From: Bugula neritina
Taxonomy: Eukaryota; Animalia; Bryozoa
Length of the DNA stretch: 64,000 bases
Assembly (NCBI GenBank): GCA_964035545.1
Contig: OZ037769.1
Span: 11,314,633-11,378,632, forward strand
Reading direction: 5' to 3'
Shown: one piece after another, positions 1 to 64,000 of the stretch
Layout of the letters: each line of letters opens with the position of its first letter
Position numbering within the stretch: position 1 is the first letter of the stretch
The notes under the pieces: generated by a model
Seen by the model: only the letters and a program-made list of their open reading frames with translations
Databases searched by the model: none
Told to the model about the DNA's origin: nothing
Position numbers and translations under genes: made by a program

Positions 1-620
1 AAAATAATAGGCTAATAATAATACTACACTTTATATAATGACAATGATTATCATTATGATTATATTATTATTATTAATATTAATAATTAATTTAATACTA
101 AAATATTAATTAACATAATACTAATACTTATACTTATACCAAGTTTAATAGTAATAGTAATACTAATAGACAATAGACATAGTAATAGAACTAGTAGCAC
201 TAAGTTTAATAGCTATACTAATAGTATTACATTTACTATTAGTATTAATATTAGTATTAGTAATATAATTATAATTATAATAAATGTAATTCAATACCTA
301 AAGTTAAAATGATATCGTAATCTATAAGTTATTATATAATTATCACTATAACTATAAGTATAAGTATATTAATTATTATTTATATTATTAATTAAACGCT
401 ATTAGTATTACTATTAGTATTAGTAAAAGTGATACTATTACTATTAGTATTACAGCATTACTATTACTATTGAGTATTAGTATTACTATTAGTATTAGTA
501 TTACTATTAGTATTATTAATATTTCTATTAATATTAATATTATTATTTATTAAATTTAATCGTTAATATGATTTAGATTATTATTTTAATCGACAATTAT
601 TTAGTTTAAAAATGTTATTA
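1..620. repeat. Degenerate period-3/6 low-complexity tract (TAGTAT/TACTAT); similar tracts at 11480-12130, 12940-13140 and 40310-40800
   Basis: Direct reading. Confidence 0.8.
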
Positions 621-2034
621 ATAATTTATAAGCAGATTGAGCTTACCCATCTCTAGCTTTATTTGTTATATTGGAAAGTCGAAGTGAGAATTTTAGGTTC
701 AAGCAAAAAGATATAAGCTGTTCAGTTGAAGGGGTGTACTTGTAGAGTTGAAGATATCACGTTGGTTGCGAGGGATGAAATAGACTAAGTACTTAACACG
801 TTGCCGAGGTTTTCTTAATGCAAGATTATTTTAATTTTAGAGTTGTGTCATTTTTCAACTAAAACCTATGCTTCGTGCATACACAAAAGTATTACGCAGC
901 GATTACTAAAAAAATTGCTCGGTTAAGTACTTTTCCGCCGTTTTTGCAGAAATTTCCGCTTTTCCGTTTACGCAGTTTACAAAAACCGTGTTGGACAACC
1001 CTGTTATGGAATAATATGAGCTGCTACAATAATCTAGTAAGTAGGCAATAGGCCAGGTCAATGTATGGACTTCACTAGACATCTTGCAGACTCTGTTTTA
1101 CATGCTTAATTTCAACAAGACTGCTGCAATTCCTTATGTTGAATTGAGCAATTGTACAGTGAAACAAAACTGTTATTTTTTGTTCAACAACTCTGTTTGG
1201 CATTTAATCTGATTTATTGTTCCAATTAAATAAGCATTAGCTGCCTTTGTAATCAAATTAAATTGATATAGAAATAAGATGGCTATTGCTAGGCAGCACA
1301 CAATGTGCAGTGGAGGTGATTGATGTCTCAAGAATGTTTAATTAACATTTGGATACATTTTAATCAGAGGTAAGGCATGTTGTATATATTGAGTTCTAAA
1401 AATAGCTGTGCATAGGAAGTTTTTATCACTACTCCTGCTGTATAAACAGTTAAATGCTGATATAAACTTTTCAAACAGCTTAGTTTGTCATTTAAAGATA
1501 GGAAAGCAGTGGGAGAATTTAAATATAGATCTAATCAAGTGGCCAAACAGGTTGGCATGGGATGCTTTCATTAGGTGAGATTTTATAACTTTGTGCACCA
1601 ATATATCATACTAACGTACAAATGTGCCATTTTAGAGCATGTAGCTGTAATATAACACTAATAGCAATAGCAACACTAATAGTGATGTATGATACAATGC
1701 ATACAGCAGTATATAATATAATGTAATTACAATTGACATTATTGTTTTCATTTTAGGACGCTTATATACCATATTAAATGTCTATACACTATATGGTATG
1801 CATCTAGTTTATTATAGGTTTCATAGAACTGAATTATATAATTAAATGAACTGGATAACTCATCATTCACATGATATGAAATACTATTTAATAATTAATC
1901 AACGGAACTGTTTAGGATTCTGGGATGTTATATATGAAGATAATTAATTTATAAGAATGCATGTCAGTGTTACATTTCTGTAACACAAGAATATTTGTAA
2001 ACATTAACTTTGTTTTTAGACGTTTTAAACAACA

Positions 2035-2130
2035 TTGAGTTACTATATATACTACATGACCCTATATTGAGTTACTATATATACTACATTGCTCTATATT
2101 GAGTTACTATATATACTACATTGCTCTATA
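2035..2130. repeat. 32-bp tandem repeat x3
   Basis: TTGAGTTACTATATATACTACATTGCTCTATA units. Confidence 0.85.
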
Positions 2131-3445
2131 CATTAAGTTACAATTAAGCTCTTCTTTTAAGATGCCATCATTTCAGTAGAACATAAGCAGCTAAATATCT
2201 TATTTACCCAGTTTCTTCACAACACACTCTAACTTTGGCTCCCCCCCCCCCCCCCCTCAAGAGTTGATTTTATAATTGAAAATGTAGCTCATAGACTTCT
2301 AAAGTCAAACTATAAAATATCAGTAAACAAACCCAAAAGTGCTAAGCTAGTTCACATGTCAACAAAATTGCCTATTGCTACATAAGTTAGTTAATGCAGT
2401 AATAATTATCAATCATGCAGCCCATATTATTTGCTGATTTTCCAAAGCATTAAATATTAGGCAGTTCTATATTTTCAGCTTTTTCAGCAGTTACTGTTTA
2501 TAAGAATGGCTGTTGTTATATAACATATTCCTTACTCACAATTTAATTGTAATATTTACTATGACACAGTTGAAAGATAATGCAATTACCCTCTCTTCAC
2601 AGCATACAAACATGGGGCACTATAACAACTAACTTTATTTATAGACTTGATTGAACTGAACATTTCACAGCTGTAGGTTTATTTAGCAAACATCACCTTT
2701 CAGCTTGCTGCTCTCTTGTTAATATTAACAATAATATTGTTTTATTGATTACTATTATGCCTATACTGTATCAATTGCTAGGCAATGTAATAGCCATTTA
2801 TTAGGCTGTACTTCATCACAACTATTTCTTGCAATAGACCCTATTGAACATGCATTGAACAGTGATTAAGTGAAAACATTGCTTGAGTTAATTAACCAGT
2901 AATTATTAGATAATCACCACGAGCTTTGCATTGACACTGAATGTAGCAGCAACTAGTAGAAGTCTTGTCATTGCAACATAATGATATACTAGCATACTGC
3001 GAGGAAAGGTTTGTAGATATATAAATTATAATGCTTTAGAAAGCTATTTGTATTCTTATATTAGCAAAGTAATTGCAGTATATTGTAGAATTAAACTATT
3101 GAAGTAAAAAATTTACTGCCACAAAGTATGTAAATTTATGCTTTTTTAAATTGGTAATGTTATGTAATCAAGATTGGCAATAACTTTCAAATATGTCAAT
3201 TTATTTTATTAATAGATAACTATGAATAGATTATATGTTATAGTCATAAATGAATGCAATCTATATTATGCCACAAACTGTCTGAAAATTAAATAAAGCA
3301 TATAAAAGCAACTATGATAGCTAAGACACTTGTCATTTGATAGGTAGCTTCATTTTTTGTTTATTACATAACATGATGTGGATAACATTTATTTGCAGCA
3401 TTGGACTAGATATACTACAAAAGAAAATATAGCCAAAGTTTAAAC

Positions 3446-6400
3446 ATGAATGAAGTAGATGAGAATGGGTGGGCCCATATCCATCATGCCTCAAAGAAAG
3501 GTTCAACACAACATAATTTGTAGAAATAATGGAACTTCTGCATCTTTCGATGATTGTAGCGTTGTTATTATTTTCACACTATGGTTTAATGATTTGTTTT
3601 ACAGTAATTTACATTGCAGCTAAGGCATAAAGACATTAAAGGTTACATGATCTTGTGTGAAAATGAAATTCTTTAAACCTGGTAATTGAAGCAGACAAAG
3701 CGCTATAGTCAGTTTATTGTAATCACATTTTTCTAACTAGGATATTTCAAATCTGTGGAGAAGTTTGTAAAGAACACAGAGGGGCAGTTGGAGTTTGAGA
3801 CTCAAGATGAGTTGCATGAAACTCCACTTCTGATTTCTGCCAGAGCTGGAATAGCCAACATTGAGACCATAAACATCCTGATTGAGTGCGGAGGTAAGCC
3901 AATAACACAACAACACATCAGATGTTTTACTGCTCAAACTGCATTTAATTGTAAATTATTATATATTAAGTGGAGTTTAGAGCTGTTCATACTTGGCTAA
4001 AAGTCTCGGCTTTGTGTTGGCGAGGAAAGAAACTTGTTGAAGTAGTAACCATACACAGAGTAAATTTCTTATATAAAGCCCACTGATCTGCAGTAATACT
4101 TTTATGTTTATAAGATTATACTTTGTTTTGACTAAATGACAAGTGAGTCTGCTTATTACTGCATGTTGGTATGACATGCACTTATTCAAAATACATATCG
4201 AATTGTAAATATGAAAATGGGAATACTTGTTTATTATGTTTTCTCTATATATGTTACATTCTGTATAAAATTTTATAGAGGTATGTTATTTTTTATCTTT
4301 AGCTAATCTGATTGCGAAGAACACATTAAACCATGGCATTGTGGAGATATGCTGCATGGAGGGTCACACCGAGCTGTTGGAACACTTTATTAAGTTGGCA
4401 CATGAGGACGTTCCTGTCTGGAAGCACATGCTGAAGCTTGTCACTTCTACTTCTGAAGAGGAAGCTGCAGCTGCTGGCAACTGTCTTGCTATTTTGACTA
4501 AACCAGGTAAGTGTCAGCAAGTGCTGCTTATCACTGCGCTTCCATGCTTCAATGGATCTGTACAGAATGCTCTTACGATGGATTTGTGGTTGCAGTTGCA
4601 TTAACCTATGGTTGTGGTTTCCTTCGATTGACACTGTTCCCACACATCCAATACAAAATCCATTCACATACTTCTAAGCATGGGGACATAATGTATAGCT
4701 GCTTATAGTTATCAGTTTAAAACTTTTACATTGTTTATTCGGTTGTATTTATGTTTGTTTCCAGATGAAGATGGCAACGTGAATGATTACTGGAAAGTTG
4801 TGTTTGATCACCAAGCTGTACCAATACTGACAAAGGTGGTGAAAAGTGAAATAGGTGATAAAGCCAAAGCAAATGCTCTTCAATGCATCATTAACATCCT
4901 CCCACAGATGGAAGTAAAAGATCAGCTTGTTGCTAATGGTGGCATTGACACATTTGTCAGACACTTGACCAAATCAAAAACCGGATTTATTATTCAAAAA
5001 ACATCGACTGCAATATCCATTTTGTGTACAGTGACAAAATATGCAGACCAAGCTGCTGGAAAGGGTGTTTTACCAGCTTTAGTTAACATTCTGAACAATC
5101 CATATGAACCTGAAGTTCTTGACGAATCAGTCAACGCGATTGGAGTGGTGTGCGAGTTGAGTGAACCACGACAGACATTGTTCTACAACACAGCCAACAG
5201 TATCGACTTTCTTTGTAATTTGCTGAAAGAGGCGATAAACCCACAACTAATACTTGGTCTGCACAAATGCATCTGTCGTATTACTAGACACCATGAAGTA
5301 AATCAGAATGCTATTGCAGACGTACAAGACATAGTTTTTACAATCATAGCATTTTGCTCTTCCAAAAACAAAGACATACAGTTGAGTGCTGTTGATGCTA
5401 TCCATATGCTGGCAGACGGCAACAATTACACGCAACAGATTCTCATCCAAGAAGGTGCTATTAATCCGCTAATGTTGTTGCTCAGAAGAAGCAAGAACCA
5501 AAATGTACAAGAGAAAACGGCCAGCTCACTGTGGGCACTGGCAGGAAGTGGTATAGAAGAACGCCGAGCAATGGCCGCTAGAATGGAGGTGAATCAGCTG
5601 ATTGAATTTCTGAGCTCTTTGTCGGAGATTCTCAAATATATTGGATCAGAAGGTTTGGGTGTTTTAGCACAAGGCGCTCACAATCGGCAAGATGAAATCG
5701 CAAATGCAAATGGCGTTTATCCTCTAGTAAGAATATTAAAAGAGCCTAAAGAGTATCTCGTACTGAGTGCCATCAGGAGTCTGCGTCACCTTTGTGTGTC
5801 GGTTGGCTACGCCCCTCATAAGAGAAACCAATGCACTACAGCGCAGGCTAGAGGAGTCAAGTATCTCATTGCATTGATGACCCTCAGCAAGAGTGAACTG
5901 ATACAAGTAGAGGCGGCCTTGACCTTAGCTAGTGCTGCTTTAGGTATGTATGACATAGTCTATAATCACTGTATTGCTGAGAAGCTCAAAACTTCTCTAT
6001 GTGACTGCAACTGGAGCATTGCAAAAACCCTTATAACAGATACATCAACATTATGTTAGTGTTCTTTATCTAAAGAAAGCTTAATCAACGCCAAAAGTAT
6101 ATAATTATATAAAACAACTTATAACGTTGGTCATCTGTAACTTGTAGGTTGGTAAATATTATTTTTATGGGCACGATTCTAATAGCTCGAAAATACAGTT
6201 TAAAATACGTGCACAAACACATTTTACAGCTGAAATGCAAGAGTACAGGATTAAAAAAAAATTTATGTCAAGTAAAATGAAAAATTTGAGTTAATGCATG
6301 AAATTATGAAACATTGATAAATTATTTTGGCGTTTAAAAATGTTATATAAATTTTTCTTTTGAACTAACAAATACTCAACTATTCTCGTTGTATTACAGC

Positions 6401-9400
6401 TAACCAGGAAGTCTTTGATGAAATATGGAGTGGCAATCAGAACATAGAGTTCAGCTATGTCAGAGTTTTGAAGTTACTTTACTCTAAAGAAGACATAGTC
6501 AGGTAAAGCATATGATGCCATGCTGTCATATATTCCATATTATACTCTATGTGATTAAACACTATCTTTTGTACAGTTCTGTTTCAAACTTTGCTGAATC
6601 AAAGTATGATACTTGGTAAAGCCATTTTATATTAATTCATCATTTACTTGCAAAACCATTATATAGCCTTTTATTATCAACATTAGAGCTTTACGCACAA
6701 CATCATTAGCCTATGCTACATAGTGCATAGTTTAGATTGAACTTAGACTAAAGTATAACCTTCAGTTCAATTTTATACTCTTATGTTTTAATACGGGAGT
6801 CCCCACATATATATCAACATGTCCCCTAACAATAGGTTACTGGCTGGTGGAGCACTCGCTACCTTTGCATTCAACAACATGGCTCAACAGCAGGCGATAG
6901 CAGCTGAAGGCGGAGTCAGATTCAGCTGTTTCCTAGACTTCCTGCGCAGTGACGATGAGTTCTTTAGATGTAATGCTGCATTTCAGGTTCCTTGCTATAT
7001 GCTATATACACCATAACATACCACTATTTATATTGAATAAACACCTGTAGAATATTATACCTTGTTGACAATATTGGTAATCAATATACTTGTTCACAAA
7101 CCTATTGATTTGGACAACATTACCTATAATTATCACCCGACAATAAATATATTCGTTGTATGTGCAGGCCATCGTGCTGTCTCGAGTTATTCCTGATGAA
7201 GAGCAAGCAGTCATATCAGCAGCTGGAATTAAACTCATATCTGACATCCTGAATGAGTCTCGTAGTCCTGTTATTCAATCCTTAGCCGCTGACTGTATTG
7301 CTAGACTGGCTCATACAAGGGCAGGTGAGCTTTACCCCTCATTGCCAGTGGTCCTAGAGCTAGGCGTTAAGAGTCGTCTACACCTAACATGTCTTCATTT
7401 TGTGTGTCAGCCACAAATATTTTGATGATTCTGTTGAAAGAATTCTGAAACAACTAGCAGCTGGTTGTTCATTTAAGGGCAGTAGTGAAGAAATTGAGAG
7501 AGCCTAAGTTCTTTAAAATTATTATTAAGTTTCGGTTTGGGGCGCGGGCTAAAGTGCTTGTGAGAACATAACTTCTTATGCTACATTTCTAATCTTAGAG
7601 CACAGGCTTTTCTCAATCGCTCCATTACTACACCTACCTCTGATTGTTTCAGTTGCATCCTACCTTTACTTACATTTTGCATTGTTCCTTACGAAAACTA
7701 ACATTATTTGATCCATCAATTTTTATAAATCGCATTTTCCAATAATAACATACATTGGGAAACTGAATACTAGGCATGGTTGCTCTAATAATTTTTTCCT
7801 TTTTAGATAAACGTTCAGGTAAACATTTGACATAATACAATGCTATGTTTTTAAGTATAATATTATATCGTTTGGCTACATGATTGTATTCTACGTGTAT
7901 TCTGTGTAATTTACACACATACATGCACACCTAATACACATGTAATAACAAACAAGATAAACTGAGGTTTTATATAAGTTGTAGTCTGCAAAGTAGGGGT
8001 GCTCAACGGCTTTTGAAAACTTTTAATGACTGAAATGTGTCAAAGATCCTACACAAAGTCTTGTTTTGTATTTAACAAAGCATATCAGGAGTTATCTCAT
8101 TTCGGCTTTAACTTCTGATAGATTCAGAGTCCAAACACCACCACCTTCTAAATAAAATTGGTCATACTTGAATTCATGGGGTTATAGAAAAGACTTACTA
8201 AATGGTATATGGTTTTTGGACATTGACAATTAATGTAGAAGCCGTATCAACAATAAACTCCTCTGCAAAAGCCAGTACTGGTACTAACAGTGCTGGATGT
8301 ATCAATGATCATGATTGGTTGGATTTAATGGTAGCTTCTAGAAAAATGTGAAGCCAACATGTCAGCCCAACTATTACTGACATGAGTTGAGTACCTCTGC
8401 TGTAGATTATACTATATTATTAAGTTAAGAGTAGAGGGTAGTCACTATTTGGATGACTGTTTGGTTTTATTAGAAAGTACGTGGTGTTAGGCACAGACTC
8501 ATATAGTAGATGTTTGTGAATTTGGTTATGTATTTATTTTCATAACAGGAGTTATATTATGTTTCATATTTCAAACCCATAAGTAATATGTTTCGTATGT
8601 CAAATACTTGTTTTAAATGCTTTTTAGTATAACTATTGTGTTCAAACCTAAAACTCTCACTGCATCACTTAAAAGACATATAGCACTAACTATTTGCTGT
8701 TCAATGTATTTCAGGCATTCCGTCTGCGTTTGTCGCAATCAACACTGTGAACAAGCTGTGTGATCTCATGCTGTCGGACTACTCACAAGTTAGAGGCTGC
8801 ACTGCCATTGCGTTAGCTTTTCTTTCCTTCAATCACAAAGCTGAACGTGAGCTTCTTAACAGGTAAGGACTACTCTGTTTTATTTCTCCTCCACCTGGTC
8901 TACCCTTCACCGAGTCACCAGCTCAACATACTTACATTGTCATAAAATGTATTCATAGTAGCTATAATATATTATTTAAAGACATAATATTCAAATGCAT
9001 GTAATGCTGGAGTAACAGTTTATTAGGAGACTAATAATTTTTCAGATGCCGAGTTGACCCATATCTCATCAAATGTCTTTTCTACTACGCTGACAAAGAC
9101 AGGGTGTCACCTCAGTTTTTAAACGAATGGAAGCACTACAAGAGAATCGGTCTACCACCCATCAGGTAAATATTTGGCAATACATGATTGGTGCAGTTGT
9201 GAGGGTTGTGTGCTCTCTGCACTACTAAAGTGAGGAAATCCTCACTTGATGCTAATTCTACATATAGCATATAGAACATGATAATTGATAGCATATAAGA
9301 ATAGAGTATATTAATGGCTAAAATATATAAGAATATAATATATAATAAAATAGAATACAATAATAGTATACAAGAATAAAATATATAATAATATATTATA

Positions 9401-9960
9401 TACAATATAGGAATGAAATAAAAGAATGAAGCATAAGCTAGGATACAATATATGTATGTAAGAATATAGTCTGATGTATAACAATAGAATAATTTAAGGG
9501 TATATAAGAATACAATAAAATATATAAGAATATATTATCTAAGAATAGCATATAATATAATTTAGGAATAGTATATAAAGTAGTATATAATTATAGTATA
9601 TAATAATAGAATGAAAATAATATATACAAGAATAGAATAGAATAGTATATAAGCATAGTGTATAAGAATTCATCATCAGCTAACCTTTTGACTATAAATT
9701 ACAGTGAAGGAAGGCCTTCTCTGGTGAGTCAGCAGGGATATCACAGAATAGACACAACTACTGACAAACCAAATGGCAACAGAAGATCCAGTGTAAGCAA
9801 GTCTAATGTATTGAACAGCAGCAATAACTCCCTCAGTCACTCGCAGCTGCACGAGGAAGATGAGGGGGGTTCAGCCAACGTCTCCGTAATTGGTAATAGT
9901 ATGGCTGCTGACAAAATCTCTAACCGCTCACACTCCAGATCTGTTACTGTAGCTGACTGA
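3446..9960 (+). CDS. ANKAR: Ankyrin and armadillo repeat-containing protein (ANKAR-like), 10 coding exons, ~841 aa
   Basis: GT-AG exons 3446-3500, 3741-3893, 4303-4506, 4765-5943, 6400-6502, 6836-6986, 7168-7324, 8715-8862, 9046-9165, 9705-9960 join in frame (2526 nt). N-terminal ankyrin repeats (DENGWAHIHHASKKG, ETPLLISARAG) are followed by ARM repeats (QEGAINPLMLLL..VQEKTASSLWALAG). The start codon is uncertain and orthology versus paralogy was not tested. Confidence 0.8.
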
Positions 9961-12133
9961 GAGTTCTGTGACTGTTTGGAGTGGCGTAGAATAAAGTCAG
10001 CTAGAGAGATACTATTGCGTGGTGTCTTGGTTTGAGTAAAGAAGTTACAAATTATATTGAGTTTTTATGACATAAAAGCATCAAGGAAAATGAAGATGCA
10101 TACTAACGAATCAACTATATAGCATGATTTACTTGAATAGCATATGTTCAGTATATATGCAGGTCAAATTATTGGAGTGTTTTAAATTTTATTCATGTGA
10201 AATATTTTGTACTACATATAAGATATTTTTAGAGAGGTTTTTCAAAATGATGTGATGTCTGTGTAAGTTTTAAGCATATATATATGTAACATACCGATTA
10301 GCTCTTCCAAATGTACCAGCAGTTATGAATTAGTAATTCCAGTTAATAAATATTGTGTGTGTAACAACTTATATATAAATGAGTTTCAGCATTAGCTATT
10401 GAGAGTTGTCTTTTGTGCAGATCTAAAATAAATGTAACTGAAGTTTAAACTTTGAACTTTTAAGTCAGGTCAGTTATTAAGCTGTTGTATTGCAGCAGCT
10501 AAAAATAGCATGCAATGAAATGTAGCTACAATTAGTCTAAGTTTTATAATAGCCAAATCCCTAATCAATTCAGCCCATAAGTGCACAAAATTCATTATAA
10601 AACAAAAGTGTTTGAGCATACAACCCCTGAAACATTATGTAGATGAAAGCTAATATATTATATAAGAATATTTTAAACTGTGTAAGTACGTGAAGCATGT
10701 CATGGATTCTAATAGCAATATTCTGCTTTATATCTTAATTTATTGCATCTATTCAAATCGACAAAAAATATTGCTGATTTCCTCAAGCTCTTATAGTCAT
10801 ATACCGCACTACTTTTAGAGTTGTAAAGTGTAGCGTTTATAAATATTATAATATTTAACTATAAACTACTTTTAGAACAATAGCTGCATGGCTGGGTTGC
10901 AGTTACTATCACCTTTCTTTGGTAATATACAGAATATAAATTGGCACTTTATGAACTTGAATTCAGGCAACTAAAGAAAGCACAGTGGTCTTAAAAAAAG
11001 AGTTGAGCAGTAACCGTACATGAGCAAGTTTGCAATAGTCAGTCGCCTTATCACTCATGTCTACCAAACAAAAGGCATATAATTCATATAAAGGTACACA
11101 GGCTTCGATAGGCTATCGTACAAATTTTTATTCCGTTACTAGAACGAAGTTTAAAACTACGGAGTTATCCTCTACCTGACATGTTATAGCTTAGATAGGC
11201 ACAAATGCAGGTAATAAGTTTGAACAAAAAAGTCAACTATTTTAAATAGGTAATTCTGCATATTACTGCTTAAATGCAATAAACGTGAGTGTTGAATGGA
11301 AGGATCGAAAAAGAAACAAAAACTGTAATTACGTGTAAATTAGTTAATTACCGTGAGAGTGATCAACGAACTTGTTTATACTATTTTCAGCACATCTAAA
11401 ATTCTGTTTAAATACTATTAAAATATGTATTTGTTTTTTTATAAGCTATAAGGCTATTTAAGTATTTAATTTTAACTACTCCTACTAGTACTACAATGAT
11501 TTTCTAGTATTACTTTTACTATTACTATTACTATTAGTATTACTATTACTATTAGACTTAGTATTAGTATTACTATTACTATTACGATTAGTATTAAATT
11601 TAATAATTATAATAATTAATATTAAATTTAATAATTATTATAATAATAATATTAATATTAATAATTGCCTATTAGTATCACTATCAGACTCAGTCTCACT
11701 CTCAGACTTCAGTATGACTATGAGTGTATCACACTTACAGTTTCACTGACTCTGAATCTGACAGTGACACTTATCACTTAAAGTTAAAGTTAATCTTAGG
11801 AATTTCTCTTACTCATACTCATAGTCTTAGTCTAAGTCTTGCTCTTAGACTTACTCTTATTCTTAAGTCTTAGAGTTAGACTTAGAGTTAGTTGTACTCT
11901 TAGTCTTACTACGTCTACTAGTACTACTATTGATAATTGAGTAATACTATTAGTATTACTATTACTATTAGATTTAGTATTGGGCTACTAGTATTACTAT
12001 TACTATTAGTATTTCACTATTACTAAATTGGTATTACTATTGCCATTGGTATTATTACTAGTTTTAGAATTACATTTACTATTGTCTATCACTATCAGTA
12101 TTTGTATTGCATTTACTATTACATTTACTGTTA

Positions 12134-12939
12134 GTGTAGGGCCACACAATGCGTTTTACACGAGCGTGACGTGCGAGAAATCCCATTTAGCCTAGGGCCA
12201 CACGGTGCGTATTTTCGCATGCGAAAATTGAAATCACAAGTAGCAAAGGTGTCCACTGTGCGCGTTGAGAAAACCTTCGCACTTGTCGCTCTGCATTCTC
12301 AACGCAAGTGCGAATCGTCTCTGTCGTCGTCACCTAATTGGCTGATAGTTATTCAGCGAGCCCAACTTCTTTATTTTAGTGCTATATTCCAGTAAATTGC
12401 GTTTTATTGAAAGCGAGTGTGATTTAAAAATGAAAGCTTTATTTATCACGCATCACTGACGCTACAGTGGACACCTTTGCTACTTGTGATTTCAATTTTC
12501 GCATGCGAAAATACGCACCGTGTGGCCCTAGGCTAAGCCCAAAAATTGGACGTTGCGTGCGGATTTTCAAGCGTCTAACATGCTAAGCGAGAAGTGCGAC
12601 ACGCTCGTGCGTGTTTGATCTAATTGATCTAATTACCATGTAATATTTAGCGAGCACATTTTTTAATTCTAATTTATGATTTAACTTCTAGCGAGCTGAA
12701 TTAAAACAGTGTCATATAGCTTGCATTTCCGCTTTTATAATATCCAAATCACTTTGTCGATGATGTAGTTTAAAAACAAACGTCTGTAGGCAAGCAGTAA
12801 AGTTTAACGCTAACATCATTAGCTAATAAATTTTTGCACTCGCAACAAACGAACCCTGTGTGGCAGGTCACTAGCGTGTATTCTAAATGGGATTTCTCGC
12901 ACGTCACGCTTGTGTAAAACGAGTCGTGTGGCCCTACAC
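12134..12939. mobile_element. MITE, PIF/Harbinger-like (outer element)
   Basis: ~57-bp imperfect TIRs starting GTGTAGGGCCACAC. TTA on both sides (12131-12133, 12940-12942). Confidence 0.85.
12190..12533. mobile_element. MITE nested in a related MITE (inner element)
   Basis: ~70-bp perfect TIRs GCCTAGGGCCACACGGTGCG...GTCCACTGT, flanked by TTA / TAA. Confidence 0.85.
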
Positions 12940-13195
12940 TTAGTGTTACACTTATTGTTAGCATTACTATTAGTATTAGTATTATTAGCATTACTAACAC
13001 TAATACTATTAGAATTAGTAATACTAATAGTAATAGTATTGAATCTGATATTAAATTTAATATTATTATTACATTTTGTGATTTGTCTTCGTACTCACTC
13101 ACAGTCACACTAAATCTGATTGAGATTATCATTAGTTGATAATTATTACCTTCAGTTGGTCATTAATTTTACAGTTAATGTGATTAACGGTCAAA

Positions 13196-16100
13196 ATGGG
13201 TGGCTCAAAGAAAAAAATTGGAAAGGCTCGGAGAGACAAGTTCTACCATCTTGCTAAAGAAACTGGTAAGCTACTGCTAGAGTAGACTGTTGCATGTCTA
13301 CAACTATTGCTATTACTCTAACTGAAGTCAAACCTATTCTTAGTATTAGTGTAACATAACTATAAACCTATAAATATAACTATAACAGAACTTTTACCAA
13401 GTTATCAACTATATTTTTAGTTTGTGTTAGCTATTCAGCATAACCATAAGTACCTTAAAAGCAAGTAATTATTATTACCTTTGCTTTAAATCAAAGTTCT
13501 GGAACTACCATTAAGTTGAACTACCATTAACTTTGACATAAAAATTTGATTGGCTAAAATGAAACAATGAATGTAATCATAAAATAAGCCTTTGCTTTTT
13601 AGCAGGAATACTATGTCTGGACAATTTGCTCGTTGAAACTAATCTTGCTCATTTATATTTAAGTTATTTAGTATTTCATTGAAAATTTTTATTTAGTCTA
13701 CCTAAAGAGTTAAGTGATGCTATCAAAATGAATCAGCATTTGTTTTATTCTATAAACAGGATATCGAGCAAGATCTGCTTTCAAGTTGATTCAACTCAAC
13801 AGGAAGTATGGGTTTCTTGAGAAGTCGCGGGTATGCATTGACTTGTGTGCGGCACCAGGTGGTTGGTGTCAGGTGGCAGCCAATCATATGCCAGTATCTA
13901 GCGTCATTGTTGGTAAGTACTTGTACTTTACAACGTTGTTAAGTTTGTATTCAGCCTGTTACCAGTTGTGCAGACAACTCTTTAAAATTTAATGTAGACT
14001 TGATTCTAAAGATAAAGTTTGTATTGATGACTAAAAATAACTAAAGCTATTGTATGTGTTGTCAATCATAAACTATTGTGTTGCATCGAGTGTCAATCTT
14101 CAGTACAAGATTTTCCCAATATTTGGCAAAAGCTGCCTTAAATTTTTGTCATTTCAATTCATATCAGTTACTAGAATTTCGTAAAGTTATTTATTTAGAT
14201 TTCTGTGCGTATGTAATGGGATGGATGTTTGTACAGTTTGCAATGGAATACAAAATAATTAAACTGCTTGTGGTTTCTTGCAAGTTACTGCTGCAGCCAA
14301 CGACTAAGTTGCAGATAATACATGGTTTTGCTTGCAGGAGTGGATTTGGTACCTATCAAGCCAATTCCTAAAGTAATGACACTGGTTGATGACATAACAT
14401 CAGATAAATGTCGCTCTGACCTGAAGAAGGAGTTGAAAGACTCTAAGGCTGATGTGGTGTTGAATGATGGAGCTCCAAATGTCGGCCAGAACTGGCTACA
14501 GGATGCCTTCTCCCAAGGTTTGTTAGTACCAGTTCTGGAGGTGTATAGCCTCAGCATACAAGCACCGGCGACTATTAGATTGGGAGGTGGAACGGTCTCG
14601 CCGTACAATATACGTGTTATGTGTTGTAGCTGGCCTTACTCTCCATGCTCTGAAACTGGCCTCTGAATTTCTCCGCAAAGGTGGTTGGTTTGTCACCAAA
14701 GTGTTCCGGTCTCAAGACTATCACGCTCTGTTGTGGGTGTTCAGACAGCTGTTCCACAAGGTACGGCCCTGTCTCTACTCTTGCTTCTGCACTTCTTAAG
14801 CTAAAATATCAAATATCTATGACTTGAAACAGCGTTTTTTAGATGGTGAATTTTTATTGAGATGTATCTGGTATTTGAGATTATCACATACATTTATTGG
14901 CATTCAGTAAACATGGATTTAAAATTTAAATGCATATTACTTCTTTTGCTGTTGTCTCGAGTTTACCAATGTAGATTATATGGATGCATGTAATTTTCTA
15001 TCTATGAAAACTGTTAATCCATGATGTCAATTTGTATTAGCTACAGTCATTGTCAAGTCATAAATATTTGACTTGAATTTCTCTGTCTTAGCTTTTGGCT
15101 GACTTGACTGATCAGCTCTGCCTTACGCTTAATAAGGAGGTTGTTTTGACACGTTTCCACAGGTGCACTCTACTAAGCCTCAGGCATCAAGAAGTGAGTC
15201 CGCAGAGATATTTGTGGTCTGTCAGGGATATGTAGCCCCCGACAAACTAGACCCTAAATTTCTGGATCCTAAGGCTGTGTTTAAGGATGTAAATGATGAA
15301 CCTGAAAATAGATTGAATTTACTACAACCCGCATCTAAAAAGAAAAAGTTTGTAGATTGAATTTTGTAATTCTTATTTTGTTTTTAACTGTCCACTTTTG
15401 TGATTTGTCTTCTCTGGGATCTCTTTCAAATCAAAGTTGATGTATTCAGAGCATGTCTGCGAGCTTCATTACAAATATTTCTGTATGCAGTAGCTTTACC
15501 ATCTTCCTTAACTTTAAATCAAATCGATTAAATACTTACAATTTAGACGATTTTCGTAGGAATAATAATTAATTTATATTCAGCTCTCTTCTGTGTATAT
15601 TTATTTATCCTTTTCAAGTTCTACTTATAGATAATCTGAGCGAATGTGTTTGTACCAGTATAAATATCTTTCATTTGTTATCCAATAGGATCATTTATGT
15701 CTCTAAATTCTGTAGAAAGGCGGAAGGGTACAAGGAGGGTGACTACACTCAACACACTAAACTCTCGGTTACTGACTTTATTAATGATCCAAAGTACATG
15801 GATAGACTTGCTTTGGCCAGTGAGGTAAGATATTTATTCCATGCAGTTTATAAACGTGCCGTTGTGTTTAGATAGGATGCTGTTAGCCACTTTGACTGTA
15901 CTTTGTGTCTATTGATGTAGCTTGTGGTTGATAAAGAGGAGTACAAGAAACACTCTTCCACCACTCCTGAGATCCTTGAGTGCTGCAAGGATATCAAGAT
16001 TCTAGGCAAAGCAGATATCAAGTAATATTATGACACATTGTCATATAATATGTTATATAGTCATATATCATATTATGAAGTCATATCATATAATATAGTC

Positions 16101-17308
16101 ATATTATATAATTATCATATAATGCAGGTATAAATAATATTTATGTATCATGTTATGTGATAATAGGTAATATTATATAGTAATAATATAGTCATATATC
16201 ATGTTATATAGGCATATATCATATAATATAGTCGTATAGTTTATCATATAGTCATATATCTAGCTAATATTGCATAGTTACTTAAAAAATAGACAATAGC
16301 AGTAATTTTTAGGCTTCTTTCTGCGTCTTTGTATTTTTTTATTACATGAGCTTGTGTAAAATAGCGAATCAGTATAAAACTGGGTATGAACTATAGACGC
16401 TTGCTCTGCAGCAATGTGTTTATATTATTGTTGCAAGGTACCGGTACAATATTATATAGTTGAAGCTTTTTAACATTTCCCAAAACCCTAACTGCTACAT
16501 GTGTTTCTCCCCAACCTCACTATCACATTCCTGGTGAATCTAGGCTACTTATATACTGGAGAAAGCAGTTGGCTAAGACTTTGAAAGAGTTGGAATCAGC
16601 TGAAACAGGCGAACAGGAAGTTGAAGGGGAGGAGTCTGGTGAGAAGAAGGCGGAGTCTGAGCAAGAGGAAGATGAGATAGACAATGAAGTTTCCAGACTT
16701 CGGGCAGAAATAGAGCAAGATGCTAAGAGGTGTGTCTAATAGATTGAAACATTGTTTTAGCTGCAAAATATGTTTGAACATATTAAACAGTGCTTGCTTG
16801 TATCCTATAAAGTGAAATCACATTTTCAAAACTTGACGGAGGCTGGTTTTATTTTTCAACAACTTAATTTGTTTTGTGAGTATATGTAGTAATTGGGCAG
16901 TAGAAGAGGGCCAGATTTCTTACTTTTCAATTTTGAATTGCGAAAAGTTGCATATCATTTCAGTTTTTTATTTTATGTTTTGTGTAGGTTTTATTTTATT
17001 TGTTTGCTTGAAGGAAAAAGAAAAAGGCCGGAAAAGTAAAAGCTAAACTCCGAGAAAAGATGAGACTGAATATCATCAGACCAGGTGATAGGATTGAGCA
17101 GCAAGATGACGAAAGTCTGTTTGACCTGAAGAGGATGAAAACGAAGGTGAGGGAATTACTACTTGTAAAAATGTACTGTTTACAGCAGTAGTAGCTAGTA
17201 GTAGCAGTCACAATAGTATCAGTTATAGTAGTAGCAGCCATTAGTAACAGTTGTGGTCGAGTTTACTACTAAACATACTAGTTCATATTTATATTAGTAG
17301 TGGTGGTC

Positions 17309-17405
<97 letters not shown>

Positions 17406-17426
17406 CAGTAGTAGCATTAGTAGCAT

Positions 17427-17465
<39 letters not shown>

Positions 17466-20400
17466 CAGCAGTAGTAGTAGTAGTAGCAGTAGCAGCAGTA
17501 GTAGTAGCAGCAGCAGCAGCAGTAGCAGTAGTAGTAGTAGAAGTAGTAGTAAAAATGGTAGTGGTGGTAGTAAAAGTAGTGGTAGTGACTCATTAGAACA
17601 CCAGTGTGCTGGGTTATGTTCATGTACTGCTAACAACTACCTCTGATGGTTATACTGACAGTGAAGTTATCTTCACCAACTCTCCTGTAGGATCACCTGG
17701 ACCGCGTGGAGTCGTTCGCTGTGGATGGAGCAGAACCAGAGCTGGAGTGGGAAAGTGACGATAGTGAGTCCGATGGCGGGAGGAAGAGAAACGTTATGTA
17801 TGACAGGACTGAGGGGAATGTAGACGCATGGAGTGATGACGAAGTGGAGGAAGGGGAGAGTGATGTTGATATGAATGATGTTAGGTGAGAACTTCTATTC
17901 TAAATATTCATGGCTTGTGGGCCTCAACTATAGTGTCATAAAACCTTGTAGACAATATTTTTCCGTCTCGATTAAATGCGTTTTTTCCCTTCACTTTAGT
18001 CCAAACTTGAAATTTAACAAAATCCGGAACGAAATAATATCCGCATACACTCACAGCATTTGTTAGAGATAATCTCCACCTGTATAGTATCTATTACACT
18101 GTATACCGTGCAGTGCACCAGAAGGCAGCGACAGCGATCATGAAGAACAGGAAGGTGCTGTGTCTAACCCCCTCCTGGCTGACCTTGACACTAGCGAGGA
18201 GCATCTGTCTAAACAAGCTAAGCTTTGGTTCAAGCGGGTTTGTTTGTTATGATTACTAAACAGGCAATACTAGCTACTAATCTAGTTTTAAGTTAGTTTA
18301 GAAGGTAAGCATATATATACCTACATTATATTATGGTAAAAGTTGTTATATTACCTAAGTTAGTCTCACTGGCTCTATAAAATACACATTTTATTTACTG
18401 TAAATCCGGTCAAGGGATAAAGTTTCACCAAATTATACTACTTGTCTGGTTAGAGGTATTATACTGATTGCCTTCCCATAGTGATAGTTAAAAGACTATT
18501 CTGTCAATTACCAATGTTAATGAGGCATATACTTTGTTGTTACAGGAGGCATTTGAGGGGGTGAATCTTGATGCGGATGAGGACTACGACGTGGATCAAA
18601 TGATAACTCAGTATCAACAGAAAGGGGGCAAAGTGCGAGGTGTGTTCTTCATATCTCTTAACTCTATACCTATCTATTAATATGATATACATGATCTTTC
18701 ACTCTATGTCTATATACATACACTTCATCTTTCATTCTACCTCTCTTTATATAATGATCATATTAAAAAAAAATCACCAGTCACATCTTCAAAAAGCTGA
18801 GTTACCTGTCTAAATATAGATATTAAAATTAAAATCGCTTCCTAGTTGAACAATAAAATGATGTAAACAAAAAGTAAAAACATTGTAGTTTATGAAAGAT
18901 TGGTCCAGTGCAAATCCTACCAATGCAAATTGATCTTAGTCGAGAATATGATAATTTGGGATTTGTCAATAAAAATGAGCAGTTTTTGCTGAAATCAGCG
19001 ATTAGTGTTATTTTATTTCTCTACTTCCTTGCTCTGTATAATTATTTCCTACTATGCCGACAGATTATTTGGCTGCAACATTGCGTGCAGTCCCCTTGTT
19101 TTAAAGTAACACTTCTTATGACCCAGAACTCATTTATTTATTCTAATATTTATGCAATATCAATTATATATAAAAGGGAGCAGCCGTGGTCTAGGGGTTA
19201 GAGTGTTTGCGTAGTAAACAGGAAGTCATAGGTTTGAGCCCAGACAAAACCCATTGGTGATGTTAGGAAGAGCATCCAGTCATAACTGCTGCTGTGTTAC
19301 ATCTGAATAAGTCCTTAGCCCGCTTTAACAAAAACCCTTTCTATCAGGGGTTTCTCACAGGGATAGTGACTATAAACTTGCGTGAATTTTTTTTATTAAT
19401 TATATATAAAATTACCTAAATTGTATACTTTACACATTGTCAAAGGTGCAAAATCAGACGAAGACAACACTGAATTAGACAGTGATGTAGCTGTAAAGAA
19501 GAAGAATTCGAAACCAGCCAAACTGTCTGTGAGTAATCTGGCCTCTGATGGTCAATCCGATGATGAAGATTATGACGAAGAAGGCGAGGATGAAAACGAC
19601 AGCGATGAATCTGATTATGAACAACTGTATGATAGAAAGGTAAGTTTTTTTACTCATGCTCAATCAGTTGGTTTCAAATTTCTCCTAACCTAACTAATAA
19701 TAATTAATCATATATTTTGGTAGTTGCCAATAAATGACTCCAGGCTGTTGATATCTAAAAAAACTTGGTTGATTTCAGAGAGTGCTGAATAATTTGTGAC
19801 ATTGTTGCAGAAATATAAAAATGGTAAAGTGGTAGATGATGCTAATGGTGAGATGGAGGTTGTTAAAGCAGAAGAACCGGTTCCAAAATTGGATGCAGTC
19901 GGTCTTGCATTGGGTGCTAAATTGATATCTTCTAGAAAAGCAAGACGTCAGATGATTGATGACTCATTTAATAGGTATGAGTGACTCAACAGATATATGA
20001 TTCATATCAAATGTGGGTGACTCATAGTGAGTATTGGTGACTCATAGTAAGTATGAGTGACTTTTAGTGAGTATGGGTGACTCATGGTGAGTATGAGTGA
20101 CTCACAATGAGTATGGGCGACTCATAGTGGGTATGGGTAACTCACAATGAGTATGGGTGACTCATAGTGGGTATGGGTGACTCATTAAGAATGTGTAACT
20201 CATAGTGAATATGGGCAACTCATGAGAGTGAAATAATTATGCTGTAGTGTACTTTAGTACTTATCTGGTTGCTATTTTATACAAGTTAATATTTTTAGTA
20301 TATTTAATAATGTTGTGTTGGATTAAAAAGGGAAGTTTATAATAAACGCTTTGTTTTACAATTCTATAATAAAATTATGGAGAAAAAAGGTGAACTTGAG

Positions 20401-21698
20401 ACATTTTGTCTCCTGATGCCTAATGTTTCGCTAGTTTTAACTAGCTAGACATGAAGAAAATTTATACAATCTCACACTTGTTGATCTTCGAGTTAGTATG
20501 CTAGACCTTTGTGATTGTAAACTATATTTATCGTAGGGAATTGTCTCATCTTCCCATCATAGCACTAAAATCATGTCAAAATATGTGTTGGTGAATAAAT
20601 TTTATGAAATCTTAAAATGTATTTTATAGAAATAATTTTTAGCGCAGTTTTTTTGTAAATTGTGCACCATGCTTTGCCAGAAAAGATATTTATGTTGAGT
20701 TAATATGTACAATAAAACCTTATTTTATGATTGTCAATATTGATTATCATTTGAGTCTGGCAAAACTTGGTAGTGTGCTATTATCCTTTTATATACATGC
20801 TGTAAGTTATATTCCAATCAGAAAATCGAAACTTTATTTGAATCAACTTGGGCAGTCTTGTTGACAGGTACGCATTTCATGATGATAGCCTTCCTGATTG
20901 GTTTGAAAGAGATGAGAAAAGACACAACACCCGTCATATTCCAGTCACAAAAGCTGAAATTCAGGAATATAAAGAAAAGTTGAAAGCCATCAATGCCAGG
21001 CCTATTAAAAAGATAGCTGAGGCTAAAGGGAGGAAGAAACGAAAGGTTGATTTAATAATTACCTGATTAAGCTATAGCTTTAACTTTGTTGAAAAAAAAA
21101 TTATGACTATTTTTGTAATTTACTGTAATATGAATATTGAGCAAATAACTTGTTCAACTTCAGATGATGAAAAGGTTAGAAAAAGCTCGAAAAAAAGCAG
21201 AGTCGCTGGAGGGCACTGATGGTGATGGTGTGTCAGAAAAAGAGAAATGGCAGCAAATAAAAAGGTAGGGTCGTAATGTCAACTTGTCAATTCAATTCTG
21301 TAAATTGCATAACATGTCAACATGCTTAATTAATTCATATTTTATGAATATTGCTAATTAATATAAATGAGGTGAAGCTAAGAATCACAAGTAATCCTTA
21401 TTTCTTCATTATAGTTTAGTAATAATCTATGATTTATTTGGTGCTATCTTCTTATCCAAATGTTCTCTTTTTAGTATATATAAAAAGGCAACAAGACAGA
21501 AAAAGGTTGATACAACGTATGTGGTGGCAAAAAAAGGTGCTGGCAAAAAGGTTTCACGGCCATCGGGTGTTAAAGGTCGTTTCAAGGTTGTAGATCCTCG
21601 TCTTAAAAAAGACAATAGACATGCAAAAAGTAATAATAAAAAGGGCAAGGGAAGTAAACCTCAACGAGGAAAACAGACGAAAGGCAAAAAAAGATAAC
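13196..21698 (+). CDS. FTSJ3: pre-rRNA 2'-O-ribose methyltransferase FTSJ3/SPB1, ~17 exons
   Basis: [24 protein letters not shown]|[60 protein letters not shown], and the Spb1 C-terminus ([37 protein letters not shown]). Stop TAA at 21696-21698. Confidence 0.96.
17296..17586. repeat. (AGT/AGC)n microsatellite in an FTSJ3 intron
   Basis: Direct reading. Confidence 0.97.
19176..19397 (+). mobile_element. tRNA-derived SINE in an FTSJ3 intron
   Basis: A box TGGTCTAGGGG, degenerate B box GGTTTGAGCCC, T-rich tail, and 14-bp TSD AATTATATATAAAA (19162-19175, 19398-19411). Confidence 0.85.
19976..20230. repeat. 20-bp minisatellite (GTGAGTATGGGTGACTCATA)n
   Basis: About 11 degenerate units starting at an FTSJ3 splice donor. 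Confidence 0.88.
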
Positions 21699-22114
21699 TG
21701 GAACTTCGGGCACTTGAATAAATTATATGTATATACCCTTGCTTACATATTGGACTCAGTTATAAACACCTATTGCCGATACCTGATGTAATATATGCTA
21801 TAATTTTAAAATACATTTCAATAAATTTTTGACATTCAAGTAAATTTTTATTATGAATTTATAAAATTTTCTGGTATCGTTTACACGTGAAACTATTCCA
21901 TGCAATGATTTATTTTAAAATGAAATAAACAAAGAAGAAATTTTCAATACATCGACATAGTAAATGCACATTTAGGAGCTTACTGGCTTAAACCAACTGT
22001 CAATACTAAAATATAAAAAGGTTCAAGAGAAACTCAAATTTATAATGGCATTATTAATTACTTAGTCTATGTACATTAATATAAATATATACAATTCAAT
22101 AAAATTATTGTATG

Positions 22115-23742
22115 CTATCGAAAGGCTATCATTGGTACATCATATATAGTAGGAGGGAATCCACTCTGGAGCTGCTCTTGAATTATAGTTAAACCAGCAG
22201 CTGCTATAACCGACTTCATTTCATTTAGGGACCTGCGATTCAGGTCAACATATTAATAACTGGTACAATACATACTATAACAGTGATGTCAACATACTAG
22301 TACAGTGGTATCAACATAGTAGCATAATGACTTTGCTAGAGTAGACAGAACTGACAGTGGAAGAATGCATGCTCTACAGAATAACAATCATGGATGGCAA
22401 AAGTTATCAAATACGATCGCTTAGTGCTTGTAGAAATGTAATTATGTAGAATATGTGTGTTGTAGAGATTGTAGAAAGAAGTGATTGTTGAGATGTAGAA
22501 ATATAAATATCATGTACTTTTAGCCTACTGAAGTGAGCGAGTATGGAGAATCTTACTTGATAATTCATCATTTTATTCTAGTTTAATGGTTCATCAAAAT
22601 AATTAGGTTAAAACATTGAAATAATAGACATTTAATCACTACTAGTTGACGGAGCATTTATACAGTAAATTACATCAACTTATTTCAGCCACCTGAATAT
22701 CTTACCTGGTCATACTGCTATCATCATGATCAAAACTTCTGGTATTGGCAACATTATCTTTTATGCATATAATGCCATTTTCATTCAAATGCATTTGACA
22801 TCTTTTTAAAAACTCCGCCAAATGCTTGTCAGTCAAATGACCTACAACCTGTAAAAAAATTATAATGCATCGAATACAAACAATAATTATACTCTAAATC
22901 TTAAACCATTAATAGATATGTCGCAGAGATTTTTCAAATTCAACTTTCGGCATTTAATTTTCAAGTAATTATATTTTAGTTTAATCTTACCCATTGACAC
23001 CAGACTACATCATATCTTCGTGTGGGTGTAAAGTCTTGCATCCCACAACAAATATATTCACCAATTCTTCCTCTTTCTGCCCCTAGCAATATTAATATTT
23101 CACTGAAGTAGAAAGCTTACAATAGTCATAAGGGAAAAGAGAACTGCATCTAAATACTAAATCATTTACCAAAATTTACCAAAAACATCTCGTATATTGC
23201 TAAATTTATGTCAATCTTAAAACAAAATTTTACATGCCATTTCTGATATTTGTTTGATATGCATGAATATTATGTGCAACATACTTTAACAAACAAAATT
23301 TTCACGTACAGTAAAGTTAAAGTTAGAGTTAAACTTAAAGTAGTTAAACTTAATGTCAATGTCATGGCAATCATAATGATAATGATTGAATTTAATGAGC
23401 TTAATTTAATTGTAATTTTTCACCTATATAATTTGGAGCTTCGTCGAGAAACTTCTGATTTACTTCCAACATATCAACAGTATCAAACAGTGGGAGTAGG
23501 AGGTTTTTTGTTACTCTACCAATACCAGCGCCACAATCTAGTGCTCTGCATCTTCCAATCTTTTCACTATTCATTAAAGTTTTCAAGAACTTTGAAGAGC
23601 CGTTTACATCTGTTGTAGTTATATATGAAAACCCTCCAAGCATGCCATCAACGGTTGGTGGAACATTAGACCAGTATGACAGTGCATCTTGGTAAAACTT
23701 GTGTTTTGTGTCGACATGTTCTAATTCTACATGCTTTTCCAT
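22115..23742 (-). CDS. NTMT1: N-terminal Xaa-Pro-Lys N-methyltransferase 1, 4 coding exons
   Basis: FYQDALSYWSNVPPTVDGMLGGF, ALDCGAGIGRVTKNLLLPLF, YDVVWCQWVVGHLTD, IKDN, DSSMTR. Exons ~23424-23742, 22992-23082, 22706-22848, 22115-22232. Confidence 0.95.
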
Positions 23743-24028
23743 CTTGAGGAGAGCGAGTAATTGATAGACTGAGTACCAAAAGTTAAATTTGTATATGTTT
23801 ACGTTGCACCCTATGGTACCGCTATCAAATATATTAAATCTGCAGAGGTGCGTCTATTTTATTGCCTTGACCTTACCTTTTTCACTTCTTCAGATTCGCT
23901 AGAGTCTAGATTCTACGAAGAAGTTCAGAGTTATTCCCTCTATCTCTAAAAACTCCTATCAGTTTTCAATGGACCAACCTTATTAATTATTATAGTAATA
24001 TACAATGTAAATATTTATAAATCGTAAT

Positions 24029-25840
24029 CAGGGATGTAGTGGTACCCATACGGTCCCATACGCCGTATGGCCTAGAAGAAAATAGACTGTTCTAGGCCAT
24101 ACGCCCGTATGGGCATATTTTTGAAAGATGATTAGTGCACAGGATATTTTGGGCATCCTCACTGAGAATATCATAAATTTCGCTAACAATCTAATTTAAG
24201 TTCTTGTTATGTTAATGCTATGTGGGTGGCATGCGTGTTGCCTACTTGTGATTGTTTAGCCTGAGATTACACTATGAATACTATGCAGCTATCAACATTG
24301 CATCTTCTTATCTCTACGTGTTCACTGAAGCGCGAAGTGCTGTGCATTGGTGATTACTAAGGAAAAAAATCTTACATTTTCAGTGTATAAATCACTAACT
24401 TGTAGAAAATCTATGAAGGCTATTGACAAGATTGAACAAAAAATTTACCATGCATAAATTTCTCAGGTTTCCGACAGTGTTTGTTCTATTCCAATACCAT
24501 GCTTTCCTGCTGAGATATTTGGCAGGGATTGAAAAATAAATTTTTCAGGTAAAATTGGCCAAAAATGGGTAGATTTTTGTCAATAACTTTGCAAAAAAAT
24601 ATTGAAAACTCAAAAAACAGGTGCTCTGAGGAACAGGAAGATCTAAAACATGGTTTTTAAATTTTAATTCTAGCACAATTAAGTGAGGTTTTATTTGGCA
24701 GGACTGAATTCTTATAATATACCAATAATGTGGCCTCAGCAAGGCAGTGACAGCTAGAAGGTGGCCCTTATCTATCATGTGTGAACTTGCATTTTGTCAA
24801 TAAGCAATGGAATTTGGAAAAAACCAACATGAAATCCAGAAATAAAATCAAAATGTCTTCAAGAAACAGTACCAGGTGTGTAGGAGAGGCTAATGAAAAT
24901 TTATCACTGAGGTCTACAGGTACTATATCTACATTTTGGTCAAAAACCTAGCATTATTGCATGTTAATTATCAATGCAATAAGGTTTTGCAAACTGTACA
25001 CCACCATAAGTAACCTTTTATGTTTGATTGTACTAACACCTGGCTTTACATTTAATCCTCTTCTAGGTTAACACATATTAAACCTGTCAAATTTGTTCTT
25101 TTGGGGTATATTTCCTTGATGTATCTAGTGGAAGCTCAGGGGTTTTATTTTAAAACCAAGTTAACATACTTTTCTTGGGTGTGCTTTATATTGTGTGTAA
25201 GGAGGTGTGGCGGTATCACCTTATGGATTAGACTAGTACTCTAATAAACTCCAAATAGGTTTTCAACCAATTTCTGCTTGCCAATGAGTTATCAACTCAA
25301 ATTGCTCTTTATAATTAACCAACACACATTTTCTGATTAGCAATCTTCCTCTGTTCTGATCTATTATTCTTTTTCTGTGCACAGCACTGTATTAGTTATT
25401 TAAAGTAATCAGGTTGCATTTGGAGAGCACTTGTTACCTGCCTCTATCCTTCCATCTTTTTGAGATATTCAGCAATTTTTCTGTACAGGTTGGACTTAGT
25501 CTCAGAATAAACCTAACTGCAGTTGAGTAAGACTACATTACATTACATTACAGTCAACAGGTATAGGACAAGACTGAATATTTATATAGTTTGCAGCAAT
25601 GCCCAGTCGTCATGTAGCTGGTATGGTATGAAAATAATAGCGAGGTGCACATTTCAACACAGATTTTTTTCAGAAGAATTATAATTCTCAATGGCTTTAA
25701 ATTGCATAAATTTGCATCAGAAGTGCTCTGAGGGCTTCGGTGGCTGGGGCGCTGCCCCGGGCCCCGCCGGGGGCCTGGGCGGCCCCCTGGACCCCCGGCC
25801 TAAGAGTATGGCCAAGAATATTTTTACCACTACAACCCTG
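24029..25840. mobile_element. Non-autonomous hAT-superfamily DNA transposon (1812 bp)
   Basis: 16-bp TIRs CAGGG(A/T)TGTAGTGGTA with one mismatch. Perfect 8-bp TSD ATCGTAAT (24021-24028, 25841-25848). Subterminal CCATACG/CGTATGG motifs. No transposase ORF. Confidence 0.9.
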
Positions 25841-26082
25841 ATCGTAATACAACGCTTTTCACATAAATATCGGAAGTCACAGATCGAAAAGTTTTGTTTA
25901 CTTAAGATGTACTAGTTGCTAGTGTTATGCAACTCGGATATTTTATAGATATATAATTTATATGCTGCTCCTCAAGTTACCATTTTTCATTATCAGTTGA
26001 AAATTTCTTTTTGAGCTCTATATAGTAAAATTACTATTTTTTATATTGGGACTGTGTTTTAGTTTGCTTGAGCCTTTACTAT

Positions 26083-26434
26083 TGTAGTAATTTGTGCAAT
26101 TACTGAGCGTGAGTTATTTACTTGCGTATAGTTAGCTGGTTATTCTGTTATCAATTACTAGGGTAGCTGTCGAGTAATTATATTTATTATCCACAATAAA
26201 GCATAAACCAAACATCACATCAAATTATCCTATACAAGAGTCAACTACTAACACATGTTACTACTACAAGCCTCCGCTTACAACAACGTGATATAATGTT
26301 AATAACCCGGGAAGTGTCACGTGACTCGGAAGCATATCTTCCGGAGCTGCTAATTGGTTGCTACATAAGAGTCTAAGTATTCCAAGAATAGGGAGAGGGC
26401 GATTCCTGTATTTGTACTTGCACTACTCACTACA
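26083..26434 (-). repeat. 3' LTR of element 1
   Basis: Direct repeat of 30995-31346, adjacent to the PPT. Confidence 0.96.
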
Positions 26435-26724
26435 CCGTCCCCCCCAGCAGAAAGCCCTACTTTCTGATAACACAATAAAAAAACATAATGAAAAACCATA
26501 CAATAATCCAAAAAGGAAATATTCATAAGTAAACCCACAAAGAGTAAGAAAAGAAATAGTTAAACACGACAACGTTTACATTAGAAGACAACAGGGTGAT
26601 CGATCACACACATCTAGTCAGCTATTAAGAGAGAGGGTGCTTACCAGCACGCGGGCCAATGTCGGAGCGCTCGTCACATCCTAAACGAGCTATAGCTCAA
26701 CGAAGGTGCCTACCCCAGGCATTC

Positions 26725-27778
26725 TCATTGGTTGGACTCTGCTTCTTGTAGCGACCGTGCTCTGTGTCGAGCCTGTCGGGCCCGTAGCCGCCTCTTCAGT
26801 CGTCCCACTGAGTCTTTCAACTGGTATAGACCTGTCGTCGTATCCAGCAAGTCAGGGGCAAGTTGTGTGAACTCGGCTTGCAGTCTTAGAAGCCGCTCTT
26901 CTACGTTAGCCAGCTGGCTAGGCCTTGGTGGGGTTATAGGGGTCTCCGTTATACGGGATATGGTTGTTTCTTCTACTTCTGGGGTGTTGCTGGGGTTGAC
27001 GGGGGTAGGAGGTGGGCCCTGAACCATAGGGGACTTATGGCGGGCAGATAGTAACAGTACGTGAAACCCTGACGTTAGTGCGGCCAGGGTAATAGCCTTC
27101 CTGATGACTGGCTTGATGGCATCCAGGTATAGGGGGAAACTGTCTTCATCAACAGTGTGGTTCTCTCCGGCGAAGCAGCTTAGCTTATGTACTGTCACGG
27201 GATACGGGTAGACGTCGTGGAACCCGCAGGGACAGAAGTGGAGTAGGAAATGGGCATCTACATGTAAACGCAAGGAGCGGTGCGACGGGCACTCCTCAAA
27301 GCAGACCTGGCAGGTTCGGTGTGGTCCACTGGGTCCCCAGGCTTCTTTAATTCTCCTCTCTGTCGTGGGTGACACCCAACGGTGCCGTCGGCGGAGTACT
27401 ACTGGTATGCCATTCTCCATTACAGGCTCTTCTTCCATAGACAGAGAGGTTGGCTGGTCCCGTGACCGGGAGGTGGTCACTCGAGTGTGATCTGAAAGAG
27501 TAGCAGTGTTAAAGATTATACACTGAGACACCGTCGGCGTGTACAGCCTGACCGGTACTCTGTTCAGTTACACTCGTGAGATTCAGGCTAATGAATAGTT
27601 GATGGAGAACACACTCGCTATGACAGATTATTTAAAATCAAAGTCGACGTGTATTCCCACCACTGTTTATCATTATCGAATCTCCAGCTTAGCTAGTGTA
27701 GCTAAGCTGACTGATGCAGTCTAGTTATCGTACCAAAAACATAATTAACTCACCCTTCGATCCAGAATAGTAAGACAT
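26725..27778 (-). CDS. ORF3 of element 1: spliced tandem zinc-finger/coiled-coil protein (~263 aa)
   Basis: Exon 1 at 27778-27754 (MSYYSGSK, donor G|GTGAGT), intron 27753-27492 (..TACTCTTTCAG), exon 2 at 27491-26725 in frame. C-x2-C-x12-H-x3-H plus C-x-C-x12-H-x3-C, and a C-terminal heptad/basic helix. Confidence 0.8.
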
Positions 27779-27801
27779 TTTGGAATGAAAGTGGTAACTG
27801 A

Positions 27802-30060
27802 TTACTGTTTACTGGCACGTCTACTCTCGACTGCATCAACATAGGAAAAGACCGGACAGCGTGGTTGTGAAACGTGACTAGGGCTTTTCACTTCCAGCGG
27901 ATGAATCTCGTGTGAGATTCCGCCGAGGCAAAAGTTGAGATTCTCGTGGTGATCACAACTCCCACGGCTCTTTGCCTGTTTTCCCATGCGAGGCCTCTCT
28001 AGACTTTTGTTACTGCCGCTTATACCGCGGTCACGTACACAGTCTCTGAGACACGCTGGAAGTTGCCTAGTGTGTGGTGCTGGTCCTATGTTGGCACCTC
28101 CTTGCGGAGCCCCTCCCACGGGGGGTTTTTGCACTTCCGGACCTGTCTCTGGTTCCGGAAGTGGTGATGATGGCAGGCTTGACGTTGGGGGCGGTGGGCG
28201 CACTTTCAAGGACGGAAGTGGCCTTTCTCGCCTCGCCAAGTCTTCCTGACGTGTCATGGAGGTGTTTCCGGCCAGGTTGACAGTCTCCGCCTGCCGAGAC
28301 CTTCTCGCACAATGCGTCTGCCGCCCCGCTTCACCAGGGAGACGGCTATGCTTGTTGGTCTGGCAGACTTTGCACCGTCTCACTCTGCGTCGGATATCCC
28401 GTTCCATGTTAGGCCAGTACCACCGGAGTTGTAGCTTGGTGACCACCCCTTGGACTCCTCCGTGAGTCTCCTCGTGGGTGTCTTGTATCAACTTCCGGCG
28501 GATGGCAACTGGGCAGACAACCCTCTTCCTGGCTGGCTGTCCGCTGTTGGCGGCCAAGGTCATGGTTAGCAGACCATCTGGCCCGACCCGCAGAGAGCTC
28601 CAACGTTGACAGTACAGCCGTAACTCGGCGCATCCCTGTCGCCGTTGTGTACTACTGGGTCGTCGCCCCTCCTGTTTCGCTCGGTACACGTCGGCTACCA
28701 CCCCAGGAAGGCATTCCTGGAGCTTCGGCAGCTCCCTAACGTTACCAGCCCATACAGGTTTGGCGCGGAGGCTCTGGGCAGCCTCCGGGGGCGTGTCAGC
28801 CCTCTGTTGAAGTGGCTGAGCAGGGGCGGTCCTCGCCGCCCGTGGTACCTCACGGCAGCCTGCTCTATTTAGGCGGGCTCCGTGGTTTGTGTGGCTGAAC
28901 GCCTCACTGTACCCATGTGGCAACCTAGCCCTAGCCTGGCGCTTCCCGTTGCCTGTGCAGCCACGCGTCCCTGGAGGAGGGGAGGCGTGGGTTGGGACGG
29001 TCCTCCGCCCTCGAGGCGGGCTCTGCTGAGGACCTTCCGTCGTAGCTCCCGACGACGGCCCAATGGCTTCCTCCTGGACAGGATGGAAGCGACCCAGCAT
29101 GGATCTGGGTGGTAGGTCTACTGTCTCTGAGAAGGGGTTGACACACTGCACTGAGATCTCTCCTTGCCCCGTGAGCCGGCTAAAACTACGGGCAAGTTGG
29201 ACTCTCGAGTGCGTACTTTCGACAACTCCCAACTTAGAGGTTTGGCCACCGTCTACCTTGCAGCGGACGGTAGCCCGGGAGTGGCCTGGTATAGTACAGC
29301 TCCGTACTACCTGTACTGCTCCCGCTAGAGGACGACCAAACTTATCGACACAAGCGAGCTCCTTGTCGCCCATGATTATCGCAGATTTACTGAAATCGAT
29401 GCGACAACCGTGTCGTTGTAAGAATGGCATCCCGAGGATAGCATCCTCGTTGAGCTGCCCGACGATGAACGTCTCTTGGATGGCCTGGCTACGGACGTAA
29501 CCAGTTAGCTCAATAATGCCGTAGAAGGGAATGCACGACCCGTCTGCCAAGGTGCCGTGATCCCCCTCGTACGGTGCCAACCTGTCCTTGACCTTAGCGC
29601 TGAGGGTGTCAAAGAACTGACGGCTAAGGAGGTTGGTGGTGCAGCCGGAGTCCAGGAGGAAGTTGGCAGGCTTGCCGGCTAACTTCCCTGGCAGGAAGTA
29701 GCTACTTCCGTGCGGCTGCAGTTGAGTGTGCCGTGGTTGCACCTCCCTCGCTGTGGGTCGAGGGGTCCACGGTTGGCGGCGACTATTGACCAGCTGCCGA
29801 GGTTGGGGCGGTACGCCTTGCGGCGCTTGTACCGTTTCCCTCGCAGGCTCTGTGGTCAACCGTCTGCCGGCTCCGTGTTGGTGCCGGAGTGGCGTAGAGG
29901 ACCCAGGCGGCGAGTGGCTTGAGCCTACTTGCCGCGGGGGTCGCCACTTCACAGCATCTCCGCGCGGCGCCCAGCGGGGCGACAGACGCGCGGGCCTCCC
30001 TGGGTGATTTACAGACGGCCCGCAGGAGGTGGGAACATCTGCGGGCCGGGGTAGTTTAAC
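27802..30060 (-). CDS. Internally deleted Pol of element 1 (aspartic protease + integrase HHCC zinc-binding domain; no RT, RNase H or integrase core), in the -1 frame to gag
   Basis: FLLDSGCTTN protease motif, ILGMPFL, and HEETHGG..RWYWPNM..CKVC are present. No YxDD, no TDAS, no D,D35E. Confidence 0.88.
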   Translation of the reverse strand, partial: VKLPRPADVPTSCGPSVNHPGRPARLSPRWAPRGDAVKWRPPRQVGSSHSPPGSSTPLRHQHGAGRRLTTEPARETVQAPQGVPPQPRQLVNSRRQPWTPRPTAREVQPRHTQLQPHGSSYFLPGKLAGKPANFLLDSGCTTNLLSRQFFDTLSAKVKDRLAPYEGDHGTLADGSCIPFYGIIELTGYVRSQAIQETFIVGQLNEDAILGMPFLQRHGCRIDFSKSAIIMGDKELACVDKFGRPLAGAVQVVRSCTIPGHSRATVRCKVDGGQTSKLGVVESTHSRVQLARSFSRLTGQGEISVQCVNPFSETVDLPPRSMLGRFHPVQEEAIGPSSGATTEGPQQSPPRGRRTVPTHASPPPGTRGCTGNGKRQARARLPHGYSEAFSHTNHGARLNRAGCREVPRAARTAPAQPLQQRADTPPEAAQSLRAKPVWAGNVRELPKLQECLPGVVADVYRAKQEGRRPSSTQRRQGCAELRLYCQRWSSLRVGPDGLLTMTLAANSGQPARKRVVCPVAIRRKLIQDTHEETHGGVQGVVTKLQLRWYWPNMERDIRRRVRRCKVCQTNKHSRLPGEAGRQTHCARRSRQAETVNLAGNTSMTRQEDLARRERPLPSLKVRPPPPTSSLPSSPLPEPETGPEVQKPPVGGAPQGGANIGPAPHTRQLPACLRDCVRDRGISGSNKSLERPRMGKQAKSRGSCDHHENLNFCLGGISHEIHPLEVKSPSHVSQPRCPVFSYVDAVESRRASKQ

Positions 30061-30959
30061 CCTGGTGGGAGTTGAGGGCAGTTTCTCTGGAAATGTCCTG
30101 GCCTTCCGCATTCCCAGCAGAAGTGGTGCCCCATGTCTGGTGATTGTACCTGCGGCCCGCAAGGCTCACGGGCAGTATCTACCTGGCTTGGGGAGGCTAA
30201 TGTGGTGACCAGTTTATCTAGCATGTCAGTCATCTGTGAGATTTTTGACACTAGTGACATCTGGTTCACATTAGCCACCGCGGAGGGTTCCGCATTTACT
30301 TCGGTGTGAGCAGTAGAGTGCTCCGTGGTCACCTGGCGGGAGGCCACGCGGTTGCGGTGCATATGAGTCGCCAAGAGATAGGCTTCTCCCACCGCAAGTG
30401 CATCTTCGACTGTGGTGACTCCCCTCGCTTGGAGTTGATGGTGGAGCCCCAAGTCGTTGATGGACTGCACGAAGGCATCATAGGTATACCTCTCACGGTG
30501 TACCGGAGGCAGATCGCGGAATGCGATCTGCGCTAATGGGTACACCGTGGCAGCGTGCTCTTCTAGTGACGTGTGAGGATCACGCCGCATCCTCTGTAGA
30601 CGGGCCCGCGCATCTATGGGAGAGATGCCAAAACGGGCCCGCAGGGAAGCAAAGATTCCGTCTATGTCAGGTCCAGCTCCGTACGGCTTAGCTTTGCCCG
30701 TCAGCGCCATCCTGAGCTTTAGCAACGCCACCCTTGGCGGCCATTCTGCAATCTCCATCACATCTTGGAATTCTTGAATAAACTGCTCCACTGCTTCTTC
30801 GCCAGTGAAGGTGGGCGCCTTCAGCCGGTATCTATCTTCACCATGCCCTCTAAGAATTCTCACTTCTTCATCTAACACCACTGGTTCCACAGGTATATCA
30901 ACATTATCTCTCTCACCTTCATTCAGTGGAATGGGTAGCTCCGTGCCGTCTTCTGCCAT
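30009..30959 (-). CDS. gag: Gag of element 1
   Basis: First ATG after the PBS. Capsid-like YRLKAPTFTGEEAVEQFIQEF and CCHC knuckle CWECGRPGHFQRNC. Homologous to 32485-33354. Confidence 0.92.
   Translation of the reverse strand: MAEDGTELPIPLNEGERDNVDIPVEPVVLDEEVRILRGHGEDRYRLKAPTFTGEEAVEQFIQEFQDVMEIAEWPPRVALLKLRMALTGKAKPYGAGPDIDGIFASLRARFGISPIDARARLQRMRRDPHTSLEEHAATVYPLAQIAFRDLPPVHRERYTYDAFVQSINDLGLHHQLQARGVTTVEDALAVGEAYLLATHMHRNRVASRQVTTEHSTAHTEVNAEPSAVANVNQMSLVSKISQMTDMLDKLVTTLASPSQVDTAREPCGPQVQSPDMGHHFCWECGRPGHFQRNCPQLPPGLNYPGPQMFPPPAGRL
30016..30060 (-). promoter_or_regulatory. -1 ribosomal frameshift signal (gag-pro), element 1
   Basis: G_TTA_AAC, 5-nt spacer, 10-bp stem CGGCCCGCAG/CTGCGGGCCG. 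The downstream ORF is in the -1 frame. Confidence 0.8.
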
Positions 30960-30975
30960 GACTGCTATACGCAAG

Positions 30976-30993
30976 ATCCCACCGCTGCCACCA
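30976..30993 (-). promoter_or_regulatory. Primer-binding site, tRNA-Leu
   Basis: TGGTGGCAGCGGTGGGAT is complementary to the 3' end of metazoan tRNA-Leu(AAG/UAG) (..AUCCCACCGCUGCCA-CCA) and identical to the PBS of element 2. Confidence 0.85.
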
Positions 30994-30994
30994 C

Positions 30995-31346
30995 TGTAGT
31001 AATTTGTGCAATTACTGAGCGTGAGTTATTTACTTGCGTATAGTTAGCTGGTTATTCTGTTATCAATTACTAGGGTAGCTGTCGAGTAATTATATTTATT
31101 ATCCACAATAAAGCATAAACCAAACATCACATCAAATTATCCTATACAAGAGTCAACTACTAACACATGTTACTACTACAAGCCTCCGCTTACAACAACG
31201 TGATATAATGTTAATAACCCGGGAAGTGTCACGTGACTCGGAAGCATATCTTCCGGAGCTGCTAATTGGTTGCTACATAAGAGTCTAAGTATTCCAAGAA
31301 TAGGGAGAGGGCGATTCCTGTATTTGTACTTGCACTACTCACTACA
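30995..31346 (-). repeat. 5' LTR of element 1
   Basis: Direct repeat of 26083-26434, followed after 1 nt by the PBS. Confidence 0.96.
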
Positions 31347-32018
31347 CTATGTAAGATAGTTACTATAATTATTATGAATAATAAATACATGCAGAAAATG
31401 TTAAATTCTAGCACAATCGTATTGCCATCATGTTATATCAATGGTGATTGTATAAATAATGCATTAACAAATTGCATAAGCATACCGCGAATCAGAAAAA
31501 AAGCTGTAACATTGCAATACCATAGTTGAAAAGACTCCATCTTAGTAACAGCATTGCGTCTTATAAGTCTGTGATACAGAGTTCTAAGTTGCTCTTGTAG
31601 AGTCGAAACACTAAGATGAAGCAAATGCAAGCTCTCTCTCAACCTTAAATGCAAATATTCACCTTTGATTAAATAGACTGTAGTCACAGCTTACTGTTTA
31701 TAACTGCCATTTCTTCAAGCTTTTTTTAGCTGGCTGATTACAGCAACAGGCTTTTTGAAAAAGTCTGCCACAGGATGAAAATTTTTACACAAATCTGTGA
31801 ACCTTTAGTCTGCAATATTGTTGTTAGTTGGTTAGTTAGTTGTTAACTAATTTATATATGACACAATTCTTTGCTTATAGCTACTTGGCAGCAAGTTATG
31901 GGTAAATTGATAAAAAACATGTTACTTTTATTTACAAAACAACTTATTTGTTATAAGCTGCTTATTCAAAATTAATACAATACAAGTCAATTAACCTCCT
32001 TATACACGCAATGTGTAT

Positions 32019-32429
32019 TGTGATAGATTTTAGTAGTGCAATTCCTATTAGATTAATCGAAAAGGTTTACTCTATACTGTTTTATGTATCTTGTGAGTTC
32101 GACACTGTCGGAGTGTAACTATGGACAGTAGTGGCACCATTAGTAGCCACCAATCAGGACAGTGACACTAATTGATAGCAGGTGGAGCTAGCTACTCGTA
32201 GTTGCAGTGCGCTGAGTAGCTAGCCGGCAGAGCAGCTTGGGACTTCATTTAGAACAGTTGTGTATTAAAGCTCACTAATTATGTAACCGTTTTCTATTCA
32301 TGCTAGCAGTAAATAACCTTCTTGTATTTGTGTAAATAATAAAAGTATCTTATCATAAACAACCTGTCGCAGTGGCTTTGATTAAGTAGACCCACAAATA
32401 ATAATAGTGAACTGGCAAAATTCACTACA
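32019..32429 (+). repeat. 5' LTR of element 2
   Basis: Direct repeat of 39271-39681; contains CCAAT and AATAAA. Confidence 0.96.
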
Positions 32430-32430
32430 C

Positions 32431-32448
32431 TGGTGGCAGCGGTGGGAT
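32431..32448 (+). promoter_or_regulatory. Primer-binding site, tRNA-Leu
   Basis: TGGTGGCAGCGGTGGGAT, 1 nt after the LTR end. Confidence 0.85.
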
Positions 32449-32484
32449 CTCACTTAATACAAATGCCCCTAGTCAGGGAGTAAG

Positions 32485-33354
32485 ATGGCCGACGAAGTCG
32501 TCGACGCGCCCCGACAGGAGCCAGCAGCAAAGGAGGAGGATCACATAGGCGGCCCAGCGCTGCCTATGGACAGGTACCACTTGCGGGCTCCCACCTTCTC
32601 TGGAGAGGAAGATGTGGAGCAATTCATCACTGAGTTCAGTGATGTGGCGGACATCTGCGGATGGCCGAATAGGGTTACTCTGATCCAGCTGCGGTTGTGT
32701 CTGACAGGGCCGGCTAAACCCTATGGGATAAGCCAGAATGTCGGTGACATATTTGAAGCAATACGAGCTAGGTTTGGATTAACCGCTCGAGATGCTCGCG
32801 TGCAACTGCAGAGTCTTAGGAGAAATCCTAAGACCAATCTGCGAGAGCACGCTACCGTAGTCGAACGACTGGCACAAGTTGCTTACAGCGACTTGCCTGC
32901 CGATGGTCGACAGAGCCTAGCACTGGATGCATTCCTCCAGTCTATTAACAACCTCGGTCTTAAACAGCATCTGCTGGTGGCCGAAGTTGAGACTATGGAG
33001 AGAGCTCTAAGGCTTGGGAATGCCTATTTCCAAGCCGACAGTGCAAGTCGACCTGGCGCGACAGTACAGCAAGTCGGGGCAGACGACGTGTCGACGTCGT
33101 CAACGAAGACAGCTGTACAAGTCGCAGCGGCAGCAGCAGACGAATCTAGCTTAACCACGAGCTTGATTCGAGAACTGCTCGCCGAGTTCAGGCAACTGCG
33201 CCAGCAGGCGACAGCCAAGAGACCCAAGAGGTCGTCGGTAGCTGTCGCCGACAGGCGCGGCCCCGTATGCTGGGGCTGTGGTAGCGGTGGGCACTTCTTA
33301 CGAAGTTGCCCCCGCGGCAGTGGGAGGCGGTTAAACAGCGACGGCCCACGGTAA
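32485..33354 (+). CDS. gag: Gag of element 2
   Basis: YHLRAPTFSGEEDVEQFITEF and CCHC knuckle CWGCGSGGHFLRSC. Confidence 0.93.
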   Translation: MADEVVDAPRQEPAAKEEDHIGGPALPMDRYHLRAPTFSGEEDVEQFITEFSDVADICGWPNRVTLIQLRLCLTGPAKPYGISQNVGDIFEAIRARFGLTARDARVQLQSLRRNPKTNLREHATVVERLAQVAYSDLPADGRQSLALDAFLQSINNLGLKQHLLVAEVETMERALRLGNAYFQADSASRPGATVQQVGADDVSTSSTKTAVQVAAAAADESSLTTSLIRELLAEFRQLRQQATAKRPKRSSVAVADRRGPVCWGCGSGGHFLRSCPRGSGRRLNSDGPR

Positions 33355-33373
33355 CTTCCGCCTACCGTGGGCC
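33330..33373 (+). promoter_or_regulatory. -1 ribosomal frameshift signal (gag-pol), element 2
   Basis: G_TTA_AAC, 6-nt spacer, 11-bp stem GGCCCACGGTA/TACCGTGGGCC. pol is in the -1 frame. Confidence 0.8.
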
Positions 33374-36300
33374 CGAGTTTAACCCCCCAAGGCAAAGGCT
33401 ACGGCCCCCACCCCATCGGGTGAGGAGGCCGCCTTCGCCAGAGTGGCAAGTCTCAAGGAGAGTGAGTCGGCCGCAAGGCCCACCAATACCTCCGGCTTGG
33501 GCACTCAAAAACCGCTTTGAAGGTTTGCTTGATGAGGGAGTGAACGACGAATGGGAGCACAACAGAGATTTTCCTCGGTTGCCCACACGAGCATCAGTCC
33601 GAGAATTCACTCGGCCGCCCGTGTGTGAGCGAGACCGAGACGTACCCTGCCCGCCCATGCAACGTCGACGACCCCCTCGCAACCGAAAAGCACAGGTGCA
33701 TCCCCAATTCCATGCACATGAGGTGTCGCCTCAAGAGACAAATCGCTCAGTGAGCGCCCAGCCATATGGAAGCAGCTATTTCCTCCCCGGCAAAATTGCT
33801 GGTAAAGCTGCCACATTCCTGTTGGATACTGGGTGTACCACAAATCTACTGAGTCGGCGTCTCTTCGACACTCTCAGTGCCAAGGACAGGGCTAGCCTAG
33901 AACCATATGAAGGGGAACACGGCACGTTGGCGGACGGGTCGTGTATTCCTTTCTATGGGGTAATCCAGTTGACTGGTAGAGTCCGTGATCAGATGATCAG
34001 TGAGACCTTCATCGTCAGTCAACTCAAGGAGGATGCCATCTTGGGCATGCCATTTCTGAAGCGACACAGGTGCTACATCGACTTTAGCAAGTCGGCAGTA
34101 GTGATGGCGGGGCGTGAGCTGGCCTGTGTCGACCGATTTGGCCGACCTTTGGTGGGGGGAGTGCAGGTGGTACAGCGCTGTACTGTACCTGGGCGCTCCC
34201 GGGCTACAGTTCGCTGCAGAGTGAACTGTAGGGAGATCTCCGAACTCGGAGTGGTGGAAGGTGCACTGGGGGGCGTCCAGCTCGCTAACAGTTTGAATAG
34301 ACTGGATGAGCGGAGGGAGTTCCTGGTCCAGTGCGTAAACCCTTTCACGGAGCCGGTAGAATTACCGGCTGGGTCTCTAGTAGGGAAGTTCCACTCCGTG
34401 CAAGAGGAGGATGTAGGGCCCGCGCTGGAAACAGCGGACGGTGCCCGGGGACCCGCCGGTTAGGTCCTGAGAAGGAGAGAGAAGTGAGCCGTCAGGTGCA
34501 AGACCTTCTGAACCGGGACCTGATTGAGCCAGGCCATGGGGCCTGGAGTTCTCCAGTCGTCCTGGTTCGGAAAAAGGATGGTAGCTGGAGGTTTTGCGTT
34601 GACTATCGCAGGCTGAACAGCGTGACCATCCAGGACGCTTACCCTCTCCCGAGGATCGATGAGTCGCTCGATGCCTTAGCTGGTAGCAAGTTCTTCAGCA
34701 CGTTGGACTTGTTAAGCGGGTATTGGCAGGTGCCCCTGAGTCCTGAAGCACAGGACAAGGCCGCGTTTATAACGCGGGATGGGCTCTGGAAATGGAAGAT
34801 GTTGCCATTCGGACTTACGTCCGCACCAGCCACCTTCCAGCGACTCATGGAGCAGGTCCTGAGTGGACTGCACTGGAAGACCTTGCTCATATATCTCGAT
34901 GATGTCATCGTCATCTCCCCCGACTTCGACACACATGTCAGTCGACTCAGGGAGGTGTTCGACAGACTCCGAGCTGCTAACCTGAAGCTGAAGCCCTCGA
35001 AGTGTGCATTACTGCAACGCGAGGTCAAGTACCTGGGCCATGTAGTTGGTCGAGACGGGGTCGCCACCGACCCCGAGAAGGTACGGGCCGTGAGGGACTG
35101 GGCCGTTCCTGTCGACCTCTCTGAATTGCGGGCGTTCCTGGGGCTGGTTGGGTACTATCGTCAGTACATACCAGACTTTGCAGGAATTGCACAGCCGTTA
35201 AATCGGCTGACCGCGAAGGGGGTGCGATGGCAGTGGACGCAGGCTGAGCAGAAGGCATTTGACCACCTGAAGGATCGCCTGGTGGAGGCACCCATCTTGG
35301 CGTATCCTGACCCTGCGAAGGAGTACATTTTGGATACTGATGCCAGTAACCATAATGTGGGGGCGGTGCTATCACAGGTCCAAGATGGTCGCGAGGTGGT
35401 GGTGGCTTACTATAGCAAGGCCCTGTCGGCGCCTGAGAAGAACTACTGTACAACCAGGAGGGAACTCTTGGCAGTAGTCAAGGCGGTCAAACACTTTAGA
35501 CCATATCTATATGGGCGCACATTCCGGCTTCGGACGGATCATGCGTCCCTGATATGGCTGTGTCGACGGGCAGAACCATCCAGCCAAGTGGCGCGCTGGC
35601 TAGAGATCCTGGCAGAGTTTTCTTATCGGATCGAGCATCGACCCGGTAAGAAACACGGTAATGCAGATGGACTCAGCCGCCGCCAGGCAGATGGGTGTAA
35701 GCAATGCCAGAATATCGAGCGCAGGGACGGTGGACCCCCTCGCTCGGACGTCGAAGCGCAGTTAGGGAAAGCGGGTGTGTACAGCTGGGAAGAAGGGCAA
35801 CTCCTGTCCGAATCACCCAACAAGGCTGTTAACAACCTTCACGCAAACCCCACGTTGCTTCGGAACGTCAGGGAGCTATGTCGGCTCCAGTCCACGCTAC
35901 CAGGAGTGGTAGCTGACCTAGTCCGGGCCAAGAAGGAGGGACGGCGGCCGAGTGAGGCCGAACAGCGAGTGAAGAGTACTGAGTTTAAGTACTTCTGTGA
36001 CCGCTGGGACTCCCTAAGGTTCAACAGCGATGGGCTGCTAACGATCACGTTGGCAGTCGGCACCAATCGCAATGAACGAGAGAGGGTAGTCTGCCCGTCA
36101 GCTCTGCGGCGGGAGTTGATCTGGGACACCCATAAGCAAGCTCACGCAGGAGCTAGCCGGGTGATCAGGTGTCTTCAACTCCAGTGGTTTTGGCCCGGTA
36201 TGACCTGGGATGTCCGACTCCGGGTGCGGAAGTGCGAGGTGTGCCAAGCTAGCAAGCATGGCCGCCCCACTGAGACCGCAGGGAGGCGTCGCCTCCATGC

Positions 36301-37588
36301 CGGTCGTCCGTGGCAGGTGGTTGCTGTCGATCTGGTAGGCCCCATGCCCACTACAGCGAGAGGTAATAACTGGATACTGGTATTAACTGACCATTTCACG
36401 CGGTGGGCTGATGCACTGGCTATTCCAGATGCGTCGGCCCCCTCGGTGGCCAGAGCTCTGGATCAACAGGTGTTCTGCTATTTCGGCTTGCCGGAGCAGA
36501 TACACTCTGACCAGGGCGCCCAGTTTCAGTCGCAACTTATGAGCGATCTCTGTAGAATGTGGGGGGTAAACCAGAGTCGGACGACCCCGTATCACCCGCA
36601 AGGGAACGGGGTCGTGGAGCGGAACAACCGAATGCTAGGGGACTCTCTGAGAAGCCTGCTTATCGGTAGGAGCCAGGAAGAGTGGGACTTGGTGTTGCCG
36701 CAGATCATGCGAGCGTACCGTAGTACCCCTCACTCCAGTACACTGGAGACACCTAATTTTCTCATGCTGGGGAGAGAAACAAGGGTTCCTGAGCACGTAA
36801 CCTATCATGTTCCGAATCCAGAAAGCAATGTCCACGACTACGTGGACAAGCTCGTAAAACGCATGGGGACGGCTCACGAGGTGCTACGTGAGCAGCAGTG
36901 GCAGGTCAGGAGTGGTGATTCTGACGACCCACCTTTATACAAGGTGGGGGACTGGGTCTGGATGACCAGTCATCGCCGCAGGCGCGGACAGGCAGCCAAG
37001 TTGCAGCCGAAGTTCGTAGGTCCCTACTGCGTAATTGAGGTAATGCCAAATCATACATACAAAGTGGAACGGTCTGGACAAGTGTCGGTCCAGAACGAGG
37101 CACGGCTAAAACCTCACTGGGCAAGTCCTGATGCGGCAGGTCAAGCACCTCCTCTCTTAGAGCCAGCTAGGCGCCCTCCTATGAGGGGGCGACCCATGGC
37201 ATATCGAGAGATTGAGGAGATACTGCCAGATCAGGACGGGGCGGCTGATGCGCCAGCCGACCAGCCCCAACCTCCTCCACCCCAGGAAGAGGAGGTCGAC
37301 ACACCTGAAGACCTGTCGGAGCCGGCCCCACCACCTGTGGAGCCGGTCGACAGGCCCATCGTTCCGGATGAGATGGAAATTCCTCAGGATACTGAGGGAG
37401 AGGCAGCTGGGGGAGGGCCACCCGTACTGGTGGACCCCCCCGTACTGGCGACACCACCCGTGGTGGAAGAGTCGCCAGTCGCAGCAAACTCCCCGGTACC
37501 GTTGGACCGTAGCCAACGTACCAGGGCGCCACCATCTTATTTAAAAGACTTCTTGTGTGACTTGGTCGACATGCACAGTATTCTGTAG
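33330..37588 (+). pseudogene. pol: Pol of element 2 (PR, RT, RNase H, integrase), broken by a frameshifting deletion near 34452
   Basis: The PR frame (LLDTGCT) stops at 34463. A different frame carries RT (WSSPVVLV, FCVDYR, LPFGL, YLDD), RH (DTDAS, RELLA, TDH, NADGLSR), IN (HHCC, VDLVGP, SDQG, VERNN) and a GPY/F motif (KFVGPY). Confidence 0.88.
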
Positions 37589-37828
37589 CATGGCGACATT
37601 CACAAAGGAGTCTGGGGGAGCGAGGTAATTGATAGCAGGCGACCCAGTGGCGGATTGAATAGGTCAGCCGGGGGTCAGCAGAGCGTAGCCAAATCACAGC
37701 GTATAGGGTGTTACATAAGCACTCTAGCTGTGAGCGCTCTTTTCAATTACAGCTAGCAAACAGGCAGCACGTCTTTTGCAATAAATAATTTGGCTATCTA
37801 CGAGCCCTAAGAAAGCAGCAGCATCATT

Positions 37829-39025
37829 ATGTCTAATGCAGCAACTGTTTTGGGGGGTAAGTCTACTAGGAATTCTATAATAATTAATTAGAATTTATTC
37901 TGGTAGCGACAGCAGTCTCACTTTGTCATAATGATAAAGTTGAAACTCCTGACAGCGAATGATATTGATAATTAGAGTGGGACAGTCGACTCAGCTGATT
38001 ACACGATCAGTGAGTGACAGTGAGACTCGATTATTTAATATTGTTTGGAACGGGAGTCCCACGCATAGAGTGTAATTAAATTTAAATACTCTATTGCAGG
38101 TGAGACTGAGCCTGTATCCGACGAGATACAGGCATTACTTGACACGCCTACGACTAACTGGGACAGCATGTCAGAAGCAGGGGTAGACATGCTGTCCGAC
38201 ATACATTTAGCAACATTTACGGACTCCCCGACACACACTGCGATGCAAATTGATACCAACGACTTGACTGATGACTTGACTGTAGCCAAGGACACTACTC
38301 TAGCACTACTAAGAGCCTTACTGGGACGGACTAACTGGACGACTCGACGGACTCGAACATTGATAGAAGCAATAGTAGGGACGGACGACAATAGACAATG
38401 CACTGAATGTAGAAGAATACTATCGACTACTAGGAGACTGAGAATACACGTTCCACAACACTTTACTGTGACTTTCTGTCCCTGCGGAGTGCACCACTTC
38501 TGCAGGGACACGATACTGAGACACCAACGAACTAGAGACTGTTACGTAGGGCACTTGTATGAAGTCGACGCAGACTCTTACACGGAGTTCCGGGACCTAA
38601 TACTACCCCACGTGACTGACCCGGACCGACGACAGACTCTCCTGGACCACTTCCCCGCTACCCGACCTACAGTAGAGAGTGACTCTGATGCAGACCCCCA
38701 ACCCTCCGAAACAACGACTACCTACCCTCCAGACGTAACCACCCAACCTCTACGCGTCGTAGTAACCCGTGCTGGACGCGCTGTGACGAAGGACTCACAA
38801 CCCCCAACGACGACAATCTCCTATGTACCCCGACACACCCATAAGAAGAAGAGGGGTGCTAGCAACACACCCCGAGATGACAGCGACCCTGACCAATCCC
38901 TACTAGCCGACATTAGGAAAGTGCAACGGCGTATGGCTCGCCTCAGTAAAGAACAGAAGCGAGCAACCACCGAGCTGGCTAAGTTGCAGACCCGACTAAA
39001 GAAACGGCTGGCGAAGAAGTGCTAG
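37829..39025 (+). CDS. ORF3 of element 2: spliced tandem zinc-finger/coiled-coil protein (~317 aa)
   Basis: Exon 1 at 37829-37856 (MSNAATVLG, donor G|GTAAGT), intron 37857-38099 (..TACTCTATTGCAG), exon 2 at 38100-39025 in frame. C-x2-C-x12-H-x3-H plus C-x-C-x12-H-x5-C, KKKR, and a C-terminal coiled coil. Confidence 0.82.
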
Positions 39026-39270
39026 AGGTGCGGCCACCTACACATGTACCCCCCCCCCTTCCTGGCTAGTCAAGCAGTGTAAATAAGTGTTATGGACTAC
39101 GGCGTGAAGACTCATTTATTATACTTATGTTATCTACTCTGTATATATATTTTCTCTTGTTCAATTGTACCCTCAGTTTTGTAAAGCACTATGTTACCCT
39201 CATTATTATTCGTGTGTTACTGTCATGTAAATATTAAGTCTAGAGAGTACTTTTCGATAGGTGAGGAGAG

Positions 39271-39681
39271 TGTGATAGATTTTAGTAGTGCAATTCCTAT
39301 TAGATTAATCGAAAAGGTTTACTCTATACTGTTTTATGTATCTTGTGAGTTCGACACTGTCGGAGTGTAACTATGGACAGTAGTGGCACCATTAGTAGCC
39401 ACCAATCAGGACAGTGACACTAATTGATAGCAGGTGGAGCTAGCTACTCGTAGTTGCAGTGCGCTGAGTAGCTAGCCGGCAGAGCAGCTTGGGACTTCAT
39501 TTAGAACAGTTGTGTATTAAAGCTCACTAATTATGTAACCGTTTTCTATTCATGCTAGCAGTAAATAACCTTCTTGTATTTGTGTAAATAATAAAAGTAT
39601 CTTATCATAAACAACCTGTCGCAGTGGCTTTGATTAAGTAGACCCACAAATAATAATAGTGAACTGGCAAAATTCACTACA
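39271..39681 (+). repeat. 3' LTR of element 2
   Basis: Direct repeat of 32019-32429, preceded by the PPT. Confidence 0.96.
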
Positions 39682-42571
39682 GTATCACACCACCTATGCA
39701 TGTGCTATAGGTATTAAAACTATGCTATACCTCAACACAGATCGAGACAGCAATATAAGAATCTTCTTAACTATATTGCTGTAATGTTATAGTTTGAGGT
39801 AGGTGAAAAATCGCAGTTTATTGAACAGTTATAGTCTTAGTAGAGCTTTTATGATGAGGAGTTGTCTTACTACAAAATAAAAAAGGTCATGTTTACAACC
39901 TAAACATCAAATTAAAAAAATGCTAAGAAAAAAATCTGCATTTCTATATTTGACAGTGCTACTAACAGTGTTGCTAGTTTCTGCAGGGGATAGTGATGCT
40001 GGTGTTAAAAACTTGAGTTGTCTTCTCTGTCAACATGTACAGGTAAACAAATCGTGTCAAGCCGAAAAAGTTATCAATAAGTTTGCACTCATACATTTTT
40101 TCAATTGAACTCGGACTAAAGCTTTTGGCCACTGCTGAGTGGACCGTTGAAATATCTTCAAAATCGGGTTCTAATTCAGTAAAATGTATTGAATTTGATA
40201 ACATTCCAGTGTGTTGAGTTATGACCCAATGATTATGGGACCAAATACTTCTTGGAATCTTATGAGTAGTTTTTACTCTTGAACTTTCATCATCATTCAC
40301 TAAAATTTTATTATAGTTTTACTTATACTCTCATACTCAATCTCAATCTGAATCTTAGACTTATATTTATAACTTATTATTTTATTACTATTAGTATTAG
40401 TATTAGTATTACTATTAGTATTTGTATTACTATTAGTTATTACTTATAGTCACACTTACACTATGACTAATAGTAATAGTAATACAGTTACAGACTGGTA
40501 CTAGTACTAGTAGTACTAATAACATTACTATTATTAGTACTAGTAGTATTACTTTAGGTTTACTATAGTATTGCTATTAGTATTAGTATTGCTATTGCAT
40601 TTACTACTACTACTAGTATTACTATTACTAAACCTAATAAATTATCAGTGATAGTGATACTAATAACATTAAGTTTAACTAAATTAAAATCAAAAATTAG
40701 CATCAAATTCAAAATGAATATCAATAGTAGCAATAGAGTAAATATAATAAACAAAGTACAATTTGAATTTGAATTATTATAGTTATGTATACTCATACTG
40801 ATACAGCATGATGTAAAATATGATGTAAAGAAATCCTAAGCCTGAGAATAAAAACTGCACTGTCTGAGGGTAAGGTAACTCACAGAGCTTTTTCCTTGCT
40901 AAAATAAACTCACCCCTCTGCTCAGTAGCATTGTTTGTTGTGGAACACATGGCTACTGAAGCTCTCTTACTGCATAACCAGCCAACACCATTCTAAGATC
41001 TAGCCAGGGGTGGTTTTTTTGTTATACTCAACTCAAACGATGTTGTTAATAACACAAAGAACTTTTGATTAAATCAGTTTCAGTCTCTAAAATTTCTGGG
41101 GCATTTCATGTCTTGCTCAACATGAACCTGTGATTTATTTACAGTGCCTACTACAGCAGTTAAGAGTCTCGATTTATGCTCTACAAAATATTAGCATGAC
41201 ATGTCAAAGTTTCAGGGTAGTTTTCAGGGATCTAGCTGTTGCCTATGATGTAGTTTTGTTTTGTTGAATTTATTTTATGCTGCTACACATGATCCTGAAA
41301 TATTATTTAGTTACATTTCTTATGGAACGACTCGCTGTGAACAGTTCAGGTTTAATACCGGTCATTTATCTGTCCACTCTTTTCAGTGTGTTCATCAACA
41401 GAACTTCACAGACATCATAGCAGCATGGGCAAATTGCCAATCTTTTCCATAATTACTGCAGTCATACATCACCTATTATAGTAGTAATAATAATGATTGA
41501 GGTTACTACTATCAATATAGAAAATCAATTTTATCATCAATAAAAATTAATGATCATTAATACAAAATATCTGTAAAGCCTGCTTCGTATTTAACCTAAC
41601 CATCACGATTGATATACGTGTCTTGTATCACTTTTAGTTTTAGTGTTATTCTTACATTTGTTCTAAATCATAAGCAATTACATCAGTAATGTGGCACATA
41701 TCTAAACATAAAGAAAAATTGTAGAACTCTCAGTCTTGTTGTAAATACAAAATGTAGTCAAACGTGGTCCTATTAATATTATTCTCACATATTATAGAAA
41801 AAATAGTAAAATAATGGCTATATAAATAGCACTCCAATATACAATTATTGATGCAAGTTGCCCAGTTAGTAGTTTTGGAGAAAGAATATGCTATTTTTAG
41901 TAGCTCAAATATATGTTTATCAGAGAATGAGTCAAGCTGTGAATAGCTAAATTGCATGTTCAGTGCCAAAAGTAATCAATGATAACGCTAGGTAATTATA
42001 CAGCAGCTGTTTTAATAATTTATTACATGTCCCTAAATCAATATAATCAGAAAAGTTGCTAGCGAATCAATTTTTTTATCACAGGTCCAGCTGTACTCAT
42101 TTTAATCATGCTGTGTGAAGCATACATGCATACACATGCGTTTTTGTGTAAGACTTTAGTGGTGCACCTTTGAAATTGAATAAGTATTCTCATTCTGCTA
42201 AACTGAAGATTGATTTCAGTTTAATTTTAGGTTGCTAGAATAATAAATATAATTTGTTATTGATTGTCAGTCCGATAACCATAGGAATCTCGATGCTAAT
42301 ATTTAGTTTCAAAATAAATTTACCAAATATAATTATTTTATTCTACAAGTTTAACTAAGCTTCTGTGAAAAATATTTCCATTGCTTCTCAACTGATTTAA
42401 TGATGTGAGTAAGTCATATGATGAATTCTTTAGCCTATTGTAATGGTAAATTTTATATCTAAATTCTGTTTATTGACTTTTGATAGGCATCACAAATAAT
42501 TCCTTTCAAAGTCCAAGACTCAGGGGTGATAAGACAGCGGGTCTCTGGCATCATAAACAACTGCAAATAAA

Positions 42572-54117
<11,546 letters not shown>

Positions 54118-55060
54118 TAGCACTACCCACCCTCATCAGCTTCTACATTGTAAATTTATTGAAACATGTTAATAACTTTCCACCACCTGAAGTAGACTAG
54201 ATTAAATGCTATCCTTAAACAATATCCGTCCATTTATATTTGTTAATGATGCCAGTTCAAACTATTTATCCCAATAATAAAACATCTGAGTGGTTACTGC
54301 TTGGTTACTTTTGCAACTTTGAAAGGCCATTTGCCTGTTTATATAGTACTGGTAATTTACGCACTTTAGACTTTCATGCATTGGCTACACAATGCTTATA
54401 GCTTTTCTCAACAACACAACCCCAGTGAGTTAGTATTAGAATGACCATAAATATTAGTGCAAATCAAAATACATATAATTAGGAAAAATATTTTAATCCT
54501 AGCAATTCTACACTAACAATTTTAATAACATTGATCTTGGTTGACGTTAAACCTAAAAAAATGTATGCTATCCCATAAAAACTAGAGCTCATGCCTGCAC
54601 ACCTGGCTATGGAAAAAAACAATAGAACCATGACCTAGAATATAATGCAGCACTATTACTTGACATGGTGGAAACAATACACTTGCTAGAAGTTTCACAA
54701 CTACGTACTTACAAACACAATATTTAACTTATGTAACAATAATTCACATCTTTAGCATACCAGTTATAAGAAGCAAATTAAGTATTGAAAACAGGAGTAG
54801 AGAGAGTGCACTGTAACCAAGGATCTCTAAAGTGAATAGTGGTCAGACTCAAATGCAACAGTTCTATTTGCCAATACTATCATAACGTGTTGCAATGTGC
54901 ATTAATTACGTTCCAGTGTAGTTGAAGAAAAGTGAAGAGTATATTATATATATATATTCTATAGACAGGTCAGCATGTTGAAGTCGGAATAGCAAAGTTA
55001 GCTGACTTTCCTGCAGCTAGCATGGGTATAAACGAAATGTTCCCTAAAGGTTTTATCTGT

Positions 55061-58000
55061 CTATGATGCCTCTGTACCACCCTCCAGATCCTGTACTTCA
55101 CCTTCGCCATTGCCATCTGAAAACAATGTTACATACTCATTATTACTGTGTTATTTATCTCTCATTGATACATCATCTACCTATCTCTCTCTCTACAGAT
55201 GTAGCACCTAGCAAACTAGCTTAGCATTGACAACTATTTACAAGAGTTGGCTAAATTGCACAGTAAACAGTTACAACTTTATTGTTTTGGAGCCAACACT
55301 CCTGCATGATGGATGGCTCATAAATTCCATTTGATAAGGCTCACAGCTCGTAGAACAGTTGGAAAGCAAACATTTTGACTTAGTTGAGGCGATCAACAAC
55401 ACCAACAGCTGACATCGAACTTTCAGCAATTACTCTAATGAGAATGAGTCACTAGAGTACCAACATTGTCTAGCTAATAGTCCATTATATCACTTAAGGT
55501 GGGTGTAAGTTGCTATGGGCAGTTACTAGTCTACTACTAATAGTTAGAGCATGACGTCAGGGATAGGAAACTGTGGAAAGCTACATATCGTTATTACGAA
55601 CATCTAAGCCACAACTGGACACTTCGGTTATCAAATAGCTGAATAGATAAATGGTAATTCAAATTGGTTGCACACTGAGGGCAACAGCAGACGATGAACT
55701 ATAAGTATTTTCATTCCAATTTTGATGCAAACTCATGCAACTGATAAATCACATGGAATATATCAATGAAAGCTTTGTGTTTCTTGGCCAAGTTCTTTCC
55801 TCAAGTACATTGGCTAACTCAGTTGCTTGTAAGTTACTGAAAACACTCTTTAGCAATGCCTTAATGGAATTTTTCTGCAAAAATAGGATTATAATGACCA
55901 TCAAAGTCGTGCGGGTAATCCCTTGTGACCAACAGCCGGCATTACCAGGTAACCGCGAAATGTTTAGAGGCAATATAATTGCCAAACAAGCCAACAATTA
56001 GCTAGTAATATATCTACTTAAGATACAATAGCTATGAAATCAACCATATCTCCAGAGCTGCATAGCTGAGGTAAATAATTAGGCTTCAACTAATCAAATA
56101 GCCATTATGTTTCTAGTGAATCAAGTCACTTCCTGGAGGCCTTCACTTCTGCCAGAGCGCTGCGAGTAGTAGTCTACCACGCGAATGTCGCAGCACAGCA
56201 CTTTATTTAGGGTTAACTCGCTACAGTTGCTATGATATGGGGGTCAGTCAAGCTGACTTCTAATGGTACACCGTAATCTCCTAAACTGTTCTGGGTGGTG
56301 AATTAAATTCATTTTCTTACCATTATTTGTGAGAGCAACTGTGAAATCGAAAAAAAAAACACTTTGCATTAAATAACTACCTTGCAAGAGCTTCTAAGCT
56401 CATGCGCCATTTTGTCAAGAGGGCAAAAATGAAACCATTGCAAAAAATTTGCTGCCATCTTGCAAAGAGCTCTAACTATAAATTAAACTGACCAGTACAA
56501 TGCATTTGACCATTTTCATTATTTTAAAACAACATTGCACTGCTACATTAACCACTTGGTACGTACAGCTATATTTTATAAACAAAAAGCTTGATAAGGT
56601 TAATGGAAATTTCAAGAGTATGTCCCAGATTACAACCATGAAAGTTTTTTTAAATTCAAACTTGGAGGTGTATGTTAATTTCAACATAATTTTTTTTTAA
56701 ATTCAAATTGGAGGTGTATGTTAATTTCAACATAATTTTTTTTTTAAATACGTATGTTGTTAATGCAATTTATAATATTATGCAGAGAAGTATATTTTCC
56801 AGCTACCCAAATTGAAGACAATCCTATTCCAGTTGACTGACTCCTAGAATGTAGGTAATGCTACGATGATTACGAAATTATTCAAGTGATATAACATGCT
56901 AACTCTATAGGACCTCGAAGGTTCAATAGTAAAGCTTTGTTCACATCTTCTGGTTGCCTAAGCAAGTTTACTAATGTATTGGCACTTTACAATAACAGGA
57001 TGCTTTACTCTGCATAGAAATTTGTTAATTGAGAGTTTTGCCCAATCTTTGCAACTTGGAGTAAATACTGCACCATTTATTTCACAGTTATCTCCTCCTG
57101 TCACACAGCACACTCTAGCAGTCTAGCTGCAGCTCAAGCAGAGATACATTACTACTTGAGTGGCTTCTTCAATAACAGTTTTAACTCACTTTTTTACATC
57201 AAAATTAAATAAGTGTATCATTTTTTCCAAGATAGACTAGGTGTGCTTAGCTTCTATTTTCAACCCAACAAAGATATTCCCACTATTTTTGCTGAATATG
57301 AAAACTTGTGAATATGCTTTACCAGGCATTGGAGGGTATTAGTGCAAGACCCTTGAAGTTATTCTCCTAAAGTATTATTATGGGTTATTTCTAGAGTCAG
57401 CTGTATTATATAATCTAGCAGATGCCTACCCTCTCCCTGCATGTCGGATGTCCACAAGGTGAGGTTATCTCTTAGCAGTTGCATGATGAGGGTGGAGTCC
57501 TTGTAGCTCTCTTCATTCAGTGTGTCCAGCTCAGCAATAGCATCGTCAAATGCAGCCTTGGCTAGCGAGCAGGCTCTGAAACACGGTCAACACGAGATGA
57601 TAACAGACAAAGCCTAGTCTTTCCTGCAGGGGGGGGGGACAAACCCTTCTTAGAAAACACTGAGGACAATGAGCTTTCAGCAACTTCACTATTCAGCCTT
57701 CCTTTTACCAAGTCAACCTGGTTAGTCAGTTGGGACTGCAAGGGTTCAGACCCCATCATCAACATGTTATTTTCTTCTGAATAAATAACATGACTCTAAC
57801 AAAAAAACTTCATCAATTGTTAAAGCAACTCTAGTTAAGGCAAACAACTATAGTTTGCCTTGAAAAAATTGATATAATGTGAATGTTATATGGGCCATTT
57901 TACTTAATTCAGTACACACTGAAAATCTCCAGTTTTAGCTACTTTTTACAATTTAGCTGCTAATGAACATGGGTTTTCAACTAAAACTAGGAAAATGTCA

Positions 58001-61000
58001 ATGAATAAACTTAAATAATCAAAGTTCTTTTTAATTTTGCTTGATTTCCCATGTTTTTTCATAACTATTCAGCTACTTTAAATTGCTGACAGTTATTGTT
58101 TTTTTTACTAAACGTCCGCAATCCAAATTAGCTAAATAAATAGAAAAAAAACCATGGGAAATCAAGCAAAATTAAGACGACCCGGTAATCAGGTAATCGC
58201 GGCTACAAGAATAACCAACCTTTCGGGAGCGTTGAGAATCTCGTAGTAGAAGACAGAGAAGTTGAGCGCCAGACCGAGTCTGATGGGGTGTGTAGTGGGC
58301 AGACTGCTGGCGTTTTCGTTGGCTTTGTTGTAGGCCAGCAGACTCTCCTCGGCAGCAGCCTTTCTCTCATTGGCTGTTGTAAATTCTGCAAGGTATCGAT
58401 GGTAATCTCCCTGCCTGCAGACACAACACATTTTGACAGCAGTTAGAACTGGCAGCACCCATGGTTAGCTAGAGGCAGCATCTATGGTTAGCCAGGAGCA
58501 TAAAGCTGCCAACATTAGCGGGCCGACTTTGAATCATGACACACACAGTCCAATAACATTCCGCACTAATAATTAAAAACTCGGCTAAGCAGAGAAATGC
58601 AAAAGCAGCGAAGGCTAGCAAAAGTTCACAAGTTTTTCATGTCATAGTCTGCGGTCAGCTCTATAAACCAATATCCTAGTTGCTATGGCATTCCTAGTGA
58701 CCGTCTGATTCTGATACAGCATGCTTGTGGTTCAACAGTGGTAGAGTAGAATGCAGGCTGAATCTCGGTGTTCAGTAGAGTTACTATACAGCCCTGACTA
58801 TCTAGTTAGCTCTACAGCATTATCAGCTACTGCAATAGGCACATGAGTAGTGAAGACCAAATAAAATACATCTAGATTCTAGAGCAATTTTTGTGTTTTG
58901 GGGCGTGTCTTTAAATCCAGGCAGGTTCACCCAAGTGTGTTTGGTGCTTTATCTGTTTTAACAAGAAGTAAATACAGAAGGTTAAAAAATACAGCCCATC
59001 AATCCAAGTATACATGTTGAAAGGTTTTTAGAGTTTTTCAATTCATATTCAGAGTACCACAACCCTCTAACCATTTTCAGGGGTTAAATTGTCAGCTGCA
59101 ACATATAACTGTAAGGGTAAGCTGTGTGATCCATTTCCATATATAAATGATATATATAGTACAACAAGATACTAACTAGCATATGAAGAGTGTGTGTGTG
59201 CATAGCGTCTATATATAGTATAATCAATGGTGCAAGTCAGGGATCTATCTACTGTATTAATCAATACAACTCTGCTAATGGATAAAAGCGGTAAATGCAC
59301 TTTCTTGGCCGGCCAATGATGATGCCTGTGCTATTCACGGGCAGCCGCGTGCAGACAGTTGGCTAACTAATAACATCAATACAAGCACTACAACTGCTAA
59401 GTAGCATTTCTAAACACCTTAAGAATGCACAAATCAGCATCAACTGCTACTTTCAAGAGTAGAATTTACAGGCAGGTTTTCAACCTGTGTCAACAAGACC
59501 ACATTCACACTATCACACCAGGGCCTAGACTATACTCAGCCATAATCTATACTCACATTTTATGGTAAAATACTTTGGATTCATCTGCCTCAGATGATGG
59601 CAGTAGATTTTTCTCTATTATTTCCAGTATATCTCTACAAATATCTTTCAATTCTTTCTCTATCTAAAACAAAGAGAAGTAAAACTAAAGTATGCCACTG
59701 ATTGAAGATTAGCTAAAGTTAAGTGACAATTTCCTTATAGAACTATTACATCTGTAGTCCCCTCCCAGCAACATCAGGGTCCTTCAGTAAACACAGTGAG
59801 CCACACTAAGTGAGATAGCGCAGTTGTGTAAATCCGACTCAAGATAAAAAAGATAAAATAACTGTAGGTTCCAGAGTGGGTGTCTATATCCCTACTTAAG
59901 GGCTAGAACAAGAAGCCTATGTAAATGTCTAGGTTTAAGAGGATCGTAAGTGATGAAAGTTATAAAACTTCAATGTAGATAGTGCCTAAGCTGTATAATA
60001 TTGATTGATTAAAATATTCTGAGAGCTGTTAGTAAAGTGAGAACTCAGAAAGGCAGTGTAACATGCTGATGCATTTTACTGGAACTGCTACTGCTACAAG
60101 TTACAACCGATACTTACCAACAACCTGTATTCTTTCACTTGCACAAGTTTTTCAGCTGGAGCCTCTTTAGATTCCTCTTTTTGCTCAATACTGCTGACAA
60201 TTCGCCATGAAGCACGGCGAGCACCAATTACATTTTTGTAGGCAACAGACAGAAGGTTTCGCTCTTCTACACTTAATTCAACATCTTCCTTAGCCACCTT
60301 CTTCATGCTACTAACCATTTCTACAGAGCAGTGCACAAGTTACAATGCAGACTCAGGGAATATCAGCTGTCTTTATCAACTAGACTAAAAACTTTTAAGC
60401 GTTTTAGAATGGAAAAAGTTCCAAACTAAATCAAATAAAACTAAAATAATGTGTAAAGCTATCCTAAACTTGTGGCTACTATCAATCATAAATATACTAT
60501 ATTTATTCTTTTATGAACATTTTGATGAATCAAAATCTAAGTTGACCAGTAACTTGAAATTAGAGTTGCATATATTAGAATTAAATAATGAGGTCATGAC
60601 CAGACTTTAATACTAAAATGAAGATGAATAATTTTTGGTCGCCCAGTGTCAATTTAAAATAATAACCCCTGTTGACTAGAGCTTTGCAGTTCAGAGAAGA
60701 AAGGTAAGAATATTCAATCAGGAAGACTAAAACTGATCCGCAAGAAAGACTATCAAATAATAATTATTTTTATTACAACTGATAGTGATTGATACTAAAT
60801 GAAGTGGTTTAGCATCTACTTTTATGACTGCATTGTGATTGAACAGCTTGAGATGAAATAAAACTTGAACTTTGTCATTGATTTCTTTAAACACATAGTT
60901 TTTTAAACTTGAAGCAAAAATTGCTGAGTGTAATTTCTTTGCCATTTGTGTATAATCGGAACCATAGTGAAATAAATTATAAATATTATCTCCTCTTAAT

Positions 61001-61543
61001 CTATATTAAATGTAAATTCAATAAGAATCAGCATTAGCAGAGGCTATAGATCAATTGCATTTGCTACGCCTACTGTAATTTTTAAAGACATTAAATGAAA
61101 ATATATATTTATTCAACTAAATCAGTGAATTACAATGATCATGATTATGATGAGTGTATTCAATTTTATGGTACTATCATTATGATTATCTTTATCAACT
61201 TTAAGATCAACGTCACTTTGAGTTTGCCGTTGCGATCATATTCATAATCATAGTGATAAACTAGTTTCGATAATATTCATTTAACTCAAATTTAAATATA
61301 GAATTATTGTATCATAAGAACTGCAATATATACTAACACATAATAAGTAAAAATGTTTAAATATTATAGCAAAAATGAACATTGCTAAAACCGGAAGCTT
61401 GATTGGCATATCTCCAAGTAGCACAGCAACCAGATCAACAAGGCTTTCCAAAAGAGAAAATGTATAGCCATTGACTAACCATCATAACGTTCAGCTTGCT
61501 CTGCCAACTTGGCCAGGTAGACGTTTTCTTCCCGATTAGACAT
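55061..61543 (-). CDS. YWHAE: 14-3-3 protein epsilon-like, 6 coding exons
   Basis: [101 protein letters not shown], and the tail [12 protein letters not shown]. Confidence 0.95.
56644..56748. repeat. ~48-bp tandem duplication
   Basis: TTTTAAATTCAAA(C)TTGGAGGTGTATGTTAATTTCAACATAAT twice. Confidence 0.85.
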
Positions 61544-63733
61544 GGCTGATGCCACAGAGTAAGCGAAATCGGTTTAGATTATTTTGGTAATCCTACACTG
61601 GATATAAACTAATACTGCCTGCCCGAGCGCTCAATATGGCTCCAAACTGTGGCCAATCATCTAACGCTTGATCAAATAAAATATTCCTACGCCATCGCAA
61701 CTGTCAACCCGCGACACAAATATGATATATGATTATATAAAGTGAGTAATTATCATTGTATTCTAACTTAAGGCAGTAATGTTGTATTTCTATAAAAAAA
61801 ATTAATTTTTAACTAGCACAAAAATTAGCAAAGACCAGCGCAAGTATACTATGAATTGATTGAAAAATACATTGGGGAGTGCAACTCCTAATCATGTTTA
61901 TAAACCGTGCACTTATCTTGGTTTGGCAAATTTCTTAATTGAACTTATAACTGAAAAAATGAAATATGTTTAAAATTTTAATGACATGAATAAATACAGC
62001 ACACAATTTTTAAATTTTTAATATTATGACCTTAATTGAGTTATAGATGGAGACCAAAACGATACAGAGATATAATAAACATGGTCGCACTCACTTGCTA
62101 TTGATTATGCCATTTTATAAAGCTGTATTCAACACTATATAATTATATTTGTGGATTGTTATAAGAATATTAGATGTTTGATTTTCTGTATAGCATAAAT
62201 ATCTATCTCTATGACATTGTAGTTTTATTTATAATATTATATATTTTTGTAATAATATAATTGAAAATAAGGTACCCATCATATCACTGTTCCATTATGA
62301 ATTTTTGCATGCATAATTGCCATACAAAGATGAAAATATGTTTCTGGTAACATCAACAGATTGTACAACAACTAATTACAACAAAATTTGAGTTAAATTA
62401 TTAGAATTTGTGTCTTTTACCTATTTTTAAATATAGAAACAGATGTCTACTAATATGAAATATTTTAATAGACTAATTCATAATATTATATACTTGATGA
62501 AACAAACAAAAGGTGAACGGTGAATTTATATTATAACTTATTATATATGCAATATAATTGCAGTTCTTTTATTAAAAAGCTTATAAAAGTAAAATTGTAA
62601 GGACTTGGAGTGAAAATTATTTGTGCATAAAAAAACCTGAACAAATACAAAACAATTATTTGTCATAATTTTAAATGTGCAATATGTTAATAGCATTGTT
62701 ACATTTTGAAACTGTGGCAATGTTTAAAGCATATTAGAATAATTCTTACATCACATTGTCTTTGCATAGAGAAAAAACAAGGTTTATAGCTATTCTTGTG
62801 AAGAAAAATTAGCGCATTGCTGTTGAACTGGGTAGTACATTTCATTGCATTATAAATTCATGCGAAATATAATTTTATATACTAGAGTCCATGACTTTAT
62901 AAATGACAAGCATTGATATGTGGTTCTGTTATTATTCAACTGTTTATAAGTGCTTGCATTATTATGCAATCATGATAATTAGATTTCATCTGAATAAATT
63001 ATTGCTTGTAATCCCAACCTCTGACCCCAATGGAGGCGGGGCCAATAAGCATAAATACAGCTGCATATGCTGCAGTTTTAATACTCTATGTTACACTTTA
63101 CACTGGTCAGCAACTTCTAATGGCTGCAGCTGCTGGCTATTACCTCAGTGTACAAATACTTCTTTAATCAAATTAAACTTTCACTGGTAATATTTTCCGT
63201 AGTCAATTTATAATCGGATTACTAATCTAGCAATGAGCAAAGGACAAGATTGCCGTGTAATACAATATTATAATTTATATCAAATTAGAAAATGTATAAT
63301 TATTATCATTGTTTGATCACCTAAAACTGCATGGAAGTGATAGTGTTTAAATATTACAATAAAAACTGTAATACAGGATGTAAAATCGGATTATATGAAA
63401 TCACACATTTAACATCTGATTTATTCTTTTAAATTATAAAAGCTCAATGATAAAATATAAAATAATTTAAAATGAAGTTTATAATATTATTCATCTGAAT
63501 TCACATGTTAAAAACAGTTCAATAGGTGGCCCAATGTTGTATACTGGACTGCGCCTGTCTTGGTTCTCACAAGGCAAACTACAAGTCAATACAGTTTCAG
63601 TTCATACACAACACTGGCAACCTGCAGGAAACTGTTTTAGTCTAGCCTGAATCTACTGATATATCTGGCCTCAAACAAACGTAGTAAATGTTAAAACGGC
63701 AATTGGCCATACACGTAATTGTCACAGAACCCT

Positions 63734-63919
63734 TCAACACTTGCAATGTTCAGCGGTTTGGGAGCAGCAAGTTCGGCGTTTTATCATGCAGCTTCTGAAA
63801 TTTTCCTTCAGCCTCTCTCTTAGCTCCAGCCTCTCTTTGGTTACCTTTGGCATGTTTGCTCTGAAGTCCTCCATTTCCTTCTCGGTGATAAACTCGGAAG
63901 AATCAGCATCTTCATTCAG
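63734..63919 (-). CDS. GGNBP2: Last coding exon of a gene running off the right edge; resembles the gametogenetin-binding protein 2 C-terminus
   Basis: Acceptor TTGTTTCAG, then FITEKEMEDFRAN....ERLELRERLKENF, recalled as similar to GGNBP2 FISQDEIQSFMAN....REQYRQHLKEKF. Recognised from memory only. Confidence 0.6.
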   Translation of the reverse strand: MNEDADSSEFITEKEMEDFRANMPKVTKERLELRERLKENFRSCMIKRRTCCSQTAEHCKC

Positions 63920-64000
63920 CTGAAACAAGAGCCAACAACTCTGAGAGAACTAGTGTACACGCCAGAACTAAGGCTTTCACTTCAACAAATGAAAGCTGAT

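Follow-up and report, generated by a model that had tools for sequence, protein, structure and literature searches.

ATG mini-exons and probably folded, leakily retained introns in the putative zinc-finger ORF3 of two Ty3/gypsy elements of Bugula neritina

Results

Two head-to-head Ty3/gypsy elements

The window, by which we mean the whole 64,000-nucleotide stretch of Bugula neritina DNA analysed here, is AT-rich eukaryotic DNA with host genes split by introns and several repeats (Table 1); tRNA genes were looked for in it and none were found. Two GC-rich LTR elements lie head to head with ~670 bp between them, element 1 on the minus and element 2 on the plus strand. The LTR pair is identical within each element and has TG...CA ends, 4-bp target-site duplications and purine tracts are present, and the primer-binding sites share a core; that of element 1 is presumably of the tRNA-Leu type. 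We conclude from the identical LTR pairs and the 4-bp duplications that both elements are recent insertions. Direct LTRs, target-site duplication, primer-binding site and polypurine tract, together with the domain order of element 2, place them in the Ty3/gypsy group: the Pfam domains of element 2 run in the Ty3/gypsy order of gag, protease, RT, RNase H and integrase, and the best PDB relative of its pol is Ty3-G Gag-Pol (E 1e-125). The gag, protease and RT-integrase of element 2 occupy three frames, corresponding either to two frameshifts or to a lesion in this copy.

Element 1 is a non-autonomous deleted derivative: gag, protease and an open ORF3 are kept, whereas RT, RNase H and the integrase core are gone. 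Two deletions removed most of its pol, yet it is deeply covered in sequencing run X2 and its LTRs are identical; the family it represents is non-autonomous but successful, with gag, protease and ORF3 retained. To the left of element 1, at 25500-26000, the depth in run X2 is very high, which points to an adjoining repeat.

Table 1. Features of the window, with positions counted from its first nucleotide
Feature	Position	Strand	Remarks
Host exon, Armadillo-repeat protein	4692-6059	+	
Host exons, FtsJ/Spb1 rRNA methyltransferase	14319-21697	+	
TAG repeat	17220-17620		
20-nt tandem array	19958-20205		
Host exon, N-terminal proline methyltransferase	23401-23853	-	
Element 1 3' LTR	26083-26434	-	polypurine tract ahead of it
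Element 1 ORF3 exon 2	26725-27491	-	stop 26727-26725
Element 1 GT-AG intron	27492-27753	-	262 nt, phase 1, non-coding; GT at 27753, AG end at 27492
Element 1 ATG mini-exon	27754-27778	-	25 coding nt = 8 codons + 1 nt; ATG at 27778
Element 1 protease and integrase zinc-binding remnant	27802-30165	-	
Element 1 gag	30009-30959	-	one CCHC knuckle
Element 1 alternative first coding exon	30917-30959	-	14 Gag codons + 1 nt
Element 1 primer-binding site	30976-30993	-	core same as element 2
Element 1 5' LTR	30995-31346	-	TG...CA, same as 3' LTR, 4-bp target-site duplication
Element 2 5' LTR	32019-32429	+	same as 3' LTR, 4-bp target-site duplication
Element 2 gag	32485-33354	+	
Element 2 protease frame	33285-34463	+	
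Element 2 RT-RNase H-integrase frame	34310-37588	+	Pfam; Ty3-G Gag-Pol closest solved relative
Element 2 possible further upstream intron	37625-37752	+	candidate; donor rank 5, acceptor rank 1
Element 2 ATG mini-exon	37829-37856	+	28 nt = 9 codons + 1 nt; ATG at 37829
Element 2 GT-AG intron	37857-38099	+	243 nt, phase 1, non-coding; GT at 37857, AG end at 38099
Element 2 ORF3 exon 2	38100-39025	+	
Element 2 3' LTR	39271-39681	+	
16-nt tandem array	47460-48830		
Long AT repeat	49260-49730		

A mini-exon and a U2-type intron at the start of ORF3

An initial annotation of this DNA had read the start of ORF3 in both elements as an ATG mini-exon followed by a phase-1 GT-AG intron and joined in frame to a second exon. 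Its coordinates, splice sites, phase and joins all hold in both elements, giving joined frames of 263 codons in element 1 and 317 in element 2. The introns have a GC content of 36-41% and 5-10 stops per frame in every frame, and with a consensus GT donor, a pyrimidine tract, a YAG acceptor and a non-coding interior they conform to the U2 type. Scored with a weight matrix of textbook frequencies, the mini-exon donors rank second among 319 GT sites in element 1 and second among 471 in element 2, and the ORF3 acceptors fifth among 397 and sixth among 617 AG sites, respectively. The two interiors, described earlier as not obviously alignable, do align weakly, with a local score of 36 that 1 of 300 shuffles equalled.

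Intron-less forms and leaky retention

Run X2 looks like genomic DNA, the kind of run being unrecorded; unique flanks are covered to a depth of ~80-100 and the intron interiors are deeply covered. A single contig of this run (depth 843) joins 27491 to 27754 and skips exactly the 262 nt of 27492-27753, with CT..AC ends; the joint has 29 letters on its short side, carries the flag 'between: not known', and belongs to the 15 of 93 X2 joints that were listed. Since an intron-bearing relative would be expected to align on into the conserved GT and AG, the exact stop at both splice sites argues for true intron loss. A junction of the element-2 intron is absent among 9 joints in the same run, and the one RNA run, X1, barely covers the elements, its 9 contigs including none at a junction, a cover too thin to bear on splicing.

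For element 2, joined forms are found among proteins. Its mini-exon peptide stands joined to exon 2 at the N-terminus of 3/300 database proteins (P0012, P0205 and P0209), two further matches at the same threshold among the 300 being internal chance matches, and P0323, from the P0205 cluster, is a fourth protein with this joint. The first three share 69-73% identity, two of them ending early and one diverging at the end, and they do not form one clade (AU p 0.006, on 12 rows and 61 columns with one long branch). These proteins are either decayed intron-less DNA copies or transcripts, and the splice is used in either case. No protein joined to the element-1 mini-exon is present among the 300, and a search of shorter proteins gave no candidate. 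A degenerate motif matching both window ORF3s hit 0 viral contigs and 17 metagenome contigs, none of them homologous by tblastn, and protein-based scans of genome and viral contigs confirmed no DNA of an ORF3 relative.

Judging from these sequences, we have very little doubt that both introns are real spliceosomal introns and are spliced. The initial annotation had supposed that the intron stays in the packaged RNA and is removed only from a separate ORF3 mRNA, and had suggested looking for intron-less copies. The first part stands, in that most copies keep the intron and ORF3 needs a spliced mRNA; the search did turn up apparent copies of this kind, and the exact element-1 joint in X2 and the decayed-looking element-2-type records speak against strict retention. 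Retention is leaky, not absolute.

A constant acceptor meets several first exons

Across the family it is the acceptor, as read from protein alignments, that appears to be the conserved part, and not the first exon. A residue pair compatible with the acceptor, in gene calls that read through the intron end, is kept in 40/43 element-1-like proteins; the three exceptions are a joined form and two records that are apparently shifted, one of the fits is probably spurious, and many rows are close kin. Absence of such conservation had been named at the outset as what would speak against the intron, and among element-2-like proteins the picture is divided: 7/14 have the pair and 7/14 miss it, namely one joined form and six distant rows.

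A GT at 30916, in phase 1 and exactly after Gag codon 14, is the top-ranked donor of element 1. A relative of this element, P0044 (65% identity, on a 5.3-kb contig), which is the one record of a Gag-joined form, has the first 14 Gag-type residues joined to exon 2 at the acceptor codon. Both donor and relative had escaped the earlier reading. No joint from the Gag donor is present among the 15 of 93 X2 joints listed. A splice reaching ORF3 from a donor near the gag start is indicated for the element-1 family only; element 2 has no good phase-1 donor there, so the shared-acceptor argument is limited to the element-1 family.

Longer first exons, of 64-68 aa, are seen in two proteins of distant clusters, P0324 (a gene model of the bryozoan Bugula neritina itself, 40% to the element-2 ORF3) and P0328, joined at the place where other members of their clusters read through an acceptor-compatible pair. 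Mini-exon, Gag start and this longer exon thus make three kinds of first exon that meet exon 2 at an acceptor-compatible position, with codon-exact joins in seven proteins. The first exons of P0324 and P0328 are 77% alike and their second exons only 37-53%, a pattern which suggests that ORF3 was exchanged among elements or that the leader is shared. In another distant ORF3 cluster (P0298, P0330-P0333), ~30 residues resembling the C-terminal region of integrase are joined to the zinc-finger part; this start may be yet another first exon, from inside pol, or the product of a deletion. The place in element 2 that matches the integrase-type joint has a donor-like site, at 36944.

Promoter motifs and upstream splice sites

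Initiator-like motifs are present 5' of the element 1 ATG, at 27796-27801 and 27783-27788, and had been offered as a sign of an internal promoter. Such motifs occur in the window at chance level (180 seen vs 167 expected) and the plus strand has none from the pol stop of element 2 to its mini-exon ATG, and we rejected them as promoter evidence on these grounds. The 200 nt upstream of the two ATGs show no likeness to each other, 98/300 shuffles scoring as high.

The multiply spliced mRNA proposed alongside was to use a donor at 32480 and an acceptor at 37752 of element 2. The donor is weak (score 5.0, outside the top 12), and at the acceptor the G reads A in 13 run contigs, which hold 2816 of 4968 in summed contig depth, a quantity not taken here as copy number. 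Acceptor-like sites lie ahead of both mini-exons, at 27831 (rank 12/397) and 37752 (rank 1/617), and the latter could close a further upstream intron (Table 1).

ORF3 is predicted to be a soluble zinc-finger protein

The nature of the ORF3 protein had been passed over in the initial annotation. The exon-2 proteins of the two elements are homologous (35% over 81 aa, E 6e-13), have 33 and 134 close homologues, and belong to a family of 173 clusters at 50% identity. Neither window ORF3 matches a Pfam family, and zf-C2H2_4 matches 9/64 family members. The Cys/His ligands, arranged as Cys-x2-Cys...His-x3-His in a strand-helix finger, are nearly invariant in alignments of 64 and 98 rows, as in a C2H2 zinc finger; the second finger is atypical. 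In the model of the element 2 protein, a core of two zinc-finger-like units (pLDDT 94) is followed by a long C-terminal helix, and exon 2 as a whole runs from an acidic N-terminus through the two-finger core and a KKKR cluster to this helix. By homology to that model, exon 2 of element 1 has two C2H2-like fingers, a basic cluster and a C-terminal coiled coil. The part ahead of the core is net acidic in 34/37 scorable rows, the core is net basic in 60/64, and a heptad pattern is found in 17/44 tails vs 1.7 after shuffling.

Structural comparison ranks tandem C2H2 DNA binders highest, at a weak level (Z 4.0, rmsd 2.9, 57 aligned). Foldseek returned nothing at E <= 0.001 against PDB and BFVD, generic coiled coils took up the full-length VIA search, and the Atlas gave unnamed or C2H2-type clusters only. 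The ORF3s show no membrane segment (highest 19-residue hydropathy 1.43 and 0.74). An envelope protein was rejected on this hydropathy, the model being a soluble zinc-finger core with a terminal helix; the predicted acidic N-terminus, two C2H2-like fingers and coiled coil likewise say that ORF3 is not an envelope.

We predict from this architecture that the ORF3 product is a nuclear, dimeric, nucleic-acid-binding regulator. The acidic N-terminus, the fingers and the charge layout suggest a transcription activator, with an RNA export factor as the main alternative. For a DNA transactivator working like foamy-virus Tas we would give just short of even odds; an export factor of the Rev/CERV kind is possible if doubtful, and some other role, e.g. 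anti-silencing, is slightly more doubtful still.

Predicted folding of the introns

Both introns are predicted to fold strongly, a property overlooked in the earlier reading: z is -4.8 in element 1 and -6.4 in element 2, and 0/200 shuffles of each reached the native value. They are the lowest folding window of 42 in element 1 and of 62 in element 2, in a noisy scan with 14 shuffles each. The fold models of both pair the pyrimidine tract and 3' splice site and leave the branch region in a loop, and in 13/16 hand-picked proteins the peptides read through the intron end fit a kept hairpin near the branch region. The opposite strand folds nearly as well (z -4.4 and -4.3 vs -4.3 and -6.4), and from this near-symmetry the inverted repeats may have a role in DNA. 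Compared with LTR, leader and exon 2, the tiles from the 5' donor to the mini-exon fold better (p 0.0009 and 0.005 by Mann-Whitney test, for segments picked after the sliding scan). Rfam gave one sub-threshold match, outside the introns. The gag-pol interior (30916-27754 on the minus strand, 32480-37856 on the plus strand) folds better than shuffles throughout, and the LTRs and exon 2 mostly do not; this is possibly a genome-scale structure of the packaged RNA.

Discussion

An element that replicates by way of RNA should lose an intron permanently as soon as that intron has been spliced. Some Ogre copies lack theirs, and Penelope-like elements bearing introns have reportedly been found. For the elements described here we propose, with a probability of roughly 65% and on the strength of the sequence comparisons, that one ORF3 acceptor of a Ty3/gypsy element is joined to two first exons and that a folded intron is mostly retained. 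The phase-1 acceptor would be joined to the local ATG mini-exon or to the start of gag, and the hairpins predicted over the splice sites would keep most full-length RNA unspliced. Retention would then be the default, set by structure; some of the spliced RNA would nonetheless be copied into DNA, and the intron would pass to the majority of new copies but not to all. For the element-1 family this would make the short intron what separates an alternative first exon from an acceptor at which the long gag-pol intron ends as well. An intron-less copy would lose the shared acceptor together with the folded element and would hence be disfavoured, which could account for persistence of the intron despite a steady leak. 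The transcript of the mini-exon would probably start at an internal promoter near the pol end.

A rather different possibility is that all ORF3 mRNA is made by multiple splicing from the 5' LTR, without an internal promoter, along a route that starts at the donor in the leader or gag, passes an acceptor just ahead of the mini-exon and ends at exon 2, with ORF3 exporting unspliced RNA as CERV or Rev does and the folded intron acting as its response element. The acceptor-like sites ahead of both mini-exons fit this scheme, as does the good folding of the tiles between the 5' donor and the mini-exon, and CERV offers a precedent in being spliced, Gag-sharing, located at the env position, equipped with a Cys-rich region and a zipper and needed for export, as far as the accessible text of PMC10309623 goes. 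We nevertheless think it unlikely, given that more than half of the summed depth has A instead of G at 37752 (though an AG four bases further on might serve in its place), that the 32480 donor is weak, that in element 1 the gag ATG would stand ahead of the mini-exon as a short upstream ORF, and that an acidic N-terminus with tandem C2H2 fingers better suits a transcription activator.

The intron might also be neutral baggage, spliced inefficiently, with hairpins left by an inserted inverted-repeat element and intron-less copies merely rare so far. Nearly strand-symmetric folding, weak likeness of the intron interiors between the elements and the very occurrence of intron-less forms would all be expected in that case; however, the acceptor keeps its phase across subfamilies down to ~40% identity, intron-bearing forms dominate the records even though intron-less ones come from more than one lineage, and the non-autonomous element 1, with most of its pol gone, has kept both the intron and an open ORF3, so that we hold this to be improbable. 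Least credible of all is the absence of any splicing, with ORF3 starting at one of the in-frame Met codons that lie 17 and 22 codons into exon 2 (27438-27440 region on the minus strand, ~38168 on the plus strand) and the joined records being chance genomic deletions. These Met codons are common among homologues, which favours such a start, but the loss in run X2 is exact to the base at GT-AG, and seven proteins with three first-exon kinds have codon-exact joins, which makes the idea barely tenable. A Met inside exon 2 could separately start a third, shorter form of ORF3.

Spliced 3' accessory genes are already known in LTR elements, namely gypsy env, Tor, CERV and foamy Tas. In the accessible part of PMC10309623, CERV of the C. 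elegans element Cer1 is a protein of 517 aa, encoded in five exons and with a G-protein-like domain, that shares Gag peptides and is required for export of unspliced RNA, and homologues are unreported outside nematodes. ORF3 resembles it in being a spliced ORF at the env position that shares the Gag N-terminus (P0044, donor 30916; element-1 family), and differs in having two C2H2-like fingers, an intron that is non-coding and predicted to fold, and its own ATG in a mini-exon. Foamy virus Tas and Bet are, according to the accessible portions of PMC9143442 and PMC13220597, 3' accessory genes with an internal promoter and spliced mRNAs that have their own start, and Tas is a DNA-binding activator of both the LTR and that promoter; foamy viruses are enveloped retroviruses with splice sites in coding sequence, unlike the elements here. 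Tas gave no sequence or fold match to ORF3 among predicted viral structures at E <= 0.001, and it is charge and domain layout alone that would point, by analogy, to DNA binding or transactivation.

The ORF3s of gypsy (env) and of Oikopleura Tor (env) are membrane glycoproteins, the Tor3a env being reached via a donor near the gag start and those of Tor3b/4b via an unspliced transcript from an internal promoter near the pol end, in the sections available of PMC4402516 and 10.1101/2023.05.27.542554; here, by contrast, there is no membrane segment and both first-exon kinds appear to converge on one acceptor. BARE1 has a 104-nt intron that is kept in genomic copies and spliced for Gag only, with no DNA copy found for its spliced RNA, and Ogre is spliced between ORFs, as stated in the available sections of PMC3735527. 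The present elements share with the plant elements Ogre and BARE1 a short spliceosomal intron in an LTR element, kept in genomic copies, but here it interrupts an accessory zinc-finger gene. Non-envelope extra ORFs of invertebrate LTR elements include the bdelloid rotifer ORF3s (PMC5408684) and the sORF2 of the MDG1 group (10.1101/2025.03.14.642691), which those sources, in the text accessible, give as esterases, exonucleases and membrane or fusogen-like proteins; the ORF3 here is a predicted zinc-finger one, unlike any noted in that text. In the literature covered, which included few subscription journals or repeat-database entries, nothing turned up on this zinc-finger ORF3 family, nor on an ATG mini-exon followed by a folded non-coding intron.

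In several subfamilies, forms with the intron stand beside forms that lack exactly this intron, so that the rate of loss and the selection on it become measurable from copies. If ORF3 is a transactivator or an export factor, virus-like accessory regulation would be common in non-enveloped animal retrotransposons, beyond nematode CERV. A bolder proposal, which we advance only tentatively and would not favour at present, is that an undescribed, widespread group of animal Ty3/gypsy elements independently evolved a circuit like that of complex retroviruses, with a two-finger C2H2 transactivator, interchangeable first exons and an intron switch under selection. Were this so, the folded intron would be a switch between packaged RNA and regulator mRNA, kept against a measurable intron-less leak.

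Two further sets of splice-like sites were noted. The best donor-like site of element 2 (rank 1/471) directly follows the ORF3 acceptor, at 38098-38105 on the plus strand, in a recursive-splice-like arrangement. Element 1 has a strong donor (rank 3) and acceptors of ranks 3 and 4 in its 3' untranslated part, at 26622-26644 on the minus strand.

Follow-up and report, generated by a model that had tools for sequence, protein, structure and literature searches.

Additional open reading frames (ORFs) other than env are already known from LTR retrotransposons, and to our knowledge most of them have no assigned function. Among animals, the literature covered here offers one non-env third ORF with a demonstrated role, CERV, encoded by Cer1 of C. 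elegans, which exports RNA and, according to the available text of the source, is known from nematodes only (PMC10309623). Foamy viruses carry a regulatory gene, Tas (Bel1), before the 3' LTR, and its product binds and acts on both an internal promoter and the LTR (PMC10534306, available text). Additional ORFs of plant elements are antisense; they include GENE23 of Grande, whose product is nuclear, and the word 'zinc' has no occurrence in the available text of their description (PMC7264820). The ORF3s of bdelloid rotifers are likewise non-env ORFs of animal LTR elements and are said to be typically expressed via spliced messages; the types described there (GDSL, DEDDy, CC and TM) are enzymes or membrane and coiled-coil proteins, and 'zinc' and 'finger' are absent from the main text as available (PMC5408684). 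The third gene of Oikopleura Tor elements also depends on splicing from near the gag start or on an internal promoter, but, in the portion of the source available, it encodes a transmembrane Env (PMC4402516).

Here we analyse a window of 64,000 nucleotides from the bryozoan Bugula neritina (contig OZ037769.1, positions 11,314,633 to 11,378,632) that holds two Gypsy elements, A and B, each with a third ORF (ORF3) in the sense orientation, at the place that an envelope gene would occupy. Compared by description, CERV comprises H, M and G domains with a possible C4 finger (PMC10309623, available text), whereas bryozoan ORF3 has a C2H2 finger and a CxC-H-C/H finger in tandem. The ORF3 family itself is widespread and previously uncatalogued. 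An earlier note on this DNA did not recognise it as a described accessory gene, and we agree: no family in Pfam or in the open literature covered matches it, though an entry may exist in Repbase, Dfam or subscription journals. In their available text, neither PMC6431247 nor PMC13524379, a survey of env-carrying elements including those of bryozoans, describes the family, and the latter has no occurrence of 'zinc'.

Anatomy of the two elements

Element A has the TG...CA ends, primer site, polypurine tract and target duplication of Ty3/Gypsy LTR elements (Table 1); the primer site is presumably that of tRNA-Leu. Its domains follow the Ty3/Gypsy order protease-RT-RNase H-integrase, despite a frame break that separates protease from RT. 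Element B encodes gag, protease and the integrase zinc finger only, and is without RT, RNase H and the integrase core. Judging by their identical LTRs and 4-bp target duplications, both are recently inserted Gypsy elements. They lie head to head with 672 bp between them (31346-32019). Near the gag end, at the protease overlap, each has a G-TTA-AAC site (33330-33345, plus strand, in A; about 30060-30045, minus strand, in B), which we take to resemble a -1 ribosomal frameshift heptamer. Elsewhere the window contains a host exon with armadillo repeats (4692-6059, plus strand) and, at 47462-49750, two arrays, one a long tandem array of 16-bp units and the other AT-rich and palindromic, where apparent long ORFs were rejected as repeat artefacts.

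Table 1. Features of elements A and B, in positions of the window
Feature	Position	Strand	Remarks
Element A, Gypsy-type LTR retrotransposon	32019-39681	+	target duplication GTAT
A 5' LTR	32019-32429	+	411 bp, identical to 3' LTR in sequence; tRNA-primer site next
A gag	32485-33354	+	weak CCHC knuckle match, E 0.053
A protease frame	33285-34463	+	overlaps gag end
A RT-RNase H-integrase frame	34310-37588	+	out of frame with protease
A 14-bp word	37626-37639	+	also in both A LTRs (32169, 39421)
A predicted ATG mini-exon	37829-37856	+	28 nt; phase-1 donor at 37857
A predicted GT-AG intron	37857-38099	+	phase-matched donor and acceptor
A ORF3 main exon	38100-39025	+	translation
A ORF3 folded core	38297-38671	+	both fingers at 38399-38542; predicted structure
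A KKKR (residues 259-262)	38843-38854	+	candidate nuclear localisation signal, putative function
A C-terminal heptad helix (predicted coiled coil)	38912-39013	+	simple heptad scan
A 3' LTR	39271-39681	+	polypurine tract just upstream
Element B, non-autonomous	26083-31346	-	target duplication CTAT
B LTRs	30995-31346 and 26083-26434	-	352 bp, identical
B gag start	30917-30959	-	43 nt up to phase-1 donor; predicted alternative ORF3 first exon
B predicted ATG mini-exon	27754-27778	-	25 nt, phase-1 donor
B ORF3 main exon	26725-27491	-	follows acceptor ending at 27492
B ORF3 fingers	27312-27175	-	strongly conserved C-terminal helix further on in ORF3

ORF3 as a gene

The earlier note had described a sense ORF lying after pol and before the 3' LTR of both elements, encoding divergent proteins with a common core. 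ORF3 is indeed present and intact in A and B, though pol is damaged in each, and the Cys/His spacings, VDxDS, Pro/Thr linker, basic C-terminal helix and, in A, KKKR are all found in the translations. The two proteins have 34% identity over 95 aa (E 1e-13); the DNA around ORF3 gave no significant match between A and B (best E 0.12), and a Pfam search with the whole of ORF3 A and B gave no match at E<=1. None of 1000 base shuffles of either pol-to-LTR stretch reached the length of ORF3, the longest being 216 and 215 codons.

For the interval 37700-39100, differences were taken from pooled contigs of many copies, as the best 40 of 253 listed. Thirty of these 40 fall within ORF3 A, 23 of the 30 being synonymous and 20 at third positions; the corresponding pN/pS of 0.10-0.14 (p<=3e-7) describes the best-supported listed differences only and is not a formal dN/dS. 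By this measure ORF3 is under purifying selection. In the pol comparison, 14 of 20 listed differences were synonymous. For each of the eight candidate zinc ligands, 89-100% of the homologues covering the position retain it in two unselected sets (A set of 37: 28/29, 29/29, 31/33, 34/34, 33/37, 35/37, 34/36 and 36/36; B set of 120: 84/87, 77/83, 85/95, 92/97, 94/97, 92/98, 100/101 and 113/118). Identity in the linker is 32-52%, and in the B family the tail helix is 85% conserved versus 32-43% for the linker. On this evidence we regard ORF3 as a real accessory gene that is homologous between A and B.

The claim that the gene is not env also stands. The highest 19-residue hydropathy is 0.74 in A and 1.43 in B, with no transmembrane segment, and only 9 of 159 homologues exceed 1.6. 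An envelope protein of the errantivirus F-type or of the gB-type is ruled out by the missing transmembrane anchor and the predicted zinc-finger fold.

Predicted splicing and candidate control sites

The start at 37829 proposed previously proves to be the ATG of a 28-nt mini-exon whose GTAAGT donor is in phase with an AG acceptor ending at 38099, a predicted splice. The mini-exon of B (ATG 27778) is followed by GTGAGT. Both of these donors, and a further donor after the first 43 nt of gag B, are phase 1 and match the acceptors at 38099 and 27492; in gag A, a search of the first 200 nt gave no gag-frame donor of the B type. Two proteins from our searches look like spliced products. P0018 has the eight mini-exon residues as its N-terminus and continues directly into ORF3 A-like sequence, and P0053 passes directly from a gag-B-like start to ORF3 B-like sequence; each is one example among 199 proteins, and both are known as proteins only.

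The predicted joints were not among the best 15 of 20 or 15 of 213 contig joints in six runs, none of them on record as RNA, a result that is uninformative either way. In the diverged-copy runs, contig cover was high at 37841-37887 and 38076-38122, with almost none at 38029-38075, the pattern that conserved islands at the predicted splice sites of A would give, contig depth being a rough measure. We predict that ORF3 is made from a separate spliced mRNA. Since the ATG mini-exon lies behind pol, an internal promoter is implied.

The 14-bp word of A (Table 1), common to the LTR and to the spacer behind pol, is a candidate element of both the LTR and the internal promoter; a common word as long arose in 1 of 500 shuffles, this being one of six pairs tested. 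The longest word common to LTR and spacer in B is 8 bp, and 482 of 500 shuffles had one as long. Perfect inverted repeats with 11-bp arms occur in LTR A (39439-39476) and in spacer B (27709-27685), each with AGCT in it and each matched in 0 of 100 shuffles; inverted repeats in spacer A and LTR B were not significant (10 and 46 of 100 shuffles, respectively). The two significant repeats could be DNA sites or RNA hairpins.

A tandem-finger domain

The model of the 125-residue core, built on 97 sequences, has a pLDDT of 95.1 and a pTM of 0.86; an earlier model on 20 sequences (pLDDT 55.7) was discarded. The core combines the C2H2 finger and the CxC-H-C/H finger in one predicted domain, which is followed by a basic linker and the C-terminal heptad helix. 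Finger 1 is a classical C2H2 finger (C-x2-C-x12-H-x3-H), beta-beta-alpha in the model, and its profile matches the fingers of SALL3/4 (best E 3e-6). At E<=1, zf-C2H2_4 is matched by 44 of the 97 members, with Pfam scores below the curated cut-off; the dsRNA-binding zf-C2H2_jaz is weakly matched by 8 of the 97 (best E 0.024).

Model residues ~25-81 align with DNA-bound C2H2 pairs (Kaiso, SALL4, ZBTB20 and CTCF) at an rmsd of 2.3-2.9 Å over 50-57 residues, matches that are weak (Z 3.4-3.7) and cover the fingers only. A structure search of 48,161 chains gave none at Z>=5, Foldseek against PDB and BFVD gave nothing at E<=0.001, and the Atlas, searched by features, offered no clusters other than unnamed and generic C2H2 ones. 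ASCIZ and IDD/WIP clusters are among the Atlas models closest to a Bugula relative, and TM scores for ASCIZ and the plant IDD/WIP/STOP fingers are <0.3, below the bar for naming. Tandem C2H2 pairs such as those of SALL3/4, Kaiso and ZBTB20 are alike in finger geometry and finger-1 sequence, with matches confined to the fingers, whereas the W-x-S/T strand-helix and the VD helices that flank the fingers are peculiar to the ORF3 family. The fold search of viral proteins indicated no homology between ORF3 and Tas/Bel1.

Five residues separate the fingers in 87 of 94 rows, forming a hydrophobic linker that is modelled as a strand. Finger 1 carries K/R at +2 in 80 of 93 rows and is also basic at +3. 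Position +6 of a C2H2 finger is usually a base-reading residue; in finger 1 it is V/I/L in 76 of 93 rows. Given this hydrophobic +6 and linker, any reading of DNA by the fingers may depart from the standard mode. Finger 2 has R-D at +1/+2, with D at +2 in 58 of 90 rows. This pair is missing from the B family, which would fit different targets for each family.

Counted without a shuffle control, an acidic upstream window is present in 94 of 134 members, a basic cluster in 107 of 171 and a heptad helix in 130 of 171. The N-terminal region is often acidic and is poorly conserved across members. As read from sequence, an acidic N-terminus, tandem fingers, a basic cluster and a heptad helix together are the layout of a dimeric transcription factor. 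ORF3 B has no run of four basic residues, a short, non-acidic N-terminus and a nearly neutral core (14 basic, 12 acidic).

A family in bryozoans, in elements and in annotated genes

Word-indexed searches yielded 37 out of 1631 candidates, 150 out of 964 and 34 out of 7995 that were scored. Counted at 50% identity, an exhaustive search with a profile found 358 representatives with E<=0.001, of which 133 reach 1e-10 and 43 reach 1e-30. Among the best 150 of these profile matches, at least two, P0277 and P0294, align through stretches that recur many times and represent ordinary multi-finger proteins; not every match in the weaker tail therefore belongs to the family. Distant members have W-x-S/T, a helix, CxxC...H...H, the five-residue linker, CxCG...H...C/H and VD; conservation in the 97-row alignment is partly circular, because its rows were picked largely for showing the motif. 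An organism was named in 5 of the 30 clusters looked up, in every case Bugula neritina or Watersipora subatra. No relatives were confirmed in metagenome contigs or viral contigs. A single sub-threshold match to an Rfam lncRNA was dismissed as chance.

Annotated genes of both Watersipora and Bugula contain the ORF3 domain. Three of these proteins, P0261 (Watersipora), P0336 and P0341 (both Bugula), have in common an extra N-terminal region that is absent from the other stored proteins, as expected of a host gene family. These three and P0200/P0335 are likely domesticated; the Bugula locus tags of two of them are consecutive, and two domain copies occur in each of P0200, P0210 and P0341. P0186 (Bugula), with 40% identity to ORF3 A across 216 residues, may represent a transposon copy that has been annotated.

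Outside the window, linkage to pol rests on four in-frame proteins among 348 stored. The clearest, P0340, is a single 1460-aa frame with RNase H, integrase and SH3, then the ORF3 domain and tail helix. Across 725 columns its pol part has 50.6% identity to pol A; in the finger domain the identity is 39% with A and 31% with B, and about 390 poorly conserved residues lie between the end of the pol alignment (697) and the domain (1086). The other three, P0161, P0168 and P0313, have in frame upstream of the domain a motif that we take to resemble an integrase tail. That a distant relative encodes RNase H, integrase and then the domain in a single frame indicates that the link to Gypsy is old. Selection and these pol-linked relatives bear out the earlier view of an accessory gene tied to Gypsy elements, but not an exclusive tie, since annotated host genes of bryozoans have the domain as well.

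A tree of 34 domain rows, chosen by hand from 247 (134 columns, midpoint-rooted, with long branches), divides six pol-linked rows between the two sides of its deepest supported split (97/90), and a single clade of these six is rejected (p-AU 1.7e-5). A single clade of six host-annotated rows is also rejected (p-AU 0.0013, quick tree); the 90-row tree is a quick tree only, with many open forks. These patterns suggest that the association with transposons is old and that domestication was repeated.

Discussion

Our tentative reading, quite possibly correct, is that ORF3 binds DNA and regulates the promoters of the element that encodes it, in analogy to foamy-virus Tas. The proposed role is like that of Tas in the position of the gene and in its two targets; unlike ORF3, Tas belongs to Retroviridae, and its role is demonstrated where that of ORF3 is inferred (PMC10534306, available text). 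The ORF3 message would be spliced either from the ATG mini-exon behind pol or from the gag start. The protein may then enter the nucleus via its basic cluster, pair through the C-terminal helix and bind the LTR and the internal promoter, where its acidic N-terminal region would activate transcription or protect from silencing, giving a Tas-like loop.

A targeting role agrees with the in-frame pol forms no less well than self-regulation does. ORF3 could be an integrase C-terminal module in origin or function, a tether that attaches to target DNA or chromatin and directs where the element inserts; where it is a separate gene, it would enter the integration complex in trans. We consider this unlikely, although P0340 joins RNase H, integrase, SH3 and the ORF3 domain in one frame, and the integrase-tail-like motif precedes the domain in the three further proteins. 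Chromodomain and CR modules at the integrase C-terminus have been linked to targeting (PMC11302176, available text). Counter to a tether, both elements in the window have a stop and a spacer after pol and separate splice signals for ORF3, the long poorly conserved stretch of P0340 divides its pol alignment from the domain, and an in-frame ORF is no proof of a fused protein. Moreover, element B keeps ORF3 without an integrase core.

Alternatively, ORF3 may be an RNA factor like Rev or CERV that binds unspliced genomic RNA, enables its nuclear export and balances spliced and unspliced messages, a role to which we also give a rather low probability. With internal splice sites, the element needs export of intron-containing RNA. 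CERV comes from a spliced message with gag-frame exons in common, and in the protein a Cys-rich loop is found together with a leucine zipper and KRKK (PMC10309623, available text); the counterpart here is a predicted one, the phase-matched gag donor of B together with P0053, which points to a gag-start splice. The inverted repeats, if they are RNA hairpins, and the weak zf-C2H2_jaz matches would also suit an RNA ligand. However, compared by description, the ring-forming M domain and the G domain of CERV have no counterpart in the model, and the nucleic-acid-binding fold neighbours listed are mostly DNA-bound fingers.

It is less probable still that ORF3 is a host-directed effector or protein adaptor whose fingers contact a protein of the host, for instance a silencing factor, and not nucleic acid. 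In the model the fingers are part of a larger, closed domain and their +6 and linker residues are atypical, and element-encoded suppressors of silencing are known, as in VANC (PMC6719617, available text), yet the conserved basic residues lie on the recognition helices and no partner is indicated. That ORF3 is a fragment captured from a host gene and carried along as a passenger, or a substitute for env, is highly improbable: the same domain does occur in annotated Watersipora and Bugula genes, but purifying selection, pol-linked forms on both sides of the deepest well-supported split and the rejection of one host-annotated clade largely refute a passive passenger, and the lack of a transmembrane segment speaks against an env substitute. 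An original capture from a host gene long ago is possible.

Returning to self-regulation, a fuller scenario, which is speculative and on balance doubtful, is that of a Gypsy-encoded, sequence-specific zinc-finger transcription factor, expressed from an internal promoter and engaged in Tas-like feedback. The module would alternate between fusion to the integrase tail and a separate spliced gene, and bryozoan hosts would have domesticated it more than once, giving rise to a lineage-specific family of transcription factors derived from retrotransposons.

With a transcription-factor-like layout, a confident model and candidate target sites in hand, self-regulation of a retrotransposon in the manner of complex retroviruses becomes directly testable. 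A DNA-binding switch of its own is rarely described for a Gypsy element in animals. Repeat libraries for bryozoans are said to be scarce (PMC13326412, available text), and the ORF3 domain provides a marker for annotating bryozoan repeats. If the scenario is true, zinc-finger genes have passed from transposons to their hosts.
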